From Sinosporangium siamense (GTDB lineage Bacteria; Actinomycetota; Actinomycetes; Streptosporangiales; Streptosporangiaceae): 64,000 nucleotides of DNA. The position numbers and the translations under genes were made by a program. Positions 1-64,000 of this stretch are shown here, piece by piece. How positions within the stretch are numbered: the stretch's first letter is position 1; every line of letters starts with the position of its first letter. The notes beneath the pieces were generated by a model, which saw only the letters and a list, made by a program, of their open reading frames with translations, did no database searches and was not told where the DNA came from. The stretch spans positions 16,717 to 80,716 of the forward strand of contig NZ_BOOW01000056.1 of the NCBI RefSeq assembly GCF_016863435.1, written 5' to 3'.

Positions 1-814
1 TCGTCACCCACCCCGACGACAGGAGCGCGAGCAGCGCGGGCGGGACCAGCCCGATGAAGAATCCGATATTGGGCACGAAGTTCGTGATGAACGCCAGCAG
101 CGCCCACAGCAGGGGCAGCGGCACACCGAGGATCCACAGCGCGATGCCATCGAACACCGCGACGATCAGCCCGAAGACCGTCGTGACGACGAGATAGCGT
201 ACGGTGCCCCGGCTGAACTCGCCGAGTGCCGCCACAAGGTGCGGACGCCCCGGGGCCAGCGCGCGGACGGCGTCTTGCAGGAACGGCGCATCCACATTCA
301 TGCCGAAGAGGATGAGCGTGACCAGCACCACCATCGTCCCGACGCTCAGCAGACCGGACAGGAAGCCCTGCAGGACGGGGATGATCTGGTTGGGGTCCAG
401 CTTCCCGATGACGTCTTTGACCTGGTCGGGAGTGATGCCGAGGCTGTGCACCCGCTCGGTGACGAACTTCAGCAGGCTCTCATATTGCGCGGTGTAGGCC
501 GGCAGCACGTCCACCAGCCGGACGACGGACCACACGAGCGAGCCCACCAGCAGGATCAGCACGAGGAAAACCACGACGAGCGGCAGCGCCACGACCAGCC
601 AGGTGCCGGCGCCGCGCCGCCGCAGCCAGGAGCGCAGCGGGTTCACCCCGATGGTCAGGGTCAGCGCGAGGAACGCCGGCCCGGCGATCTGGGCGGCGGC
701 CTTAAGCCCGGCCAGGGCGATCACCGCGGCCGCCGTGCCGATCAGCAGCCGCAGGCCACGCGAACCGCCCGTGACGGTCGCCAACAGTCTCTCCCCACCG
801 GGAACCGGTCGCAT
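1..814 (-). CDS. AI-2E family transporter (PerM/YhhT-like), partial; C-terminus lies beyond the window start
   Basis: Manual minus-strand translation from the ATG at 814 gives MRPVPGGERLLATVTGG... followed by multiple hydrophobic helices and ...FITNFVPNIGFFIGLVPPALL at the window edge, typical of AI-2E/PerM permeases. The plus-strand ORF 239..1144 is its antisense shadow. Confidence 0.55.
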   Translation of the reverse strand, partial: MRPVPGGERLLATVTGGSRGLRLLIGTAAAVIALAGLKAAAQIAGPAFLALTLTIGVNPLRSWLRRRGAGTWLVVALPLVVVFLVLILLVGSLVWSVVRLVDVLPAYTAQYESLLKFVTERVHSLGITPDQVKDVIGKLDPNQIIPVLQGFLSGLLSVGTMVVLVTLILFGMNVDAPFLQDAVRALAPGRPHLVAALGEFSRGTVRYLVVTTVFGLIVAVFDGIALWILGVPLPLLWALLAFITNFVPNIGFFIGLVPPALLALLSSGWVT

Positions 815-907
815 GCGGCTCCCCCCGGCGAACACGTGATCGCCGAGGGGATACCCGCAGCACCCGTACGACAAGATCAACTGTCGGCAAAGGCGTGCGG
901 GGCCGGA

Positions 908-985
908 TCAGCGAGCGTTGGGGCGCTTACCGTGGTTGGCCTTCTTCTTCTTCCTGGCCTTGCTCTTACGCGCACGTTTCGCCAT
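908..985 (-). CDS. Small Lys/Arg-rich basic protein (25 aa, MAKRARKSKARKKKKANHGKRPNAR)
   Basis: ATG at 985 preceded by GAGGAGAAG, a Shine-Dalgarno-like sequence at 7-nt spacing. TGA stop at 908-910. Composition resembles small ribosome-associated or stress-related basic peptides of actinobacteria. Not in the supplied ORF track. Confidence 0.35.
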   Translation of the reverse strand: MAKRARKSKARKKKKANHGKRPNAR

Positions 986-1360
986 GGACTTCTCCTCGTC
1001 GTGGCTCCGGCGGTGATGCTCGGTCAGTGTCCAACCTGCCTGGCTTCCGCCGTACGGCACAAGCCCCCGGGGCCGAGAAATCGATCAAGACCGGGCCTGT
1101 TTCCCGCCGCGATCAACTCGGGATCATCACAGAACGATCAATAGTTCATTTCAACTTAAAGTCGCATAACCGAGACTTTACTACTACCATCCCTCAGGCA
1201 CCTGTTATCGCAACAGGTGCACCGCCTAATCCCGGGCGCCTCGCCAGGGAACCGGGGACCCAAAAGCACTTGGGGTGAATCCACGGCACAAATGCCTCGG
1301 TAGGGCTGCTCCGGCCCGAACCCGTCAGCTAACCCGGTCGGCAGAAGGAGAGGAGAACAC

Positions 1361-2425
1361 GTGGCGGACCTGTCCCCCACGTCCCACCCCCACGCCACAG
1401 GCCGCACGAAATATCGCGGCAGGCACCGTGCCCCCCACACCCCCGCCACCGCCTATGTCGCCGTCTGCGCCTCCGCGGCGCTGACCCTCACCCTCGGCAC
1501 GGCGACCGCCTCCACCGCCACCTCGGGGGCACCCCCCGCCACCGCGCAGGACCCCAAACCGAGCGAGTCCGGGCTTCGCGCGGAACTGAAGAAGACCCAG
1601 GAGAGGGTCGACGCCCTCATCGAGGACTACAACGCCAAGCGGGTGGCCCTCGCCGACGTGCGCAAGTCGGAAGAGGCCGCCAAGAGGCAGCTTGAGCAGG
1701 CCGAACTCGAGTACAAACTGGCGGAGGACCGGGTCGCCAGGGTCGTCCAGCTGCAATATCAGGCGGGAAGCAGCGGCATGGCCGCGCTGATCGCGAGCGA
1801 GAACGTCGACGGCGCCGCGCTGCTGGAGCAGATGGCGGCCGAGCAGACCGCCGACGTGACGGGCTTCGCCCAGGCACGGGACCGCAGGCGCATCGCGACC
1901 GAGACCGCCGCGAAGATCACCGAGCGCGTCCAGACGGAGGCCGCCGAGATCGAGAAGCAGCGCGAAGAGGCGCTCACCCTGATCGACGACATCGAGAAGA
2001 AGCTCGACCGGCTCGTGCCGGTCGGCTCGGGCCGGCGCGCCAACGGCAGCTGGGCACCGCAGCTGCCCACGGGCTCGGACAACATCACCGCGCGCACGCG
2101 CTCGATGCGCGAGCTGATCATGCGGCGCTTCAGCCTCGCCTACGACGTGGGCTGCTATCGCATCGACAACTACGGCGAGCACCCGCTGGGGCGCGCCTGC
2201 GACTTCATGCTCTCCGCCACCGGCTCGATGCCGTCGGCCGAGCAGGCCGCCCTGGGCGACGAGATCGCGGCGTGGACCGTCAAGAACGGCAAGAAGCTCG
2301 GCGTGAAGTACGTGATCTACCGGCAGCGCATCTACAACATGAGCATGCCGGGCTGGCGCTCGATGTCCGACCGGGGCAGCATCACCGAGAACCACTTCGA
2401 CCACGTGCACATCTCCATGCACTAA
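1361..2425 (+). CDS. Secreted protein: signal peptide, coiled-coil region and a conserved C-terminal domain of unknown function
   Basis: GTG start preceded by GAAGGAGAGGAG. Hydrophobic AAVCASAALTLTLGTATA signal-like segment. Long E/A/K/R-rich heptad-like stretch (LEQAELEYKLAEDRVARVV...). C-terminal ~130 aa (GCYRIDNYGEHPLGRACDF...HFDHVHISMH) looks like a compact globular domain. Confidence 0.55.
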   Translation: MADLSPTSHPHATGRTKYRGRHRAPHTPATAYVAVCASAALTLTLGTATASTATSGAPPATAQDPKPSESGLRAELKKTQERVDALIEDYNAKRVALADVRKSEEAAKRQLEQAELEYKLAEDRVARVVQLQYQAGSSGMAALIASENVDGAALLEQMAAEQTADVTGFAQARDRRRIATETAAKITERVQTEAAEIEKQREEALTLIDDIEKKLDRLVPVGSGRRANGSWAPQLPTGSDNITARTRSMRELIMRRFSLAYDVGCYRIDNYGEHPLGRACDFMLSATGSMPSAEQAALGDEIAAWTVKNGKKLGVKYVIYRQRIYNMSMPGWRSMSDRGSITENHFDHVHISMH

Positions 2426-2428
2426 GGG

Positions 2429-3088
2429 CTATTCACGCTTTCGCGGGACGAGCAGCCCTTGGTTGAACGCCTCGGTGACGGCGGCGGCGCGGTCCCCCAC
2501 ACCGAGCTTGGTGTAGATGTTCAGAAGGTGACTCTTGACCGTGGCCTCGGTGATGAAGAGCCGCGCGGCCACCTCGCGGTTGGTGTTCCCTGCCGCCACG
2601 AGTTCGAGGACCTCGAGCTCGCGCCGGCTGAGCAGTTGCGGCGCGGGGGTCCTGACCCGGTTCATCAGCAGTGCCGCCACCGAGGGGGACAGGACGCTCT
2701 CGCCCTTGGCGGCGGCTCGCGCACCTCGCAGCAGGTCCTCCCGAGGGGAGTCCTTGAGAAGGTAGCCGGTCGCACCGGCCTCGATCGCCGGCAGCACGTG
2801 GGCGTCGGTGTCGTAGGTGGTCAGAACCAGCACACGCGAGGTGACGCCGAGCCTGGTCAACTCGGTGATCGCGCTCAGGCCGTCCATGCCCGGCATACGC
2901 AGGTCCATCAGGATCACGTCGGGCCGGAGCTCCTGGGCGAGTCGTACGGCTGTCGCGCCGTCCGCGGCCTCGCCCAGCACCTCGAATCCGGGCGCGGAGG
3001 CGAACATGCTGCTCAGCCCGTCCCTGACGACGGGATGGTCGTCCGCGATCAGCAGCCGGATCGGGATCTCGGCCGCGTGTTCTGTCAT
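2429..3088 (-). CDS. NarL/LuxR-family two-component response regulator
   Basis: Receiver motifs (LLIADDHPVVRDGL, DVILMDLRMPGMDG, KDSPREDL) plus C-terminal LuxR HTH (LSRRELEVLELVAAGNTNREVAARLFITEATVKSHL). Confidence 0.9.
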   Translation of the reverse strand: MTEHAAEIPIRLLIADDHPVVRDGLSSMFASAPGFEVLGEAADGATAVRLAQELRPDVILMDLRMPGMDGLSAITELTRLGVTSRVLVLTTYDTDAHVLPAIEAGATGYLLKDSPREDLLRGARAAAKGESVLSPSVAALLMNRVRTPAPQLLSRRELEVLELVAAGNTNREVAARLFITEATVKSHLLNIYTKLGVGDRAAAVTEAFNQGLLVPRKRE

Positions 3089-4389
3089 GCGTGGCTCCCG
3101 GCCGGCGGGATGGGGATGCAGGCCGAGATCCCGGTGCCGGCGCCGGGCTCCGACTCGATCCGCAGGCTTCCGGAGAGCCCTTCGACGCGCTGGCGCATGA
3201 TGGTCAGGCCGAATCCGCCGCCTCGGGGCGACGGCTCCGAGCCGCCGTTCGCCGCCGTGCCGGCTTCGAGACCCGCGGGTTCGAAACCCCTGCCGTCGTC
3301 ACGCACGTCCAGCGCCACCTCGTGCTCCAGGTAGGACAGCGTCACCCCGACTCTGGCCGCGTGCGCGTGCTTGGCGACGTTGGCCAGTGCCTCCTGAGCC
3401 GTGCGCAGCAGTGCGAACTCCGCCTCCGGCGCCATCGGCCGCGCGGTGCCGGTCGTCGTGACCTGGACGGCGAGCCCGTGCAGCTTCGACCACCGGTCTG
3501 CGACGTCGGCGAGTGCGTCGCTCAGACGGGCGGTTTCCAGCTGCTCGGGCCTGAGCGCGTCCACCGAGCGCCGGGCCTCGGCCAGGCTTTCCCTGGCCAG
3601 GGTCTTGACCGCGGCGAAGGGCCGGCTCCACGGTGCCGGGACCTCGTGCATCTGCTCGGCCGCCTGGAGCTGCGCGATGATCCCGGTGAGCCCCTGGGCC
3701 AGCGTGTCGTGGATTTCCCGTGCCATGCGCTGACGCTCGTCGTGGACCCCCGCCTCCCGGGCTTGGGCGAGCAGTTGGGCGTGCAGGCCGGCGTTCTCGG
3801 CGAGGGTCGCCTCCAGCAGCCGGTTCGTCCGGCTCAGCTCGGCGAGGGCGTGCTCACGCTGCTCCTTCTCCCTCTCGGCGAGCCGGAGAACCCAGGCGGT
3901 GGCGCTCATGAGGGCGACGTTGGCGACGACGATGGTCACGGCCAGAGTGAGGCCGAGGCCGGTCATCCTGTCCACGCCCGAGGCCTGTGCGGCACCGGCC
4001 ACAACCGCCGTGGCCGCCGCGCCCGGCAGCCGCCACGGCCAGGGGAGAACGGTGAAGGCGTAGATGTAGGGCGCGGGGGTGAACAACCCGAACATGGGAT
4101 CCCGTGCCACCAGGAGCGCTGTGATCACCAGCAGGCCGGTGAAGAACACCCCCATGATCCGCGGCCGATCCCACCAGGCGGGACGCAGGGTGAACATGCC
4201 GAGCATCCATGCCGCGGCCAGCCCGCACAGACCGAGATCGATGAGCGGGGACTCACCGGCCGAAGGCCCTCTGAACACCTTTAAGGCGGCAAGTGCGGCC
4301 AGCAACGAGTAGGGCACCACAGTGATCAGGAGGAACGGTTGTTCTTCCCGCACCGCCGCCCAGAGCCCGGGCCGCCTGCGCCTGCTCAC
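3085..4389 (-). CDS. Sensor histidine kinase (HisKA_3/NarX-type), partner of the adjacent NarL-type regulator
   Basis: N-terminal TM helices. H-box REIHDTLAQGLTGI and HATPase motifs (DDGRGF, GGFGLTIMRQRVE). Stop overlaps the response-regulator start (ATGA at 3085-3088). Confidence 0.85.
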   Translation of the reverse strand: MSRRRRPGLWAAVREEQPFLLITVVPYSLLAALAALKVFRGPSAGESPLIDLGLCGLAAAWMLGMFTLRPAWWDRPRIMGVFFTGLLVITALLVARDPMFGLFTPAPYIYAFTVLPWPWRLPGAAATAVVAGAAQASGVDRMTGLGLTLAVTIVVANVALMSATAWVLRLAEREKEQREHALAELSRTNRLLEATLAENAGLHAQLLAQAREAGVHDERQRMAREIHDTLAQGLTGIIAQLQAAEQMHEVPAPWSRPFAAVKTLARESLAEARRSVDALRPEQLETARLSDALADVADRWSKLHGLAVQVTTTGTARPMAPEAEFALLRTAQEALANVAKHAHAARVGVTLSYLEHEVALDVRDDGRGFEPAGLEAGTAANGGSEPSPRGGGFGLTIMRQRVEGLSGSLRIESEPGAGTGISACIPIPPAGSHA

Positions 4390-4413
4390 GATCCCCTCCT
4401 CCCCGCGCCGAGT

Positions 4414-5199
4414 CTATTCCCAGCGAAACCAGCGAACCGCGATGAGCGAGCACCCGGCCGCGTAGGCCGTCAAGATGACGAGAGGGAGGATAGACGGGAA
4501 ATTCCCCTGGTAGGCGTCCTGGAATGCACGCATGCCCGCGCCGAGCGGGGTGTAGTAGCTGATGGTCTGCAGCACCGGGGGCATCTGCGGAATCGGCACC
4601 CAGAGCCCGGCGAAGAACATCAACGGGAAGAACAACACCGTGCCGATCGCCGAGGCCGGACCGCGCCCGGGCGCGAGCGCGGTGATCAGCAGGCCGATCG
4701 AGAGCAGCGCGGCGGCGGCGAGCAGCCAGGCGACGGCGAAGCCGAAGGGGTTCCGCGGCAGGTCGACGCCGAAGCCGAGCCCGGCCACCGCGAGGAAGAG
4801 GATCATCGCGACCAGCGCGATGGCGAAGCTGGCCACGAGCTGGGCGGTGAGCACGCGGGCCGGCCCGATCGGCGTGGTCCGCAGGCGCCGCAGCACGCCG
4901 CTCTCCCGATATCCCGCGAGCGTGATCGGCAGGGCGGCCGTGGCCAGAATGGCCAGGTTGAACAAGATCAGGACAGGCACGTAGAAGTCGAAGTACGTCA
5001 GGCCGCCGCCGCCCTCCACGGGTTCTCGCAAGGTGGGGATGGCGCCGAGGATGATCAGCACGATCAGCGGGAAGCCGACGCCCCAGAGGGGGGCGACCTT
5101 GTCGCGGAGGCACAACTTGCTCTCGGCCTTGATGAGCCGCCACGTCGCGGAACCGTGATCGGCGGTGACGGGGACGGCGGCGGCGTTCGGGGCTGGCAC
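4414..5199 (-). CDS. ABC-2 type transporter permease
   Basis: Six hydrophobic segments. Sits immediately downstream of the ABC ATPase gene, the typical exporter arrangement. Confidence 0.75.
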   Translation of the reverse strand: MPAPNAAAVPVTADHGSATWRLIKAESKLCLRDKVAPLWGVGFPLIVLIILGAIPTLREPVEGGGGLTYFDFYVPVLILFNLAILATAALPITLAGYRESGVLRRLRTTPIGPARVLTAQLVASFAIALVAMILFLAVAGLGFGVDLPRNPFGFAVAWLLAAAALLSIGLLITALAPGRGPASAIGTVLFFPLMFFAGLWVPIPQMPPVLQTISYYTPLGAGMRAFQDAYQGNFPSILPLVILTAYAAGCSLIAVRWFRWE

Positions 5200-5235
5200 G
5201 GGTGCGGCCTTCTCTCTGCTGCGGGGGTCGGATGC

Positions 5236-6150
5236 CTAGTGGGGATCGAGGCGTTTGCCGGTCAGCTGGACGAACGCGTCCTCCAGGCTGGCCTGCTCGA
5301 CGCGCAGGCGATGGGCCACGATCTGGTTGCGGGCGAGTACGGCGGTGACGGCGTTGAGCGCGTTGTCGTTGCCGGTGACGACGACCAGCTCGCCCCGGCG
5401 GGTGACGCTGGAGACGTCGGACAGGCTCGTCAGCAGCCGGTCGTCCAACGGCGCGGACGGCCGGAACTGGATCCGCTGCTCGATGCGGGCCCGTTCGGTC
5501 AGGCCGGCCGGGGTGTCCACCGTGACGACGCGGCCGGCGTCGATCAGAGCCAGCCGGTCACACAGCCGCTCGGCCTCCTCCATGAAGTGGGTGACCAGCA
5601 GGATCGTCACCCCACGGGAGCGCACGCCCTCGATCAGGTCCCAGGTGTCGCGCCTGGCCTGCGGGTCGAGGCCGGTGGTGAGCTCGTCGAGGATCGCCAC
5701 CTTGGGGTTGCCGACGAGCGCCAGCGCGATCGAAAGGCGCTGCTTCTGGCCGCCGGACAGCTTGGCGTACCTGGTCTTCGCCTTGTCCGCCAGGCCGAGG
5801 CCGTGCATCAGCGCGCGCCAGTCGGCCGGCTGGGGATAGAAGGAGCTGTAAAGCTCCAGGGCCTCGGCGACCTGCAGCCGCTCGGGGAGCTGGCCGGCCT
5901 GCAACTGGACGCCGAGCCGCCGGGTCAGCTCGGCCCGATCCCGGAGGGGGTCGAGCCCGAGCACCGTGATCTCGCCCCGGTCGGGCGTGCGGAGGCCCTC
6001 GATGCACTCCACGGTCGTGGTCTTGCCTGCCCCGTTCGGGCCGAGAATCCCGAAGATCTCACCCTCCTGAACGGTGAGCGAGACATCGTCGACCGCGACC
6101 TTGTCCTCATAGCGTTTGTGGAGGTTGCGTACCTCGATCACTGGTGGCAT
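5236..6150 (-). CDS. ABC transporter ATP-binding protein (DrrA-like)
   Basis: Walker A GPNGAGKTT, ABC signature LSGGQKQRLSIA, Walker B ILDELTTGLD. The ORF track starts it at 6177; the MPPVIEV start at 6150 is more likely. Confidence 0.9.
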   Translation of the reverse strand: MPPVIEVRNLHKRYEDKVAVDDVSLTVQEGEIFGILGPNGAGKTTTVECIEGLRTPDRGEITVLGLDPLRDRAELTRRLGVQLQAGQLPERLQVAEALELYSSFYPQPADWRALMHGLGLADKAKTRYAKLSGGQKQRLSIALALVGNPKVAILDELTTGLDPQARRDTWDLIEGVRSRGVTILLVTHFMEEAERLCDRLALIDAGRVVTVDTPAGLTERARIEQRIQFRPSAPLDDRLLTSLSDVSSVTRRGELVVVTGNDNALNAVTAVLARNQIVAHRLRVEQASLEDAFVQLTGKRLDPH

Positions 6151-6477
6151 GCGGGCGTCCTTCCGTGCTCGGCCCATCGGCGATTGACTGCGTTCAGCCT
6201 GCTATGACCAGCACTTCTTCCAACACCGACCAGGAGACGGGACCTGATTGCCGAACGGCTGGGGTGTCGACTCAACCGATCGGCGGATCGCCATCCGCCT
6301 GCCCGTCCCTCTCGCCCCGTCGACCCTCAGGGCTCCTACTAAAGAGACATCCGCTGTATCGGTCGAACGATGTGAACGCGGCCCCCCTCCTCCAGGGTGG
6401 TTGCCATGCCACAAACAGTTACGAACCACCAGTTCAGCCGAATATTCACAACCCCTGCGCTGGTGCACCGCGACGCC

Positions 6478-6876
6478 TCCACCTGGATGACTATGTCTAC
6501 GGCGCGTTAGGCGCCAAGGCGGCCGGGTTCCTGCTGAAGGACACCGCGCCCCGCGACCTCATCGCCGCCGTCCGCGCTGTGGCCGAGGGCAGTGCGATGC
6601 TCTTCCCCACGGTGACCAGGCGCGTGATCGACACCTTCGCCGGGCGCGAGTCCCCCCGGCACCGCCGCCGCCCGCGAGCGCCTCGCCGCCCTCACCGGCC
6701 GCGAGCGAGAGGTCGCCGGCGCCGTCGCCCGCGGCCTGTCCAACGCCGAGATCGCCCGCGAGCTGGACATGAGCGAAACCACCGTCAAGGCGCACGTCAG
6801 CCGTGCCCTGGCCAAACTCGGCCTGAGCAACCGCGTGCAGGTCGCCCTGCTCATCCGCCGCCGGCTGACCAGGCAC
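6478..6876 (+). pseudogene. Remnant of a LuxR/NarL-family response regulator: receiver domain truncated, frameshift near 6650-6670
   Basis: Frame 0 encodes only the end of a receiver domain (YVYGALGAKAAGFLLKDTAPRDLIAAVRAVAEG). The LuxR HTH ([45 protein letters not shown]) continues in frame +1 after a C-tract at 6650-6662. No N-terminal receiver or start codon. Confidence 0.55.
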
Positions 6877-6894
6877 TCCCCGGGCGGCGACGGG

Positions 6895-7395
6895 TCAGCC
6901 TGTGCCCGCCCTCGCGGCCTGGAGGGCTTCCTTGAGGTGGTGTTCGGCCTCATTGCTGAGGCTTGTCTTGATGAGGCGTCCGCCGTACGGAGCGACGGCC
7001 TCGATCACCTTGTCCCGGGTGCCGCCCATGATGAGGACGAACAGGGCCGCCGCCCCGGGATGGAGCTCTTTGCCCAGCTCGCGCATGAACTTGTCGTCGA
7101 TGCCTACGTCGGTCATGGCTCCGGCCGCCGCGCCGGTGGCTGCGCCGACCGCCATGCCGATGAGCGGCATGAAGAGCAGGAGACCGATGAGGCCACCCCA
7201 GAGGGCACCGCCCGCGGCGCCGATGCCGACGGTGCTGCGCGACTGATGGAGTTTGATCTTCCCGTCGGTGGTCCGCTCGGCGAGCGCCATGTCGGCGATC
7301 TCGATGAGGTGCTCCTTCTGGAGCTCGGCGAGCTTGTCGCGCACTCGTTCCGCGGCGGGAACGCTGTCGTAGGCGACGGCGAATAGGTTGGCCAT
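6895..7395 (-). CDS. DUF1269-like membrane protein (general-stress-type)
   Basis: [11 protein letters not shown]... N-terminus and Gly-zipper TM segment ([34 protein letters not shown]), characteristic of the DUF1269 family. Confidence 0.7.
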
Positions 7396-7462
7396 GAAAT
7401 CCCCCGATTTTCACGTACCAGAAACATCACGGTATTCCTCCCCATAGGGGAGGTGCCCAACC

Positions 7463-8410
7463 TCAGCCGCGCGCCCGGACCGAGGAGACCACCGTGTTGA
7501 TGTGGCGCCAGCGCTTGCGCTGGGAGTCGGGGATCGTCACGAACACCAGCGCCGGCTTGGCCTTCTTGGTCTTCACGAGGAGCACTGCGGCCATCGAGGA
7601 CCGCTTCTTGCCCTTCACCTTGTACTTGACGCGGTAGACCAGCAGCCAGCCCTTCTTCTTGAAGGACTGCGAGGCGACCCATGTGATCTTGCCGCCCTTG
7701 GGGTGCCGCTTCAGGCTCCAGCGTGCGGCGAGCAGGGCCGTGTCACGCGGTTTGGCCTGGACGGCCACCGGCACCGGCAGGCTCACCAGCATCGCGCCGC
7801 GCACCTTGCGCTGCACCTGCCGGGTCGCGTACGGCTTGGCCCGGGTGACCCTCCACGGCTTGCCGAGCCGGGGCAGCACGACGGCCGAGCGCTTGTCGGT
7901 CAGCCGCTTCTTCACCCGCATCGGCTTGCCCGGCGGCTTCTTGAGCTTCAGCGTGCGTTTCGGCAGCTTGGGGATGCGCTTGTCGGCCAGCGCGACCTTG
8001 AGCGCCTTGCTCGCGGGCCTGGCGGCGGCCGGCATCGAGGGGCTGGGGCTGCCGGAGGGGACCGGAACGGCGGGCACGGCGGCGGGGGGTGAGGCGGGCA
8101 CGGGCGGAGTGGCGGCCGGGGGCTGCCCCGGCGGGACCGCTCCAGCGGGCGGCGAGGCCCCCGCGAGATGAGAGGGAGCCGCGGTCTGCTCGGGGACCGC
8201 CCCACCCGACCGGTCGCGCACGGTGAACACGACCACCGCGACGGTGACCACGGCGACCGCGACCACGACGACGGCGATCTTGTAGATCACGCGCATCGGC
8301 AGGTCGCCGACCTGCGAAAGGAGGGATCGGCGGCGGGGTGGGGCGGGCGGTGGAGGAGGCGGCTCCTCGACGGTGATTTTGGGGATCGGCGCGGTTTCCG
8401 CCTCCGCCAT
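7463..8410 (-). CDS. Membrane-anchored hypothetical protein with Pro/Ala-rich linker and Lys/Arg-rich C-terminal domain
   Basis: Single TM helix (IAVVVVAVAVVTVAVVVF), then a PAGAVPPGQPPAATPPVP linker, then a basic ~200-aa domain. Start taken at the internal MAEAE (8410); alternatives up to 8497. Confidence 0.45.
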   Translation of the reverse strand: MAEAETAPIPKITVEEPPPPPPAPPRRRSLLSQVGDLPMRVIYKIAVVVVAVAVVTVAVVVFTVRDRSGGAVPEQTAAPSHLAGASPPAGAVPPGQPPAATPPVPASPPAAVPAVPVPSGSPSPSMPAAARPASKALKVALADKRIPKLPKRTLKLKKPPGKPMRVKKRLTDKRSAVVLPRLGKPWRVTRAKPYATRQVQRKVRGAMLVSLPVPVAVQAKPRDTALLAARWSLKRHPKGGKITWVASQSFKKKGWLLVYRVKYKVKGKKRSSMAAVLLVKTKKAKPALVFVTIPDSQRKRWRHINTVVSSVRARG

Positions 8411-8618
8411 CACATGTGTCGGTATCCGGCCCGTCTCGCGAGCCTCTCGCGTCCCACCCACCCCATCGAGCACGTTCGGGAGCGTACGACAAATCACACG
8501 GTTGCGTCGGGTTTCACAGTCACACTTCGGGAACAGGTGGGTTCATATTGGCCCGCTCCAAAAGCCTGTGACGTGGTGATTCTTACCAAAGCTCCGGACC
8601 GGCGGTCAGGCCCGGCGC

Positions 8619-9317
8619 TCAGGTGCGCCGCATCGGTCCCGCCGCCGACGCACGCCCCCGTTCGCCAAACCAGGGCATATCCGCCACAACCGTTCGGGAT
8701 CCCGGCTCGACCTCCGTATAACCGGCGTCACGCACCACAGGCCGGTCCTCCGCCGCCAGCTCCTCCCAGCGCTCCTTCGACGCCACGCGTACGGCACAGC
8801 GCAGCCCGGCCGCCCGCCACACCTCGCGGTCGTCCTCGCCGGTCGCCCACCACGCGAGCTGAGCCGCGTGCCCTACCTGGGCCATGGCCTTGCCCGCCGA
8901 CATCTCCAGCGCGGGGTTGAGCCACAGCACCACCAGGCCGTCGCCGGGCGGTCCCGGCGGCTCGGCGTCCTCCAGCTCGGTGCCCTTCACCTGAAGCCTC
9001 GACAACTCCTTCGGCCAGCCGTCCAGCGGGACAGGCGGGTGCACCCGGACCTCGGCGCCGTCCACCTCGACCGTGATGCCGGGCAGATCGAGCACTTTGC
9101 GCCACTCGGCGCCTCTGGCCCGGCGCACGACCTTCCTGATGCCCCTGTGCTCCCACGCCGCCACGGCCTCGGCCCACTCCCCCGACGCGCTCCGGGGATC
9201 GTTGAGCAGGGTGAGCACGGCGAGCGCGGCCGCCTCCAGGGCCGCCGTGCGCCCGGGGGGCGCGGCCCGCTCGATGCGCACCACCAGCGGCAGCACCCTG
9301 CGCTCTGAGTCTTCCAT
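8619..9317 (-). CDS. Protein with C-terminal PTH2-like (peptidyl-tRNA hydrolase 2) domain and an unknown N-terminal domain
   Basis: EMSAGKAMAQVGHAAQLAWW and DAGYTEVEPGSRTVVADMP match PTH2 core motifs (GK.AAQ.HA ... DAG.T.i..gt.Tv). ATG at 9317 (MEDSERRVLP). The longer 8619..9887 track ORF is a frame artefact overlapping the TetR gene. Confidence 0.5.
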   Translation of the reverse strand: MEDSERRVLPLVVRIERAAPPGRTAALEAAALAVLTLLNDPRSASGEWAEAVAAWEHRGIRKVVRRARGAEWRKVLDLPGITVEVDGAEVRVHPPVPLDGWPKELSRLQVKGTELEDAEPPGPPGDGLVVLWLNPALEMSAGKAMAQVGHAAQLAWWATGEDDREVWRAAGLRCAVRVASKERWEELAAEDRPVVRDAGYTEVEPGSRTVVADMPWFGERGRASAAGPMRRT

Positions 9318-9352
9318 GCCTTCAGCATGCCGCACGCCGGCCGCCGGGGGGC

Positions 9353-9925
9353 TCACCCGTGAGCGCCCGCCAGAACCCGCAGGGCGGCCGAGACCCGCGC
9401 CGCGGAGGGCAACGAGCCGGGGGCGAGCAGGGACTGCAGGACGAACCCGGCGATCATGGAGTGCACGGTGGCGCCGACGCTCCCGGCGGCCTCCTCGTCG
9501 ACCTCCTCGGGCCGGACACCGAGCACCATCGCGGCCAGCGTACGGCGCCCCCGCGCGTATGCCTCCGCGAGGGGCTCCCGTAGAGCGTCCTCGAACTGCG
9601 CCTGCGCATATGCCTGCACGCTCGCCGCCATCAGCTCGCGGTCCCGCTCGACGGCGGCGAACAGACCGTCGAGGAACACCTCCAGCCGCTGCTCGGGGGT
9701 GACGGCGTCGGCCGCGTCGACGGCCGCCTCGATCTTGTCGCCCCACTCCTCGACCGCCGCGAGGACCGCGGTGTTCATCAGGTTGTCCTTGGACCCGAAG
9801 TGATAGCCGATGGAGGCCAGGTGCGCTCCCGAGACGGCGGCGATGTCGCGGGCGGTGGTGCGGGAGTAGCCCTTGTCGATCAAGCACTTCTTCGCGCCGG
9901 CCAGGAGGTCCTCACGTTGGCTCAT
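9353..9925 (-). CDS. TetR-family transcriptional regulator
   Basis: N-terminal HTH (REDLLAGAKKCLIDKGYSRTTARDIAAVSGAHLASIGYHFGSKDNL). Divergent from the MFS gene. Confidence 0.85.
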   Translation of the reverse strand: MSQREDLLAGAKKCLIDKGYSRTTARDIAAVSGAHLASIGYHFGSKDNLMNTAVLAAVEEWGDKIEAAVDAADAVTPEQRLEVFLDGLFAAVERDRELMAASVQAYAQAQFEDALREPLAEAYARGRRTLAAMVLGVRPEEVDEEAAGSVGATVHSMIAGFVLQSLLAPGSLPSAARVSAALRVLAGAHG

Positions 9926-9995
9926 GTCCGGCAGTGTAGCTGTGTGTACGCACGTACGTTTTGACAATTATTTTGACGTACGTACGATCGAAGCC

Positions 9996-11498
9996 ATGTC
10001 TACAACGTCTCCCTCCCCGGCCCGGGCCCGGTGGGCTCTCGCCGTACTCCTGTTGCCGGCGCTGCTCACGTCCATGGACCTGTCGGTGCTCTTCGTGGCA
10101 GGCCCGGCGATCGCCGAAGCCCTCGACCCCACCGGCGCTCAATGGCTCTGGATCATGGACATCTACGGATTCGTCATGGCGAGCCTGCTCATCACCATGG
10201 GCTCCCTCGGCGACCGCATCGGCCGCAAGAGGCTGCTCCTGATCGGAGCGGCGCTCTTCGGCGCCGCCTCGGCGGTGATCGCCTTCGCGCCCACCCCCGA
10301 GACGCTCATCGCCGCCCGCGCGGCGCTCGGGCTCGGCGGGGCGACACTCGCGCCCTCCACCCTCTCCCTGATCCGCGACCTGTTCGCCGACGAGAGGCGG
10401 CGGCTGCGGGCCATCGGCCTCTGGACGATCGCCTTCACCGGCGGCGCCGTCGCCGGTCCCATCGTCGGCGGACTGCTGCTCGAACGCTTCTGGTGGGGGA
10501 CCGTCTTCCTGATCAACGTGCCGGTCATGGTGCTTCTCCTGACGGCGGCGCCGTTTCTGATCCCCGAGTCCAGGAACCCGTCACATGCCCGGTTCGACCT
10601 GACCGGCGCGGCGGCGTCCCTGGTGACCGTCCTCGCCCTCGTCTACGCCATGAAGCACACCGCCGAGCACGGGCCCGACTTCGCCGCCGCCCTTTCGGCC
10701 GCGATCGGGCTGGCGTCCGCCGCGGGCTTCGCCGTACGGCAGAAGCACGCGGAACACCCGCTCATCGATGCCGGCCTGTTCCGCAGCCGTGCCTTCGGCG
10801 CGGCGGTCGCGGCCAACACGATCGCGGCGCTGGCGGCCGCCGGACTGGGGCTGCTCGCCTTCACCTATATGCAAGCCGTCCACGGGCTGAGCCCGCTGCA
10901 GGCGGCGCTTGCCGCGCTGCCGACGTTCGCCGGCACCATGGCGGGGGCCACCGCGGCGGGCGCGCTGAGCGGCCGGTTCGCCCAGGGGCCGCTGCTGGTG
11001 AGCGGGTTGCTCGTCTCCGCCGCCGGGTTCGGCGTCATCGCGTTGACCGCCGCCGGCGGCGGCCTGGGGGTGTTCATCGGTGGATATACCGTGCTCACCC
11101 TGGGGATCGGCGTCACCGGGACCATCGCGAACTCCCTCATCCTGAACACCGCGTCCGCCGAACGCGCGGGTGCGGCCTCCGGGATCTCCGAGACCGGCGC
11201 CGAACTCGGCGCGGCCCTCGGCATCGCCACCCTCGGCACGGTCGCGACTGCCGTCTACCGGAACACCATGGCGGCGGAGGATGTCGCCCCCGCGGCCAGG
11301 GAAAGCATGGCGGGCGCCCTGTCCCTCGGCCCCGGGCCGCACCTCGCAGCCGCCGCCGAAGCGTTCGGCGCCGGGCTCTCGGCGACGGCGCTGGCCGGTG
11401 CGGCGGGGCTGGTGGTGACGTCGGTGCTCGTCGCCGTCGCCGTGCGCTCCCGGCATCGGGCACCGGCCACCCGCCGGGGCGCCGGTTTCTGGCGGTAG
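9996..11498 (+). CDS. MFS drug:H+ antiporter (DHA2-like, ~14 TMS)
   Basis: MFS motifs (GSLGDRIGRKRLLLIGAALF, LGLGGATLAPSTLSLI). Divergent TetR partner. Start at MSTTSPSP (9996) rather than the track start 9873. Confidence 0.85.
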   Translation: MSTTSPSPARARWALAVLLLPALLTSMDLSVLFVAGPAIAEALDPTGAQWLWIMDIYGFVMASLLITMGSLGDRIGRKRLLLIGAALFGAASAVIAFAPTPETLIAARAALGLGGATLAPSTLSLIRDLFADERRRLRAIGLWTIAFTGGAVAGPIVGGLLLERFWWGTVFLINVPVMVLLLTAAPFLIPESRNPSHARFDLTGAAASLVTVLALVYAMKHTAEHGPDFAAALSAAIGLASAAGFAVRQKHAEHPLIDAGLFRSRAFGAAVAANTIAALAAAGLGLLAFTYMQAVHGLSPLQAALAALPTFAGTMAGATAAGALSGRFAQGPLLVSGLLVSAAGFGVIALTAAGGGLGVFIGGYTVLTLGIGVTGTIANSLILNTASAERAGAASGISETGAELGAALGIATLGTVATAVYRNTMAAEDVAPAARESMAGALSLGPGPHLAAAAEAFGAGLSATALAGAAGLVVTSVLVAVAVRSRHRAPATRRGAGFWR

Positions 11499-11508
11499 CC
11501 TGACGCGC

Positions 11509-11880
11509 GTGCTCAACCTCAACGTCCTGCCGGCCATTGTTGTGATCGCGGGGTCGCTGATCCTGGCGTTCGTCAGTCTGATCAACACCGTCCGCGACCG
11601 TGCGATGGGCATGTTCGTCCTCGTCGGCCTGGGGGTGGTCGAGGTCGCCATCCTCGTCCTGGCCGCCGTCATCACGGTCGGCATGATCAACGGCGAGGGG
11701 CCCGCCGACCGGGTGACCCTGATCGGCTACCTCCTGACCATCGTGATCGTCCCGCTGGGGGCCGCCTTCCTCGGCCTGGCCGAGCGCAGCAGGTGGGGTT
11801 CCGGAGTGATCGTGGTCGGTGCGTTCACGGTCGCGGCCATGAGCGGCCGGGTCGTGCAGCTCTGGCAGGGGACGGTGTGA
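11509..11880 (+). CDS. Small integral membrane protein
   Basis: GTG start. Four hydrophobic segments. Stop overlaps the next ORF's start (GTGA). Confidence 0.45.
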   Translation: MLNLNVLPAIVVIAGSLILAFVSLINTVRDRAMGMFVLVGLGVVEVAILVLAAVITVGMINGEGPADRVTLIGYLLTIVIVPLGAAFLGLAERSRWGSGVIVVGAFTVAAMSGRVVQLWQGTV

Positions 11881-12266
11881 CCGAGGCGCGGCAGTCGATC
11901 GGCACCGGCCCGGGGCGGGTGCTCGTCGCGATCTACGGGGTCTTCGCACTGGCGGCGGGGGCGCGGGCCGGTGTGCAGATCGCCACCCGCTTCGCCGAGG
12001 CCCCGGTCGCCTATTCGTTGTCGGCGTTCGCGGCGGCGGTCTACATCGTGGCGACCGTGGCGCTGGCCAAGGGTGCCCGCCGTACGGCTCTTGTGGCGTG
12101 CGGCATTGAGATGGCCGGGGTGCTCGTGATCGGGGCGGTGAGCCTGCTCTTCCCGGCATCCTTCCCCGATCAGACGGTCTGGTCGGAGTTCGGGCGTGGT
12201 TATGTCTTCATCCCGCTCGTTCTGCCGGCCGTCGGGCTCTACTGGCTAGTGCGTTCTTCCCGTTAG
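11877..12266 (+). CDS. Small integral membrane protein
   Basis: GTG at 11877 overlaps the upstream stop. Hydrophobic helices throughout. Confidence 0.45.
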   Translation: MTEARQSIGTGPGRVLVAIYGVFALAAGARAGVQIATRFAEAPVAYSLSAFAAAVYIVATVALAKGARRTALVACGIEMAGVLVIGAVSLLFPASFPDQTVWSEFGRGYVFIPLVLPAVGLYWLVRSSR

Positions 12267-12346
12267 GGGGAATACCAGAGGTTTAGGGTGAATTGCTATG
12301 GTGGTCGGGTTTAAACATCCTATGACTCGATGACTGGAGGCCCGGG

Positions 12347-13555
12347 TTGACCACGACCACAATGCCGCGGGAAACCGTGAGCCGCACGGGGTCACCCGGC
12401 TGGCTGGTCGTCCTTGGCATCGTCCTGGCCGCCCTGAACCTCCGCACCGCGGTCACCAGCATCGGCCCTGTCCTCGACCGCATCGGCGGCGACCTCGCCA
12501 TGTCCGGCTCGATGCTCGGTCTGCTGACCACGCTGCCCGTGCTCAGCTTCGCCGCCTTCGGCGTCCTCACCCCGGCCCTCGGCCGCAGGTTCGGCCAGCA
12601 CACGCTCTTCCTGATCGCCTTGATCGCCATGGGCGCCGGCCTGCTGGTCCGCGCAGCCGCCGGCTCCGCCTGGCTGTTCCTGACCGCGAGCGTGGTCGCC
12701 CTGGCCGGAAGCGCCGTCGGCAACGTGCTGGCCCCCACGCTGATCAAGCAGCATTACCCGCTCCGCCCCGGGGCGATGATGACGGTCTACTCGACCGCCC
12801 TCGCCGTCGGCACGATGATCGGCGCCGCCTTCACGGTGCCGATCCAGGACGCCTTCGGCGGCAACTGGCGCGTCGGCGTCGGCACCTGGGCGGCGCTCGC
12901 GTTCATCTCCGCGATCCCGTGGCTCGCGCTGCTCCGCGAGGACCGCAACGGGCAATACGGCGGAGCCACCGTCGCCCTCGGATCGCTGCTGCGCAACCGG
13001 CTCGCCTGGGCCGTGGCCGTCTACTTCGGCACCCAGTCCCTCATCGCCTACGTGCTGCTTCAGTGGTTGCCGCAGATCGTCATCGACCAGGGCTACAGCG
13101 CCGGCGAGGCCGGGGCGATGCTGGCCGTCTTCACCGGTCTCAGCATCCCCATCTCCCTGATCTTCCCGCCGCTCGCCGCGCGCCTGCGGGACCAGCGGGG
13201 CATCGTCGCCTTCTTCGTCACGCTCTATCTCATCGGCTTCCCCGGCCTGTGGTTCGCCCCCGGCGCCGCCTGGTTGTGGATCGTCGTCCTCGGCGTCGGC
13301 ATGGGCGCCTTCCCTGTGGCCCTCACCCTGCTGGCGTTGCGTGCGCGCAGCGCGCAGGGCACCTCCGCCCTGTCGGCCTTCGCCCAGGGCATCGGCTACC
13401 TCATCGCCGGCATCGGCCCCCTCGCCGTCGGCGTACTAACGGACATCACCGGCGACTGGGACCTGACCTTCGTCCTTCTCCTGACCGCTCTCGCGGTCAA
13501 CGCGTTCGCCGGCTACTTCGCCGGGCGGCGCGGTTTCCTCGAAGACCGGCGTTAG
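12347..13555 (+). CDS. MFS transporter (12 TMS, CynX/NimT-like)
   Basis: 12 predicted TM helices and MFS loop motif LGRRFGQH. Confidence 0.8.
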   Translation: MTTTTMPRETVSRTGSPGWLVVLGIVLAALNLRTAVTSIGPVLDRIGGDLAMSGSMLGLLTTLPVLSFAAFGVLTPALGRRFGQHTLFLIALIAMGAGLLVRAAAGSAWLFLTASVVALAGSAVGNVLAPTLIKQHYPLRPGAMMTVYSTALAVGTMIGAAFTVPIQDAFGGNWRVGVGTWAALAFISAIPWLALLREDRNGQYGGATVALGSLLRNRLAWAVAVYFGTQSLIAYVLLQWLPQIVIDQGYSAGEAGAMLAVFTGLSIPISLIFPPLAARLRDQRGIVAFFVTLYLIGFPGLWFAPGAAWLWIVVLGVGMGAFPVALTLLALRARSAQGTSALSAFAQGIGYLIAGIGPLAVGVLTDITGDWDLTFVLLLTALAVNAFAGYFAGRRGFLEDRR

Positions 13556-13603
13556 TACGGCTCGCGCTCCGGGGGCGGCGCGAGCCGTACTGACCGCCAT
13601 GGG

Positions 13604-13981
13604 TCAGGCGAGCACCCGGTTGACCCGGCGCAGCCCGATGACCTGCATCTCGGCGACGGCTGCCACCAACAGCGCCTGCGCCACGATGAACACGACGCCG
13701 AACACGTTGGGGTCGATCCAGCCGGTGAACAGCAGCACCACGCTGTCGACCGCCCACAGGGCATTGAGGGCGACGATCGTCCAGACGGCGCCGCGGGGGT
13801 GCTGCGGCCTGGTCGCCACGAAACCGATGAACGCGCCGAGCGGCAGCAGGATGATGCCTGTCCACCGCACGAACGGGACGGGCAGCCCGAACAGGTCGGC
13901 GACCGGGCCCGCGGCCACGGCCAGCAGCACGCCGAAGACAGCGCACAGGAGGGCGTCGAACTTCAGAACTCGGGTGAGCAT
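13604..13981 (-). CDS. Small membrane protein (4 TM)
   Basis: Continuous hydrophobic helices with good high-GC codon usage. Confidence 0.45.
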   Translation of the reverse strand: MLTRVLKFDALLCAVFGVLLAVAAGPVADLFGLPVPFVRWTGIILLPLGAFIGFVATRPQHPRGAVWTIVALNALWAVDSVVLLFTGWIDPNVFGVVFIVAQALLVAAVAEMQVIGLRRVNRVLA

Positions 13982-14050
13982 TGGTGTCTCCTCTCGACAC
14001 CCTCATCCGATCCCGGCACCCACTGCCACCTGCAGACTTTTCACTGCCAT

Positions 14051-15364
14051 TCACTGCCAATCCGCGCGTCGCAGGTCGTCGGCGACGAGTTTCGCGGCGG
14101 TTTTCTGCCAGTTGTAGAGCGTGCGCTCGGGAACCTGTGTCGTAAACCACTCGAAGGCCCGGCGGTCGGCACCCGCCAGCCCATGGTGTGTCGCCCCTCG
14201 CCGGTAGGGGCGCAACCCCGCCACGTAGGGGAAGTAGAGCACGTTGAAGTAGCGCCACTCCTCGGAGGTGCCGAACTCCCCCTCGCGCGGCCTCAGCCGG
14301 TTGATGCTCTCCAGCAGCACCGACTTCAACTCCGCCGCCCGATCGAGCGGCTGCCCCGCGCCGCGTTCCTTGACCCGCCGATCGATCAGCGGGAGGTTCA
14401 CCAGAGGGCTGCTCGTCAGCTTCGCCAGATCACCGTAGGCGGCCAGGGCGCGGCGCGTCAGCCGTACGAACTCCTCGTCGTCCATCGGCACCCCCTCGGC
14501 CAGGCGCGGCAGCGCGGCGGCGGCGTCCCGCAGCTCCGCCCGCTCGCGGCGCAGGCCAGCGTCCTTGGGGAACGCCACGCGGTCCAGCAGCCTGTGCAGG
14601 GGGTCGGCCAGGGTGAGCACGGTCACCGCGGCCGCGATCACCCCGAACACCACCGGCGGCGGCGACGGCGACACGAGCACCTGACCGCCGAACACCACCA
14701 CCGCGCCGAGCGCTCCCAGCAGCGACCTGAACATGTCCCGCCAGAGCGACTCGCCGGCCATAAAAGCGCTCGACATGGACATCGCCACACCGAGCATCAC
14801 CACGTCGACCGCGAGCCCCGCCAGCACCAGCCACTCCGGAAGGCCGGTGGGCAACAGGAACAACGCCGCCCCAAGCGCCGCGAACAACGTCGCCACCACG
14901 GCCAGCCACCCGGCCGCGCCCCGCCGCGCCCGCATCAGCGGCACCACCACGGCGATCAGGGGAAGCACCAGCACGAGTGCGAGTACGGCATGAGCCGGAT
15001 GCCAGCCCTCAAACAGCCCGCCGGTCGCCACCACCGCCGTGATCCCCGCCAGCCCCAGGGGAACCAGCCCAAAACGCCACAAACGCTCCAGCGGTCCCGC
15101 ATCCGGGAGCAACCGCAGACATGCCCCCGTCCACAACAGCAGCGGCAACCCCACCAGCACCGACTCGACCCTGCCGAGCAGCACCTTGTCGAGCACCACG
15201 GCGTCCGCCGCCTGCCCCACCCTGAGCGTGTCCACCGCCAACGCCAGCGCGTATACCGCGATGCCCGCCCCGGCCAGCCGCGCCCCCGGCTGTCCGGCCC
15301 CCCTCAGCACGACATATAGCCCAAGCCACCAGGTCAGGCCGAACACAATCGCTGCGAAAACCAC
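14051..15364 (-). CDS. Polytopic membrane protein with ~170-aa cytoplasmic C-terminal domain; hypothetical
   Basis: About 8 TM helices followed by a soluble domain (...EEWRYFNVLYFPYVAGLRPY...). Confidence 0.5.
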   Translation of the reverse strand: MVFAAIVFGLTWWLGLYVVLRGAGQPGARLAGAGIAVYALALAVDTLRVGQAADAVVLDKVLLGRVESVLVGLPLLLWTGACLRLLPDAGPLERLWRFGLVPLGLAGITAVVATGGLFEGWHPAHAVLALVLVLPLIAVVVPLMRARRGAAGWLAVVATLFAALGAALFLLPTGLPEWLVLAGLAVDVVMLGVAMSMSSAFMAGESLWRDMFRSLLGALGAVVVFGGQVLVSPSPPPVVFGVIAAAVTVLTLADPLHRLLDRVAFPKDAGLRRERAELRDAAAALPRLAEGVPMDDEEFVRLTRRALAAYGDLAKLTSSPLVNLPLIDRRVKERGAGQPLDRAAELKSVLLESINRLRPREGEFGTSEEWRYFNVLYFPYVAGLRPYRRGATHHGLAGADRRAFEWFTTQVPERTLYNWQKTAAKLVADDLRRADWQ

Positions 15365-15442
15365 CTGACGAGCCTACGGCGTGCCCAACTCTGCCCATTA
15401 CCCGTGTCCGCCGGGGTTCCGATACACTTACGGACGTCCCAA

Positions 15443-15515
15443 GGGGCTATGGCGCAGTTGGTAGCGCGCCTCCATGGCATGGAGGAGGTCTGGGGTTCGA
15501 ATCCCCATAGCTCCA
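15443..15515 (+). tRNA. tRNA-Ala (anticodon GGC), copy 1
   Basis: 73-nt cloverleaf: 7-bp acceptor stem with G3:U70, anticodon loop AUGGCAU (anticodon GGC), TΨC arm GGTTCGAATCC, discriminator A. Confidence 0.9.
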
Positions 15516-15529
15516 CTTATTTTTACAGA

Positions 15530-15559
15530 GGCGGCGGTGTCCGATGACACCGCCGCTTT
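15530..15559. terminator. Hairpin (GGCGGCGGTGTC-cgat-GACACCGCCGC) followed by TTT; probable bidirectional terminator after tRNA-Ala
   Basis: Perfect 11-12-bp inverted repeat immediately 3' of the tRNA and 3' of the minus-strand ORF ending at 15581. Confidence 0.5.
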
Positions 15560-15580
15560 CGCATGTAGCGGCCGGCTGTC

Positions 15581-16048
15581 TTACGCTCGGCCGCCCAGGT
15601 CGATCCCCGCCTTGGCCACGTCTTCCAACGTCACCAGGTGGTGCATCTGCCGCACTCCCGGTGGCACGTCGCCCTGCAGGAGGCGTTGCACGGTTGCCGC
15701 CGTCATCGTCGCCGTGCCTCTCGACTGGCCGCGCCCGGTGGCCCAGCGGTGGGCGCCGCCCGCCGTGTGCACGGCCACGGTCCAGCCGTCGCCGCCCGGC
15801 AGCGGGGGCAGGAAGCGGTCCACGGCGCGCATCAGGGAGGCGCCACCCGGCACCCAGGTGAGGGCGGCCAAGGAGGCGGCGATGGAGTCGGAGTCGAAGC
15901 ACAGGCGCGAGATCACGGGGACGCCGAGTTCGGCGGTGAGGGTGTGCTGCTCGGGGAAGTCCACCCGGTAGGCCCGGCGAGCGCCGGGCGCGAGCTGCGT
16001 GTCTCGGTGATCCTGCGCGGCAAACAAGCCGGCATGTCGCTCGAACAA
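15581..16048 (-). other. ORF of uncertain status (TTG start); possible 3' fragment of an oxidoreductase-like gene
   Basis: Coding-like GC3 but no recognisable N-terminus. Overlaps the truncated MerR fragment on the opposite strand. Confidence 0.25.
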
Positions 16049-16270
16049 ATGAGCGAGATCATGCGGAACGGCGGCAACGGCGTCTCACGCCGGGAACTCC
16101 TGCTGCGGCACCGCGAGACGCTGGCCGAACGCATGCGTGAGCTACAGGAGTCCGTCCAGGTCATCGAGCATATTCTGGGCTGCCCGCAGGAGGACTTCAT
16201 GCGTTGCGCGGAGTTCCGGATCCTCCTGGGCGACGACACCGAAGTTCCTCTTTCCCCATCCGTGGACTAG
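15990..16270 (+). pseudogene. MerR-family regulator, C-terminal dimerisation half only (N-terminal HTH missing)
   Basis: VSVILRGKQAGMSLEQMSEIMRNG...RETLAERMRELQESVQVIEHILGC matches the MerR linker and coiled-coil. No HTH-encoding sequence upstream in any frame. Confidence 0.5.
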
Positions 16271-16294
16271 CGCGGCGGCACTACAATCGATCGT

Positions 16295-16861
16295 ATGATC
16301 GAATTGCACGCGCTCATGTCCACCGCCTCTGGCCGCCTCTCCCGGCTGGTGCACGGCACCCGGCCCGGCCAGTTCGGCGATCCCACCCCCTGCGCCGACT
16401 ATGACGTGCGCGCACTCATCAACCACGTCAACTACGTCTCCGTGTTGTTCGTGGGGCTGGCGAAGAAGCAGGACATGCCCGCCGACGGCGACTACCTCGG
16501 CGACGACTGGACCCCCGAGGTCCTCGACACCCGCATCGCCGCGCTGCTCGACGCCTGGAGCTCTCCCGCCGCCTACGAGGGCGTCAGCCCGGGGTTCGGC
16601 TTGCCGATGGATCACGTCGCCAAGATGGCGATCTTCGACATGGCCGTGCACGGCTGGGACCTCGCCCGGGCGACGGGCCAGGACTTCGCCGTGGACGACG
16701 AGGTGATCAAGGTGTCCGAGGAGCTCATCAAGGCGATGGCCCCGACCGGCCGCCAGATGGGCGTGTTCGGCGAGGAGAAGCCCGTGCCCGCGGACGCGAC
16801 CCCCTTCGAGCGTGTCCTCGCCCTCAGCGGCCGCGACCCCGAGTGGCGCCCCTCGGCCTGA
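16295..16861 (+). CDS. TIGR03086-like (DinB/mycothiol-maleylpyruvate-isomerase N-terminal-like) actinobacterial protein
   Basis: Pattern LVHGTRPGQFGDPTPCADYDVRALINHV...HGWDLARATGQ typical of this family. Confidence 0.65.
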   Translation: MIELHALMSTASGRLSRLVHGTRPGQFGDPTPCADYDVRALINHVNYVSVLFVGLAKKQDMPADGDYLGDDWTPEVLDTRIAALLDAWSSPAAYEGVSPGFGLPMDHVAKMAIFDMAVHGWDLARATGQDFAVDDEVIKVSEELIKAMAPTGRQMGVFGEEKPVPADATPFERVLALSGRDPEWRPSA

Positions 16862-17004
16862 CCTCCGAGTTCAGGCCGGCCTCACGCCGCCCATGCCCCC
16901 ATGCCTGCCCTGCTTTCCGGTGGCCGGAAGCCGGGCGGCGGGGCCTGAACACCCGGCCATCCTGGCCGGTGACGGCCCTGCGGGTCATCGGTCCCGTGAC
17001 CCGG

Positions 17005-17550
17005 TCAGGACTTACCGAGGATCGGCACGGCTGCCCGGTCGGGTTTGTAGTAGAAGTCGTACATCGCCTGGGCGAACTCGTCCTTCGACAAGCGGCCGTC
17101 CCGGTTGGCGTCGAGCATCTCGAACGCCTCACGTGCCAAAGGGCCCTCCACGTCGAAGGCCGCCCACAGGCGGAGATATTCCGGCCGGTTGAGCTTCTCG
17201 TCGCCGTCGGCGTCGAGCGCGTCCCACAACGCGTCGGTGATCGGCCACACCACCTGCGCCACGAAGGCCGTGCGGTCGAGGTGCGGGGAAAGCGCATGCC
17301 TGATGTATTCGTCCCGGCTGATGCGGCCGTCGCCGTCGAGGTCGATCACGCCGGCGGCGCTGTTCCACGAACGCTCATAAGCCTTGAGCACCATTTCGCG
17401 CTGCGGCGCGCCCAGCCCGAGGCGATCGCAGAGGGCCTCGGCCGCCACCGTCATGTCGCGACGGTCGAGATAGCCGTCGTGGTCCATGTCGCTGGTGTCG
17501 AAGGCCGAACCCGCGTTGCGCGCCAGCTGACCGGCGTAAGGAGAACTCAT
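17005..17550 (-). CDS. EF-hand calcium-binding protein (four EF-hand loops)
   Basis: Four canonical 12-residue loops: DMDHDGYLDRRD, DLDGDGRISRDE, DADGDEKLNRPE, DANRDGRLSKDE. Start ATG overlaps the CDPS stop (ATGA, 17547-17550). Confidence 0.8.
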   Translation of the reverse strand: MSSPYAGQLARNAGSAFDTSDMDHDGYLDRRDMTVAAEALCDRLGLGAPQREMVLKAYERSWNSAAGVIDLDGDGRISRDEYIRHALSPHLDRTAFVAQVVWPITDALWDALDADGDEKLNRPEYLRLWAAFDVEGPLAREAFEMLDANRDGRLSKDEFAQAMYDFYYKPDRAAVPILGKS

Positions 17551-18284
17551 CGTCCACCCCCTTGACGGTTATGGTTGCGGTGCGTGAGATGTGATGTCAA
17601 ATGAGTGACTAAGAACCCCTGCTCAGGGGCGGGGGAGATCGGTAAGACCCCGGAGTACAACTGATCGACGAGCGGCATCACCCGCGGATAGCAGAACAGC
17701 GACGACCCGACGCCGAGGATCGACGGCGAGTCGACCACGAGAGGCAACTCCGCGAAGAGGAACGGCAGCGCCGCCTCCCGCCGCCACCGCTCCAGCCCCG
17801 CCTCGCCCACCACGGCCCCCACCGCGCAGACGCAGTGCTCACGGAAGCCGGCGTCGCTCGTGTACAGCGACTCCACACGTGCCCGCAGCGCGAGGTAGGC
17901 CGCGTCGCCCGCCAGGTCGCCCCACGACAAGACCGGCACCTCCCCAGGCGCGACGCCGAGGACCGCGAGCGCCCGCCCCACCCGGTTGCGCGTGTTGCCC
18001 GCCGCCGCCCGCGCCTTCGCCGGCGCCCTGCCCGGCTCGCAGCCTTTCGCCACCAGGGTGCCCGCCAGCTCCGCGGGCCCCGGCACAAGCACACCGACCT
18101 TGCCGAACGTGCGCACAGCCCACCTCAGCAGCCCCGTCACGACTTGCTGGCTGAAGTAGCCGTTCAAGGCGCTGACGCCGATCAACACGTGCTCTCGCCG
18201 GGTGTAGATCTCCGAGCACCGCCCGCTCAACGGCCGGACCGCGACAGTGTCCATGTTCCTGAAAAATACCAAGCACCTCGCCAA
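17547..18284 (-). CDS. Cyclodipeptide synthase (CDPS, AlbC-like, aminoacyl-tRNA dependent)
   Basis: EHVLIGVSALNGYFSQ aligns to AlbC EHALIGISAGNSYFSQ. ELPLVVDSPSILGVGSSLFCYPRVMPL aligns to AlbC EAPLFADSPGVFSVPSSVLCYHIDTPI. Length ~245 aa. Start uncertain (18284 or internal M at 18254). Confidence 0.75.
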   Translation of the reverse strand: MARCLVFFRNMDTVAVRPLSGRCSEIYTRREHVLIGVSALNGYFSQQVVTGLLRWAVRTFGKVGVLVPGPAELAGTLVAKGCEPGRAPAKARAAAGNTRNRVGRALAVLGVAPGEVPVLSWGDLAGDAAYLALRARVESLYTSDAGFREHCVCAVGAVVGEAGLERWRREAALPFLFAELPLVVDSPSILGVGSSLFCYPRVMPLVDQLYSGVLPISPAPEQGFLVTHLTSHLTHRNHNRQGGGR

Positions 18285-18360
18285 ACGTAGCCGAGTGAAC
18301 GCGGAACGTATTGACGGCTACGAGCAGTCTCGCGCTCCTATATGCTTAATCACGTCTCAA

Positions 18361-18433
18361 GGGGCTATGGCGCAGCTGGTAGCGCGCCTCCATGGCATGG
18401 AGGAGGTCTGGGGTTCGAATCCCCATAGCTCCA
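18361..18433 (+). tRNA. tRNA-Ala (anticodon GGC), copy 2
   Basis: Identical to copy 1 except one D-loop base (AGCTGG vs AGTTGG). G3:U70 present. Confidence 0.9.
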
Positions 18434-18496
18434 CTCGAGGCAAGGGCGACGAGGGTCGGCGGAAAACCGCTGATCGGCGTCGCCTTCGTCATTGTT

Positions 18497-18571
18497 TCGA
18501 TGGGAACTGCCTCGGTGGGAACTGCATTGATGGGAACTCCATCGATGGGCACCTCATCGATAAGAACCTCA
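18497..18571. repeat. Five tandem copies of a degenerate 15-bp direct repeat (TCGATGGGAACTGCC-like)
   Basis: tcgatgggaactgcc / tcggtgggaactgca / ttgatgggaactcca / tcgatgggcacctca / tcgataagaacctca. Lies between tRNA-Ala copy 2 and cutA. Confidence 0.7.
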
Positions 18572-18626
18572 CCGGCAGGAATTCCCCGGCGGGAAACCGG
18601 TGGGTCACACGGGAGGGGTTGCCGCC

Positions 18627-18962
18627 ATGGCGGTCTACGTGCAGGTGCAGACCACGGTGGAGAGCGCCGAGGAGGGCGCGGCCCTGGCCCGGAGCATCAC
18701 CGAGGCGCGCCTGGCCGCCTGCGTGCAGATCAGCGGCCCCATCACCTCCGTCTACTGGTGGCAGGGCGAGATCGAGGAGGCCGAGGAGCGGCAGCTCTTC
18801 ATCAAGACCACCGCCGACCGCCTCACCGCCCTGGAAGAGCACATCAAGGCGCGGCACGGCTACGACACCCCGGAGATCATCGTCGTCCCGATCATCGCCG
18901 GAAGCGCCGACTACCTGCGGTGGGTCGCCGAGGAGACGCGGCATCCCGAGGTCGCGCCCTAG
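18627..18962 (+). CDS. cutA: Divalent-cation tolerance protein CutA
   Basis: MAVYVQVQTTVESAEEGAALARSITEARLAACVQISGPITSVYWWQGEIEE...YDTPEIIVVPI matches the CutA1 family. Confidence 0.8.
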   Translation: MAVYVQVQTTVESAEEGAALARSITEARLAACVQISGPITSVYWWQGEIEEAEERQLFIKTTADRLTALEEHIKARHGYDTPEIIVVPIIAGSADYLRWVAEETRHPEVAP

Positions 18963-19430
18963 CCGCCGTCCTTACTCCGTGAAGTCCTGGCATGTGAGAC
19001 TCCACGTCGTCCGCCCTGACCCAGTCGACGATTCGCACCACATTGACGCCGGGCATGGCGTCGGCGGTGCAGACCCACTGGCCGAGCGCCGCCCCGGTCG
19101 GCCGCTTCTCCAAGGTGAGGACCATGGCGTCGCCTTCGGGCTCCACCTCGATCCCGTAGCCGGAGCCGTCGATGGCAGTGGTGATGCCGTCCGCCGCCTC
19201 GGCGGCGGTTGGGCCGTCGACCAACTGCATCAGCGCATAACCATTCGCTGGCATGAGCGGAGCAGTCCTGGTGACCCGGACAAGTTTCCCCTTCTTCACG
19301 AAATACACCGCGTTGGTCGTGGTGGAGGCTCGCGCGATGGGCGCGTCACCCGCGGGAGTGATGCCCGTCGGCTGGATGCCGCACCCCACCGCCGTCACGG
19401 CGAGGAGCAGAACGGCGGCGAGTCGTCTCA
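18892..19430 (-). CDS. Lipoprotein (lipobox LLLAVTAVGC); GerMN-like secreted domain
   Basis: GTG start preceded by GGAAGGAG. Signal peptide with lipobox cysteine. 3' end overlaps cutA convergently by ~70 nt, so the C-terminal extent is uncertain. Confidence 0.45.
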
Positions 19431-19537
19431 CTGTTCTCCTTCCTGCTGCTCCAAGGGGAGCCACACGGTGAACACCGCTCCCCCCTCGGGGACGTTGGCG
19501 GCGGTGACCGTAGGCATCGCGGCCGGACGAGCAGCGC

Positions 19538-20254
19538 GTGGGCAACTACGCGTACGGGCGCTACCTGTCCTGCGTGGCGATCGCCTGGGCTCTCGCGGGC
19601 CTCGCCGTACTCGCGCGCCGCGGGAGGAGGACGATCGCCGCCGGCGCGGGCGGGGCCCTCGCGCTGCTCGCCGGGACCGGGGCCGTGGCGGCGCTCTATG
19701 CGGGGGATCGGCTGCGGCGCTACAACTTCATCGCCTTCGACTTCCCGGAGACGTCGTTCCTCACCGGGCGCTACGACGCGCTCGACATGGCGGGCGCGTC
19801 GGCGGCGGCGGCCGGTCTGCTGCTCTGCTTCGTGCTCGCCGCCGGTGCGTTAGCGCACCTGCACCGGCTGCGCGTCACGCTGGTGGCCGCGGCCGTCATG
19901 GCGGTGAACGTGCTGTTCACCGTGGTCGTCGCGCAGCAGAGCTCCGTCCCTTCTGGCGGCGGGGGCATCCCTCCGCTCCAGCGGGGCGGTGTGGCCCTGG
20001 ACCGCGAGGTGGACTGGACCGTGCGCCTGTGGATGACATATCGCATCCCGTGGACGCGGATCGAGAGGTTCGACGCCGGCGGCGCCGCGGTCCCGCCGGG
20101 CACGTGCACGGTGGTCGTCCCCTTGCCTGAGGGAGTCCGGCCCGCAGACACCTGGCAGGCGCGGCCGGAGGGATGGGCTCCGGTCGGAAGCGGCGGACCG
20201 CCCCGCGGGTGGGTCGCGTGGAGCGCTCCCTCATGTCTCAAGGGGGACGGCTAA
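19538..20254 (+). CDS. Membrane protein, hypothetical
   Basis: GTG start. Four to five hydrophobic helices, then a soluble C-terminal region. Confidence 0.4.
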   Translation: MGNYAYGRYLSCVAIAWALAGLAVLARRGRRTIAAGAGGALALLAGTGAVAALYAGDRLRRYNFIAFDFPETSFLTGRYDALDMAGASAAAAGLLLCFVLAAGALAHLHRLRVTLVAAAVMAVNVLFTVVVAQQSSVPSGGGGIPPLQRGGVALDREVDWTVRLWMTYRIPWTRIERFDAGGAAVPPGTCTVVVPLPEGVRPADTWQARPEGWAPVGSGGPPRGWVAWSAPSCLKGDG

Positions 20255-20874
20255 CGCTCCTCCCACTTCTGGATGAGTGGGCTGTAGCCGTGCCAGGTGC
20301 AATAGATGATCGAACCCTTGCGCGTCGAGTCGAGCAGGTCGACGCGGATGTAATACGGCTGCCAGGTGACCTCCGACTGGTAACCCGGGTTGGTCTGCGC
20401 GACCACGAACTTGCAGACATTGTCCGCGATGTCGAAGGTCACCGAACCGCCCTTGGCCTTGACGTTCTCGATCTTGCCGCCCGCCACCTGCGGCGCGGGG
20501 CCCTCCGACGTGGAGCCTCGCGGGGTGGGTGACGTCTCGGGGGTCGGCGACGACCGCGCGGGGGCCTCGATCGCGCGGTCGAGGGCCACGGCGGGAGCGG
20601 TCGGCTTCCGCTCGGGGCTCCCTACGCGCCCGGTCTGGCCCGACCGCTCGGAAGGCGACGGCCGGGGGGACTTGGATGGTTTAGGAGATGGGATACGTTC
20701 GGGAGTAGGTTCGGAGGCGCCCGGGCTGGGCGAGGCGTCTGCCATAGCGGATTCCATATAGACGTCGTCGTGCGGCCCGTCGTTAAGGACATCCCTAACG
20801 CCAAACCACGCTACGGAAACCGCTAGTGCGGTTGCCCCACACCAGATCGCGCCATAACCCAGCGTTCTCCGCAT
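20251..20874 (-). CDS. Membrane-anchored hypothetical protein with Pro/Ser-rich linker and ~90-aa C-terminal domain
   Basis: N-terminal TM (YGAIWCGATALAVSVAWFG), a PSPGASEPTPERIPSPKPSKSPRPSPS linker, and a conserved-looking C-terminus (GSVTFDIADNVCKFVV...IIYCTWHGY). Confidence 0.4.
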   Translation of the reverse strand: MRRTLGYGAIWCGATALAVSVAWFGVRDVLNDGPHDDVYMESAMADASPSPGASEPTPERIPSPKPSKSPRPSPSERSGQTGRVGSPERKPTAPAVALDRAIEAPARSSPTPETSPTPRGSTSEGPAPQVAGGKIENVKAKGGSVTFDIADNVCKFVVAQTNPGYQSEVTWQPYYIRVDLLDSTRKGSIIYCTWHGYSPLIQKWEER

Positions 20875-20930
20875 GCTTGAATTATGGAGTATTGCCCCTG
20901 AAGTCGCTCCCGTTACTACCGTTATGTCCT

Positions 20931-21608
20931 ATGGCGACGGTGCTCGTGGTGGAGGACGATGACTTCGTCCGCTCAGCCATGATCCAAGAACTCAAGCGGC
21001 GGCATCACGCGGTGCGAAGCGCGGGATGCGCCCTCGACGCGCTGCGGGAGATCTCCCAGCAGCCCCCAGACGCGGTCATCCTCGACCTCGGCCTCCCCGA
21101 CCTGGACGGGGCCGAGGCGCTGAAGATGGTCAGAGGCATCTCCGACGTACCGGTGATCATCGCGACAGCCCGTGACGACGAGGCGGAAATCGTGCGGCTC
21201 CTGCAGGCGGGAGCCGACGACTACCTGGTCAAACCCTTCTCAGGAGATCATTTGAACGCCCGCCTGGAAGCCGTCTTGCGGCGGTCGCGGGCTGTGGCTC
21301 CCCCACGCGTGCTTCGCGTGGGAGGGCTCAACCTGGACATGGACCGCAGGGAGGCCCAACTGGACGGTGCCCCCCTCGCTTTGACCCGGCGCGAGTTCGA
21401 CCTGCTCGCCTACCTGGCGAACCGGGCCGACCGCGTCGTGTCCAAACGCGAACTGCTGGCCGAGGTGTGGCGGCAGTCGTACGGCGACGACCAGACCATC
21501 GATGTGCACCTGTCCTGGCTAAGGCGCAAACTCGGAGAAAGCGCCTCGGCTCCGCGATATCTGCACACCGTGCGCGGTGTCGGAGTCATGCTCGCGACGC
21601 CCCGGTGA
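20931..21608 (+). CDS. OmpR-family two-component response regulator
   Basis: Receiver (MATVLVVEDDDFVR, DAVILDLGLPDLDG, DDYLVKPF) plus winged-helix (LTRREFDLLAYLANRADRVVSKRELLAEVW). Confidence 0.9.
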   Translation: MATVLVVEDDDFVRSAMIQELKRRHHAVRSAGCALDALREISQQPPDAVILDLGLPDLDGAEALKMVRGISDVPVIIATARDDEAEIVRLLQAGADDYLVKPFSGDHLNARLEAVLRRSRAVAPPRVLRVGGLNLDMDRREAQLDGAPLALTRREFDLLAYLANRADRVVSKRELLAEVWRQSYGDDQTIDVHLSWLRRKLGESASAPRYLHTVRGVGVMLATPR

Positions 21609-22933
21609 GGCGCACCCTGGCCCTGCTGGCGGTCGCGAGCACCTCCATGGTGACACTCGCCTTCCTGATCCCGCTGGCCCTGGTCGTCAAGGAGACCGCC
21701 TACGACCGCGCGACCGGCGACGCGCAACGACAGGCATCGGCGCTGGTCCCGGTGCTGGTCATCACGTGGGAGCACGACAAGCTCATGCTGGCGATCAGAC
21801 AGACCGACCTCGGCGCGCAGGACCGCATCGCGGTGCACCTGGGCAACGGCACCAAGGTCGGCAACGCCCGCGCTCCCCAGGCGGAGGTGGACAAGGCCTT
21901 CGCCCGAGCACGCTCGGACGACTGGGTCACCAAGGACGACTACTACCTGCTCAGGCCGGTGACCTTCGACCGGGACCGCATGGCGGTCATCGAGGTGCGC
22001 ATGCAGGCGTCGGAGCTCAGCCGGGGCGTGGCCCCCTCGTGGGCGGTGCTCACCGGGGTGGCCTCCGTACTCGTGCTCGGGTCGGTCTTCGTCGGCGACC
22101 GGCTGGGCGCGCGGCTCGTGCTCGCCACCCAGCGGCTCGGCGAGGCGGCCACCCGCCTCGGCAAGGGCGACCTCAGCGTCCGCATCCAGCCGGCCGGTCC
22201 GCACGAGCTCGTGAAGGTGGGCGCGGCCTTCAACCGGATGGCCGACCGGGTCAACCAGTTGTTGTCGGCCGAACGCGAGATGGCGGCCGACCTCTCCCAC
22301 CGGCTGCGCACGCCGCTCACGGCGCTGCGGCTCACGCTCGACCACCTCGGCCCCGGTGCCGAGCCGAGCAAGGCCGCGCTCGGCCGCCTGGAGCACGAGG
22401 TGGACGCGATCATCTCGGCGGCGCGTCAGCCGTCGCGGACGGTCGGGTTCGCCCACTGCGACGCGGCCGAGGTGTTGCGCACGCGCGTCGCCTTCTGGTC
22501 GGCGCTCGCCGAGGACCAGCACCGGGCGTGGGAGCTGATCGGGGCGTCCGAGCCGGTGCCTGCGCCGGTCGCCGCGACCGAGCTCAGCGCCGTGATCGAC
22601 GCGCTGCTCGGCAACGTGTTTCGGCACACCCCCGAGGGGTCGGCCTTCACCGTCACCCTGCATCAGGGGTCGGGGATGGTCGGCATCCTCGTGGCGGACG
22701 CGGGCCACGGCATCCCCGACCCGGAGATCGCGCTTGAGCGCGGCGCGAGCGGCTCGGGCTCCACGGGGCTCGGGCTGGACATCGCGCGGCGGCTCGCCGA
22801 GTCGACCGGCGGATCACTGCGCATCCGCACCTCGTCGTGGGGCGGAGCGCAGATCCAGCTCTGGCTGCGCACGGCCGAGCAACCGCAGTCTCCGCCGAAC
22901 GAACGCAGGCTCGTACGGCGGAAGCGGGCTTGA
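21605..22933 (+). CDS. Sensor histidine kinase (HAMP + HisKA + HATPase)
   Basis: GTG start overlaps the regulator stop (GTGA). Two TM helices. H-box LSHRLRTPLTALRL. ATPase motifs (DAGHGIPD, GSGSTGLGLDIARRL). Confidence 0.85.
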   Translation: MRRTLALLAVASTSMVTLAFLIPLALVVKETAYDRATGDAQRQASALVPVLVITWEHDKLMLAIRQTDLGAQDRIAVHLGNGTKVGNARAPQAEVDKAFARARSDDWVTKDDYYLLRPVTFDRDRMAVIEVRMQASELSRGVAPSWAVLTGVASVLVLGSVFVGDRLGARLVLATQRLGEAATRLGKGDLSVRIQPAGPHELVKVGAAFNRMADRVNQLLSAEREMAADLSHRLRTPLTALRLTLDHLGPGAEPSKAALGRLEHEVDAIISAARQPSRTVGFAHCDAAEVLRTRVAFWSALAEDQHRAWELIGASEPVPAPVAATELSAVIDALLGNVFRHTPEGSAFTVTLHQGSGMVGILVADAGHGIPDPEIALERGASGSGSTGLGLDIARRLAESTGGSLRIRTSSWGGAQIQLWLRTAEQPQSPPNERRLVRRKRA

Positions 22934-23070
22934 CCTGTGCGTTCACACCGAGCCGCACCCGCGGCGCGCCCTCCACCGAAGTGGATCAAGATTGAAAGGG
23001 CGCATAAAGAGAGATTAAGTGCGACTAAAGCAGGCGATTCCCCGTCTCGCAGCCCGCCAGAGTATGCGCC

Positions 23071-24144
23071 ATGGGAATCGCCTCTACTACCCGTCGTAAG
23101 GCCCTTGCCACCGCCGTCGTCGCCGCACCCTCACTGCTGGCGCTGACGTTGGTGCCGGGCTCGGCGTATGCCCACGGCACAATGAGCAACCCGCCAAGCA
23201 GGACGTGGGTCTGTTTCAACGAAGGTCCGGAGAACCCGAAGACCGCAGCGTGCAAACAAGCCGTCGCGATCGGCGGCACGCAGCCGCTGTACGACTGGCA
23301 CGAGGTCAACATCGGGGACGCCAACGGACGCCATAGACAGCTCATCCCCGACGGCAAGCTGTGCAGCGCCGGACGTGACAAGTATCGCGGCTTCGACCAG
23401 GCCCGAGCCGACTGGCCGACGGCGGCGCTGCCGTCGACCGGGCAGCACACGTTCAACTACCGCGCCACGGCTCCCCATCGGGGAACCATCGAGCTGTACG
23501 TCACCAAGGACGGCTACGACGCCACCAAGCCACTGAAGTGGTCCGACCTGGAGGCGCAGCCGTTCCACCGTGCGACCAACCCGACGCTCGTGAGCGGTGC
23601 GTATCAGATGAACGCCAAGCTCCCGAGCAAGAGGGGACGCCACCTCATCTACTCCATCTGGCAGCGGAGCGACAGCCCCGAGGCTTTCTACACCTGCTCT
23701 GACGTCGTCTTCGGGGGCGGCGGCGGCACCGACCCGACACCGACCCCGACGCCCACGGGGTCCCCCACGGCCTCGCCCACGGCCTCCCCCACGGGGTCGC
23801 CCACGGCATCGCCCACGGCCTCCCCGACCGGGTCGCCGACCCCGACCCCGACTCCCACGCCCACCGACCCGCCCGGCGGCGGGCATGGCGACATCAACGC
23901 CGGCGTCGGTGTGCGGCCCGCGATCGTGCGCACCGGAGAGTCCGTCGCGGTCAGCGCGCTGTGCGGCGGCAGTTCGGTCAAGAGCATCTCCTCACGCGCC
24001 TTCAACCCGCAGCGCGTGAACTCCCCCAACCCGGCCTCGAACTGGTATCCGACGTTCAAGGCCGCCCGCCAGGGCAAGCACACCGTCAGCGTCTTCTGCG
24101 CCAACGGCGGCAGCGCCCGCACCGTGCTCACCGTCACCAGGTGA
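23071..24144 (+). CDS. Secreted lytic polysaccharide monooxygenase (AA10 family) with Thr/Pro-rich linker and unassigned C-terminal domain
   Basis: Signal peptide ending ...GSAYA followed directly by HGTMSNPPSR (N-terminal His of the mature enzyme). Body resembles AA10/CBP21. (TPTP/SPTA)n linker. C-terminal ~110 aa with two Cys pairs is not an obvious CBM2. Confidence 0.75.
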   Translation: MGIASTTRRKALATAVVAAPSLLALTLVPGSAYAHGTMSNPPSRTWVCFNEGPENPKTAACKQAVAIGGTQPLYDWHEVNIGDANGRHRQLIPDGKLCSAGRDKYRGFDQARADWPTAALPSTGQHTFNYRATAPHRGTIELYVTKDGYDATKPLKWSDLEAQPFHRATNPTLVSGAYQMNAKLPSKRGRHLIYSIWQRSDSPEAFYTCSDVVFGGGGGTDPTPTPTPTGSPTASPTASPTGSPTASPTASPTGSPTPTPTPTPTDPPGGGHGDINAGVGVRPAIVRTGESVAVSALCGGSSVKSISSRAFNPQRVNSPNPASNWYPTFKAARQGKHTVSVFCANGGSARTVLTVTR

Positions 24145-24544
24145 GCACCCCATGAGCTGAGAGGGCCGGGCGTCCGAGTCGCCTGGTCCTCTCGCCCTTT
24201 CCGGCACCCGGCATGTCCGCCAGGCTCCGCCGTACCTCCCGAGGGTGCGCGGAGGCGATGACCGCCGGAGACGGCCTCAACGAGGCGGCCGACTCCGCGG
24301 GGCGCGCACAGGCGGCCGAGTGCCGCGTCGATCGGCAGCCGCTCCTCCCCCACGGGAGTGCGGAGGCCGGCTCGGCCCGGCCGGTCACCTGGCCGGGCCG
24401 GGCGGCGAGCGCCCGGAGCACCGCCATGGAGGCGGCGCCGAGCGGATGCACGACCCCCTCGACGAGTACGGCGTGGCCGTGCGGTTCGAGAATCACACCC
24501 CCGGCCCGGACACGTGTAGCGCGGCGGGGCAGCTCGTCGGCCAC
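24134..24544 (-). CDS. Possible stand-alone winged-helix (OmpR/SARP-type DNA-binding domain) protein; uncertain
   Basis: High GC3 coding signal. First 50 aa (VILEPHGHAVLVEGVVHPLGAASMAVLRALAARPGQVTGRAE) fit the OmpR-C wHTH pattern. Remainder is low complexity. Confidence 0.3.
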   Translation of the reverse strand: MADELPRRATRVRAGGVILEPHGHAVLVEGVVHPLGAASMAVLRALAARPGQVTGRAEPASALPWGRSGCRSTRHSAACARPAESAASLRPSPAVIASAHPREVRRSLADMPGAGKGERTRRLGRPALSAHGVLTW

Positions 24545-24795
24545 GGCCTTGGCGAGAGCCGCGAGCCGCGACCGGCCGGGGGTGAGCGGGGTATGGCGAG
24601 GAGCCGCACCTCTGAGCTATAGGAATAGCCCAAAACCCGGCAATTCGCCCAGCTGTAAATAACTGCCCCCCAGCTGAATACTTCTTCCCGCGCCAATGCC
24701 CCAGACCACCGCCCTCATTCTTCGCGCCATCCCTATAAAGCTGGAAGAATGCTTTTCAAGCACTAGATGTAGCACGGACGGGGCTGGGGGGAACG

Positions 24796-26121
24796 GTGGG
24801 CGCAGACGACGTACAAGCGAGTCCGCCACTGAGCCGAAAAAGCGGACCAATAGCAAGATTCTTCGTGTTTTCCAGCGGCGCGGACGCCGCGATCCTCGAT
24901 CAATGCCCGACTGTGGAACGCACGCGATATGCCGGACTGGGCGGCCTCGTGCTGACCACGGCGATCATGGCGGGTATCGCCATGACGGTGGCCTTGACCC
25001 TCGCCTTCCGCGCACCACTGGCGGTCGCGGTGGGGGCGGGCGCGTTGTGGTGCTTAATCATCTTCAATCTCGACCGATGGCTGGTCTCCGGCTATCGCCC
25101 GCAGACATCCAGACGCGGAAAGATCATGGCCGTCGGGCCGCGCATTCTGCTTTCCGTGGTGCTGGGACTCACCATCTCAGAACCGCTCGTGCTGCTCATT
25201 TTCGAGCCGGAAATCCGCGCAGAAGCCGTCGAGAACCGGGTCTCCGCGCAGAACGCCGCGGACGAGCGTATCGCCGGCAACACCGGCGCACAGCGCATCG
25301 AGGCCCTCAGAAAAGAGATCACGGATATCCGCGCGCAGAACACCGGCACCAATCCGGCCGGCGAGCTCGGAAAACTCATCCAGGAGCGCGACGAGGTCCA
25401 GAGGAACTGGCAGAGCAACGAAAAGGCACTGGCCGAGGCCAGGAACAAGGCTTTCGGCGAGGGAAACGGCACCGCGGGCAGCGGCGTGCCCGGCGCGGGG
25501 CCGAGATATGAGGAGCTCCGGGACGACGTCGCCACGCTCGATAGGAAGGCGGCCGATCTGAAGGCCGAGGAGGCGGGACTCGACCGGAGGATCGAGAGGG
25601 CGCGGCAGGCCGAGGAGACCCGCGTCAAGGAGCGGGAGGACGAGATCAGACGGCTCAGCGCCGCCCAGAACTCCCGGGCCGCCGAGCAGGCCGAGGCCAT
25701 CGGGCGCAGCGACGGGCTCGTGGCCCGCATCAACGCGCTGTTCACCCTGGGTGAGAAGCACACGGCGGTCTTCCTCGCCCACATCGTGCTCGCCCTGCTG
25801 ATCCTCCTCATCGACCTGCTGCCGATCACCGGGAAGATCCTCATGAGCAGCGGCGGCAGGAGCTCCTACGACAACCTCCTCGCCGCCAGGGAGATCGAGA
25901 TCGCCGAAGGCGCGGCCCTGCGTGTCCTTGAGGCCCGCGAGCGGACCACCCTGGCCACGATGAGGGCGGGCGAACGCAAGCGGGCCGCCCGCGACATCGC
26001 CCGCATTCACATGGCCGACGAACGCTACGAGCAGGAGCAGAGATCACGCCGGCGCCGCCGTTCCCTGGACGAGCGGGTGCCGTTCCAGGAGACGGGCGAG
26101 TGGAACGGACTGACACCGTGA
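24796..26121 (+). CDS. DUF4407-like membrane protein: two N-terminal TM helices, long coiled-coil, C-terminal TM
   Basis: TVERTRYAGLGGLVLTTAIMAGIAMTVAL...LWCLIIFNLDRWLV N-terminus. ~250-aa Glu/Arg/Ala-rich coiled coil. C-terminal hydrophobic helix (FLAHIVLALLILLIDLLPI). Preceded by an AT-rich putative promoter region at 24600-24800. Confidence 0.55.
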   Translation: MGADDVQASPPLSRKSGPIARFFVFSSGADAAILDQCPTVERTRYAGLGGLVLTTAIMAGIAMTVALTLAFRAPLAVAVGAGALWCLIIFNLDRWLVSGYRPQTSRRGKIMAVGPRILLSVVLGLTISEPLVLLIFEPEIRAEAVENRVSAQNAADERIAGNTGAQRIEALRKEITDIRAQNTGTNPAGELGKLIQERDEVQRNWQSNEKALAEARNKAFGEGNGTAGSGVPGAGPRYEELRDDVATLDRKAADLKAEEAGLDRRIERARQAEETRVKEREDEIRRLSAAQNSRAAEQAEAIGRSDGLVARINALFTLGEKHTAVFLAHIVLALLILLIDLLPITGKILMSSGGRSSYDNLLAAREIEIAEGAALRVLEARERTTLATMRAGERKRAARDIARIHMADERYEQEQRSRRRRRSLDERVPFQETGEWNGLTP

Positions 26122-27614
26122 CCGGCCCCGTGAACGGCACGCAGAGATCGGCCCGCCGCTTCGAGAAGGGTCCGGCCGACCGGCTGATCCACCTTGTCGA
26201 CCTGCCGAGCCGCATCCTGGTCGTGGAGGAGGGGCACCGGGTCGCCGTCCGGCACAACGGCAGGATCCTGCCCCGGCTCCTGCGCCCGGGGGTGCACATG
26301 CCGCTGTTCGGGCTGCCGCTCCTCGGCAACCTGGAGGTGGTGGTCTTCAGCGACCGCAAAGCCCGCCAGGCGGGCAGGGTCGCCAAGGTCCGCCTCCAGG
26401 ACGAGGCCTTCGCCGACTTCTCCTACGTCGCCTGGGTGCGCCTCGACGCCTTCACCGACGAGGAGGTCCTCGACTGGTTGCGGGAGTTCGAGACGACCGA
26501 CCTGTCGGACACCCGGCTGCTGAGCCGTGAGCTCGACTTCCGGGTGCGCCGGTCGTTGTCCCGCCTCACGGTGGCGCAGCTCCGGCACCGGGACTTCGAC
26601 CTTCCGGCCCACCTGGAGCGGGATCTCACCGGGACCCGCGGCGGCTTTCTGGAGATCGTCGCGATCGAGCAGGCCGCGGCGGTGGGGAACGTCACCGCGC
26701 TGGAGGACGACCTCGCCACCCGGCACCGGGTGCAGGACGACCTCTACCGGCGGGCCGAGCGGCTGGCCGGCGCCGTCGGCGACCTGCGGCCGGCCACCGG
26801 CGACGACCTCCAGCTCGCCCTGGTCGACGGCCGCCTTGAATGGGCCGACCGGGAACTCGGCGAACTCGCGAGGCTGTGCCGTACACACGGTCTGACCGAC
26901 CCCCGCACTTCGGCGGCGCTCGCGCGGTGCGCGGCGACCGTCGTCGGCGCCGCGCTGCTGCTGCGCCCCGGCGACGCCGGGCACCGGCGTCGCTCACAGG
27001 AGATGATCATGTCCTCGCGCGCCTGGGAGGTGCTGCTGCGCGTCCGCCCCACCGTGGGCGCGGCGGTCACTGAGGCCCTGCGCGACGACGACCCCGAGGC
27101 GGCGCTCCCCCTCCTCGGCGCGGTCTTTGGCCCACTCCGCACGACGGGCGACCCCGCCCCGAGCCGCCCCTGGGAGATCCCCTCCCACCTGGTCAGATCC
27201 CCGGCGGCGCAGCGGGCGGCGGCGGAGCTGACGGCGCCTGTGGCGGGATGCTGGGTCGGCGCCTCCCCCATGCCAGGGGAGGAGATGCTCTTCCTCGTCG
27301 CCCCCGACCCGGGCGCCGTACTGAAGGAGCTCAACGGCGACCACCTCGACCTCGTCGAACGGGCGGGGGCCGACCGGCTCCTCGTCCTCCCCCTGGAGGC
27401 CGGCCACACGTCCTGTCTGCCCGCGTGGTTCTATGCGATCGTCGGCCACATGCCCGGCCGCGTGACCGCCGCGGCCGCGGCCGACGGCACCGTGCTGCTC
27501 GGCGTCTCACCTGAGATCCGCGCCCGGGACGTGCCGAGAACCGCCGTCGCCGCCTTCGCCGGCGCCCTGTGCGGCCTCACCGGCGCTCCCGGGGTGGCCT
27601 TCGTCTCCACCTGA
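26118..27614 (+). CDS. Hypothetical protein, possibly with a divergent SPFH/band-7-like N-terminal region; translationally coupled to the DUF4407-like gene
   Basis: Start (ATG 26100 or GTG 26118) overlaps the upstream stop. ILVVEEGHRVAVRHNGRILPRLLRPGVHMPLFGLPLLGNLEVVVFSD resembles the SPFH core. Rest is alpha-helical and Ala/Arg-rich. Confidence 0.45.
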   Translation: MTGPVNGTQRSARRFEKGPADRLIHLVDLPSRILVVEEGHRVAVRHNGRILPRLLRPGVHMPLFGLPLLGNLEVVVFSDRKARQAGRVAKVRLQDEAFADFSYVAWVRLDAFTDEEVLDWLREFETTDLSDTRLLSRELDFRVRRSLSRLTVAQLRHRDFDLPAHLERDLTGTRGGFLEIVAIEQAAAVGNVTALEDDLATRHRVQDDLYRRAERLAGAVGDLRPATGDDLQLALVDGRLEWADRELGELARLCRTHGLTDPRTSAALARCAATVVGAALLLRPGDAGHRRRSQEMIMSSRAWEVLLRVRPTVGAAVTEALRDDDPEAALPLLGAVFGPLRTTGDPAPSRPWEIPSHLVRSPAAQRAAAELTAPVAGCWVGASPMPGEEMLFLVAPDPGAVLKELNGDHLDLVERAGADRLLVLPLEAGHTSCLPAWFYAIVGHMPGRVTAAAAADGTVLLGVSPEIRARDVPRTAVAAFAGALCGLTGAPGVAFVST

Positions 27615-27621
27615 CACACGC

Positions 27622-30600
27622 TCAGGCGCCTTCCGCCGTGCGGCGGAAGGCGATCAGCTCCCCGGAGGCGTTGACCACCAGGAGGCCGCCCGGAAGCGCG
27701 GTGAGGCCGGCCACTCCTGCGGGCACGCGGAACACGTCGGCGAGCCCGCGGCCGGCGCAGTCCCAGACCCGCACGGTGCCCTCGCCGTCGCCGCTGAACA
27801 CGACCGGTGTGCCGGCCACCTCACCGGTGGCCAGCGCGGTGACCGGGGTGTCCTGCGACCCCAGCGGCACACCACCGGGCCCCCACCAGATCCGGTACGG
27901 ATCATCCGGCGTCACCCTGGCTCCCGCCCCCGAGACAGCGGACCCGGCCGGCGGTCGCGCGGGCGACCCCTCCGGCGGCACACCGTCGCGGGCTCGCACG
28001 ACCAGCTCACCGGCCGCGTGCTCAAGGGCCAAAAGGTCGTCGCCGAGCACCTCGACCCGGTCGATCCGTACCCCGGCGCGCTCCCCGGCCGACGCGGGCG
28101 ACAAGGCGGGCGCCGCGGGACGGCACGAGCTGAGGTCCCAGACGTGCAACACACCCGAGTTGCCGCCGGTGACCGCGACCAAATGCCCGTCGACGCGGGT
28201 GACCTCCACCGCGTGCACCCCGTGCCCCGGGTGCACCGGCGGGTGGGACTCCCTGGCGATCGGGCCCCCGGCTCCGAGGTCCCACGTCACCACCTTGCCG
28301 TCGCGGCCGACCGTGACGGCGACCGGCCGCCCGTCGATCAGCGTCGCCGCCAGCGACTCCGCGGAGTCGGGGCCGGCGCCGATCCCGGCGGCAAGGGTGA
28401 GGCCGGAGCCGAGCTCCCACACCCGCAGCGTGCCGCCGCCCCCGGCGGTGACCGCCAGGGAGCGTCCCGAGGCCGTCAGGCAGATCGCGGCGTGCGCCGA
28501 CCCCCGGTGCGCGGTGCGGTGGGCGCCGACCTGTTCGCCGGTGCCGAGGTCGGTGACGCACACCCGGCCGTCGCGCGCGGTCGTCACGGCGAGGTCGCGG
28601 CCCCCCGCCCGCGCGCAGGCCACCGAGGTGATGTAGCCGAGCCTGCTGCCGGCTCTCTCCTTCAGGACCTCGCCCGTAGCCGCGTCGCGCACCTGCAACC
28701 AGCCGTCGCCGCTGGCCAGCAGGGCGACCTCCCGCCCGCCGAGCGAGGTGCGGGCCAGAGCGGGGAAGAAGCCCTTGGCCGACCACGTGCGTACCGCCCG
28801 GCCTCCGGCCAGCTCCCAGGCCTTGACCTGGCCGTCGTCCCCCGTGGTGATCGCGACCGGGTCGCCGTCGCGCAGCGCGCAGTCCAGCGCGAGGATCCTG
28901 CCGCGATGCGTCGGAAACGGCGGCCACAGGCGCCGTTCCCTGAGGTCCCAGACCGACAGCCAGCCTTCGCCGTCGGCTGCCACGACGAGGCCCGCCGCAC
29001 CGGACACCGCGCGTAGCAGCGCCACCCGCTGCTTCTTGCGGCTGCGGGGCAGCTCGAAGTCGCCTGGAGGTGGGGAGTGCCGCGCCGTCCCGTCCGGCCC
29101 GTGGGTGTCCCCGGGCGGACCGGCGACCCCGACCGACCAGACGGGCCGCCATGCCAGCGGCGGCGCCCCGGGCGGATGCGCGGCCCGTCTCGCCAGCTCG
29201 GCGAGGCCGGCGCGGGCCGCGCCGAGGGCGAGCTTGCTCCGGCGCTCCTCCAGCGAGGTACGGCGAGGCCGGCCGGCTTCGGCCACCACCCGGGCCAGGG
29301 TCTCCCCGCCCAGCGCGGCGACGGCGGGCAACCACCGGTGGTCGGCGCGGAGCAGAAACTCCGGGTCGTCCAGCAGGTCCGCCGCACGACCGGCGGCCTG
29401 GGCGTGCTGGAGCGCGTGGCGGATCAGGTATGGCTCCGCGGCCTCCCAGTCGCGGGCGCCGGGCGGCCCGAGGGCGGAGAGGAGCGCAGGGAGGTCCGCG
29501 TCCGCCCCGGATGTGCCGGTCGCGAGGTGGTCGACCAGCTCTTGGTGGAAAAGCCGGTAAAGCGCCGCCCCGCCGCCGGCCTCCGCGGACTGCCGGAGGA
29601 AGACACTGCCCGCGCGGAGGGTCTTCAGCAGTTCGTCGAAGCCCGGCTCGCGGTCGAGGCCCGCCCGCGCGGCGACGATCCGGCTCAGCACCCCGATCGG
29701 CATGCCCTCCCCCTTGGCCTCGGCGAGCACCGACAGGCAGGCGCGCAGCAAGGGGTGGGCCGCGTGCCACGCCCGGAGGTAGACCGCGAGCACCTCGGGC
29801 AGCGTGCGGGGCACGTCCACCGCGAACCGCCTGGCCTCTGCCGTGTCCCTCAGCGGGGAGCCGCTCGTGGAGTCGATGAGGAAGCCGGTGTAGAGGCCCG
29901 CGACAAGGAACTCGCCGCACTCCCTGCGGGCGCGCAGGCCGGTCAGCGCCTGGGCGATCTCCGCGGCGAAGGCGCCGCGGACGTCGCCGTGCGGGCGGTA
30001 TTCCGCGACGTCCTCCAGCAACCCGAAGACATATCTCGACAGGTCCTTGCGCAGGACCTCTCGGTCGACGGTGTCGAGGTCGGTGAGGGTGCCGAGAGCG
30101 CGGGCCCGCCCGGCGATCGGCTGGTATTCGCGGTAGTCGCGGCACCCCACCAGCACCCTGGCCGCGTGGCGCCCGTCCGGGCGAGGTGTGCTCGACAGGG
30201 GGAGGATGAGCTCGTTCATGACGGCCACACCGTCGTCGGCCTCGTCGAGGGCGTCGACCACGATGAGCGGGGGCGCGGCCAGGCCGAGGATGCGCCCGAT
30301 CAGCTCACCGGGTGTGGTGCTGGGCGGCAGGGAGAGCTGGGCGCCGAGTTGCTCGTTCACGGCGGCGACCACTCCGGCCGGGCCCCGGTGGCGGGCGTAG
30401 ACCGCGGCCACCCCGCCTCCTGTGGGCGACGGCAGCGGCGAGACACCGTCCAGCAGCGGGAGGGCGGCCTCGTAGAGCGAGGGGTGCGCCGCGCAGGCGA
30501 GCACGCTCACCAGGGCGGACTTTCCGCTGCCCGGGCCGCCGGTGACCATGCCGAGGTCCCCCGGGCCGCGGCCGCTCAGCCACGGCGTCAGCCGTACGAG

Positions 30601-31479
30601 CTCGTCCCTGCGGCCGGTGAACCGCCCGGCACGGCCGCCCGCCTCGCCCACTCCGATGCCGGACAGCAGGTCGAGGAAGTGCCGGTCGACCGGGCCGCCT
30701 TCCCGGGAGATCCGCCCCGGGGAGCGCGGGCGCGCGCCCGCGGCCGGGCCGCCGTTCCTGCGGGCGGCGCCGTTGGGGAAGAACGGCGGCACGAAGACGT
30801 CCTCGCTGGAGTCGAACGCGGTGGAGGCCACCTGCTGCTTCCACGCGCCTCCGGCGTGCGCGGCCCGGATGACGTGCCTGCGCACCGCCCTCGCGACGTC
30901 GGCGAACGGCACGTGGTCGCCGGCGGGATCCGCGTCGAACTCGCCTGCGGCGATGGAGCCGAGGACGGCGGCGAGCGCCTCGGTGAACCGCCCGTCGAAG
31001 GCCGGCCGGTCCGGCTGGCAGGCGGCGATCACCCAGGCGCGGTTGCCGGCTCCCGCCGTGCCGTAGTGCCAGGGCAGTCTGGCCAGGGCGCCGGAGTAGC
31101 AGAGGTCGAGCAGGAAGAGCGTGCGCGGACGGCCGGAGCCGAGCTGCGCGAGCTTGAGCCAGTGCTCGATGTCGTCGACGCGCTCGCCGTCGCTGCCGAG
31201 CGCGTAGACGATGCCGCGGGCGGCCTCGTCGCCGTGCGTGAGCAGGTGGAACACGAGCACCTGGTCCGGCCCGGCCCGGGTCAGCTCGCCGCGGACGATC
31301 TCACCGATGGCCGCGGAGGTCATCGGGCCGGTGTGCATCGCGCACTCATATCCGAGGGACCGCATCGCGGTCGCCAGAGTCTGTGCCCGCTCGACCGCGA
31401 ACGGCAGGTCGTCCCAGGTGTCGCCGGCGAACCGGGGAACCGCGATCAGGATCGCGCGTGGTAGTGCGAGAGAGCTCAT
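27622..31479 (-). CDS. Caspase-like protease – STAND (NACHT-type) NTPase – WD40 beta-propeller multidomain protein (1285 aa)
   Basis: N-terminal His/Cys dyad motifs (VFHLLTHGD ... LFLLDLCYSGA), metacaspase/orthocaspase-like. Walker A MVTGGPGSGKSALVSVLA, Walker B LIVVDALDEADDG. C-terminal ~550 aa with repeated WD-type blades (LSVWDL, VKAWEL, LRVWEL, VVTWDL, LHVWDL, VRVWDC). Start ATG overlaps the flotillin stop (ATGA 31476-31479). Confidence 0.85.
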   Translation of the reverse strand: MSSLALPRAILIAVPRFAGDTWDDLPFAVERAQTLATAMRSLGYECAMHTGPMTSAAIGEIVRGELTRAGPDQVLVFHLLTHGDEAARGIVYALGSDGERVDDIEHWLKLAQLGSGRPRTLFLLDLCYSGALARLPWHYGTAGAGNRAWVIAACQPDRPAFDGRFTEALAAVLGSIAAGEFDADPAGDHVPFADVARAVRRHVIRAAHAGGAWKQQVASTAFDSSEDVFVPPFFPNGAARRNGGPAAGARPRSPGRISREGGPVDRHFLDLLSGIGVGEAGGRAGRFTGRRDELVRLTPWLSGRGPGDLGMVTGGPGSGKSALVSVLACAAHPSLYEAALPLLDGVSPLPSPTGGGVAAVYARHRGPAGVVAAVNEQLGAQLSLPPSTTPGELIGRILGLAAPPLIVVDALDEADDGVAVMNELILPLSSTPRPDGRHAARVLVGCRDYREYQPIAGRARALGTLTDLDTVDREVLRKDLSRYVFGLLEDVAEYRPHGDVRGAFAAEIAQALTGLRARRECGEFLVAGLYTGFLIDSTSGSPLRDTAEARRFAVDVPRTLPEVLAVYLRAWHAAHPLLRACLSVLAEAKGEGMPIGVLSRIVAARAGLDREPGFDELLKTLRAGSVFLRQSAEAGGGAALYRLFHQELVDHLATGTSGADADLPALLSALGPPGARDWEAAEPYLIRHALQHAQAAGRAADLLDDPEFLLRADHRWLPAVAALGGETLARVVAEAGRPRRTSLEERRSKLALGAARAGLAELARRAAHPPGAPPLAWRPVWSVGVAGPPGDTHGPDGTARHSPPPGDFELPRSRKKQRVALLRAVSGAAGLVVAADGEGWLSVWDLRERRLWPPFPTHRGRILALDCALRDGDPVAITTGDDGQVKAWELAGGRAVRTWSAKGFFPALARTSLGGREVALLASGDGWLQVRDAATGEVLKERAGSRLGYITSVACARAGGRDLAVTTARDGRVCVTDLGTGEQVGAHRTAHRGSAHAAICLTASGRSLAVTAGGGGTLRVWELGSGLTLAAGIGAGPDSAESLAATLIDGRPVAVTVGRDGKVVTWDLGAGGPIARESHPPVHPGHGVHAVEVTRVDGHLVAVTGGNSGVLHVWDLSSCRPAAPALSPASAGERAGVRIDRVEVLGDDLLALEHAAGELVVRARDGVPPEGSPARPPAGSAVSGAGARVTPDDPYRIWWGPGGVPLGSQDTPVTALATGEVAGTPVVFSGDGEGTVRVWDCAGRGLADVFRVPAGVAGLTALPGGLLVVNASGELIAFRRTAEGA

Positions 31480-32924
31480 GCGTCGCCGGTGGAACCGGCA
31501 TCACCTTCCCCACGGGCGGACTGCGGCGGGCCGGGCTGCTGCCCGGCGGTGACGGCGGGCGGGACCAGCGCCGAGGCGAGACCGAGAGACGGCATGGCGG
31601 AGACGCCGCCGTTCCCCAGAATCGTCCGGACCATCTCCATGATCGGCAGACCGACCTGGGTGAGGGTGCTGAGCACACTGTTGGTCTCGCCGCCCGCGCT
31701 CTGGATGACGTGCTGAAGGTTCGGCAGCTCGACCTTGGCGGCCTTGGCGATCTCCGGGAGGTTTTCCGCGAGGGTGAGCAAGACGTACTGCTCGGCCTTG
31801 GCCGGGTCCATCGCGGCGATCTTCCCCTGGAGTTCGATGCCCTTCGCCTGGGCGCTCTGCAGCAGCCTCGCGACCTCCAGCTCGTTGAGCTGCCGGGTCT
31901 TGCGGACCTCGGCGGCGTTGATCTGGTCGGCCTCCCACGCCTTCAGCTCTATGCGCTTCCGCTCGACGATGTCGTCCCGCTCGGCTCGCTTCGCGGCGAG
32001 CTGCCTTTCCAGCTCGGCGTGTTTCAGCTCGCTTTCTGCCCGCTGCTGACGGAGCACCGCCTCGAATTCGGCTTGCGCCCGTTTCCGTTCGGCCTCAAGC
32101 TGCTCCTTGAAACGCTGTTTGTCGGCGTCGCTCCTGGCGAGCTCGCGTTCCTGCGTCTCGCTGCGCTGCCGGAGGGCGTATTTCTTCTCGGCAGCGTCGG
32201 CCATGGCCTGCTCCACCTCGACCTCGTAGGAGCGCTCGGCCTTCTCACGCCGCAACTTCGCGTCGATCTCGGTGGCCCGGCGGAGTTCCTCGGCGTGGCC
32301 GTCGTGGTCGTCGATCCGGGTGATGCCCACTTTGTCGACGACGAGCCCGCGGAGGTTGAAGTCGTGCTCCAATTGCTCCCGCATATGCTCGATCACGCTG
32401 GTCTGGTCGGAGACCAGCACCTCGAAGTCGATGTTGCCGATCACCGAGCGGACCTCGCTGCTGATGATGTCTTCAACCGCCTGAGCGAGCCCGGCGGGGT
32501 TTTTGAGATATCTCAGCGCCGCCCGCTGGATGAATTCGCGGCTCTCGCCGACGCGATAGCTGACCACGGCGTGCACGCCGACGCGAAGCATCTGCTGGGT
32601 CTCACATTGGACCGTCACCTTCGCGCTGCGCTCGGACAGGCTGATCTCGCCCTTATGGCGGCGCGGGGGCAGGACGAGCCTGGCCTTTCCCACGACCACC
32701 CGCAGGTCCTCTCCGTCCCTGCCGCTTCTGCCCACCACGCCGCCGGGGAAAATCAGGGCCGTTTGCGGGCCCGGGGTCTCCCACCAGCGTGAAACCACGA
32801 TGAGGGCCAGCACGGCTATGGCGCCGAGGCCGGCTAAGAGCCACGTCAGAAACACAGCACCTCCCGAGGGGAGAACAGGTGTGGCCGACCGCGCGGTAGT
32901 GCCCCCCGTTCTTGTTGAAATCAA
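31476..32924 (-). CDS. Flotillin-like SPFH/band-7 protein (N-terminal TM, SPFH domain, long EA-rich coiled coil)
   Basis: TM (VFLTWLLAGLGAIAVLALIVV). SPFH core (GEISLSERSAKVTVQCETQQMLRVGVHAVVSYRVGESREFIQRAAL). Flotillin-type coiled coil (KLRREKAERSYEVEVEQAMADAAEKKYALRQRSETQERELARS...). Preceded by an AT-rich promoter-like region at 32930-33100. Confidence 0.8.
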   Translation of the reverse strand: MISTRTGGTTARSATPVLPSGGAVFLTWLLAGLGAIAVLALIVVSRWWETPGPQTALIFPGGVVGRSGRDGEDLRVVVGKARLVLPPRRHKGEISLSERSAKVTVQCETQQMLRVGVHAVVSYRVGESREFIQRAALRYLKNPAGLAQAVEDIISSEVRSVIGNIDFEVLVSDQTSVIEHMREQLEHDFNLRGLVVDKVGITRIDDHDGHAEELRRATEIDAKLRREKAERSYEVEVEQAMADAAEKKYALRQRSETQERELARSDADKQRFKEQLEAERKRAQAEFEAVLRQQRAESELKHAELERQLAAKRAERDDIVERKRIELKAWEADQINAAEVRKTRQLNELEVARLLQSAQAKGIELQGKIAAMDPAKAEQYVLLTLAENLPEIAKAAKVELPNLQHVIQSAGGETNSVLSTLTQVGLPIMEMVRTILGNGGVSAMPSLGLASALVPPAVTAGQQPGPPQSARGEGDAGSTGDA

Positions 32925-33278
32925 TTATGGAAAACATTTAGGCGCGATGCGAGCAATGCGGCAGGCGATCATTAACTTCCGACAGGAAAGATCACACTCC
33001 GAATATCCCATAAAACGGGCAGAATACAATAATTCCCGGCAGGCAATCGAGAATCGGCCGCCGCGAAAAGCGCACACACGGGAGCAGGGGCGTACGGCGG
33101 AAGCCGGTGCATGACGATGCACGAGAGTGAATGCAAGACGCCGTGGACATGAGGGCCCGAACCTAGGCCGCATGCAAAACGCACGCCAGACTACACCTGG
33201 TGAGAGCGCATTGGGGGTAAACGACAAAGGGTGCCTGCGCCCTATGCGAACGCCGGCACCCGGGTGCACCACTAAATG

Positions 33279-33351
33279 TGGAGCTATGGGGATTCGAACC
33301 CCAGACCTCCTCCATGCCATGGAGGCGCGCTACCAACTGCGCCATAGCCCC
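33279..33351 (-). tRNA. tRNA-Ala (anticodon GGC), copy 3, opposite strand
   Basis: Reverse complement identical to copy 1. G3:U70 present. Confidence 0.9.
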
Positions 33352-33435
33352 TGGTCACCGCGCGGAGTTTTCTCTTTGCGGCGCTCGGAGAGCATATAGC
33401 CTCACGGCGTCTTCACCTAATCGGCGTCCCCCGGG

Positions 33436-33461
33436 GCTCGCGCCGGCATGCCGGCGCGAGC
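33436..33461. terminator. Perfect 26-nt GC-rich palindrome (GCTCGCGCCGGCA|TGCCGGCGCGAGC), probable terminator or protein-binding site
   Basis: Lies 16 nt downstream of the minus-strand histidine-phosphatase stop, between it and tRNA-Ala copy 3. Confidence 0.45.
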
Positions 33462-33476
33462 CGTACGAGATGTGGA

Positions 33477-34106
33477 TCAGTGTGCCGCTTCGGGGCTGTC
33501 GTCGCTGCGCACGGGCTCCGGGAGGGTGCCCGCGTTGTGTTCGAGCAGGCGCCATCCCTTGCGCCCCTGCTCGATGACAGACCAGGAGCAGTTGGACAAC
33601 CCGCCCAGGGTGTGCCAGAGCTCCTCAGGGAGCCCCAGCAGGCGGGCCAGCCCCAGCCGGAGGGCCGCTCCATGGGAGGCGACGACCAAGAGGCCGTCGT
33701 CGTCGATCTTCTCGGCCCAGCGATTGATCGACAACGAGACCCGCTCGGCGACACGCGTGACGGGTTCGCCGTCGGGAGCCTCCCACGCCTCGAACTGCTC
33801 GGGCCACCGTTCCCTGATCTCGGGGCGGGTGAGGCCCTCCCAGGCGCCACCGCTGCGTTCGCGGAGATCACGGTCGACCGTGATGCCGAGGCCGGTGACG
33901 CCGCTGAGGGCGGACGCCGTGGCGTGGGCCCTCTGCAGATCGGAGGAGACGAGCATGGTCGGCTTCAGCGAGGCGAGCAGGGATGCGGCCCTTCGCGCCT
34001 GCCGGACGCCGGTCTCGTCGAGGGGTATGTCGGAGTGGCCCTGGAAACGTTGTTCGAGGTTCCACTTTGTCTGGCCGTGCCGCCAGCAGACGACTCGGCG
34101 GCTCAT
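33477..34106 (-). CDS. Histidine phosphatase family protein (phosphoglycerate-mutase-like)
   Basis: RHG motif (VVCWRHGQTKWN), catalytic His region (VVASHGAALR). Conserved position downstream of rsfS in actinobacteria. Confidence 0.85.
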   Translation of the reverse strand: MSRRVVCWRHGQTKWNLEQRFQGHSDIPLDETGVRQARRAASLLASLKPTMLVSSDLQRAHATASALSGVTGLGITVDRDLRERSGGAWEGLTRPEIRERWPEQFEAWEAPDGEPVTRVAERVSLSINRWAEKIDDDGLLVVASHGAALRLGLARLLGLPEELWHTLGGLSNCSWSVIEQGRKGWRLLEHNAGTLPEPVRSDDSPEAAH

Positions 34107-34172
34107 GCGGCCTCCTCTTGGCCGCGCGCGGGAAGCACGATGTGGCGTGCCCTGTCGCGCCCCATCCGGCGC

Positions 34173-34583
34173 TCAGCCACCTGCCGCCCCACGCCGGGCC
34201 CTCTGGTTGGCCGCCTGGGTGACGGTGTCCGGCAGCGCGATGGCCGGGCAGTCCTTCCACAGACGCTCAAGGGCGTAAAAGGTGCGGTCGTCCTCATGCT
34301 GGACGTGCACCACGATGTCGACGTAGTCGAGAAGGACCCAACGGCCCTCACGCTCGCCCTCGCGGCGCACCGGCTTGGCGTCGACCTCGATGCGAAGGCG
34401 GTCTTCGATCTCGTCGACGATGGCGCGGACCTGGCGGTCGTTGGTGGCGGAGCAAAGCAGGAAGGCGTCGGTGATGACGAGCTGATCGCTCACGTCGTAG
34501 GCGAGGATGTCATCGGCCAGCTTGTCGGCGGCGGCTTCGGCCGCGACCTTGATGAGCTGGACGGCTCTTTCTGATGCGGTCAC
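34173..34583 (-). CDS. rsfS: Ribosome silencing factor RsfS (Iojap)
   Basis: ILAYDVSDQLVITDAFLLCSATNDRQVRAIVDEIEDRL...WVLLDYVDIVVHVQHEDDRTFYALERLW is the canonical RsfS core. GTG start at 34583 by alignment logic. Confidence 0.8.
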   Translation of the reverse strand: MTASERAVQLIKVAAEAAADKLADDILAYDVSDQLVITDAFLLCSATNDRQVRAIVDEIEDRLRIEVDAKPVRREGEREGRWVLLDYVDIVVHVQHEDDRTFYALERLWKDCPAIALPDTVTQAANQRARRGAAGG

Positions 34584-34771
34584 GGTGTGGGTTTGTCCTC
34601 CAGTGTTCGGCACTGTCAGGTCTGAGCCTGCCCGTTGTAGCCGGGGTTTAGTGATGACCTGCACAAGACACTACCCGGAGCGGCTGACATCGTCGGGCAG
34701 GATGCGGATGGGCGGCCATGTTTCACCTGGTGTTTCACCGGCCCTACTCACGGTGTCCCGTCCGCCTCTTT

Positions 34772-35407
34772 TCAACGCCCGGTCTCGGGCGGCGATTCCC
34801 CATGGCGGTAGAGGCCGCGCTTGTTGATGTACTGCACGATGCCGTCGGGGACGAGATACCAGATCGGCTCACCCGCGCCCACCCGCTCGCGGCATTCGGA
34901 GGAGGAGATCGCCAGGGCGGGGATCTCGATCAGGCTGACCTTCCCCTGGGGCAGCCCGGGATCTTGCAGGGGGTGGCCTGGCCGGGTGCATCCGACGAAG
35001 TGGGCGATCTCAAACAGCTCGTCGGCGTCGCGCCATCCGAGAATGTGGGCCAGGGCGTCGGCGCCGGTGATGAAGTAGATCTCGGTGTCGGGCCCATAAC
35101 TTCGGCAAATATCGCGCAAAGTGTCGATGGTAAAAGTTGGCCCGGGCCGGTCCACGTCGACGCGGCTGACGGAGAAGCGGGGGTTGGAGGCGGTGGCGAT
35201 CACGGTCATGAGATAGCGGTCCTCCGGGGCGGAGACGACACGCTCGGCTTTCTGCCACGGTCTGCCGGTCGGCACGAAGACCACTTCGTCCAGTTCGAAG
35301 TGGTGGGCGACCTCGCTGGCAGCGACGAGGTGGCCGTGATGAATGGGATCAAATGTCCCACCCATCACGCCCAATCGCCGCTTTCCACCGCTGGTCACAG
35401 CGTTCAT
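34772..35407 (-). CDS. nadD: Nicotinate-nucleotide adenylyltransferase
   Basis: [15 protein letters not shown] (H/TxGH motif), [10 protein letters not shown] (ISST/S motif). Upstream of rsfS as usual. Confidence 0.85.
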
Positions 35408-35511
35408 CATGAGACGGACGATACGGGCATGTCTCACGATAGGTCACAGCAGGGTCCTCACCATGGTCAAGGACCGCGCACGACTCCCCTGACGGACGTA
35501 GCATGCCGGGC

Positions 35512-36525
35512 ATGACGACCACCCCGGATCGCACTAGAGTTCCGCTCCCCGGCATCAGCTCTCGTGCGTATGAACATCCCGCCGACCGGTCCGCGCTGGT
35601 CGCGATGCGCTCGCTCAGCGGGTTCGACACCGTGCTCAAGCAGATGTCCGGCTTGGTCAGCGAGCGACGGCTCCGGCTCATTCGACTCGCCTCAGCGGTG
35701 CGCACCAGCGACACCCAGTTCCGCGCGCTCCACGACATGGGCCGCGATAGCGCGTACATCCTGGACCTGCCCAGGGTTCCGGAGATCTACGTTCAGCAGG
35801 ACCCCAAGGCCAACGCCATGGCCATCGGGTTCGACGATCCGTTCATCGTGATCTCGACCGGTCTGCTCGACCTCCTCGACGAGGAGGAACTGCGGTTCGT
35901 CGTGGGCCACGAGACCTCGCACATCCTGTCGGGGCACGCGGTCTACCGCACGATGCTCCTCATCCTGACGCGACTGGCATCGCGGGTCGCCTGGATCCCG
36001 CTGGGTTACATCGGGCTGCGCGCGATCGTGGCCGGGCTTGAGGAGTGGTTCCGCAAGTCCGAACTGTCGGCCGACCGAGGCGGCCTGCTCTGCGGGCAGG
36101 ACTCCGACGCGGCTCTGCGCGCACTCATGAAGCTCGCAGGCGGCTCCCGGCTGCACGAGATGAACATCGAGGCGTTCCTGGAGCAGGCTCGCGAATACGA
36201 CACGGCGGGCGACCTCCGTGACGGCGTGCTCAAGGTGCTCAATCTGCTCGGCACCACCCACCCCTTCGCCGTGGCGCGGGTGGCGGAGCTCGACAAGTGG
36301 CACCGCGAGGGCACCTACGCGCGCGTCATCGCCGGCGACTACCCTCGCCGCGCCGACGACCACCACGCCAAGGTCTCCGAGGAGATCAAGGCCGCGGCCA
36401 ACTCCTACCGCGAGTCCTGGTCGCAGTCGCAGGATCCGTTCATCGGGGTGCTGCGCGACGTCGCGGAGGGCGCGGTCAACGCGGGCGAGCGCATCTTCAA
36501 CAGGTTCGCCCGGCGGGACGGTTAG
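35512..36525 (+). CDS. M48-family zinc metallopeptidase (HtpX-like, non-membrane type)
   Basis: HExxH in FVVGHETSHILSGHAV. Downstream Glu in EWFRKSELSADR. Confidence 0.75.
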   Translation: MTTTPDRTRVPLPGISSRAYEHPADRSALVAMRSLSGFDTVLKQMSGLVSERRLRLIRLASAVRTSDTQFRALHDMGRDSAYILDLPRVPEIYVQQDPKANAMAIGFDDPFIVISTGLLDLLDEEELRFVVGHETSHILSGHAVYRTMLLILTRLASRVAWIPLGYIGLRAIVAGLEEWFRKSELSADRGGLLCGQDSDAALRALMKLAGGSRLHEMNIEAFLEQAREYDTAGDLRDGVLKVLNLLGTTHPFAVARVAELDKWHREGTYARVIAGDYPRRADDHHAKVSEEIKAAANSYRESWSQSQDPFIGVLRDVAEGAVNAGERIFNRFARRDG

Positions 36526-36658
36526 CGCACCATGTGGGCAAAGGCGACCCGGTCGGGGAAGCGGGTCGCCACTGCGCCATCTCCTCCCCCGGAGCTCTCC
36601 GGGGGCTCACCGGGACATTGAAGGTCGTTGCGGGGCAGGCGTGGGATCCCTCGCCTCG

Positions 36659-38422
36659 CTAGAAGCCCAGGGCCACCACACGCACGGCCACTGCGCACAC
36701 GGCGACGAACCCGCCGAGTACGGCGAAGGCCCGGAGACCGTCCCTGCGGAGCTCCGGCAACCTCGGGCCCACGCGTTCCAGCTCACGCCCGATGATCGCG
36801 CCGAAGACGATCCCGAACACCACGCCGGCGACCGTGACCGGCACCGGGCTCTCCACCCACCACGCGTGGTGCACTTGCGCACCTGAGGTGAGCCAGAGCG
36901 TGGCCCCGGCGGCCAATGCGGCGGGCACCCCCGGCCAGGCGATCGCGGTGACGAGCGAGGCGGCCAGAGACGCGGGGAAGCCGACGACACGCAGGAGCAG
37001 GCGCACCCGGGCCGATCTTCGTTTCCTGACCATCCAGTGCCCCATCCAGGTGGCTCTGGTGAGGGTTCCGAAGAGCGCGGTCACCGCGAACGTCGCCACC
37101 GGCCAGACCACCATCGCGACCACACAGGGCACGGCGAGCACCGCGAGGGTCATGAGCGTCGTGTTGCCCGCGGGCAGGGCCCCCACGTGGGAGGCGACCT
37201 GCCCGTCCGCCCCCGCCCGCCGCCGCCTCCGCACGCCGTCGGCGCCCGCCTCCGGGCGCCTGCGGCGGCGGGGCCGCGGCGTGTCGTCCGCGGACACCGC
37301 TACCGCGGCCTGCGCGGACGCCCCTTTAGGCGACGGCGCCCGCTGGACGGCGGCCTTGGGGGGCACGGACTTGGACGCCGCGGACTTTGGCACCGCCGCC
37401 TTGGGCGGCACCGATTTCGGCCCGGACTTCGAGGGTCCCGACTTTGGGGGCACGGATTTCGGGGGCACGGATTTCGGGGGCACCGTGCTCGTGGAGCCGG
37501 ATCGCGGGGATCCGTTCCTTGCGGCCGTGGCCTTGGCGGGGGGCGCCGCCGCGACCCTGCCCCGGCCGGCCGCCGTGTCGTCCTGTCTTCTGTGCGCCGG
37601 ATCGGCCACCCGCACCAGGCGGGTCAGGCGATCGGCCAGCACGGCGGCGGTCGGCCGTTTGACCGGCTCGCGGTGCAGCGCCGCGCGCACCAGCGGCAGC
37701 AGCGCGGCGGGCACGCCGGCCAGGTCGGCTTTGCCGTTCAGCACCGCGTACATCTGGGCTTCGGCCGTACCTCCGCCGAAGGTCGGGCGGCCGGTGGCGG
37801 CGAACGCGACGGTGGCCGCCCAGGCGTGTACGTCGGCGGGCTCGGCCACCTGCTCGTCGGCGAACAGCTCGGGTGCGGCGTAGCCGGGGGTGCCGAGGAA
37901 GGTGCCGGTCATGGTCAGCCGGGTCGCGTCCATGAGCTGGGCGATGCCGAAGTCGATCAGCACCGGCCCCTCAGTGCCCATGAGCACGTTGCCCGGCTTG
38001 AGGTCGCGGTGGATGACGCCGGCCGCGTGCACGATCGCGAGCGCCGCCGCCATGGCCTGGGCCAGCACCAGGAGTTCGGTGCCGGAGAGCGGCCCGTCGC
38101 GGCGCACGACGTCGAGGAGGGTGTCTCCCTCGATGTGCTGCATGACCAGATAGGGGCGGTCGCAGTCGAGATCGGCCCCGAGCACCCGGGTCACATAGGG
38201 ACTCTCAACCCGGCGAAGCGCTTGGACCTCGCGCTTTAGTCTTAATCGCGCGTCGGGGTCACTGTCGAGCGTGTCGCGCAGCATCTTGAGGGCGACCGGG
38301 TCGCCCTTTTTGCTCTGCGCGAGGTAAACCTCGCCCATGCCGCCTCGGCCAAGGCGCTCTAGCAGGGTGTAGGGGCCGACCCGGCCGAGCTTGCTCACGC
38401 TCCCCCTTGCCAGGTGGCTCAT
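36659..38422 (-). CDS. Serine/threonine protein kinase with Pro/Lys-rich linker and C-terminal TM helices
   Basis: Kinase subdomains (GRGGMGEVYLA, VALK, HRDLKPGNVLM, DFGIA, GTPGYAAPE). Repetitive SVPPK linker. Three to four C-terminal TM segments. Confidence 0.85.
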   Translation of the reverse strand: MSHLARGSVSKLGRVGPYTLLERLGRGGMGEVYLAQSKKGDPVALKMLRDTLDSDPDARLRLKREVQALRRVESPYVTRVLGADLDCDRPYLVMQHIEGDTLLDVVRRDGPLSGTELLVLAQAMAAALAIVHAAGVIHRDLKPGNVLMGTEGPVLIDFGIAQLMDATRLTMTGTFLGTPGYAAPELFADEQVAEPADVHAWAATVAFAATGRPTFGGGTAEAQMYAVLNGKADLAGVPAALLPLVRAALHREPVKRPTAAVLADRLTRLVRVADPAHRRQDDTAAGRGRVAAAPPAKATAARNGSPRSGSTSTVPPKSVPPKSVPPKSGPSKSGPKSVPPKAAVPKSAASKSVPPKAAVQRAPSPKGASAQAAVAVSADDTPRPRRRRRPEAGADGVRRRRRAGADGQVASHVGALPAGNTTLMTLAVLAVPCVVAMVVWPVATFAVTALFGTLTRATWMGHWMVRKRRSARVRLLLRVVGFPASLAASLVTAIAWPGVPAALAAGATLWLTSGAQVHHAWWVESPVPVTVAGVVFGIVFGAIIGRELERVGPRLPELRRDGLRAFAVLGGFVAVCAVAVRVVALGF

Positions 38423-38502
38423 GGTGCCAGCGCATCCACTGGGCACATAACCCTAGCGCGGGATCACCACTGGTATCAGAAGGCACGCCGTACACAAAAG
38501 AG

Positions 38503-39222
38503 TTATCTTGTCCCGGATCCTGACTCTCCACCTCGCGGGGGTTCGCCGTTCTCCCAGCGCGAGGGAGGCTCGTGGTCCGCCGTCCTTTCCCCCGGCGTCG
38601 CCGAAGGTGGCGGCACCACACGCGGCTCCTCTTCGCCCTCGGCGTGCTCCGCACCCGGCTCGGCCTCCTCGTAAGGACGCCTCTCGGCCGGTCTCGCCGC
38701 GGGCGGGGGCTCGGCAGGCTGGGTCGCGGTCGGCGGGGTGTACGGCACAGCCTCCTGCTCCGCCCGCCGCCGCTCGGCCTTGCGCCCGAAGATCAGATGG
38801 TCGAGGCTGATCCGCCCCGCACCCCCCGCGGCCAGCAGCAGCGCGGCCGAACCGAGAGCACCGACGAGTTCGAATCCGTTGTCCTGGACGAACACCCCGT
38901 TGCGCGCGTGCACGAAGACGAACGCCGCCAGCATGACCAGGAACAGCAGCACCCCGACCAGCGGCGTGAGCAGCCCAAGGATCAGCAGCACTCCGCCGAT
39001 CAGCTCGATGATCATCGTGATGGCCGCGGCGAAACCGGAGAGCGGAATGCCCGCCGCCGAGAACATCTCCGCAACGGCCGCGTGCCCACCGGCGACCTTC
39101 TGCCACCCGTGCGCGACGAAGACGATGCCGACGACGATCCTCGCGATCAGCGCCGCGATGTCGTAGAACCCGCGTCTCCCGCCGGGCTTCACGCCCGCGT
39201 TCGTGGCCATGTCCGACCTCAC
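38503..39222 (-). CDS. DoxX-family membrane protein with Pro/Glu-rich C-terminal tail
   Basis: DoxX-like four-helix core (IARIVVGIVFVAHGWQKV ... LLILGLLTPLVGVLLFLVML). Confidence 0.65.
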   Translation of the reverse strand: MRSDMATNAGVKPGGRRGFYDIAALIARIVVGIVFVAHGWQKVAGGHAAVAEMFSAAGIPLSGFAAAITMIIELIGGVLLILGLLTPLVGVLLFLVMLAAFVFVHARNGVFVQDNGFELVGALGSAALLLAAGGAGRISLDHLIFGRKAERRRAEQEAVPYTPPTATQPAEPPPAARPAERRPYEEAEPGAEHAEGEEEPRVVPPPSATPGERTADHEPPSRWENGEPPRGGESGSGTR

Positions 39223-39404
39223 AGCCGACGCGAGCCGTCGGCGAACAGCGCGTCGAGCCCGGTCTCGGGCACGGCCGACAGGTCATGCCGGCCGCTGCGC
39301 CGCCAGCGCAGATGGCCGCGACGCTCCAGCCCGAGCATCAGCCGGTCGGCGCCGAACAGGACGGCGACGACGCAGAGCAGGGTGACCACGATCTCCATGG
39401 TCAC
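39219..39404 (-). CDS. Small membrane protein (61 aa), translationally coupled upstream of the DoxX gene; tentative
   Basis: ATGA overlap with the DoxX start (39219-39222). One TM helix (IVVTLLCVVAVLFGA). Confidence 0.3.
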   Translation of the reverse strand: MTMEIVVTLLCVVAVLFGADRLMLGLERRGHLRWRRSGRHDLSAVPETGLDALFADGSRRL

Positions 39405-39483
39405 CAGTCAAACCTGACACCCCTCCGGTTACGCTACGCAAATCGCGAATACGGACGGTAATTTCTTAGTCAAAGTGACGGCG

Positions 39484-40773
39484 TTAGCTTCCCGAAGGTG
39501 CGATGACCGTGCCTTCGGCGGTGCGCAGGTGCCCCTCGCCCGTGTAGACCCACTTCGTCGAGGTCAGCTCGGGCAGCCCCATCGGCCCCCGGGCGTGCAG
39601 TTTCTGGGTGGAAATCCCGATCTCCGCCCCGAAGCCGAACTCCCCGCCGTCGGTGAACCGCGTCGAGGCGTTGACCGCCACCGCCGCCGAGTCGACCCGC
39701 GCCACGAACCGCCGGGCCGCCGCCTGAGAGCCGGTCACGATCGCGTCGGTGTGGGCCGACCCGTATTCCCTGATGTGCGCCACCGCCGCGTCGAGCGAGT
39801 CGACCACGGCCGCCGCAATGTCCAGCGAGATGTATTCCGTGCGGTAGTCCTCCTCCGTGGCCGGCACCACGGCATCGGAGAAGGCGGCCACACGCTCGTC
39901 GCCGTGCACGGTGACCCCGGCTTCGGCGAGCGCGGCGAGCGCGCGGGGCAGGAACTCCGCGGCGACGTCCGCGTGCACCAGCACGGTCTCGGCGGCGTTG
40001 CACACCGACGGCCGCTGCACCTTGGCGTTCATCAGGATGTGCAGCGCCATGTCGAGGTCCGCCGCGGCGTCGACGTAGACGTGGCAGTTGCCGACCCCGG
40101 TCTCGATCACCGGCACGGTGGACTCCTCGACCACCGCCTGGATCAGCGACGCCCCGCCCCGCGGGATGAGCACGTCGACCAGGCCGCGCGCCCGCATCAG
40201 GTGCTTGACCGAATCACGCGTGACACCCGGCACCAGCTGCACCGCCCCGGCCGGCACCTCGGTGCCCGCGAGCGCCTCACGCATCACCTTGACCAGCGCG
40301 GTGTTCGACTCGAAGGCACTGGAGGAGCCGCGCAGAAGCACCGCGTTGCCGCTCTTGAGGCAGAGCGCCGCGCCGTCCACGGTGACGTTGGGGCGGCCCT
40401 CGTAGATGATGCCGACCACACCGAGCGGCACCCGGAGCTGCCGCAGCTCCAGGCCGTTGGGCAGCGTGCCGCCCCTGATCACCTCACCCACCGGGTCGGG
40501 CAGCTCGGCGACCTCCCGCACGGCCTGGGCGATGGCCTTGACCCGGCCCTCGTCCAGCCGCAGCCGGTCGATCATGGTCTCGGCCGTGCCGCCCTCACCC
40601 GCCCGCTCCACGTCGCGGGCGTTGGCCGCGATGATCTCGGCGGAGCGCTCGACGAGGGCGTCGGCGATCACGCGAAGCGCGGCGTCCTTGGGGGCGCGGG
40701 GAAGCGGGCCGAGCAGCGCGGCCGCCTCGCGCGCCTCCCGTGCGACCTTCAGGAAGTCATTGGCGTCTGACAT
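39484..40773 (-). CDS. proA: Gamma-glutamyl phosphate reductase
   Basis: Full-length aldehyde-dehydrogenase-type ProA ([26 protein letters not shown], catalytic [19 protein letters not shown]). Confidence 0.95.
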
Positions 40774-40815
40774 GGCCTATCGCTCCTCGGTGAACCCCTT
40801 AAGCAGGGGAAACGA

Positions 40816-41946
40816 TCAGTGGTGCGCCTCAAGTATGACGATGTCGTCCCGGTGAATCAGTTCACGCTCATATTCCGGACCGAGCTCCGTCGCGAGCTCC
40901 CTGGTGGACCGGCCCAGCAGGTCGGGAATCTCCCCCGCGTCGAAGTTGACCAGCCCCCTCGCCACCACACGCCCGACCGGCGCGCAGAGATCGACGGGGT
41001 CGCCGGCCGCGAAATCACCCTCGACCGCCGTCACCCCCGCAGGAAGCAGCGACTTGCGCCGCCCCACGACGGCCTCCACGGCGCCGCTGTCGAGGTGCAG
41101 CCTCCCGCGCCCCGTAGTGGCGTGCGCGAGCCAGAGCAGCCTCGTGCCGGGGTGGCGGCCCCCGGGGTGGAAGTAGGTGCCGACGTCGGCTCCGGCCAGC
41201 GCCTGGGCGGCGTGAGCGGCCGCCGTCAGCACCACCGGCACCCCCGCCCCGGTCGCGATGCGCGCCGCCTGCACCTTGGTGATCATCCCGCCTGTGCCCA
41301 CGGCCCCCGACCGGCCGAGTTCGACCCCCACGAGGTCGGCCGGCCCGGTGATCTCCGCGAGCCTGCGAGACTCCGGCTTGCGCGGATCACCGGTGTAGAG
41401 CGCGTCCACATCGGACAGCAACACCAGCGCGTCCGCGTGGATCAAATGCGCCACTAGCGCCGCCAGCCTGTCGTTGTCCCCAAATCTGATCTCGTCTGTG
41501 GCAACCGTGTCGTTCTCGTTGACGACCGGCACGATGCCGAGCTCCAGCAGCCGCGCCAAGGTGCGCTGGGCGTTGCGGTGATGCGACCGGCGCATCATGT
41601 CGTCCGCGGTGAGCAACACCTGCCCCACCCGCAGCCCATACCGGGCGAACGACGAGGTGTAGCGCGCGACCAGCACGCCCTGGCCCACCGACGCGGCGGC
41701 CTGCTGAGTGGCGAGATCCCGCGGCCGCGCCGCCAGCCCCAACGGCCCGAGCCCCGCCGCGATCGCCCCCGACGAGACCAGCACGATCTGCGTGCCGGTG
41801 CGGCGGCGCGCGGCCAGCACATCGACCAGCGCGTCGACCCGGTCGACGTCGATGACGCCACTCGCCGTCGTCAACGACGAGGACCCGACCTTCACGACCA
41901 GACGCGACGCCGAACCAACCAAACCACGCGGTGTCACGCCCGCCAC
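40816..41946 (-). CDS. proB: Glutamate 5-kinase with PUA domain
   Basis: LVVKVGSSSLT, VLVSSGAIAAG, FGDNDRLAALVA, C-terminal PUA (GDPVDL...). Confidence 0.95.
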   Translation of the reverse strand: MAGVTPRGLVGSASRLVVKVGSSSLTTASGVIDVDRVDALVDVLAARRRTGTQIVLVSSGAIAAGLGPLGLAARPRDLATQQAAASVGQGVLVARYTSSFARYGLRVGQVLLTADDMMRRSHHRNAQRTLARLLELGIVPVVNENDTVATDEIRFGDNDRLAALVAHLIHADALVLLSDVDALYTGDPRKPESRRLAEITGPADLVGVELGRSGAVGTGGMITKVQAARIATGAGVPVVLTAAAHAAQALAGADVGTYFHPGGRHPGTRLLWLAHATTGRGRLHLDSGAVEAVVGRRKSLLPAGVTAVEGDFAAGDPVDLCAPVGRVVARGLVNFDAGEIPDLLGRSTRELATELGPEYERELIHRDDIVILEAHH

Positions 41947-42289
41947 CTGTTCCCTTCCGTTACCCGATCACCAAACCCCACACCCCACGCAAACACGCGA
42001 ACCCCCACCGTCCAAGCAGACCGCCCCGGCCCTGCGCGCCGCCCAAGCGAAGGAGCCACCGCGGCGTCCGACAAGTACGGCAGCAGCCCACGCAAGCACG
42101 ACCGTCCACACAGCCCGCACACCCCACCGGCACAGCGAGACGCCACACACCCACAGGCGACACCCAGGCCACCCAACCGCCCGGCACGGACAACCAGCCC
42201 AGCCGCCGACCGCCATGGCCCCGGCCCCGCGGGCCGCTCAGGCGAGGGAGCCACTGCGGCCACCACCCTTGTTCGCAAAACCGACGCCC

Positions 42290-42640
42290 CCGCGACATTC
42301 CCGCGTGAGCGGGCTGCCAAGGCCGGTCGCGAGCCGGGCACCCACCGCGCCCTGCCGGCGTAGCCCTCAGGCGCCGCGGTGGCCACCGCCGTAGGCGAAG
42401 CCGGCGCACCCTGCGCCCACCCCGCGAAACCCCCACGCGAGCGGGCCACCAACGCCACCTCCAGCGGCTGCGAAGCCCACACGTCTCGCAGGTGGGCCGC
42501 CCCCGCCGTATACGAAACCGGCGCACCCTGCGCCCACCCCGCGAAACCCCCACGCGAGCGGGCCACCAAAACTGCCTCCACCGGCTGCGAAACCGGCGCA
42601 CCCTGCGCCCGCCCCGCCGACGCCCCGGGTGGGTTTGCCG
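42290..42640. repeat. Intergenic tandem direct repeat, ~114-bp unit, about 2.5-3 copies (MIRU/VNTR-like)
   Basis: Motif ccggcgcaccctgcgcccaccccgcgaaacccccacgcgagcgggccaccaa recurs at ~42406 and ~42520, with a degenerate third copy at ~42590. The minus-strand pseudo-ORF shows the repeated peptide ARSRGGFAGWAQGAP. Confidence 0.7.
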
Positions 42641-42685
42641 GCGTGCGGGGCTTCCGCCGTACGGGGTGTCTTGGGGTCGGCACTG

Positions 42686-44053
42686 TCAGCCGATCCTGTT
42701 GTCGGTGCCGCGGGGGCCCGAGTGGTGGGCCTCGGCGTTGAGGGTGGGGGCCCAGTCGAAGACGTAGCCGCCCTCCATGGGGCCGATGACCACCACCGCG
42801 CCGGCGACGGCGCCCTGCTTGGTGAGGGCCTGCTCGATGCCGAGGCGTTCGAGGCGGTCGGCGAGGTAGCCCACGGCCTCGTCGTTGGTGAAGTCGGTCT
42901 GGCGGATCCAGCGCTCGGGTTTGTCGCCGGTCACCTGGAAGCTGTTCTCCCCGGTGCGGCGGATCTCGAAGTCGGCGGCGCCGAGCTGCTTGGGACGGAT
43001 CACCAGGCGGGTGGGCTCCTCGACGGGGGCCGACTCCCGGTGGGCGGCGACCATGGCGCCCATGGCGAACGACACCTCGCGCAGACCCTCGTGGCTCGCG
43101 GCGGAGATCGTGAAGACCTGCAGGCCGCGCTCCTCCAGCATGGGCGTGACGATCTCGGCGAGCTCACGCGCGTCGGGCACGTCGGCCTTATTGAGCACGA
43201 CGAGCCGGGGGCGGTCGTCGAGGGCGCCGTAGGCCGCGAGCTCGGCCTCGATCACGTCGAAGTCGCTGAGGGGGTCACGGCCGGGCTCCAGCGTCGCGCA
43301 GTCGAGCACGTGCACGATCGTGGAGCAGCGCTCGACGTGGCGGAGGAACTCGTGGCCGAGGCCCTTGCCCTCGGAGGCGCCGGGGATGAGCCCGGGCACG
43401 TCGGCGACGGTGAAGACGGTCTCGCCCGCCGTGACCACGCCGAGGTTGGGGATCAGGGTGGTGAACGGATAATCCGCGATCTTGGGCCGGGCCGCGCTCA
43501 AAGCCGCGACCAGGGACGATTTCCCGGCATTGGGGAATCCGACGAGCGCGATGTCGGCGACGGTCTTGAGCTCGAGCACCACGTCAAGGGCGTCGCCGGG
43601 CTCGCCGAGCAGCGCGAATCCGGGGGCTTTGCGCTTGGTGGAGGCGAGGGCGGCGTTGCCGAGCCCGCCGAAACCCCCCTGGGCGACGATATAACGTGTG
43701 CCGACGCCGATCAGGTCGACGAGCACCTCGCCTGAGTCGGCGTTTTTGACCACGGTGCCGTTGGGCACGGAAAGCACGATGTCCTCGCCGCCCGCCCCGT
43801 CGCGGTTGCCGCCCTGGCCCTGCTTGCCGTTGGCCGCCTTGCGGTATGGACGCCGGTGATAGTCGAGCAGCGTCGAGGTGTTGGGGTCGACCTCAAGCAC
43901 CACGTCGCCGCCTCGGCCGCCGTTGCCCCCGTCGGGGCCGCCGAGCGGCTTGAACTTCTCCCGGTGAACCGAGGCGCAGCCGTGGCCACCGTCACCGGCC
44001 TTGATGTGCAGGACTACTTGATCGACGAAGTCCGCCACCAGGCCCCCTCTCAT
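42686..44053 (-). CDS. obgE: GTPase Obg/CgtA
   Basis: Obg fold Gly-rich N-terminus ([15 protein letters not shown]...[12 protein letters not shown]). G-domain ([24 protein letters not shown]). C-terminal TGS-like domain. Confidence 0.95.
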
Positions 44054-44194
44054 ATAGGAACAGGGGTGGATCGCACATGCGATCCACCCCTGCGAAGAAA
44101 CGTCTCTCGTCGCCGAACCGGTCTCGGCTGGACACCGATCTCAGTCAGGCACTGATCTCAGCTAAGCACTGATCTCAGTCGGACAGGTCTCAGT

Positions 44195-44449
44195 TCACGC
44201 GACGGGAACGATGCTCACCGCGCGACGACCGCGCTTGCGGCCGAACTCGACGTGGCCGGCGGACAGGGCGAACAGCGTGTCGTCGCTGCCCCGGCCGACG
44301 TTGTCGCCCGGGTGGAAGTGCGTGCCACGCTGCCGGACGATGATCTCGCCGGCCTTCACAAGCTGGCCACCGAAGCGCTTGACGCCAAGGCGCTGAGCGT
44401 TGGAGTCACGGCCGTTCCGGGTGGACGATGCGCCCTTTTTATGTGCCAT
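44195..44449 (-). CDS. rpmA: 50S ribosomal protein L27
   Basis: [29 protein letters not shown]... is the canonical L27. Confidence 0.95.
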
Positions 44450-44462
44450 CTCAAACTCCCGA

Positions 44463-44765
44463 TCAGGCCTGGTCGATGCCGGTGATCTTCACCTGGGTGT
44501 AACGCTGACGGTGACCCTGGCGCTTCTTGTAACCGGTCTTGTTCTTGTATTTGAGGATGCGGATCTTCGGCCCCTTGGTCTCACCGAGAATCTCGGCGGT
44601 GACCGTGAACCGGCCGGCCTCCGTGGTCACGTCGCCACCGTTGACGACGAGCAACGTGGGCAGCAACACCGAGGAACCGACCTCGCCGGCGACCCTGTCC
44701 ACCTCAAGGACGTCACCGACGGAGACCTTCTGCTGCCTGCCGCCGCAACGAACGATCGCGTACAC
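44463..44765 (-). CDS. rplU: 50S ribosomal protein L21
   Basis: [24 protein letters not shown]... is the canonical L21. Confidence 0.95.
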
Positions 44766-44948
44766 CGCGGAACCCTTCTTCTGACTACGTGCTCGCTGGA
44801 TGCTGCGCCCCGCATCCGGCTGCTGTCTTAATCAAAGACCGACGAACCGGGTAGACGCGCGAACGGGCACGCCACCAGACGCACCGGTTGGCAAGGATAC
44901 CGGAAGACGGGAACCCAAGCGAACCGGACGGATCATCGGCTGTCAGCA

Positions 44949-47900
44949 CTAGTCGGCCGACTTAGCTCGACGGGAGCGTCGCCGCCCCCTGCCGGAGGTC
45001 TGTTCGGCTCGGGAGTCTTCATCAGAGGCATCCCCGAGCGCACCTGTCACAGTATCACGGCCAGCCTGATCAGTGGCCGCGGAAACCTTCTCCGAGACCG
45101 CCTTCTCGATGGCCATCTTGCCCTGTGTACCACGGGGTTCCGGCTTTCCGTCGACCGGCTCGGTCGACAGGATGAGCCCCCGCCCGTTACAGCAGTCACA
45201 GGCCGTGGAGAACGCCTCAAGAAGCCCCTGACCCACCCTCTTACGGGTCATCTGCACGAGCCCCAGCGAGGTGACCTCGGCCACCTGGTGCTTGGTCCTG
45301 TCACGGGCCAGGCATTCGAGCAGGCGCCGCAGCACGAGGTCGCGGTTGCTCTCCAGCACCATGTCGATGAAGTCGATCACGATGATGCCGCCGATGTCGC
45401 GCAACCTGAGCTGGCGGACGATCTCCTCGGCCGCCTCCAGGTTGTTGCGGGTGACGGTCTCCTCCAGGTTGCCGCCCTGGCCGGTGAACTTGCCGGTGTT
45501 GACGTCCACCACCGTCATCGCCTCTGTGCGGTCGATGACGAGGGAGCCGCCGCTCGGCAGCCACACCTTGCGCTCAAGGGCCTTGGCGATCTGCTCGTCC
45601 ACGCGGTAGGCGGCGAAGACGTCGCCGTCGTCCTCCCACCGCGTCAGGCGGTCGCCCAGATGCGGGGCGACGTAGCTGACGTATTCCTCGACCGTGCCCC
45701 ACGCCTCTTCTCCCTGCACGACCAGGGAGGAGAAGTCCTCGTTGAAGACGTCTCTGACCACCCGGACCGTCAGGTCCGGCTCGGAGTAGAGCAGCTCGGG
45801 CGGGCTCGCCGACTTGGACTTGCGCTGGATGTTCTCCCACTGCGCCGACAGGCGGGCCACATCGCGGCTGAGCTCGTCCTCCGAGGCTCCCTCTGCCGCC
45901 GTGCGCACAATCACACCGGCGTTCTCGGGCATGACCTTCTTGAGGATGCTCTTGAGCCTGGTGCGCTCCTTGTCGGGCAGCTTGCGGCTGATGCCGGTCA
46001 TCGACCCGTCGGGCACGTAGACGAGGTAACGGCCCGGCAGGCTGATCTGGCTCGTCAGCCGGGCGCCCTTGTGGCCCATCGGGTCCTTGGTGACCTGCAC
46101 CAGCACCGACTGGCCCGACTTCAGCGCCGACTCGATGCGCTTCGGCTGGCCCTCCAGGCCCGCGGTGTCGAAGTTCACCTCACCGGCGTAGAGCACAGCG
46201 TTGCGGCCCTTGCCGACGTCGATGAACGCCGCCTCCATCGAGGGCAGGACGTTCTGCACCTTGCCCAGATAGACGTTGCCGACGTAGGACTGGCTGGACT
46301 CGCGGTCGACGTAGTGCTCGACGAGCACGCCGTCCTCAAGCACGGCGATCTGCGTGCGGCCACCGGTCCTCCGCACGACCATGACGCGCTCGACCGACTC
46401 GCGGCGGGCCAGGAACTCCGACTCGGTGATGATCGGCGGACGCCTGCGCCCCAGCTCACGCCCCTCGCGGCGGCGCTGCTTCTTGGCCTCCAGGCGGGTC
46501 GACCCGCGCACGCTCTGCACCTCGTCGACCGTCGACAGGCGGCCGACGCGCGGCGCGCGGATGCGCACCACCGTGTTCGGCGGGTCGTCGGCGGCGGGCT
46601 CGGCCCCGTCGTCCGCGCCCCTGCGGCGGCGGCGACGGCGCCTGCGGGATCCGACACCCGCGTCCTCGTCCGCGTCGGCCTCTGGCTCCTCAGCCTCCTC
46701 GGCGACCGGCTCCTCGGCGGCGACGTGCTGCTCCGCGTCCTCCGCGGACTCGTCCTCGGCCCCCTCGTCGCGATCACGCGCCCGGCCCCGGCCCCTGCCG
46801 CCCCTGCGGCGGCGCCGGCGGCGGCCCGCGAGGTCTTCGCCCTCGGAGTCGAAATCGTCGTCGTCGCCCTCGTCGGCCACCTCGGGCTCCGGCTCGCGCA
46901 CCACGGGCTCCTGCCGCTCCTCGCGCGTCGGGCGCGGCGGCTCGGCCATGAACGGGTCCGGTGCCTGGAACAGCGGCGTGAACACCGCCGACGGCGGCTG
47001 GAAGGCGGGTGCGGGAGCCACGAGGTTCTCGTGCGCGGCGAACCCGAACGGGTCGGAGAACAACCGGGTCCGGCCGGGCGCCTCCTCCCGGGCGGACAGG
47101 TCGAGGTCGTCCTCGTCGAGGTCCTCGCCGGGCAGCTCCCCGTCGAGCGGCTCGTCCTTCAGCTCCTCGACCTCGTCGGCCTCGGTCTCGGCCTCGAATT
47201 CGGTGGAGCGTTCCCCGGCGGTCCTGCGCCGGGTACGGCGACGCGCGGTCGGCCTCTCCACCGCCTCGTCGGCGGACTCCGCGGCGGTGACCTCGGCGAC
47301 GTCACTCTCGGTGACGGTGTCTTCCGCGACGGCGGGCTCGGCCGTGAGATCGGCCGCGGTGCCGTTGAGGGCGGGGTCGGCTGCCTTCGCGCGGGTCGCA
47401 CGAGTGGTGCGTGTGGCTCGGGTGGCCCGGGTGGAACGTGTGCGAGACGCGGGGGCCTCGGCGGCCTCGGCCGGGCTCTCGGTGGCCTCGGCGACGGACT
47501 CGTCCGTCGTCACCGTGGTCTCCTCGGCGCTCACCGCCTCCTCGGTGTCGGCCTTCTTCGCACGGGTGCGCCGCGCCGTGGTGGTGGCCGTGGAGGTCGT
47601 GGCCCGGCGGCGTGTGCGCTTGGGCGCCTCCTCCGCGGGTGCCTCGACGGCGTCGGCCTCGGCCGGCGCGGCGGGCGGTCCTGCGGCCAGGGAGGCGGCT
47701 GTGCCGTTGCCCGTCGTGGCCGGCACCGCGGGGGCCTCCTCGGTGTCGAGGGAGGCCGAACCGGCGGCTCGCGTCGAACGGGTCGAGCGGCTCACCCGGG
47801 TGGCGGAGGCGCGTACATAACCGGCCGAAGTGCCCGCCGAGCGGGTCGACGGGCCGGCCTGGGCGGAAACCGCCGCTTCGGGCTCGGTCTCCTCGGGGGG

Positions 47901-48047
47901 AGGTCCTGCGGGGCGGCTGGCGGCGCGGCGGCGCACCGTGGCGGCCGTCTCCGTCGTCTCGGCCTGCGCCGCGGGAATATCGGTATGAATCTGTTCTGTG
48001 TCCCCGCCGGAGCCTTCGGCCCCGGCGATGGGCTCGTTGTCGAGCAT
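44949..48047 (-). CDS. rne: Ribonuclease E (actinobacterial type with long Arg/Glu/Ala-rich disordered N- and C-terminal arms)
   Basis: Central S1 plus catalytic core (VGNVYLGKVQNVLPSMEAAFIDVGKGRNAVLYAGEV ... RDIGGIIVIDFIDM). Flanking low-complexity RRRRR/EEEE tracts. Confidence 0.9.
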   Translation of the reverse strand: MLDNEPIAGAEGSGGDTEQIHTDIPAAQAETTETAATVRRRAASRPAGPPPEETEPEAAVSAQAGPSTRSAGTSAGYVRASATRVSRSTRSTRAAGSASLDTEEAPAVPATTGNGTAASLAAGPPAAPAEADAVEAPAEEAPKRTRRRATTSTATTTARRTRAKKADTEEAVSAEETTVTTDESVAEATESPAEAAEAPASRTRSTRATRATRTTRATRAKAADPALNGTAADLTAEPAVAEDTVTESDVAEVTAAESADEAVERPTARRRTRRRTAGERSTEFEAETEADEVEELKDEPLDGELPGEDLDEDDLDLSAREEAPGRTRLFSDPFGFAAHENLVAPAPAFQPPSAVFTPLFQAPDPFMAEPPRPTREERQEPVVREPEPEVADEGDDDDFDSEGEDLAGRRRRRRRGGRGRGRARDRDEGAEDESAEDAEQHVAAEEPVAEEAEEPEADADEDAGVGSRRRRRRRRRGADDGAEPAADDPPNTVVRIRAPRVGRLSTVDEVQSVRGSTRLEAKKQRRREGRELGRRRPPIITESEFLARRESVERVMVVRRTGGRTQIAVLEDGVLVEHYVDRESSQSYVGNVYLGKVQNVLPSMEAAFIDVGKGRNAVLYAGEVNFDTAGLEGQPKRIESALKSGQSVLVQVTKDPMGHKGARLTSQISLPGRYLVYVPDGSMTGISRKLPDKERTRLKSILKKVMPENAGVIVRTAAEGASEDELSRDVARLSAQWENIQRKSKSASPPELLYSEPDLTVRVVRDVFNEDFSSLVVQGEEAWGTVEEYVSYVAPHLGDRLTRWEDDGDVFAAYRVDEQIAKALERKVWLPSGGSLVIDRTEAMTVVDVNTGKFTGQGGNLEETVTRNNLEAAEEIVRQLRLRDIGGIIVIDFIDMVLESNRDLVLRRLLECLARDRTKHQVAEVTSLGLVQMTRKRVGQGLLEAFSTACDCCNGRGLILSTEPVDGKPEPRGTQGKMAIEKAVSEKVSAATDQAGRDTVTGALGDASDEDSRAEQTSGRGRRRSRRAKSAD

Positions 48048-48156
48048 GCGGGCGCTCTCCCGTCAGCTCCCGGGCGCGTTGCCGCGCCGCGCAGGAGCCA
48101 TCGTCTCTCTCGTTATCCGCCCGCTCTCTCACGCCGAGAGTCGCGGGCGCCAAGTC

Positions 48157-48993
48157 CTATAGGTCTCCGCCGACGGCCTCGCCCACCGGCACCGCGTCGC
48201 CGCCGCGCTTCGCGTCGCGGTCAAGGTCGAACGGGTCGATGGGTTCCCCGGTGTCCGCGTCCAGCGGCCCCTGCGCCAGCCTGGTCACCTCGGGGGGCGA
48301 CGGCGGCGCGAAGTCGGCTAGAAGACGCAGACCAGTGAGAACGTCGTCGGGTCGAACGGCAGGAGTCACGTGCCGTACAACCATGCGAAGTATGACACAC
48401 GGTTGTGGTGGCGTCTGACCTGCTGCTCTCTGCTCTATTCCCTCAAACACCAGGAGCCCCAGCACCGCCTCCCGTGCGTCGAAGCGGCGCAACCCCTTTT
48501 TGGTCATGCGCTCGACCTCGACCCGATCAGCCGCAAGGAACTGCCCGACGGCATCGGAGACGGTCTCCAACAGTGTTCCGGGCAACCGCAACTCCCACGC
48601 CGACGCCTCCAGCCGGTCGGCCAGGCTGCCGTTTCGCGCCTCGACGACGTCGACGACGTCGAGGCCGGGGGGCAGCGAGGCGTCAAGAGCCTCGCGAAGG
48701 CGAGCCGGCTCGCAGGGGCGGGTCACGCCGATCTCCAGGTATTCGGCTTCGCTGGCGACACCCGTAGGCGCCGCCCCCGCGTATGAGATCTTGGGGTGGG
48801 GAGAGAAGCCCGCGCTGAACGCCACCGGGATGCCTGCCCGGCGGACCGCACGCTCGACGGCCCGGGAGATGTCACGGTGGCTGGTGAAACGCAGGCGTCC
48901 GCGCTTGGCATAACGCACACGAAGGCGCTGTGCCACAGGCGCGGGCGGGGGCCCGTCGGGAACAGGTTTCGTCAGTGCTGTTGTCCTTCCCAA
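48157..48993 (-). CDS. TIGR03936-family radical-SAM-associated protein (DUF2344)
   Basis: Conserved partner immediately downstream of the TIGR03960 radical SAM gene and upstream of rne in actinomycetes. RVRYAKRGRLRFTSHRDISRAVERAVRRAGIPVAFSAGFSPHPKISYAGAAP motif. Confidence 0.75.
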   Translation of the reverse strand: MGRTTALTKPVPDGPPPAPVAQRLRVRYAKRGRLRFTSHRDISRAVERAVRRAGIPVAFSAGFSPHPKISYAGAAPTGVASEAEYLEIGVTRPCEPARLREALDASLPPGLDVVDVVEARNGSLADRLEASAWELRLPGTLLETVSDAVGQFLAADRVEVERMTKKGLRRFDAREAVLGLLVFEGIEQRAAGQTPPQPCVILRMVVRHVTPAVRPDDVLTGLRLLADFAPPSPPEVTRLAQGPLDADTGEPIDPFDLDRDAKRGGDAVPVGEAVGGDL

Positions 48994-49262
48994 GTAGCTC
49001 GGACCCCGGCCCCCGCGGCAGGAGCGGTGCCCTGCCGCGGAATGCTTGAGATCACGCTCAAGTGTGTTGTCGTCACTCCAGGATAAGGCCGTTGCGGAGC
49101 CGACTCCCCATGGGCGACAACACTAATCTCGTTAAACCCAGGCGAATCGACATTGCCTTCGCCTGAGCCGTCTCACATGGCCGTCCCCGAAGCATGATCC
49201 GCGCCTTTGCGGCCCGCATCGGTGCGTCCGGGAAACAGATTTTCGCCGGACCGCAACGTCAC

Positions 49263-51179
49263 TCAAATAACCGTCAGGGGCAGCAACTTCTTCCCCGTGG
49301 GGCCGATCTGGATCTCCGTGCTCATCGTCGGGCACACCCCGCAGTCGTAGCAGGGGGTCCAGCGGCAGTCCTCGACCTCGGCGCCGTCGGCGTTGAGCGC
49401 GTCCTGCCAGTCCTGCCAGAGCCACTCGCGGTCGAGGCCGGCGTCGAGGTGATCCCACGGCAGGACCTCGTTCTCCTCGCGCTCACGAACGGTGAACCAG
49501 TCGACGTCGACTCCGGCGGACTCGGCGCACTTCATCCAGCGCTCGTAGGAGAAGTGCTCGCTCCAGCCGTCGAACCGGCCGCCGTCCTCCCACACCGCCT
49601 TGATCACGCGGCCGACCCTGCGGTCGCCGCGGGACAGCAGGCCCTCGACGATGGACGGCTTGCCGTCGTGATAGCGGAAACCGATGGCCCTGCCGAATTC
49701 CTTGTCGCGGCGCAGCGAATCGCGGAGCGCGCGCAGCCGGGCGTCGACCGTCTCGTGGTCGCACTGGGCGGCCCACTGGAACGGCGTGTGCGGTTTAGGG
49801 ACGAAACCACCGATCGACACCGTGCACCGGATGTCGCGCGAACCGGTCACCTCGCGGCCCGCCTTGATCACCTTCTTGGCGAGGTCGGCGATGCCGAGCA
49901 CGTCCTCGTCGGTCTCGGTGGGCAGACCGCACATGAAGTAGAGCTTCACCTGCCGCCACCCCTGGCTGTAAGCCGTGGTGACGGTGCGGATCAGGTCCTC
50001 CTCGGTGACCATCTTGTTGATGACCTTGCGCATGCGCTCCGAGCCGCCCTCGGGGGCGAAGGTCAGGCCCGAGCGCCGCCCGTTGCGGGAGAACTCGTTG
50101 GCGAGGTCGATGTTGAAGGCGTCGACCCGGGTGGAGGGCAGCGAGAGGCTGACGTTGGAGCCCTCGTAGTTGTCCGCCAGACCCTTGGCGACGTCGGCGA
50201 TCTCGGAGTGGTCGGCGCTGGACAGCGACAGCAGGCCGACCTCGTTGAAACCGGACTCCTTGATCCCGGTCTCCACCATCGCGCCGATCGTGGTGATGGA
50301 ACGCTCACGCACCGGACGGGTGATCATGCCCGCCTGGCAGAAGCGGCAGCCGCGCGTGCACCCGCGGAAGATCTCCACGCTGAACCGCTCGTGCACCGTC
50401 TCGGCGAGCGGCACCAGCGGCTTCTTCGGATAGGGCCACTCGTCCAGGTCCATGACGGTGTGCTTGTGGACGCGCCACGGCACCCCCGCGCGGTTGGGGG
50501 CGACGCGCTGGATGCGGCCGTCGGCGTGGTAGTCGACGTCATAAAACTTCGGCACATAGACGCCGCCGGACTCGGCCAGCCGCATCAGCAGCTCGTCGCG
50601 CCCGCCGGGGCACCCCTCGCCCTTCCACTCGCGGATGACCTCGGTGATGGCGATGGCGATCTGCTCGCCGTCGCCCAGCACGGCGGCGTCGAGGAAGTCG
50701 GCGACGGGCTCGGGGTTGAACGCCGCGTGGCCCCCCGCCAGCACGATCGGGTCGTCGTCGGTGCGGTCGGCCGCCTCAAGCGGGATGCCCGCGAGGCTGA
50801 GGGCGGTGAGCAGGTTGGTGTAGCCGAGCTCGGTGCTGAACGACACGCCGAGCACGTCGAAGGCCCGCACCGGGCGATGCCCGTCGACGGTGAACTGCGG
50901 CACCTTGTGCTGGCGCATCAGGGCCTCAAGGTCGGGCCAGACGGCGTAAGTGCGCTCGGCCATCGTCTCGGGCAGCTCGTTGAGGATCTCGTAGAGGATC
51001 TGCACGCCCTGGTTGGGCAGGCCCACCTCATAGGCGTCGGGATACATCAGCGCCCAGCGCACGACGGCGTCGTCCCACTCCTTGACGGTCGAGTTGAGCT
51101 CACCCCCGACATACTGGATCGGCTTTTGCACGTGGGGCAGCAGCGCTTCCAGGCGGGGAAAGACAGACTCGACAGACAT
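49263..51179 (-). CDS. TIGR03960-family B12-binding-domain radical SAM protein
   Basis: Radical SAM Cys triad region (FRGCTRGCRFCQAGMITRPVRERS). N-terminal B12-binding-like domain. Long conserved C-terminal extension. Confidence 0.85.
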   Translation of the reverse strand: MSVESVFPRLEALLPHVQKPIQYVGGELNSTVKEWDDAVVRWALMYPDAYEVGLPNQGVQILYEILNELPETMAERTYAVWPDLEALMRQHKVPQFTVDGHRPVRAFDVLGVSFSTELGYTNLLTALSLAGIPLEAADRTDDDPIVLAGGHAAFNPEPVADFLDAAVLGDGEQIAIAITEVIREWKGEGCPGGRDELLMRLAESGGVYVPKFYDVDYHADGRIQRVAPNRAGVPWRVHKHTVMDLDEWPYPKKPLVPLAETVHERFSVEIFRGCTRGCRFCQAGMITRPVRERSITTIGAMVETGIKESGFNEVGLLSLSSADHSEIADVAKGLADNYEGSNVSLSLPSTRVDAFNIDLANEFSRNGRRSGLTFAPEGGSERMRKVINKMVTEEDLIRTVTTAYSQGWRQVKLYFMCGLPTETDEDVLGIADLAKKVIKAGREVTGSRDIRCTVSIGGFVPKPHTPFQWAAQCDHETVDARLRALRDSLRRDKEFGRAIGFRYHDGKPSIVEGLLSRGDRRVGRVIKAVWEDGGRFDGWSEHFSYERWMKCAESAGVDVDWFTVREREENEVLPWDHLDAGLDREWLWQDWQDALNADGAEVEDCRWTPCYDCGVCPTMSTEIQIGPTGKKLLPLTVI

Positions 51180-51336
51180 GGCAGCTAGGCTAGCCGGTCT
51201 CACGCGCGCGGCGTCCCCGCTCCGGCCGCACCGCCGCCTTTGTCCTGCTCAGAAATCTGTGAAGGCTTGCCGGACCCGCGGGTGACACATGACATTTGCC
51301 GGTTTTGCCCGGCTCGCTGGTGGTGCCCCGTTGAAT

Positions 51337-52527
51337 TCATCGATAAGCGCGCTCATGCCGCTGATGGGTCCTGATGTGGATCGATTGCAGCAATCCCACC
51401 GCGATCATGTTGGCGAAGGTCGCGGTCCCGCCGTACGACACGAAAGGCAGGGGCAGACCGGTGATCGGCATGATGCCGATGGTCATGCCGATGTTGATGA
51501 AGCTCTGAAAGGCCAGCCAGCACACGATCGTCCCCGCCATCAGCGTGCCGAACCGGTCCTCGCAGTCGCGCGCGATGCGCACCCCGCGCAACAGCACCGC
51601 GCCGATCAGCGCCACCACGGTCACCGACCCCAGGAACCCGAACTCCTCGCCCGCCACCGTGAAGATGAAGTCGGTGTGCTGCTCGGGCACGAACCTCCCG
51701 GTCGTCTGCCCGCCCTCGAACAACCCCTTGCCGAACAACTCCCCCGACCCGATCGCGATCATCGATTGGGTGCTGTTGTAGCCGACCCCTCGCGGATCGG
51801 TCGACGGGTCCAGAAACGCGGTGAACCTCGCCACCTGGTATGGCTCCAGCAGATCGAGAAACCACACCGCCGCCGCCCCCGCCCCGGCGAGCAGCACGAG
51901 CCCGGCGATCCACCGTTTTCGCACACCCCCAACGACGAGCGCGCCGAGAAGGATCACCCCGAGCACAAGCGTCGTGCCGAGGTCGGGCTGGAGCATGACC
52001 AGGCCCATCATGATCACCGCCGCGACCAGCGCGAGCAGCACGTCGAGCGGGCGCGCCCGCTCGGTCCCCTCGACGGGCCGGGCGAACAACATGGCGAGGA
52101 TCAGCACCAGCCCGAGCTTTGCGAACTCCGAGGGCTGTACGGCGAAGCCACCGCCAAGCATGATCCACGAATGTGAGCCGTTGATCGTCGAGCCCAGCGG
52201 CGTGATCACCACGACCAGCCCGAGCACGGTCAGCAGGTAGATCAACGGCGCGTAGGCCCGCAGCCCCCGGTGATCCACCATAGCCACAAGCCCGCACAAC
52301 ACCCACCCGATGACCACGTTGAACAGGTGCTTCTTGACCAGCCCCGTGGCGCCGGGCGCCCACGTGCGGGTGGACGACCACACGAGCAGTGTGCCGATCA
52401 CCGTCAGCGCCGCGACGGCGACCAGCAACACCCCGTCGACCCGCCACACGGCCTCGGCCCGATCGGCCAGCGTGCGCCGTTTGACCAGCGCACCCCGCTC
52501 AAGCGCCCCCGCCCCCGACCGGCTCAC
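51337..52527 (-). CDS. rodA: Rod-shape-determining SEDS glycosyltransferase RodA
   Basis: FtsW/RodA motifs (QPSEFAKLGLVL, GSGELFGKG, PEQHTDFIF, LPFVSYGG). Confidence 0.9.
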   Translation of the reverse strand: MSRSGAGALERGALVKRRTLADRAEAVWRVDGVLLVAVAALTVIGTLLVWSSTRTWAPGATGLVKKHLFNVVIGWVLCGLVAMVDHRGLRAYAPLIYLLTVLGLVVVITPLGSTINGSHSWIMLGGGFAVQPSEFAKLGLVLILAMLFARPVEGTERARPLDVLLALVAAVIMMGLVMLQPDLGTTLVLGVILLGALVVGGVRKRWIAGLVLLAGAGAAAVWFLDLLEPYQVARFTAFLDPSTDPRGVGYNSTQSMIAIGSGELFGKGLFEGGQTTGRFVPEQHTDFIFTVAGEEFGFLGSVTVVALIGAVLLRGVRIARDCEDRFGTLMAGTIVCWLAFQSFINIGMTIGIMPITGLPLPFVSYGGTATFANMIAVGLLQSIHIRTHQRHERAYR

Positions 52528-52600
52528 CGCGCCACCCTCCCGTCCAGCCCGGCCGAAGGCGGGACCTCACACCGGGCCACCCGCCCACGGGCGGGGCCCC

Positions 52601-54721
52601 TCACCGAGTCACCCTGCCGTCCGGCCCGACCAGGGGCAGGACCTCGGCCGGGCGGCCCGCGGGCAGCGCCGCCTCGGCGCTCTCGGACCGCCGGTCCTCG
52701 TGATCGCCCGCGACCTTGCTCGCCCGAGGATCGGGGGTGGCCTCTTTCCGGCTGATGCCGTAGATGCCCTCGTAGATCTCCCGCACCGCGGGTGCCGCCG
52801 TCTGACCGCCCATACCGCCCTGGGACACCATGACCACCACCACGAACCGCGGTGACTCGGTCGGGGCGAAGGAGGCGAACCACGACGTGTCCTGCTTGCC
52901 GTAAACCTCGGCGGTGCCGGTCTTGCCGCCGATCCGCACCTTGTCCATCGGGAAGCCGGCGAACGCCCCAGCCGCGGTGCCGTCGGACGGCACCTCGCTC
53001 AGTGCCTTGCGGATGTAGGTGCGCTGCTCCGCCGTGATGGGCAGTTTGCCGATCACCGGGGGCACGATCTCCCTGACCTTGGTGCCGTCGGGGCGGATCA
53101 GAGCCCACGCGACGCGGGGGCTGCGGAGGTTGCCGTCACCGGCCAGCGCCGCATATGCCGAGGCGAGCTGGAGGGGGGTCACCAGCACGTCGCCCTGGCC
53201 GATGGAGAAGTTCGCCGCGTCGCCCGGCCTGAGCTGGAATCCCTCCAGGCAGTTCTCGTACGCGAGCCGTTTCAGGAAGGCACCGCGGCCCGCGTCCTTC
53301 TTCGCCACCTCTGGATAGCCGGTTTTGGCCCGCTTGCAGTTTTCGTCCTTGGTGGCGGCCCAGATGCGCTGCTTCCAGAGGCGATCGGGGATGCGGCCCG
53401 CCGACTCACCGGGCAGGTCGATGCCGCTCGGACGGCCGAAGCCGAACATCCTGGCCGTGGTCGCCATGGGCTCCTTGGTGCGCCCCTTCGGGTGCAGGCC
53501 GCCATCGCGCAGCCACTGCTCGTAGGCGGCGCGGTAGAAGATCGTGTCGCACGACTTGACGAGCGCCAAGTGCAGGGTCAGCGTGCCGAGGCCGATGCCC
53601 CGGAAGTTGTTGAAGGGCCGGTCGCCCACCATGAACGACCCCGGGCAGGAGTATTGCCCTTTGAGCGGATAACCGTCCCGCAGCATCGCCGCGACCGACG
53701 ACACCTTGAACGTCGACCCCGGCGCGAACTCCCCCTTGATGGCGCGGGAAACCAACGGCTTGCCGGACTTCTCCGACAACAACGCCTGATATTCATGCTC
53801 GGAGATGCCACCCGTCCAGATCGACGGGTTGTAACTCGGCGCGCTCGCCAGCGCGATCACCCGCCCCGTGCGCGCGTCGAGCACCACCCCCGCCGCGCCG
53901 TCGGCCTTCGGCGCGCTCTTCATGGCGCCGGCCAGGGCCTTTTCCACCACTGCCTGGACCCTCGCGTCGATGCTGGTGATCAGCGTGTGCCCGCTCACCG
54001 GGGCGACCTGCTGCTCCACCCCGATGACCTTGCCGAGCCGGTCGACCTGCACCCGCCGCACCCCCGGGGTGCCGCGCAGCTCCTCGTCGTATACGAACTC
54101 CAGGCCGTCGCGCCCCACGAGGTCCACCCCGGAGAACGTGGACTTCAGCCCATGCCGTTTGTCCAGCTCCTCCTTGGTGACCGGCTGGAGATAGCCGAGC
54201 ACCTGGGACGCCTCGTGTTTGCCCGGATATTCGCGAACCGCCTGGATCTCAGCGGTGACGCCGGGAAACTCCTCCTGGCGTTCCAGGATCTGCAGCGCCT
54301 GCCTGGTCGTGACCGTCGCGTCGATGGGGATCGCCTGGTATGGCGAGCCTGGCCAGCACGGCCTGGTCACCTTCGGCCCGCAGGCGCGCAGACGCTGCTT
54401 GAGCTCCTTGACCGGCTGCCCGAGCACCGCCGACAACTTCGCCAGCACCTGCGCACCGCCCCCCGGCGTGCGGACCAGCGCGGTCGGCGCGACCGACACC
54501 ACCAGCGCCGTGCGGTTGCGCACCAGCGGACGGCCCGCCGAGTCGAGGATCTGCCCGCGCACCGCCGGCACCATCACATCGCGCGTGCGCGTCTCGGTGG
54601 CCGCGTGCACGAACTCCGCGCCGCGCACCACCTGCACCTGCCACAACCTGACCGCCAGCACCGCCAGCATGCCGATCACCAGCACCTGCAACACCAGGAG
54701 CCTGCCCCAGGCCGGCTTCAT
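52601..54721 (-). CDS. mrdA: Penicillin-binding protein 2 (class B transpeptidase)
   Basis: N-terminal TM. Transpeptidase motifs STFK (PGSTFK), SxN, KTG(T) (GGKTGTAEV). ATGA coupling with the mreD stop. Confidence 0.9.
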   Translation of the reverse strand: MKPAWGRLLVLQVLVIGMLAVLAVRLWQVQVVRGAEFVHAATETRTRDVMVPAVRGQILDSAGRPLVRNRTALVVSVAPTALVRTPGGGAQVLAKLSAVLGQPVKELKQRLRACGPKVTRPCWPGSPYQAIPIDATVTTRQALQILERQEEFPGVTAEIQAVREYPGKHEASQVLGYLQPVTKEELDKRHGLKSTFSGVDLVGRDGLEFVYDEELRGTPGVRRVQVDRLGKVIGVEQQVAPVSGHTLITSIDARVQAVVEKALAGAMKSAPKADGAAGVVLDARTGRVIALASAPSYNPSIWTGGISEHEYQALLSEKSGKPLVSRAIKGEFAPGSTFKVSSVAAMLRDGYPLKGQYSCPGSFMVGDRPFNNFRGIGLGTLTLHLALVKSCDTIFYRAAYEQWLRDGGLHPKGRTKEPMATTARMFGFGRPSGIDLPGESAGRIPDRLWKQRIWAATKDENCKRAKTGYPEVAKKDAGRGAFLKRLAYENCLEGFQLRPGDAANFSIGQGDVLVTPLQLASAYAALAGDGNLRSPRVAWALIRPDGTKVREIVPPVIGKLPITAEQRTYIRKALSEVPSDGTAAGAFAGFPMDKVRIGGKTGTAEVYGKQDTSWFASFAPTESPRFVVVVMVSQGGMGGQTAAPAVREIYEGIYGISRKEATPDPRASKVAGDHEDRRSESAEAALPAGRPAEVLPLVGPDGRVTR

Positions 54722-55230
54722 GTCCGCCCCCGCACCGGCACGGCCGCGACACGCACCTCACGCACCGGCCTCTCCCCCAGCATGCGGCGCACACACCAGA
54801 CCACCACGGGCGCGGCGAGCAGCGTGAACACGATCGTCAGCGGCAGCGCCGTCTGCAGCGCCGCCCAGGTGGCCCGCTCGTCACCGATCAGCGCCGCCAC
54901 CCCCGCGGCGATCAGCGGCCCGGCGACCACACACGCCACGGCGACGGCCACGCCCAGCCGTGGTGACCGTTCACTCAAACGCCCCGCCATGAACCCCACC
55001 AGGCAGTAGACCAACGCATATTGCCCCGCCGGATGGATCACCGGCGGCGTCAGATCGGCCGCGAGCCCCGAGCAGAACCCGATCAACGCCCCTCTCCCGG
55101 CCCCCCGCACCATCGCCGCGGTGATAACCACCAGAAGCACCAGGTCGGGCGCCGCCCCGCCCGGCAAGGGCAACACGTTGACGACGGTGAGCTGCATCAG
55201 CATCGCCGCCGCCAGCGCCAACACGACCAC
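54718..55230 (-). CDS. mreD: Rod-shape-determining protein MreD
   Basis: Five hydrophobic helices. GTG at 55230 preceded by GGGAGAGGGGG. The track ORF extends spuriously to 55377 across the mreC end. Confidence 0.7.
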   Translation of the reverse strand: MVVLALAAAMLMQLTVVNVLPLPGGAAPDLVLLVVITAAMVRGAGRGALIGFCSGLAADLTPPVIHPAGQYALVYCLVGFMAGRLSERSPRLGVAVAVACVVAGPLIAAGVAALIGDERATWAALQTALPLTIVFTLLAAPVVVWCVRRMLGERPVREVRVAAVPVRGRT

Positions 55231-55264
55231 GGGTGACCCCCTCTCCCCACGATCGGCACAGCTG

Positions 55265-56143
55265 TCATCCTTTGCGCTCGCGCTCGGCGGGCACCGCCTC
55301 ACGCACGTCGCGCTGAGGTGCCCCCACAACCACACCGACCACATCCAGGGAGGTGAGGTCGGCATAAGGGCGGGCATATCCGGTGCGAGTGAGCTCGCCC
55401 GGCGTCGACTCCACCCGTTCGATCACCCCGATCGGCACCCCCGGGATGTACGGTGCCCCGCGCTGTGAGCCGAAGCTCACGACACGCTGGCCCGGCGCCA
55501 GCGTCGCCGTCGCGTCGAGCAGCTTGAACTTGACCAGCCGCCCGTGCTCACCCACCCCGTTGACCACACCGACCTCGTTGCCCTCCTCCAGCCGCGCCCC
55601 CGCAGCCGAGGCCGGATCGCTCAGCAGCACCACCGTCGAGGTGCCCGTCCCCGCCCGCAGGACACGTCCGACGAGCCCGTCGTCGTTGAGGACGGTCATC
55701 TCGGAGCGGACGCCGTCCCTGGTGCCCACGTCGATCTCCACCGCGTCCTCGAAACCGGGCAGCCCACGCCGGGCGACCACCTGGGCCGGCACGACCTTGT
55801 AACCCTTGGCCCTCGTCACCCCGAGCATTCGCCGCAACTCCGCCGACCGGGACTGATCAAGCCTGTTGCCCGACAACTCCGCCCGCAGCCGGGCGTTCTC
55901 CGCCTTGAGCCCGGCGATGCGCTCCTGCGCCGACGGAGCCGAGGTGAAGATCGAGAAGAACCGCCCCACCGGCCGCACCACGTCGGACACCGCGCTCTGC
56001 ACTCCCCCGATCGCCCACGCCCCCACCTCGCGGAGCGTCGCGAACGGCGACGTGCCCCGTGCGCGGTGGTCGACCGTCACGATGACCAGGGCCATGGCGA
56101 GCAGCAGCCCGAGGAACAGCCGTGCCCGGCGCGTGTCCCGCAT
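55265..56143 (-). CDS. mreC: Rod-shape-determining protein MreC
   Basis: N-terminal TM, coiled coil (IAGLKAENARLRAEL), beta-rich C-terminal domain. ATG at 56143 overlaps the mreB stop (TAATG). Confidence 0.85.
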   Translation of the reverse strand: MRDTRRARLFLGLLLAMALVIVTVDHRARGTSPFATLREVGAWAIGGVQSAVSDVVRPVGRFFSIFTSAPSAQERIAGLKAENARLRAELSGNRLDQSRSAELRRMLGVTRAKGYKVVPAQVVARRGLPGFEDAVEIDVGTRDGVRSEMTVLNDDGLVGRVLRAGTGTSTVVLLSDPASAAGARLEEGNEVGVVNGVGEHGRLVKFKLLDATATLAPGQRVVSFGSQRGAPYIPGVPIGVIERVESTPGELTRTGYARPYADLTSLDVVGVVVGAPQRDVREAVPAERERKG

Positions 56144-57174
56144 TAGTGCCGCGGTTCCGGCACCAGAACCTGCTGAAGCGCCTCGAACTCCTCGACGCAC
56201 TTGCCCGAGCCGATCGCCACCGAGTCGAGCGCGTTGTCCACCAGGTGCACGGGCATGCCGGTCTCGTTGCGCAACCGGTCGTCCATGCCTCTCAGCAGGG
56301 CACCGCCGCCGGTCAGCGCGATGCCGCGGTCCATCAGATCGCCGGCGAGCTCGGGCGGGCACTTGTCGAGCGTGGTCTTGACGGCGTCCACGATCGCGTT
56401 GACCTGCTCCTCCGTGGCCTTGCGTATCTCATGCGCGGAGATCACGATCGTCTTCGGCAGGCCGCTCACCAGATCGCGCCCGCGGATCTCCGCGTGCGCC
56501 TCCTGGCTGAGGGGGCATGCGGACCCGATGGCCATCTTGATCTCTTCGGCGGTGCGCTCGCCGAGCATCAGCGAGTATTCCTTCTTCGCGAAGGTGATCA
56601 CCGCCTTGTCGAGCTCGTCGCCGCCGATGCGGAGCGACTGGCTGGCCACCACGCCCCCCATCGAGATGATGGCCACCTCAGTGGTGCCGCCGCCGATGTC
56701 GACGACCATGTTGCCGGTCGGCTCGTGCACCGGCAGGCCCGCCCCGATGGCCGCGGCCATCGGCTCCTCCACGATGTAGACCTTGCGCGCGCCGGCCTGA
56801 TAACCGGCTTCCTTGACCGCGCGCTGCTCCACACTCGTGATCCCGCTGGGAACCGCGATGATGATGCGGGGCTTGGCAAAACGATGACGTTTATGCACGC
56901 GCTGAATGAAATATCGGAGCATGCGTTCGGTGACATCGAAATCGGCGATGACGCCGTCCTTGAGCGGACGTATGGCCACGATGTTGCCAGGCGTACGACC
57001 GATCATGCGCTTGGCCTCGATGCCCACTGCCACGATCTTGCCGGTTGTCGTGTTGATCGCCACGACGGACGGCTCGTTGAGCACGATGCCGCGCCCACGC
57101 ACATAGACCAACGTGTTGGCGGTACCGAGATCGACCGCCATGTCACGGCCGAGAAAAGCGAGCTTGCTGCCCAT
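56143..57174 (-). CDS. mreB: Actin-like rod-shape protein MreB
   Basis: [36 protein letters not shown]. Confidence 0.95.
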
Positions 57175-57458
57175 GGGGAAGGAGGCCTTCCGTAACGTCG
57201 TTAGCGAATGATTACGGATCGCATCCGAATCGTAACGTGACGTACCCACCGTCGAGCGGGCTGAGCCCTCCCTGTTGGGGAAAAACTTGTCGTCTCTGCC
57301 CTCAACTCCTGTTTGCCCGGAATGCGGAGAGCCCCGTCATTCAGTCACGACGGGGCCCAACATGCCAGACACCACACCGGGCAATCCCCATCATTTACCG
57401 CCCGCAGAGCCTCAGAAAGGTCAAACGTGCGGCCGAGGAAGCCTTACCCGGGATTGAA

Positions 57459-57869
57459 CTAGAAGCGGTCCGGGAAGAAGATCTTGATCTCGCGGGCGGC
57501 GGACTCGGGCGAGTCGGAACCGTGCACGACGTTCTCCCCGATCTGCAGAGCATGGTCGCCGCGGATCGTGCCCGGCGTCGCCTTCACGGGGTCCGTCGCC
57601 CCGGCCAGCGTCCGGAACGCCTCGATCGCCCGGTGCCCCTCCAGCACCATGGCCACGAGCGGGCCGGAGGTGATGAAGTCGACCAGCTCCCCGAAGAACG
57701 GCTTCTCGGCGTGCTCGGCGTAGTGCGCCTTGGCCGTGTCGGCGTCCAGCGTGCGCAGCTCCATGGCCACGATCGTGAGGCCCTTGCGCTCGACCCGGGC
57801 GAGAACGTCGCCGACGAGCCCGCGCTTCACACCATCGGGCTTGACCAGGACGAGAGTGCGCTCAGACAC
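57459..57869 (-). CDS. ndk: Nucleoside diphosphate kinase
   Basis: [18 protein letters not shown]...NVVHGSDS (catalytic His). GTG start with GGAGA Shine-Dalgarno. Confidence 0.9.
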
Positions 57870-58204
57870 CAGGGGTTCTCCTTTGAACAAGACTGACCCG
57901 CGGAATGCGGTAAGTGGTCGCGCGAAGTTTACCGCCCCCCGCACGGTCCCCTGGGCGATCGCACACCCCCGCTGTGCCGTACGGCGGAAGCCACACGATG
58001 ACATGCACACTCCGCCATTCCGGCCGGCCCCCCGGCCGACCTCACACCCCGCACCGCCGTACGGCGGAAGCCACACGGTCACGTGGGCCCCCGCCGTATT
58101 GGCCGGGTCTCCCCTGGCGATCTCACACCCCGCGGTGCCGTACGGCGGAAGCCACTTGATGACGTGACCTGCGACGGGCGGCGCCGGAGAGGTGTGGGAC
58201 GCCG

Positions 58205-60289
58205 TTAACCGCGCTGGTCGCCTGAGTCGCTTGATCGACCCTTACCGTGGGCCACCGGAGTGCCGTTCGGGGCCGCCCGCTCGCCTGTGGCGGCGCCGGG
58301 GGCCTCCACCTGGGGCTTTCGAGGGGATTCGGGTGAGCCGGATGTCTTTTCCCGAGTCACGTCCTCGCCCTTCCCCTGTGTCCCCGCGTCGCCCGCGGCG
58401 ATCACATCCCCGGTGACGGCCTGGGGCTCGGCGGCGGAGATGCCGCCGTTCGGCTCGCCCGCGGCGCTGTCGTCCGCCCGATCGTGGTCGGAGGCGGTGG
58501 GGGCGGTCTCGTCGCCGGGAGGCCGGTCGTGGGGCAGATGCCGATGGAGCAGGCGTGGGGAGGCGGGTGTGTCCGGACCGGCGGGTGGGGTGGCCTGGCC
58601 CGCCTTCTCCTCGGATTGGCGAGGGGCCGCCGGGTCGGTCGCGCCGTCCTTGTCGGTGCCGTCCTTGTCGGTGCCGTCCTTGTCTGCGCCGTTCCTGTCT
58701 GTGCTGTTCTTATCCGCGCCGCCCTTGTCCCCCTTGTCGGTGGTGGTCGGCTGTGAGGGGACGAGGAGGGCCATGGCGAGCTCCTGCCGTACGGAAGGAG
58801 AGCGGTGGGCGGGCGGGGTGTCCTCGGGAACGGAGGCGGGGGGCGGAACGGGGGTGTCGGGGGCCTCCGCCGCAGGCCCGGCGACCGCGGGGGCGCCGGC
58901 CCGGACGGTCTCCTGGCGGGCCAGGAAGGCGCCGTAGACGATGACGGCGAGCACGAGGAAACCCGCCACGAGGGCCCACTCGTGCACGGCGCCCACCAGC
59001 GCGTCGGCCATCTCCGGACCCGGAACCACACCGCGCAGCCACACGAACTGGATGCCGACGCTGAGCATGTAGCCGATGAGCACGGCGGAGAAGCACAGCG
59101 ACACGGCGGACACCGCGGACATCGGGCCCGCTCTTCGCAAGGACGCCACAACCGACAAAGCCGTGCCGACCGACAACAACCCGAAGAGGGCGATCAACGG
59201 CAGGCCGTCGGCCACCGGCACCATGAGCCTCACGGTGACCAATCCCCCCACGACCAGCAGCAACCCCGCCCACACCAGGGCGTGCGTGCGCTCCACGGCG
59301 ACGCGGGCGCCGACCGCGGCCGCCACGACCGCCATCGCGGAGGCCACCGCGAAGGACAGCCACAACCCGGACAGCCCCGGTCCCCCGAGCCCGCGCAGCT
59401 CCACGTTGGTGACCTGGGCCGCCGTCGGGAGAACGACCATTCCCACGATGATCATCACCAGGGCGGCGGAACGCCCCGCATGCCCGACAACACGTTCGAA
59501 CGACGCCAGCACGAGCAGCAACACCAGCGACAACCCCGCGGCCGGCAGCACGTAGGCCGACATCCAGGAGAAGGTGGTGCCGATGGCGAGAAGAGCGATC
59601 GCCGCCGACGACGCCAGGGTGGGCAACCACGGGAGCGACCAGTCGGCACGGGCATCCGCGGGGTCGCCGGTTCTGAGGCAGAGGACGAAGTAGATCGCGC
59701 CGAGAGCGAGAGCCACACCGGTGACCATCGGATAGGGCTGCAGGGTGACGCGCCACGAGGTCGCCTCGTCGATCGGCAGCAGCGCTAGGGCCTGCGCCAT
59801 CATCAGGCCGACGGCCAGCGCCGCCGCCCACACCACCCGGGCCGCGGGCACCGTGCGCCAGGCCGCGGCCAAGGTCGCGGGCGCCAGCAGGCCGGCCCCG
59901 AGTCCGTGGCCCACCCGCAAGAGCCCGACGGTCGCCGCGGAGTCGGCGAAGCCTCCCGCGGCGTCGGCCACCGCGAGGAACGCGAGCCCGAGGAGCATGA
60001 TCGCCGCAGGGCTCACCCGGCGCAGCAGCGCCGCGGCGAGCGGCACCGCGACCGCCATCGCGGGCAGCGCGAGCCCGTGGGCGCGATACATCGGCACGGG
60101 CTCCATGCCCGGCGGGAAAAGTGATGAGACGACGGAGACCGTGCTGGGCACGGCGACGATCGCCAAGGGCAACGCGAGCGCGATGAGCAGGAGGAGCAGC
60201 CCATCGCCGACCGAGGCGGGAAGCACGCGCGATGACCCCACTGGGGGAACCGCCACCGCGTGGGAGCGCTGGAATGGGGGGACGGCCAT
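58205..60289 (-). CDS. Polytopic (MFS-like, ~12-14 TM) membrane protein with ~190-aa acidic, repeat-containing C-terminal tail
   Basis: Continuous TM helices over ~500 aa. Tail contains (T/A)DKDG pentapeptide repeats encoded by a 15-nt tandem DNA repeat near 58620-58700. Confidence 0.55.
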
Positions 60290-60300
60290 GTAGGCCGACT

Positions 60301-60645
60301 TTAGCGGGAAGTCACGCCTTCGACACGGCGAGCAACGATAATCGCGGTGATCCACAGCGCGAGGAACAGCGCACCAAGGAAGAACATACTCGAAACCAGA
60401 AATCCCGCCCCGATCGCAAGAACCTGCGCAAGGCTCCCCAGCACATAGGCGAAACGCCATCTCAGCAGGCCGGCGGTGACGATGCACAACAGCGCGAGAC
60501 CGATGCCCACCGTCACGGCCAGCGCGGGGGCGACGCCGCCGACCGAGATGGCGACCGGCGTGCTCAGCCCGACGACGATCGCCTCCATGCCCAGCACACT
60601 CGCGCACAGGCGACGCATGCCCGGAGTGACCTCGAAGTTCATCAC
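60301..60645 (-). CDS. DUF4233-like small membrane protein (conserved between folC and ndk in Streptomycetes)
   Basis: Three to four TM helices. Conserved genomic position. Confidence 0.65.
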   Translation of the reverse strand: MMNFEVTPGMRRLCASVLGMEAIVVGLSTPVAISVGGVAPALAVTVGIGLALLCIVTAGLLRWRFAYVLGSLAQVLAIGAGFLVSSMFFLGALFLALWITAIIVARRVEGVTSR

Positions 60646-60773
60646 TCGCCCACCTTCACCTTCACACCGTCGTCATCTGAGCCGCGGACCCCGGCGGCGG
60701 CCTCAGCCTCGATCTCAGCGCCGATCTCAGCGCCGATCTCGGCGGCGGCCTCAAGGTCGATCTCAACGGCCAT
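60643..60773 (-). CDS. Tentative 43-aa acidic ORF (MAVEIDLEAAAEIGAEIGAEIEAEAAAG...) coupled between folC and the DUF4233 gene
   Basis: TGATG overlap with the DUF4233 start. Repetitive AEIGAEI motif. Not in the ORF track. Confidence 0.2.
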
Positions 60774-62103
60774 CCGCGCCGCCCGCCTTCAAAAGCACCC
60801 GGGCGTCGCCGGCGGTCACCACCGATCCCGTGATCAGCAGCCCCGCCCCGCTGAACTCCCCGGCCTCGTCGACCAGACCGATGCCGAGGTCGATCGCGTC
60901 GTCGATGCGCGCCGTCTTGTGGACGCGATCGGCGCCGAAGATACCTTCGGCGAGGGCGGCGAGCTCGTCGGCCTCCATCGATCTCGGGGAGGAGTTGCGC
61001 GTGACCACGATCTCCGCCGTCATGGGTTCGAGCAGCTCAAGCAGAGTGGTCACGTCCTTGTCCGCCATCACCGCCACGACCGCGATCAGCCGGGTGAAGT
61101 CGAAGGACTCGTGCACGGCGGCCAGCGTGGCCTCCATGCCCGCCGGGTTGTGGGCGGCGTCGACGAGCACGGTCGGCCCGCCCCGCACGACCTCGAGGCG
61201 TCCCGGCGACGTGACACCCGCGAAGGCCTGCCGCACCAGCTCCACATCCAGGGGATCGTCCCCGCCGGTCAACGCCTCGACCGCGGCCAGAGCGCAGGCG
61301 GCGTTGGCCGCCTGGTGCGCGCCGTACAGCGGAAGGTAGATCTCGTCATAGACGCCCTTGAGCCCCTTGAGATGGATCAGCTGGCCGCCGACCGCGAGCT
61401 CCGCGCCGAGCACCCCGAACTCGATGCCCTCCCGGGCCACCACGGAGCCGGCCTCGGCGGCCTTGTGCATCAGCACCTGAGCCGCGGACAACTGCTGCTG
61501 CCCCAGCACCACGGTCGCCCCGGGCTTGATGATGCCGGCCTTCTCGCCCGCGATCGTCTCGACGTCGGGGCCGAGGTATTCGGTGTGGTCCAGCGAGACC
61601 GGCGTGACCACCGCCACCAGGCCGTCGGCCACGTTGGTGGCGTCCCAGGTGCCGCCCATCCCGGTCTCGACGACCGCCACGTCGACGGGGGCGTCGGCGA
61701 AGGCCGCGAACGCCATCGCCGTCAGCACCTCGAAGAACGACAGCCGGACCCCTTTGGCGTCAACCATCTCCACGTAAGGCTGGATGTCACGGAAAACCTC
61801 GACAAACTGCTCCGCGGAGATCGGCTTGCCGTCCACGCAGATCCGCTCCCGCAGACTCGCGAACTCAGGGCTGGTGTAACGCCCCGTGCGCAGCTCACGG
61901 GCGCGCAGCAGCGCCTCGACCATGCGTGCCGTACTCGACTTGCCGTTGGTGCCCGCGATGTGAACGATCGGGTAGGCGCGTTGGGGATCGGCCAAAATAT
62001 CCATGAGGAGGGCGATCCGATCGAGGGTGGGATCGATCTCCCACTCAACGCCCCGGCCCCTGATCTCTGCCTCAACGGCCGCGAGCTCGTTCACTGACAT
62101 CAC
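60763..62103 (-). CDS. folC: Bifunctional folylpolyglutamate synthase / dihydrofolate synthase
   Basis: P-loop HIAGTNGKSST plus Mur-ligase middle and C-terminal domains. Conserved position upstream of ndk. Confidence 0.9.
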   Translation of the reverse strand: MMSVNELAAVEAEIRGRGVEWEIDPTLDRIALLMDILADPQRAYPIVHIAGTNGKSSTARMVEALLRARELRTGRYTSPEFASLRERICVDGKPISAEQFVEVFRDIQPYVEMVDAKGVRLSFFEVLTAMAFAAFADAPVDVAVVETGMGGTWDATNVADGLVAVVTPVSLDHTEYLGPDVETIAGEKAGIIKPGATVVLGQQQLSAAQVLMHKAAEAGSVVAREGIEFGVLGAELAVGGQLIHLKGLKGVYDEIYLPLYGAHQAANAACALAAVEALTGGDDPLDVELVRQAFAGVTSPGRLEVVRGGPTVLVDAAHNPAGMEATLAAVHESFDFTRLIAVVAVMADKDVTTLLELLEPMTAEIVVTRNSSPRSMEADELAALAEGIFGADRVHKTARIDDAIDLGIGLVDEAGEFSGAGLLITGSVVTAGDARVLLKAGGADGR

Positions 62104-62309
62104 CAGAACAGCCTAGTGCGACCGGGGGTTGCCCCAACCGTTGTCCCACCTTGCCCGCCGAGCGGGCCACGTTATCCGGGCTTACCCCGGAGATGATCTA
62201 GCGAACGCTCCGGCGCCCAAGATCAAGAGGTCATGTGGGGTGCCGAGCCTTCGGCAGGCCGAATAACCCCAGCGCACAGGCGTTCTTGGCCCGGCGGTAA
62301 CATCTGCCG

Positions 62310-63557
62310 GTGACATTGGACGCGGTTTTCTTCGACGAATGGCGGACGCGGGGCGACGGCGAGCGCCGCAGCCTTGAGCGGGCCCGCGCGCTGGTCAAGA
62401 TCCTCGGGCTGGACGTCGACAACGCCATTCCCGTCCTGTCCATCGTCGGATCCAAGGGAAAAGGCACCACGGCCACCTATGCCTCCGCCGTACTCTCCGC
62501 CGCCGGACTCCGCGTCGTCACCGTCACCGGTCCCGCCCTGCGCGACAATCGCGAACGCATTCGAGTGAACGGCGCAGCCGTCGACGACGCCACATTCCGC
62601 GATCTCGCCCGGCAGCTCGCCGGCGCGCGGCAGCACCTTCCGAACCGCGACGACGAACCCGGTTACCTCGCCCCCTCCGGGCTGTTCACCATCGCCGGAG
62701 TGCTTCACGCGCGCCAGATCAAGGCGGACGTCCTTGTGCTGGAAGCCGGAATGGGCGGGCGCTCCGACGAGGCCGCGATCTTTCCCCCCACCGTCCTCGC
62801 CGTGGCCGAGATCTTCGGCGAACACCTCGGCATTCTCGGCGAAACCGTGCCCGACATCGCCCGTGAGAAAGTCGGCCTGGCCGATCACCACACGGAAGCC
62901 GTCGTCTCACTGCCGCAGAACCCCGGCGTGCTCTTGGCCATGCGGGAGACCTCGCCCGTCGACGTCGAGGTGCTCGACCCGGCCTCGCCGGAGCCGACCG
63001 GTCCGCTTTCCTTCCCCGCCGAACTGCTGCCCATCGGTCTGAGCGGCCAGAACGCCGTCCTCGGCCACACGGCGGCCCTCCGCCTCCTCTCCCGCCGGGG
63101 ACTGCGGGTGCCGACGGCCAATTCACTCTCCGGAACGCTCCAAACCGTGATCCTTCCCGGACGGCTTTCCCTCCACCGGATCGATTCCGGCACCCACCTG
63201 CTCGTGGACTCCGCCGTCAACCAAACGGGGGCGGCCACCGCCCGATGCCACGCCGAAACCCTGTGGCCGCGCATCGACCACGTGCTCGTCTGCATGCCGG
63301 ACCACAAGGACCTCGAAGGGGTCGTCGCCGCCCTCGGCGGTCTCCCCATCACTTATGTACGGCTGCCGTTCTCCAGACTCGGTTTCAGCCGCTCGGGCGA
63401 CCGGCCTATCGTCGACGCCGAGCGGCTCACGCCCGGTTACATCTCCTCACTGGGCACCTATGTGCTCGCGATCGGCACCGTTTACTTCGCCGGCGTCGTG
63501 CTCGACACCGTCGACGCCCTCACCGAACGACTTTTCGTCCCGCCCAACGAGGCCTGA
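62310..63557 (+). CDS. FolC-like Mur-ligase-family paralog (divergent)
   Basis: P-loop-like SIVGSKGKGTT and Mur-ligase architecture (~415 aa), but shorter and divergent from the adjacent bona fide folC. Confidence 0.65.
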   Translation: MTLDAVFFDEWRTRGDGERRSLERARALVKILGLDVDNAIPVLSIVGSKGKGTTATYASAVLSAAGLRVVTVTGPALRDNRERIRVNGAAVDDATFRDLARQLAGARQHLPNRDDEPGYLAPSGLFTIAGVLHARQIKADVLVLEAGMGGRSDEAAIFPPTVLAVAEIFGEHLGILGETVPDIAREKVGLADHHTEAVVSLPQNPGVLLAMRETSPVDVEVLDPASPEPTGPLSFPAELLPIGLSGQNAVLGHTAALRLLSRRGLRVPTANSLSGTLQTVILPGRLSLHRIDSGTHLLVDSAVNQTGAATARCHAETLWPRIDHVLVCMPDHKDLEGVVAALGGLPITYVRLPFSRLGFSRSGDRPIVDAERLTPGYISSLGTYVLAIGTVYFAGVVLDTVDALTERLFVPPNEA

Positions 63558-63863
63558 TTCGGCGGCTTTTCCGGACGGGGTGCCGTGGGTGTCGAGATAC
63601 CAGCGCCCCCACGAACCCAGCCGGGCCGCGATGTCCCGCAGGCTCTCGCCCGCCTCGGTCAGCGAATATTCCACCTTCGGCGGCACCTGGCGATACACGG
63701 TGCGTTCGACCAGCCCGTCGGTCTCCAGTTCGCGGAGTTGCCGAGTGAGCATGCGCTGTGTGACGCCCGGCAGCACACGCTTGAGCTCGCCGAAACGCAG
63801 TGTGCCGCTCTCCAGGAGCTTCTCCAGAACGGCCAGCTTCCATCGTCCGCCAAGCACCTCCAT
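63447..63863 (-). CDS. HxlR-family (MarR-like) transcriptional regulator
   Basis: GGRWKLAVLEKLLESGTLRFGELKRVLPGVTQRMLTRQLRELETDGLVERTVY is the HxlR wHTH signature. Confidence 0.8.
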   Translation of the reverse strand: MEVLGGRWKLAVLEKLLESGTLRFGELKRVLPGVTQRMLTRQLRELETDGLVERTVYRQVPPKVEYSLTEAGESLRDIAARLGSWGRWYLDTHGTPSGKAAESGLVGRDEKSFGEGVDGVEHDAGEVNGADREHIGAQ

Positions 63864-64000
63864 GGCGATCTCGACCCCTCGCAAGGCAACAAGAGAAGCC
63901 CCCCACAGCGCCCCGCCAATAGCCCCCAATGCCTGGCTGAAACCGCTGTACATAACCGACTACAGAACCCCGAAAACACAAAAAGGCCGCCCACCAGGCG

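What the first reader, a model, noticed from the sequence alone, without database searches (positions are those of the whole stretch)
24796..27614. Convergent partner pair: DUF4407-like coiled-coil membrane protein plus a possibly SPFH-like protein facing the caspase-STAND operon
Two more genes with membrane-scaffold character sit tail-to-tail with the caspase-STAND gene. Only 7 nt separate the stop codons at 27614 and 27622. The first has 2 TM, a ~250-aa coiled coil and a C-terminal TM. The second has an N-terminus resembling the SPFH core.

They are translationally coupled to each other (overlap at 26118-26121) and are preceded by a distinctly AT-rich stretch (24600-24800). The SPFH assignment of the second gene is pattern-based and weak.

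Four neighbouring genes would then share a membrane-microdomain plus coiled-coil theme, which suggests a single functional island rather than chance.
Basis: partly seen in the sequence, partly recalled or inferred. Interest (0 to 1): 0.6.

Follow-up and report, generated by a model that had tools for sequence, protein, structure and literature searches.

The report
SPFH-scaffolded caspase-STAND membrane gene cassette
The two genes are a DUF4407 membrane protein and a very rare, highly diverged SPFH (flotillin/prohibitin-fold) protein that always travel with a facing flotillin-like gene and a caspase-STAND-WD40 gene in filamentous actinomycetes, so the four genes look like one undescribed membrane-based cell-death or immunity module.

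Summary
Two coding genes (24796-26121 and 26118/26100-27614, + strand) overlap each other. They end 7 nt from the stop codon of a convergent caspase-STAND-WD40 gene and follow one of the three lowest-GC stretches in the window.

The full four-gene cassette recurs at 30-55% identity, in the same order, orientation and coupling, in Acrocarpospora, Streptosporangiaceae NEAU-GS5 and Actinomadura graeca. A truncated contig holds three of the four genes. All flanks are unrelated. Distant relatives of gene 2 carry their own TM anchor and sit in operons with a HerA-like ATPase plus TPR-CHAT protease, or with E1/JAB genes.

Best reading: one membrane-associated caspase-STAND conflict or programmed-cell-death module with SPFH scaffolds. 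It resembles, but is not, the EACC1-caspase system. The mechanism is inferred, not shown.

The parts
24581..24795 (.). Low-GC (about 56-57%) non-coding stretch upstream of the DUF4407 gene. Presumed promoter region of the plus-strand gene pair.
   Evidence: GC is 0.557-0.572 against a window mean of 0.699 (sd 0.05), one of only three such stretches in 64 kb. There is no sigma-70 consensus match, no Rfam family and no Pfam-matching ORF.
24796..26121 (+). DUF4407-family membrane protein (441 aa). It has three N-terminal hydrophobic segments, a helical region of about 180 aa with a conserved Gly/Pro-rich break, a fourth TM segment (324-347) and a basic C-terminal tail.
   Evidence: PF14362 at E 5.3e-73, 246 bits. 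Hydropathy. Conserved motifs FNLDRW, ISEP, GxGP and LLIDxLP. Only generic coiled-coil matches in the PDB. GC3 0.84.
26118..27614 (+). Divergent TM-less SPFH-family protein (498 aa from GTG 26118, or 504 aa from GTG 26100). It overlaps the DUF4407 stop codon.
26187..26687 (+). SPFH (Band 7) fold domain of gene 2, residues about 24-190. It is followed by a 30-residue helix at 192-221.
26691..27128 (+). Helical region of gene 2 (residues about 192-337): the post-SPFH helix plus a six-helix bundle.
   Evidence: Model. This is the least conserved part of the family alignment.
27165..27611 (+). C-terminal alpha/beta domain of gene 2 (residues about 350-498). It is preceded by the near-invariant W352-x-x-P355...P362 motif and is the family's signature domain.
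   Evidence: It is the best-matching stretch in three of the distant members, P0010, P0011 and P0014. Conserved columns. No match in Pfam or in PDB sequence searches. Confident strands and helices in the model.
27615..27621 (.). Seven-nucleotide gap between the convergent stop codons.
   Evidence: Sequence read.
27627..27652 (.). Perfect 12-nt inverted repeat (CGCCTTCCGCCG / CGGCGGAAGGCG, 2-nt loop). It begins 13 nt after the gene 2 stop and lies inside the last codons of the STAND gene. Possibly a bidirectional terminator or RNA-end hairpin.
   Evidence: An imperfect counterpart lies at the same junction in L001. None is found in L002, L003 or L006.
27622..31479 (-). Caspase (Peptidase_C14-like) - STAND P-loop NTPase (AAA_16) - WD40 beta-propeller protein, 1285 aa.
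   Evidence: Pfam hits. NCBIfam caspase_w_EACC1 scores 25.9 bits, below its cutoff of 140. Catalytic His82 and Cys127 are invariant in four orthologues. Walker A GGPGSGKS is read.
31476..32924 (-). TM-anchored flotillin-like SPFH/Band_7 protein (482 aa) with a long charged helical region. Its stop overlaps the STAND start by 4 nt.
   Evidence: PF01145 at 54.5 bits. FloT model at 43 bits against a cutoff of 700, so it is not a FloT orthologue. TM segment at residues 20-48. The 4-nt overlap is repeated in L002, L003 and L006.
32925..33277 (.). Low-GC (about 56%) non-coding stretch upstream of the Band_7 gene. Presumed promoter region of the minus-strand pair.
   Evidence: The ORF 32925-33320 has GC3 of 0.54, so it is not coding-like.
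33278..33351 (-). tRNA-Ala(GGC) gene whose 3' end points at the cassette. It marks the cassette boundary.
   Evidence: ARAGORN and Rfam at 66 bits. No partial tRNA copy or att-like repeat lies at the other boundary.

Best explanation
The two genes are half of a four-gene, membrane-associated conflict or programmed-cell-death module of filamentous actinomycetes. The window is Sinosporangium siamense.

**Shown**
- Gene 1 is a polytopic DUF4407 membrane protein.
- Gene 2 is a cytoplasmic, TM-less SPFH-fold protein with a family-specific C-terminal alpha/beta domain, translationally coupled to gene 1.
- The convergent pair encodes a TM-anchored flotillin-like SPFH protein coupled to a caspase-STAND-WD40 protein with an intact His/Cys dyad and Walker A motif.
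- The four genes stay together, in the same order and orientation, across deep divergence and changing genomic locations.

**Inferred mechanism**
1. As in HflK/C, prohibitin, flotillin, erlin and stomatin, the two SPFH proteins form ring- or cage-like oligomers on the cytoplasmic face of the membrane. This rests on general knowledge of the family and on the solved complexes that are the best structural matches.
2. DUF4407 supplies the membrane anchor for the TM-less SPFH protein. Distant relatives of gene 2 that lack a DUF4407 neighbour carry their own N-terminal TM helix.
3. The WD40 propeller of the STAND protein senses a trigger, such as phage or membrane damage. NTP-dependent oligomerisation then activates the caspase domain, apoptosome-style.
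4. The SPFH platform either holds the protease or its membrane substrate in check, or delivers the protease to it. The output is most likely proteolysis-triggered membrane damage or arrest, with DUF4407 or the SPFH proteins as candidate substrates or effectors.
For: **Identity**
- DUF4407 at 246 bits.
- Band_7, caspase, AAA_16 and WD40 in the facing pair. The catalytic dyad is invariant.

**Linkage**
- The same four genes, order and orientation occur in L002 (Acrocarpospora catenulata), L003 (Streptosporangiaceae NEAU-GS5) and L006 (Actinomadura graeca). L001 is truncated after the third gene.
- All four proteins diverge in parallel: 55, then 46-30%.
- None of six window flank genes is present within 10 kb in the other loci.
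- The convergent junction is always tight, from an apparent overlap in the gene calls to a 64-nt gap.
- The Band_7/STAND 4-nt overlap is conserved in 4 of 4 complete loci.
- The two lowest-GC stretches lie exactly at the two outer ends.

**Independent association**
- Distant gene 2 relatives head operons of the form SPFH-like, a conserved 330-405-aa protein, a HerA-like ATPase and a TPR-CHAT (caspase-fold) protease: Parafrankia elaeagni L007, and L009/L010. L008 shows only the first two genes.
- One relative sits with E1-like/ThiF and JAB genes, which match CBASS-type PADLOC models.
- Those relatives carry an N-terminal TM helix: P0011, P0014, and P0010 when read from its upstream in-frame start.

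**Precedent**
Kaur et al. 2020 (PMC7159879) describe a membrane-associated two-gene EACC1-caspase system in actinobacteria, with STAND and repeat domains after the caspase. They also note Band7-like domains as multimerising modules in related systems.
Against: - There is no experimental data and no transcript data.
- All cassette hosts belong to one order, Streptosporangiales, and there are only four other loci. Shared ancestry could contribute to the linkage.
- None of the four proteins matches any PADLOC defence model. The window neighbourhood is not an obvious defence island: LPMO, a two-component system, histidine phosphatase and M48 peptidase.
- More distant caspase-STAND-WD40 relatives lack DUF4407, the SPFH partner and Band_7. 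The accessory genes are therefore not obligatory for that protease family.
- DUF4407 elsewhere keeps different company: NYN, PP2C, FHA and FtsW, or a protein kinase and FHA.
- No protein-protein contact, oligomeric state, substrate or trigger could be tested here.
- The two SPFH proteins show no detectable profile-profile similarity. A hetero-oligomer like HflK/HflC is speculative.
Confidence: 0.55

Rival explanations
1. The module is developmental or housekeeping rather than immune. The SPFH proteins and DUF4407 organise membrane microdomains in hyphae, for example for septation, cell-wall synthesis or stress. The caspase-STAND acts as a regulator of compartment death or turnover during the life cycle of these sporulating actinomycetes.
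For: All named hosts are filamentous actinomycetes. DUF4407 genes elsewhere sit next to FtsW/RodA, FHA, PP2C and Ser/Thr kinase genes. The window neighbourhood is not a defence island. There are no PADLOC hits. Kaur et al. link such systems to a multicellular habit.
Against: The cassette is patchy and sits at a different locus in each genome. The gene 2 family is extremely rare, which is unlike a core developmental function. Distant relatives sit with HerA-like, CHAT, E1 and JAB genes, and in L007 near an RHS toxin gene and a transposase gene, which is conflict-type company.
Confidence: 0.2
2. These are two independent two-gene modules that are neighbours only by inheritance. DUF4407 plus the SPFH-like protein form their own membrane scaffold or stress unit, comparable to SPFH-NfeD or PspA-type systems. 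It has no functional tie to the caspase-STAND operon.
For: The pairs are on opposite strands with separate low-GC upstream regions. A hairpin sits at the junction in the window. All cassette hosts are from one order. Related caspase-STAND genes exist without the pair.
Against: No instance of the cassette-clade pair without the facing STAND gene was found in 5 of 5 loci, despite 30-55% identity and complete turnover of flanks. The gene 2 family is independently tied to another caspase-fold protease (CHAT) in Frankiales and in metagenomes.
Confidence: 0.15
3. DUF4407 is the toxic membrane effector and the SPFH-like protein is its dedicated inhibitor or chaperone, in a toxin-antitoxin-like relationship. 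The caspase removes the inhibitor on activation.
For: The gene pair is tightly coupled, with the membrane protein first. The SPFH partner evolves fastest of the four. Some SPFH proteins are known to be cleaved by operon-partner proteases (stomatin and the STOPP/NfeD protease; established knowledge, not tested here).
Against: The TM-bearing distant relatives have no DUF4407 neighbour yet keep the protease association. So the conserved role of the family does not require DUF4407. No toxicity data exist.
Confidence: 0.1

Closest known systems
[quoted passage not shown]
   Same: It is actinobacterial. A 5' gene for a TM-anchored protein is followed by a 3' gene with an N-terminal caspase-superfamily peptidase and then variable modules that include STAND NTPases and superstructure-forming repeats. 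It is proposed to work at the membrane. The best NCBIfam hit for the caspase domain here is the EACC1-associated caspase model.
   Different: The 5' gene here is a 482-aa Band_7/SPFH protein, not the small EACC1 domain; no EACC1 hit appears in the Pfam scan. The caspase scores 25.9 bits against a cutoff of 140. A second, convergent pair (DUF4407 plus a TM-less SPFH protein) is added, which that paper does not describe.
SPFH cage-protease partnerships (HflK/C-FtsH, prohibitin-m-AAA, stomatin-NfeD/STOPP)
   Same: Gene 2 and gene 4 both have the SPFH fold. The best structural matches are exactly these cage-forming proteins. An SPFH scaffold is genetically tied to a protease.
   Different: The protease is a soluble caspase-STAND-WD40, not FtsH, an m-AAA protease or NfeD. 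Gene 2 lacks a membrane anchor and carries a helical bundle plus a novel alpha/beta domain instead of the canonical CC1-CC2-C-terminal cap. No FtsH or NfeD gene is in the cassette.
Bacterial flotillins (FloT/FloA)
   Same: Gene 4 has an N-terminal TM segment, an SPFH domain and a long Glu/Ala/Lys/Arg-rich helical region.
   Different: The FloT equivalog model scores 43 bits against a cutoff of 700. The operon partner is a caspase-STAND rather than NfeD2.
Apoptosome-type STAND-caspase machines and protease-activated bacterial effectors (Apaf-1/caspase-9; bacterial gasdermin-protease operons)
   Same: A STAND NTPase with WD40 sensor repeats is joined to a caspase-fold protease. The expected logic is trigger-dependent oligomerisation followed by proteolysis (discussion quoted).
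   Different: Protease and NTPase are fused in one chain. No gasdermin or other recognised effector is present. The candidate membrane components are SPFH and DUF4407 proteins.
DUF4407 (PF14362)
   Same: There is a full-length profile match (positions 2-297 of 297), with the conserved TM-proximal motifs.
   Different: The family has no assigned function. Only three papers in the searched library mention it; none names it in title or abstract, and none was read. Other members have different neighbours. Only this subclade is paired with the SPFH-like protein.

Membership tests
DUF4407 (PF14362), gene 1 | Profile score above Pfam's gathering threshold over the whole domain | tested here: met
   246.3 bits against a cutoff of 31.3; residues 33-366 cover profile positions 2-297 of 297.
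DUF4407 (PF14362), gene 1 | Membrane protein with TM segments flanking a long helical region | tested here: met
   Hydrophobic segments at 47-68, 72-92, 112-136 and 324-347. Region 140-320 is helical and charged, with a Gly/Pro break. PDB profile hits are coiled coils only.
SPFH / Band_7 (PF01145), gene 2 | The protein itself reaches the Band_7 gathering score | tested here: not met
   No Band_7 hit at E up to 1 for the window protein or for P0002.
SPFH / Band_7 (PF01145), gene 2 | Homologues in the same family reach the Band_7 score over the aligned region | tested here: met
   P0012 29.4 bits and P0013 25.8 bits (cutoff 23.6). The orthologues in L002 and L003 score 22.5 and 22.4 bits. All hits cover residues about 19-199, which align with window residues about 25-200.
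SPFH / Band_7 (PF01145), gene 2 | SPFH three-dimensional fold | tested here: met
SPFH / Band_7 (PF01145), gene 2 | N-terminal membrane anchor | tested here: not met
   No TM segment is found in the window protein. An anchor is present in the distant relatives P0011 and P0014, and in P0010 when read from its upstream in-frame start.
SPFH / Band_7 (PF01145), gene 2 | Assembly into large ring or cage oligomers | not testable with these tools
   No multimer prediction or experiment was available.
EACC1-caspase two-gene system (Kaur et al. 2020) | 5' gene encodes the EACC1 domain | tested here: not met
   The 5' gene matches only Band_7 in the Pfam scan at E up to 1. I assume from memory that the library holds an EACC1 model. 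Its presence was not checked, although the library does hold the sister models EAD2, VMAP-C and TCAD9.
EACC1-caspase two-gene system (Kaur et al. 2020) | 3' gene with an N-terminal caspase followed by variable modules such as STAND and repeats | tested here: met
   Peptidase_C14 at residues 9-174, AAA_16 at 286-417 and WD40 propellers at 830-1120.
EACC1-caspase two-gene system (Kaur et al. 2020) | Caspase belongs to the EACC1-associated subfamily (NF047832) | tested here: not met
   25.9 bits against a cutoff of 140.
Catalogued anti-phage defence systems (PADLOC-DB v2) | Any component matches a defence-system model | tested here: not met
   No hit at E up to 0.1 for any of the four proteins. 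Only genes in the operons of distant relatives hit HerA, mad8, JAB and E1-E2 models.
Flotillin FloT (NF058507), gene 4 | Equivalog score | tested here: not met
   43.2 bits against a cutoff of 700. It is an SPFH protein (Band_7 54.5 bits) but not a FloT orthologue.
SPFH-NfeD or HflK/C-FtsH operons | Partner NfeD or FtsH gene in the operon | tested here: not met
   Pfam scans of the four cassette genes and ten neighbours show no NfeD or FtsH domains.

The most novel reading that the evidence does not exclude
The cassette is a new class of bacterial immune or cell-death machine. A pair of SPFH scaffolds, one TM-anchored and one tethered through DUF4407, builds a membrane cage that gates an apoptosome-like caspase-STAND-WD40. 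The rare gene 2 family (SPFH plus a novel C-terminal domain) would be a dedicated adaptor that couples SPFH cages to caspase-fold proteases: Peptidase_C14 here, and TPR-CHAT with a HerA-like ATPase in Frankia-type operons. That would extend the SPFH-protease regulatory principle (HflK/C-FtsH, prohibitin-m-AAA) to caspases. It would also give DUF4407 its first function, as a membrane anchor or effector.
Probability: 0.3. Interest if true: 0.8.

Novelty: new variant of a known kind. Interest (0 to 1): 0.6.

Why it matters
SPFH proteins (flotillins, prohibitins, stomatins, HflK/C) are universal membrane scaffolds. Their best-understood job is to corral AAA+ or serine proteases.

Caspase-STAND proteins are the bacterial counterparts of apoptosomes and inflammasomes, and their membrane partners and effectors are mostly unknown.

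A conserved cassette that joins two SPFH proteins and a DUF4407 membrane protein to a caspase-STAND-WD40 would give three things:
- a concrete, testable link between membrane microdomain scaffolds and caspase-type cell-death or immune signalling in bacteria;
- a first functional context for DUF4407;
- a new, very rare SPFH subfamily, defined by a signature C-terminal domain, that recurs with caspase-fold proteases in two different operon types.

If the cassette turns out to be only lineage-specific synteny, the value shrinks to improved annotation of two hypothetical proteins.

Tried and rejected
- **First AlphaFold run** with only two sequences gave pLDDT 43.5 and was unusable. It was replaced by a 9-sequence alignment.
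- **Word-indexed protein search** found only the protein itself and one 54% relative, both with the single sequence and with the family alignment. The exhaustive HMMER search was needed to find the family.
- **Profile-profile comparison** of the gene 2 family with the neighbouring Band_7 family found no significant similarity (probability 0.4). The idea that gene 2 is a recent duplicate of gene 4 is rejected.
- **Genome-collection scan** with the cassette-clade alignment returned only the two loci already known. The wider alignment had no searchable block.
- **Viral contig scans** for both genes found nothing. PHROGs also found nothing. The genes are not phage-borne.
- **PADLOC** had no hit for any cassette protein.
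- **Genomic-island test at the tRNA-Ala boundary.** No partial tRNA copy or flanking direct repeat was found. Integration there is not supported.
- **ORF 24134-24544 (-)** looked to me like an OmpR-type winged-helix fragment. It has no Pfam hit, so the idea is dropped.
- **Rfam** on 24000-33600 found only the tRNA. The sigma-70 consensus scan found no promoter.
- **Metagenome scan with the caspase domain** found 7 related STAND loci, none with DUF4407, the SPFH partner or Band_7. The accessory genes are therefore clade-specific.
- **Literature.** DUF4407 appears in only three papers, never in a title or abstract, and I did not read them. No SPFH-based anti-phage system was found.
- **Unavailable libraries.** The AFDB fold libraries were unavailable, so the C-terminal domain of gene 2 could not be compared with predicted structures.


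Full report
**1. What is in the sequence**

The window has about 70% GC. The protein database names it as Sinosporangium siamense.

- ORF 24796-26121 (+, 441 aa) and ORF 26100/26118-27614 (+, 504/498 aa) both show the strong third-position GC bias of real genes here: GC3 0.84 and 0.93.
- The first gene ends with TGA at 26119-26121. The second can start at GTG 26118 (GTGA overlap) or at GTG 26100, which follows an AGGAG at the right distance and is the start of the 504-aa product listed under NCBI. Either start makes the genes overlap.
- The second gene ends with TGA at 27612-27614. Seven nt later, TCA at 27622-27624 is the stop of a 1285-aa minus-strand gene.
- That gene's ATG overlaps by 4 nt the stop of a 482-aa minus-strand gene.
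- The stretch 24600-24800 is 57% GC against 69.9 +/- 5%. Only three places in the window have 200-nt GC of 56% or less, and two of them are the upstream regions of the two convergent pairs.

- DUF4407 has 3+1 hydrophobic segments rather than 2+1.
- Its inter-TM helical region is about 180 aa, with a conserved Gly/Pro-rich break.
- The 24796 start is better supported than the shorter 418-aa product listed under NCBI, because conserved residues lie upstream of that shorter start.

**2. Identity of the four proteins**

Gene 1 is an unambiguous DUF4407 member: PF14362, 246 bits, full-length. It has no solved homologue; the PDB hits are generic coiled coils. DUF4407 appears in only three papers of the searched library.

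By the positive-inside rule, read from the sequence, the basic loop at 93-111 and the Arg-rich tail after TM4 are cytoplasmic. The helical hairpin could then be extracytoplasmic. This topology is inferred and not tested.

Gene 2 has no hit in Pfam, NCBIfam, PADLOC or PHROGs. An exhaustive HMMER search of 1.84 billion cluster representatives found only 9 proteins at E of 0.001 or better. Three tests support an SPFH fold.
- Within this small family, P0012 (29.4 bits) and P0013 (25.8 bits) pass the Band_7 gathering score of 23.6. The Acrocarpospora and NEAU-GS5 orthologues fall just short at 22.5 and 22.4 bits. All hits cover the N-terminal region, which aligns with window residues about 25-200.
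- The family profile's best PDB hit is the flotillin-2 Band 7 domain, at a marginal E of 0.067.

The architecture of gene 2 is as follows.

| Residues | Element |
|---|---|
| about 24-190 | SPFH domain |
| 192-221 | 30-residue helix |
| 230-337 | six-helix bundle |
| W352-x-x-P355...P362 | near-invariant motif |
| about 362-495 | alpha/beta domain |

In three of the distant members (P0010, P0011, P0014) the best-matching stretch is this alpha/beta domain. It matches nothing in Pfam or in PDB sequence searches. There is no TM segment. Gene 2 is not a recent copy of gene 4, because profile-profile comparison is insignificant.

Gene 3 combines a caspase domain (Peptidase_C14, marginal by itself), an AAA_16-type STAND P-loop and WD40 propellers. 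The caspase His82 and Cys127 are invariant in four orthologues. Gene 4 is a TM-anchored Band_7 protein (54.5 bits) with a long charged helical region. It is flotillin-like but far below the FloT equivalog cutoff.

**3. Is the four-gene block a unit?**

Homologue look-ups gave four more loci.

| Locus | Source | Content |
|---|---|---|
| L001 | unnamed Logan contig | genes 1-3, truncated inside gene 3 |
| L002 | Acrocarpospora catenulata | all four genes |
| L003 | Streptosporangiaceae bacterium NEAU-GS5 | all four genes |
| L006 | Actinomadura graeca chromosome | all four genes |

- Each locus has DUF4407 and the about 470-500-aa SPFH-like gene on one strand. The AAA_16-WD40 gene of 1257-1357 aa and Band_7 converge on them from the other strand.
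- BLASTP identities to the window proteins fall in parallel for all four genes. DUF4407 gives 55, 46, 43 and 43%; the partner 54, 35, 34 and 30%; STAND 57, 44, 42 and 38%; Band_7 41, 37 and 29%.
- The flanks differ everywhere. They are LPMO and histidine phosphatase here, 2OG oxygenase and DoxX in L002, HxlR and baeRF in L003, an unassigned gene and an RNase_T gene in L006, and an AraC/DJ-1 regulator in L001.
- tblastn finds none of six window flank genes in the other loci.
- The Band_7/STAND 4-nt overlap is present in all four complete loci. The DUF4407-partner spacing ranges from a 4-nt overlap to 67 nt. The convergent junction ranges from an apparent overlap in the gene calls to a 64-nt gap.

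This is good comparative evidence for one functional module. The caveats are the small sample of five loci and that every named host belongs to one order, Streptosporangiales.

**4. What the wider family says**

The more distant relatives of gene 2 are not next to DUF4407 or Band_7.
- In Parafrankia elaeagni (L007) and in L009/L010, the SPFH-like gene heads an operon. It is followed by a conserved 389-405-aa protein of unknown family, a HerA/TraG-like P-loop ATPase of about 950-1010 aa that matches PADLOC HerA and mad8 models, and a TPR-CHAT protease in L007 and L009. L010 ends just after the ATPase gene.
- The short contig L008 shows only the SPFH-like gene and the conserved 381-aa gene.
- In L005 the gene follows JAB and ThiF/E1-like genes that match CBASS-type models. 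It precedes the same conserved protein and a HerA-like ATPase.
- These relatives have an N-terminal TM helix: P0011, P0014, and P0010 when read from its upstream in-frame start.

So the family is tied to caspase-fold proteases in two different operon types. Where the protein has lost its own anchor, a membrane protein gene (DUF4407) sits immediately upstream.

Conversely, more distant caspase-STAND-WD40 relatives from metagenomes lack all three accessory genes. One of them sits beside a VMAP/MoxR pair. DUF4407 genes elsewhere have other neighbours: NYN, PP2C, FHA and FtsW on Rhodococcus plasmids, and a kinase with FHA in L004. The cassette is therefore a clade-specific assembly of promiscuous parts.

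**5. Most likely mechanism (inferred)**

The best structural matches of gene 2 are solved cage- or ring-forming SPFH complexes. Several of these regulate proteases. The EACC1-caspase membrane system of Kaur et al. (PMC7159879) offers a related logic. From these analogies I propose the following.
1. The two SPFH proteins form a membrane-attached oligomeric platform.
2. DUF4407 anchors the TM-less SPFH protein, and may also be the membrane effector or substrate.
3. The WD40-STAND part senses a trigger and oligomerises.
4. The caspase then cleaves a component of the platform to cause membrane damage or arrest.

None of these steps could be tested here.

Rivals are a developmental or membrane-organising role, two independent modules kept together by ancestry, and a toxin/inhibitor relationship between genes 1 and 2.

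**6. Comparison with known systems and novelty**

The closest described system is the EACC1-caspase two-gene system. The module here fails its defining features, because the 5' gene is Band_7 and the caspase subfamily score is 25.9 against a cutoff of 140.
- It is not a FloT orthologue.
- It is not an HflK/C-FtsH or SPFH-NfeD operon.
- It is not in PADLOC.

Kaur et al. mention Band7-like domains only as multimerising modules on vWA proteins. I found no paper describing this cassette or the gene 2 family. I rate it a new variant of a known kind: STAND-caspase conflict systems, here with SPFH and DUF4407 membrane components.

**7. Other checks**

- A perfect 12-nt-arm hairpin at 27627-27652 begins 13 nt after the gene 2 stop, inside the 3' end of the STAND gene. 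A weaker one is at the same junction in L001 and none in the other loci.
- A tRNA-Ala(GGC) gene at 33278-33351 (-) points at the cassette, but there is no att-like repeat at the other end.
- Rfam finds nothing else.
- There are no phage relatives.

Noticed in passing
window 15443-15516 (+), 18361-18434 (+), 33278-33351 (-): Three near-identical full-length tRNA-Ala(GGC) genes lie within 18 kb, one of them inverted. The third lies about 350 nt upstream of the Band_7 gene, with its 3' end pointing into the cassette. The flanks of the three copies are unrelated, and no partial copy marks an island boundary.
   Followed up: partly
window 17547-18284 (-): A cyclodipeptide synthase gene (PF16715, E 9e-54) sits between the two plus-strand tRNA-Ala(GGC) copies. 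CDPS enzymes use aminoacyl-tRNAs as substrates, so the clustering with extra tRNA-Ala genes may not be a coincidence.
   Followed up: no
window 27627-27652: A perfect 12-nt inverted repeat (CGCCTTCCGCCG/CGGCGGAAGGCG, 2-nt loop) begins 13 nt after the gene 2 stop and lies inside the last codons of the convergent STAND gene. An imperfect hairpin is at the same junction in L001, and none in L002, L003 or L006.
   Followed up: partly
L007 9740-19360 (Parafrankia elaeagni); L009 1243-10835; L010 1214-8097; L008 1723-4573: An undescribed operon in L007 and L009 encodes a TM-anchored SPFH-like protein, a conserved 389-405-aa protein ending in ...EANVAFRFPVLANDLxIADW with no family, a HerA/TraG-like ATPase of about 950-1010 aa, and a TPR-CHAT protease of about 1250 aa. 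L010 ends just after the ATPase gene, and L008 shows only the first two genes. In L007 it lies near an RHS toxin gene, a transposase gene and a second CHAT gene.
   Followed up: partly
L005 1490-10263: Another context for the same SPFH-like family runs JAB-PKD protein, ThiF/E1-like protein (4-nt overlap with the next gene), SPFH-like protein, the conserved 328-aa protein, a 159-aa protein and a HerA-like 954-aa ATPase. This is a ubiquitin-like-conjugation flavoured conflict locus.
   Followed up: partly
L007 9740-10000: The annotated start of P0010 is probably too far downstream. An in-frame upstream Met adds a clear TM helix (VLKFFLLSVIPAVVIPAAMILIFRVL), matching P0011 and P0014.
   Followed up: yes
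L014 4129-12663 and L015 5142-12414 (Rhodococcus plasmids pFiD188 and pLW2): Long DUF4407 proteins of about 800 aa sit in a conserved row: NYN-domain protein, DUF4407, PP2C phosphatase, FHA protein, FtsW/RodA. On pFiD188 this row lies next to HNH endonuclease and cytosine methyltransferase genes. This is a different DUF4407 context.
   Followed up: no
L021 1885-4315: One metagenomic relative of the caspase-STAND-WD40 gene lies about 3 kb downstream of an EAD2-VMAP protein and a MoxR-like AAA gene. This is the VMAP ternary-system pair of Kaur et al. 2020.
   Followed up: no
window 24796 versus 24865: The 418-aa version of the DUF4407 protein listed under NCBI corresponds to a start at 24865. 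That start cuts off N-terminal residues conserved in all orthologues (R14, G17, P18). The 24796 GTG start fits better.
   Followed up: yes
window 36659-38446 (-): A Ser/Thr protein kinase (595 aa) 4 kb from the cassette has a weak, sub-threshold hit to TCAD9, a ternary-complex-associated domain from the same conflict-system literature (E 0.0066, 16 bits against a cutoff of 40). It is probably noise.
   Followed up: no
L003 19514-20581: A baeRF-family (bacterial/archaeal eRF1-like) gene lies about 1.2 kb from the Band_7 end of the cassette in Streptosporangiaceae NEAU-GS5. From memory, this family is linked to conflict systems.
   Followed up: no

Follow-up and report, generated by a model that had tools for sequence, protein, structure and literature searches.

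SPFH proteins can form cages that enclose proteases, as in the HflK/C-FtsH and stomatin-NfeD assemblies, and they occur in pairs such as HflK/HflC, prohibitin-1/2 and flotillin-1/2. In plants, the SPFH proteins of the HIR group associate with the NLR protein RPS2. A different link between proteolysis and membranes is found in bacterial gasdermin operons, in which the neighbour of a membrane-acting protein is a caspase-like protease that frequently carries NTPase and repeat sensor domains. Apaf-1-like STAND proteins with an N-terminal caspase domain and WD40 sensors are on record in bacteria (PMC13581612). Furthermore, the conflict systems of multicellular bacteria include nSTAND1 and NACHT-like systems (Kaur et al. 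2020; PMC7159879), as well as vWA-MoxR systems in which Band7-like domains serve as scaffolds (PMC7159879).

Here we describe a locus in a 64,000-nucleotide stretch of Sinosporangium siamense DNA (NZ_BOOW01000056.1:16717-80716; hereafter the window) that combines elements of several of these systems. An earlier note had read it as a candidate two-gene module for death or defence, composed of a classic flotillin and a caspase-like STAND NTPase with WD40 repeats. The module in fact has four genes, since a gene for a DUF4407 membrane protein and one for an orphan protein, p504, are equally conserved; the four appear to form two tightly convergent operons, with SPFH followed by caspase-STAND-WD40 facing DUF4407 followed by p504 (Table 1). 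No published description of such a cassette was found in the literature searched, which agrees with the note's remark that it knew of no described system with a flotillin as the obligate operon partner of a caspase-STAND sensor.

Table 1. Features of the cassette; positions are counted from the first nucleotide of the window.
Feature	Position	Strand	Basis or remark
DUF4407 membrane protein, 418 aa	24865..26121	+	Pfam DUF4407, TM prediction
p504, orphan 504-aa soluble protein	26100..27614	+	Conserved across loci
Caspase-like / STAND NTPase / WD40 gene	27622..31479	-	1285 aa
WD40 beta-propeller region, C-terminal, presumed sensor	27625..29022	-	~10 blades
STAND NTPase module and helical domains, aa ~286-800	29080..30624	-	Pfam searches, motifs
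Walker B VVDALDEADDG, aa 407-417	30229-30261	-	
Walker A GGPGSGKS, aa 314-321	30517-30540	-	
Caspase-fold domain (clan CD, C14-like), N-terminal, aa 1-~235	30775..31479	-	Profile, AF2, Foldseek, dyad conservation
Catalytic Cys127 codon	31099-31101	-	
Catalytic His82 codon	31234-31236	-	
ATGA overlap, SPFH stop / caspase-STAND start	31476..31479	-	
SPFH/flotillin-like gene, 459 aa	31476..32855	-	Band_7 match, TM, coiled coil
Intergenic region, tRNA-Ala to SPFH start; presumed promoter region	32856..33277	-	Lower GC

All four motifs named in the earlier note (LLTHGD, LDLCYSG, GGPGSGKS and VVDALDEADDG) were found where it had placed them, with LLTHGD at residues 79-84 and LDLCYSG at residues 124-130 of the translated 1285-aa protein. 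The His82/Cys127 dyad did not vary across the 26 homologues of the family alignment, and the surrounding H82-G83 and D125-x-C127 were likewise unchanged. Searched against the PDB, the caspase-domain family profile matched caspases and MALT1 only (E 3.5e-4 to 1e-3), with HG and LLD(L/M)C in register, and H82-G83/D125-x-C127 aligned with the catalytic HG and LLDMC of MALT1. An AF2 model of the domain, built from a 21-sequence alignment, had a pLDDT of 88.9 and a pTM of 0.90; its top Foldseek matches in the PDB were all MALT1, caspases 3/6/7/8/9 or the metacaspase Yca1 (TM ~0.6), the best being MALT1 3v4o (E 2.6e-8), and E was ~3e-8 for MALT1 and caspases 3, 6 and 9. Pfam PF00656 scored 19.9 bits in the 1285-aa protein itself (cut-off 21.4; E 6.6e-4) and was matched by 11/26 homologues at E<=0.01, the best at 2e-9. 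The caspase-like segment is thus upheld by the profile search, the structural comparison and the invariance of the dyad, and both the caspase fold and the His/Cys dyad are real.

The presence of a STAND NTPase was also borne out. The Walker B stretch LIVVDALDEADDG (residues 405-417) consists of hhhhD and then extra acidic residues, and G314, P316, G317, G319, K320, S321, D409, D412 and E413 are invariant in the family alignment. Within the 1285-aa protein, AAA_16 (23.4 bits against a cut-off of 32.6) and NPHP3_N (19.8 bits against 24.8) stayed below threshold; in the family tally at E<=0.01, AAA_16 was present in all 26 homologues, NPHP3_N in 24/26 and nSTAND1 in 22/26. NB-ARC gave no match in the 1285-aa protein at E<=0.1 in the Pfam search, and it was absent from the 25 commonest families among the 26 homologues. 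These results point to a NACHT-like NTPase of the nSTAND1/NPHP3_N type. The earlier note had pointed to caspase/AP-ATPase/WD40 proteins as bacterial homologues of the apoptosome logic; because the NTPase has no NB-ARC signal, we rejected its identification as an AP-ATPase/NB-ARC orthologue of Apaf-1.

WD40 and beta-propeller models match residues ~830-1120, and about ten WD-like blades (one of them VVTWDL) were counted between residue ~820 and residue 1285, consistent with the six or more reported previously. Nowhere in the family alignment is conservation lower than in this region. In the wider STAND family, most members of which match nSTAND1, the N-terminal effector is replaced by a kinase, PP2C or trypsin domain in homologues, and there are several paralogues per genome, with one copy plasmid-borne. 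Such exchange of effectors, multiplication of paralogues and variability of sensors is typical of conflict systems.

The maximal ORF of the SPFH gene (31476..32924, minus strand) opens at a TTG at 32924. Translation most likely begins at the GTG at 32855, which yields the 459-aa product, is preceded by GGGAGG 5 nt upstream and is also the start in the NCBI annotation. The protein has a single N-terminal TM segment (residues 1-25), a Pfam Band_7 match (54.5 bits; cut-off 23.6), a heptad-like coiled coil rich in E/A/R/K (residues ~200-370) and a C-terminal part made of flotillin-like helices followed by a disordered P/G-rich tail. Of the description as a classic flotillin, the TM segment, Band_7 and coiled coil held and the word classic did not: the NCBIfam FloT equivalog NF058507 scored 43.2 bits where the cut-off is 700, and the protein had no match to the Flot domain (PF15975), which its next-nearest relatives do match. 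A canonical FloT identity was rejected on these grounds. Among 1.84 billion cluster representatives, only 4 belonged to the SPFH subfamily at E<=1e-30, and a wider net at E<=1e-3 returned only 595 matches. The next-nearest SPFH proteins are ordinary actinobacterial flotillins in housekeeping gene contexts; within the subfamily, the STAND gene follows directly in 6/6 members with known context. The SPFH partner belongs to a tiny private subfamily, distinct from canonical FloT.

The ATGA overlap was confirmed in the sequence. The same junction is found in all five loci with full sequence, and in the sixth the gene coordinates give a 4-nt overlap. Upstream of the SPFH gene, GC falls to 57-59% (32800-33199) as against ~70-79% within genes, in agreement with the AT-rich stretch noted previously; its promoter-like character was not borne out by a sigma-70 consensus scan, which returned 0 sites in the upstream region.

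On the opposite, plus strand, the DUF4407 gene comes first and overlaps p504 by 22 nt (its maximal ORF starts at 24796), and p504 converges on the STAND gene with 7 nt between the stop codons. The 418-aa protein matches Pfam DUF4407 at E 5.3e-73 and comprises three N-terminal TM segments, a long coiled coil and one C-terminal TM segment. No match was found for p504 of the window in Pfam, NCBIfam or PADLOC. Two of five p504 orthologues match Band_7 just below the cut-off (E 1.3e-4; 22.4-22.5 bits against 23.6) over residues 19-146 and 19-166, and the best PDB match of the p504 profile was the SPFH domain of flotillin-2 (E 0.22). An hhalign comparison of p504 with the SPFH alignment gave a probability of 0.9%, and a flotillin-specific HMM did not match p504. 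The N-terminal ~150 residues of p504 may be a very divergent second SPFH domain.

The SPFH-STAND adjacency highlighted in the earlier note recurs, with its 4-nt overlap, in six independent loci. The cassette sub-clade comprises S. siamense, Streptosporangiaceae NEAU-GS5, Acrocarpospora catenulata, Actinomadura graeca and a raw-read assembly whose contig was obtained identically in two runs; the sixth locus comes from a cut-off assembly in which the pair is visible. The STAND proteins of the cassette are monophyletic (NJ bootstrap 199/200), p504 is conserved in 5/5 loci long enough to show it, and DUF4407 in 4/4 loci reaching that far. The four proteins diverge in parallel across loci, with identities of 62-29% for SPFH, 63-38% for STAND, 53-30% for p504 and 46-43% for DUF4407. 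The outer flanks are unlike in every genome: tRNA-Ala/rsfS/nadD in the S. siamense window, DUF1707 in the raw-read assembly, baeRF/CNNM/HxlR in NEAU-GS5, DoxX/2OG oxygenase in A. catenulata and RNase_T in A. graeca.

Outside this sub-clade the pairing is rare. An upstream SPFH gene was present in only 1/80 sampled genomic loci of the STAND family and absent from three nearer STAND relatives (44-46% identity), which contradicts the proposal that caspase-STAND proteins generally or obligately have a flotillin as partner. Neither of two metagenome scans contained a cassette, and no SPFH subfamily member or p504 was found without the STAND gene in the family-locus survey, the 1.84 billion representatives or the metagenome scans. 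All organism-identified loci belong to one order, Streptosporangiales, most relatives within which have no cassette. The pairing is a trait of one small clade and not a general property of caspase-STAND proteins. DUF4407 has a wider range: in two Lentzea genomes it lies directly upstream of a STAND gene of a different clade, an independent arrangement, and elsewhere it has unrelated neighbours, such as an NYN-domain gene on a Rhodococcus plasmid.

A defence role, as put forward in the earlier note, did not emerge from the searches or the surroundings. In PADLOC-DB v2 the STAND, SPFH and p504 proteins had no match and DUF4407 gave only noise (E 0.36-0.57), and no defence-island context was seen at the cassette loci, where housekeeping and metabolic genes make up most of the neighbourhood.

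We favour, with a probability of about one half, the interpretation of the four-gene cassette as an NLR-like, membrane-associated module in regulated cell death or immunity. Its four genes occur together, neither the caspase dyad nor the P-loop is degraded, and the SPFH and DUF4407 products are membrane proteins. The interpretation draws on the conservation of the cassette, the exclusivity of the SPFH subfamily and the DUF4407-STAND link in Lentzea, together with the intact enzyme features, the conflict-system hallmarks of the wider family and published precedents. The cassette would then be a rare variant of the bacterial NLR-like caspase systems, passed on and moved as one block within a small Streptosporangiales clade, and we infer its mechanism as follows. 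The TM-anchored SPFH protein, possibly with the SPFH-like p504, would form an oligomeric membrane platform or cage that either holds the caspase-STAND protein in an inactive state or gathers it at the membrane. The variable WD40 propeller could bind a trigger, whether a phage or other foreign protein or a damage signal, and NTP-dependent oligomerisation of the nSTAND1/NACHT-like module would join and activate the caspase domains. Cleavage would probably occur after Arg or Lys, since the D-x-C motif is of the metacaspase/paracaspase type, and the target might be one of the other proteins encoded in the cassette (p504, DUF4407 or the tail of the SPFH protein) or lie elsewhere in the cell, with failure of the membrane or arrested growth of the hyphal compartment concerned as the result. 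As most STAND relatives work without partners, the SPFH, p504 and DUF4407 proteins may be modulators and not core parts. A bolder version, in which a hetero-oligomeric cage of the SPFH protein and p504, with DUF4407, gates an NLR-type caspase that is activated by a WD40 ligand and kills the hyphal compartment, is tentative, and we would sooner bet against it.

The rarity and narrow taxonomy of the cassette would fit a lineage-specific physiological role equally well as immunity. The cassette could be a non-immune, lineage-specific module of membrane homeostasis or development, in which one or more SPFH proteins and DUF4407 organise a microdomain and the caspase-STAND protein, as a protease under control, serves membrane-protein turnover or the programmed dismantling of hyphal compartments, comparable to quality control by HflK/C-FtsH and stomatin-NfeD. 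We regard this as unlikely on balance, though a serious contender: the lack of PADLOC matches, the chromosomal, non-island sites beside housekeeping genes, the apparently vertical spread within Streptosporangiales and the origin of the SPFH subfamily from ordinary actinobacterial flotillins all speak for it, whereas a site that differs in each genome would be unusual for a housekeeping function, most relatives in the order do without the cassette, and the wider STAND family bears the conflict-system traits named above.

It is improbable that two independent systems merely travel together, one a self-sufficient caspase-STAND-WD40 protein like Avs or bNACHT and the other a separate SPFH/p504/DUF4407 system for membrane stress or exclusion. 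In 6/6 loci the SPFH/STAND overlap persists even where protein identity has dropped to ~30-40%, neither the SPFH subfamily nor p504 was found without the STAND gene in the collections searched, and DUF4407 is tied to the STAND family a second time, in another arrangement; these observations weigh against separate systems even though most STAND homologues are stand-alone genes and DUF4407 also keeps other company. Chance adjacency, or a purely syntenic relic without function, would suit loci confined to one order but is very improbable given that gene order, orientation and overlap are kept at 30-60% protein identity while all flanking genes differ.

Considered as an NLR-like death or immunity module, the cassette resembles the bacterial NLR-like STANDs (PMC7159879, PMC13581612) in its effector-NTPase-sensor layout, caspase dyad, P-loop, Walker B and WD40 repeats, in effector swapping among homologues and in enrichment in filamentous actinomycetes. 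Those proteins are described as single-gene sensors or as having EAD/EACC adaptor partners, whereas here an SPFH gene is locked to the STAND gene by translational overlap and accompanied by the convergent DUF4407/p504 operon. The vWA-MoxR (VMAP) ternary systems (PMC7159879) similarly use SPFH/Band7 as a multimerising scaffold in apoptosis-like conflict systems; there Band7 is fused to vWA, whereas the cassette contains no vWA or MoxR gene and has a separate TM protein coupled to the caspase-STAND gene. The N-terminal membrane anchor, Band_7 and E/A-rich coiled coil are shared with the canonical flotillins (FloT/FloA/YqiK), from which the cassette SPFH protein differs in its FloT score, its lack of a Flot domain and its gene context. 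The logic resembles that of the gasdermin-protease operons, in which a caspase-like protease adjoins a membrane-acting partner; the SPFH, p504 and DUF4407 proteins gave no gasdermin match in Pfam even at lenient thresholds. With HflK/HflC-FtsH and stomatin-NfeD (STOPP) the cassette has in common an SPFH scaffold gene that adjoins, and presumably regulates, a protease gene, and possibly, as in HflK/HflC, two SPFH paralogues, here the TM-anchored SPFH protein and the near-threshold p504. The protease is nevertheless a cytosolic caspase fold on a STAND/WD40 protein and not FtsH or the ClpP-like NfeD, and the five loci examined have neither an FtsH nor an NfeD gene within the cassette or next to it. 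The plant HIR-NLR association, in which an SPFH protein is tied to an NLR in cell-death signalling, is a functional analogy only. Should the membrane platform with a gated caspase prove true, it would be the first bacterial coupling of an SPFH protein to an NLR, parallel to both the caging of FtsH by HflK/C and the association of HIR proteins with an NLR in plants.

Both reading frames that an earlier note had described as a membrane-scaffolded pair, an SPFH (flotillin-like) gene and a gene for a 1285-aa caspase-STAND-WD40 protein (hereafter the STAND protein), are present, and all of the motifs quoted from the larger protein were found at the expected positions. The stop codon of the first gene overlaps the start of the second as ATGA, as had been reported. 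The pair faces a second operon, in which a gene for a DUF4407 membrane protein precedes p504, an orphan gene encoding 504 aa, and we refer to the four genes as the cassette (see table). Of the AT-rich, promoter-like stretch proposed upstream of the SPFH gene, the base composition stood, with GC in this intergenic region lowered to 57-59%, but a scan of the region for sigma-70 consensus sites found none. Six terminator-like matches were found against 2.6 expected, and these look like chance.

Coordinates of the cassette, its neighbours and the loci compared (window positions unless a locus is named)
Feature	Position	Strand	Remarks
tRNA-Ala(GGC)	15443-15516	(+)	
Cyclodipeptide synthase (CDPS) gene	~17622-18254 (L001 23226-23858)	(-)	
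tRNA-Ala(GGC)	18361-18434	(+)	
LPMO_10 gene	23071-24144	(+)	tandem repeat at 23740-23838
DUF4407 membrane protein	24865-26121	(+)	Pfam 5.3e-73
p504, orphan 504-aa protein	26100-27614	(+)	
Gap between p504 and STAND stop codons	27615-27621		7 nt
Caspase-STAND-WD40 gene	27622..31479	(-)	1285 aa
SPFH stop/STAND ATG overlap	31476-31479		ATGA
SPFH gene, maximal ORF	31476..32924	(-)	
SPFH gene, likely start	GTG at 32855	(-)	GGGAGG before; 459 aa, also the NCBI call
tRNA-Ala(GGC)	33278-33351	(-)	directly upstream of cassette
SPFH-STAND pair	window		
SPFH-STAND pair	L002/L003		one contig, found in two Logan sequencing runs
SPFH-STAND pair	L084		NEAU-GS5
SPFH-STAND pair	L085		A. catenulata
SPFH-STAND pair	L086		A. 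graeca
SPFH-STAND pair	L092		contig end cuts gene; 50 residues present, clearly caspase N-terminus
baeRF-family gene and 288-aa gene	L084 6439-7506	(-)	NEAU-GS5
Lentzea DUF4407/STAND neighbourhood	L009 7609-9066; L014 7158-9056		upstream of STAND genes
Gene overlapping P0007/P0008 downstream	L087 9927-10715; JGI locus of P0008 4395-5264		
DUF4407/NYN region, plasmid pLW2	L090 5121-8373		Rhodococcus

When the STAND protein was searched alone, Pfam returned WD40 and beta-propeller matches, with AAA_16, NPHP3_N and Peptidase_C14 below threshold, the last at E 6.6e-4 (19.9 bits, where the cut-off is 21.4). Once taken at the family level, the caspase assignment of the N-terminal domain is firm. All 26 aligned homologues keep H82-G83 and D125-x-C127; the PDB entries matched by a profile of the domain were all caspases or MALT1, and the catalytic HG and LLD(M/L)C lined up in these matches; and an AF2 model of the domain (pLDDT 88.9) matched MALT1, caspases 3/6/7/8/9 and the metacaspase Yca1 (E ~3e-8, TM ~0.6); the caspase fold with a conserved His/Cys dyad, as first proposed, is thus confirmed. 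Since the D-x-C motif resembles that of metacaspases and paracaspases, it suggests a P1 Arg/Lys specificity. The Walker A and B motifs of the NTPase are intact and invariant in the family alignment. Because AAA_16 (26/26 homologues), NPHP3_N (24/26) and nSTAND1 (22/26) match across the family and NB-ARC is not among its 25 most frequent families, the NTPase is classed from its sequence as an nSTAND1/NACHT-like STAND and not as an Apaf-1 orthologue, and the suggested AP-ATPase type is not supported. C-terminal of the NTPase we counted ~10 WD blades, in agreement with the six or more seen before. In other homologues of the NTPase and helical core, the caspase is replaced by a protein kinase (P0024 and P0026, Nonomuraea), a PP2C (P0023) or a trypsin (P0041 and P0042), a pattern of N-terminal domain swapping that is typical of NLR-like conflict proteins.

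The flotillin had been proposed as an obligate partner of caspase-STAND proteins. GTDB species genomes were scanned with the STAND family alignment, yielding at least 80 loci, and partners were sought by tblastn, by running 61 upstream ORFs against Pfam, and with custom HMMs. By all three methods, an SPFH gene was found upstream in only one of the 80 STAND loci listed, that of Streptosporangiaceae bacterium NEAU-GS5, and neither Pfam nor the custom HMMs revealed a general SPFH, p504 or DUF4407 partner among them. The SPFH gene was likewise absent beside P0007, P0008 and P0011, relatives at 44-46% identity, and a flotillin is therefore ruled out as a family-wide partner. At the cassette-free P0007 and P0008, another downstream gene (262-289 aa, no Pfam match) overlaps the STAND gene, and this may be another clade-specific partner.

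The association is nonetheless consistent when followed from the SPFH gene. A word-index search with the full SPFH protein gave 2 matches, because coiled-coil words swamp the index, and 1.84 billion representatives were therefore searched exhaustively with HMMER. This returned only 4 clusters at E<=1e-30 and only 595 matches at E<=1e-3, and the cassette SPFH proteins are thus a tiny, divergent subfamily, with members in Sinosporangium siamense, Acrocarpospora catenulata and Actinomadura graeca as well as in raw-read assemblies. In every member with recoverable context, a caspase-STAND gene comes next with a 4-nt overlap; in five loci the sequence of the junction was seen to be ATGA. Outside the subfamily, the closest SPFH proteins are common flotillins of actinobacteria (Band_7 + Flot) in housekeeping contexts, and no STAND gene lies beside them. 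Furthermore, the five cassette STANDs are monophyletic in an NJ tree (bootstrap 199/200). Overlapping flotillin and caspase-STAND genes therefore recur in all subfamily members with recoverable context but not across the STAND family.

The DUF4407 and p504 genes run toward the 3′ end of the STAND gene, and their order and orientation are conserved in every locus whose contig extends to them: both are present in L084, L085 and L086, and L002 has p504 alone, at which point the contig ends. The outer flanks differ in all genomes compared, while the divergence of the four proteins runs in parallel. Custom HMMs found no p504 outside the cassette among 84 loci, and two metagenome scans turned up no relatives of either p504 or the SPFH subfamily. 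This gene arrangement suggests that the four cassette genes act together. The cassette of NEAU-GS5 is directly preceded upstream by a gene of the baeRF family (bacterial/archaeal eRF1-like) and by a 288-aa gene of unknown nature.

In the window, the stop codons of the STAND and p504 genes are so close, and in A. catenulata the gene calls overlap (by 47 nt), that the convergent transcripts must overlap, making antisense regulation between them possible. In two Lentzea genomes, DUF4407 lies directly upstream of, and on the same strand as, a caspase-STAND-WD40 gene of a different clade, which shows an independent link of DUF4407 to the STAND family; the Lentzea STAND reading frame is open ~300 codons further upstream than the homologous start. 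A search of plasmids for DUF4407 gave 2 weak partial matches in uninformative contexts. The DUF4407 protein encoded on the conjugative plasmid pLW2 is far longer, at ~830 aa, and its gene overlaps one with an NYN domain; PP2C and FHA genes follow downstream.

The p504 protein of the window has no match in Pfam, NCBIfam or PADLOC and no convincing TM segment. Two of its five orthologues showed slightly sub-threshold Band_7 matches in Pfam (E 1.3e-4, aa 19-146 and 19-166), and the sole near-match of the p504 family profile in the PDB was the flotillin-2 SPFH domain (E 0.22). Against these, hhalign gave an alignment of p504 with the cassette SPFH a probability of 0.9%, and a flotillin HMM did not match p504. 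There is thus a hint, but only a hint, that the p504 N-terminus is a second, highly divergent SPFH domain. A single-sequence structure model of p504 was unusable (pLDDT 43.5).

The window has three tRNA-Ala(GGC) genes in the space of 18 kb. Two of them, the first and the third, are 100% identical, mutually inverted and 17.8 kb apart, bracketing the cassette side of the region, and this inverted pair could mediate an inversion. A tRNA-linked island is not supported, as the cassette is bordered neither by a partial tRNA repeat or an att-like direct repeat nor by an integrase or transposase gene. The CDPS gene adjoins the second tRNA-Ala copy. The LPMO_10 gene contains a 12-nt tandem repeat of about 8 copies, which, translated by eye, is in frame and encodes a P-T-(G/A)-S linker of the lytic polysaccharide monooxygenase.

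Taken together, we infer that the cassette is a membrane-associated NLR-like module. The TM-anchored flotillin-like protein would build an oligomeric platform, in which p504 might be a second SPFH subunit, and this platform would tether or restrain the caspase-STAND protein. A trigger would be sensed by the WD40 propeller; the NTPase would then oligomerise and the caspase domains would be activated by proximity, after which they might cut a partner or cellular targets, leading to membrane failure or growth arrest. The main rival is a lineage-specific developmental or membrane-homeostasis role. The cassette proteins have no PADLOC matches, their contexts are non-island and their distribution is very narrow, all of which count against a defence reading. 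A precedent for the proposed module is the occurrence of Band7-like scaffolds in vWA-MoxR conflict systems (PMC7159879).

As a further precedent, caspase-STAND-WD40 proteins of bacteria have already been described (PMC13581612), and their architecture is not new. In the literature searched, outside which lies much subscription literature, no paper was found on the coupling to SPFH, on the private SPFH subfamily, on p504 or on the link to DUF4407; within that scope this agrees with the earlier note, which knew of no system with a flotillin as obligate operon partner of a caspase-STAND sensor. The NLR-like module would tie a caspase-STAND sensor to a flotillin-like scaffold, a possible second SPFH protein and a DUF4407 membrane protein, and its four genes (~8 kb) offer a compact test system for asking whether a cell-death protease is gated by SPFH microdomains and what role the DUF4407 and p504 families play. 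The cassette also shows that a bacterial NLR can have partner genes confined to its own clade, which family-wide statistics may overlook.

Caspase-STAND-WD40 proteins are bacterial counterparts of the apoptosome and NLR machines. HflK/C-FtsH and stomatin-NfeD are precedents for the pairing of SPFH proteins with proteases. Membrane scaffolding of NLRs is seen in plants, and plant HIR associates with RPS2; the cassette raises the question of whether such scaffolding is older than eukaryotes.
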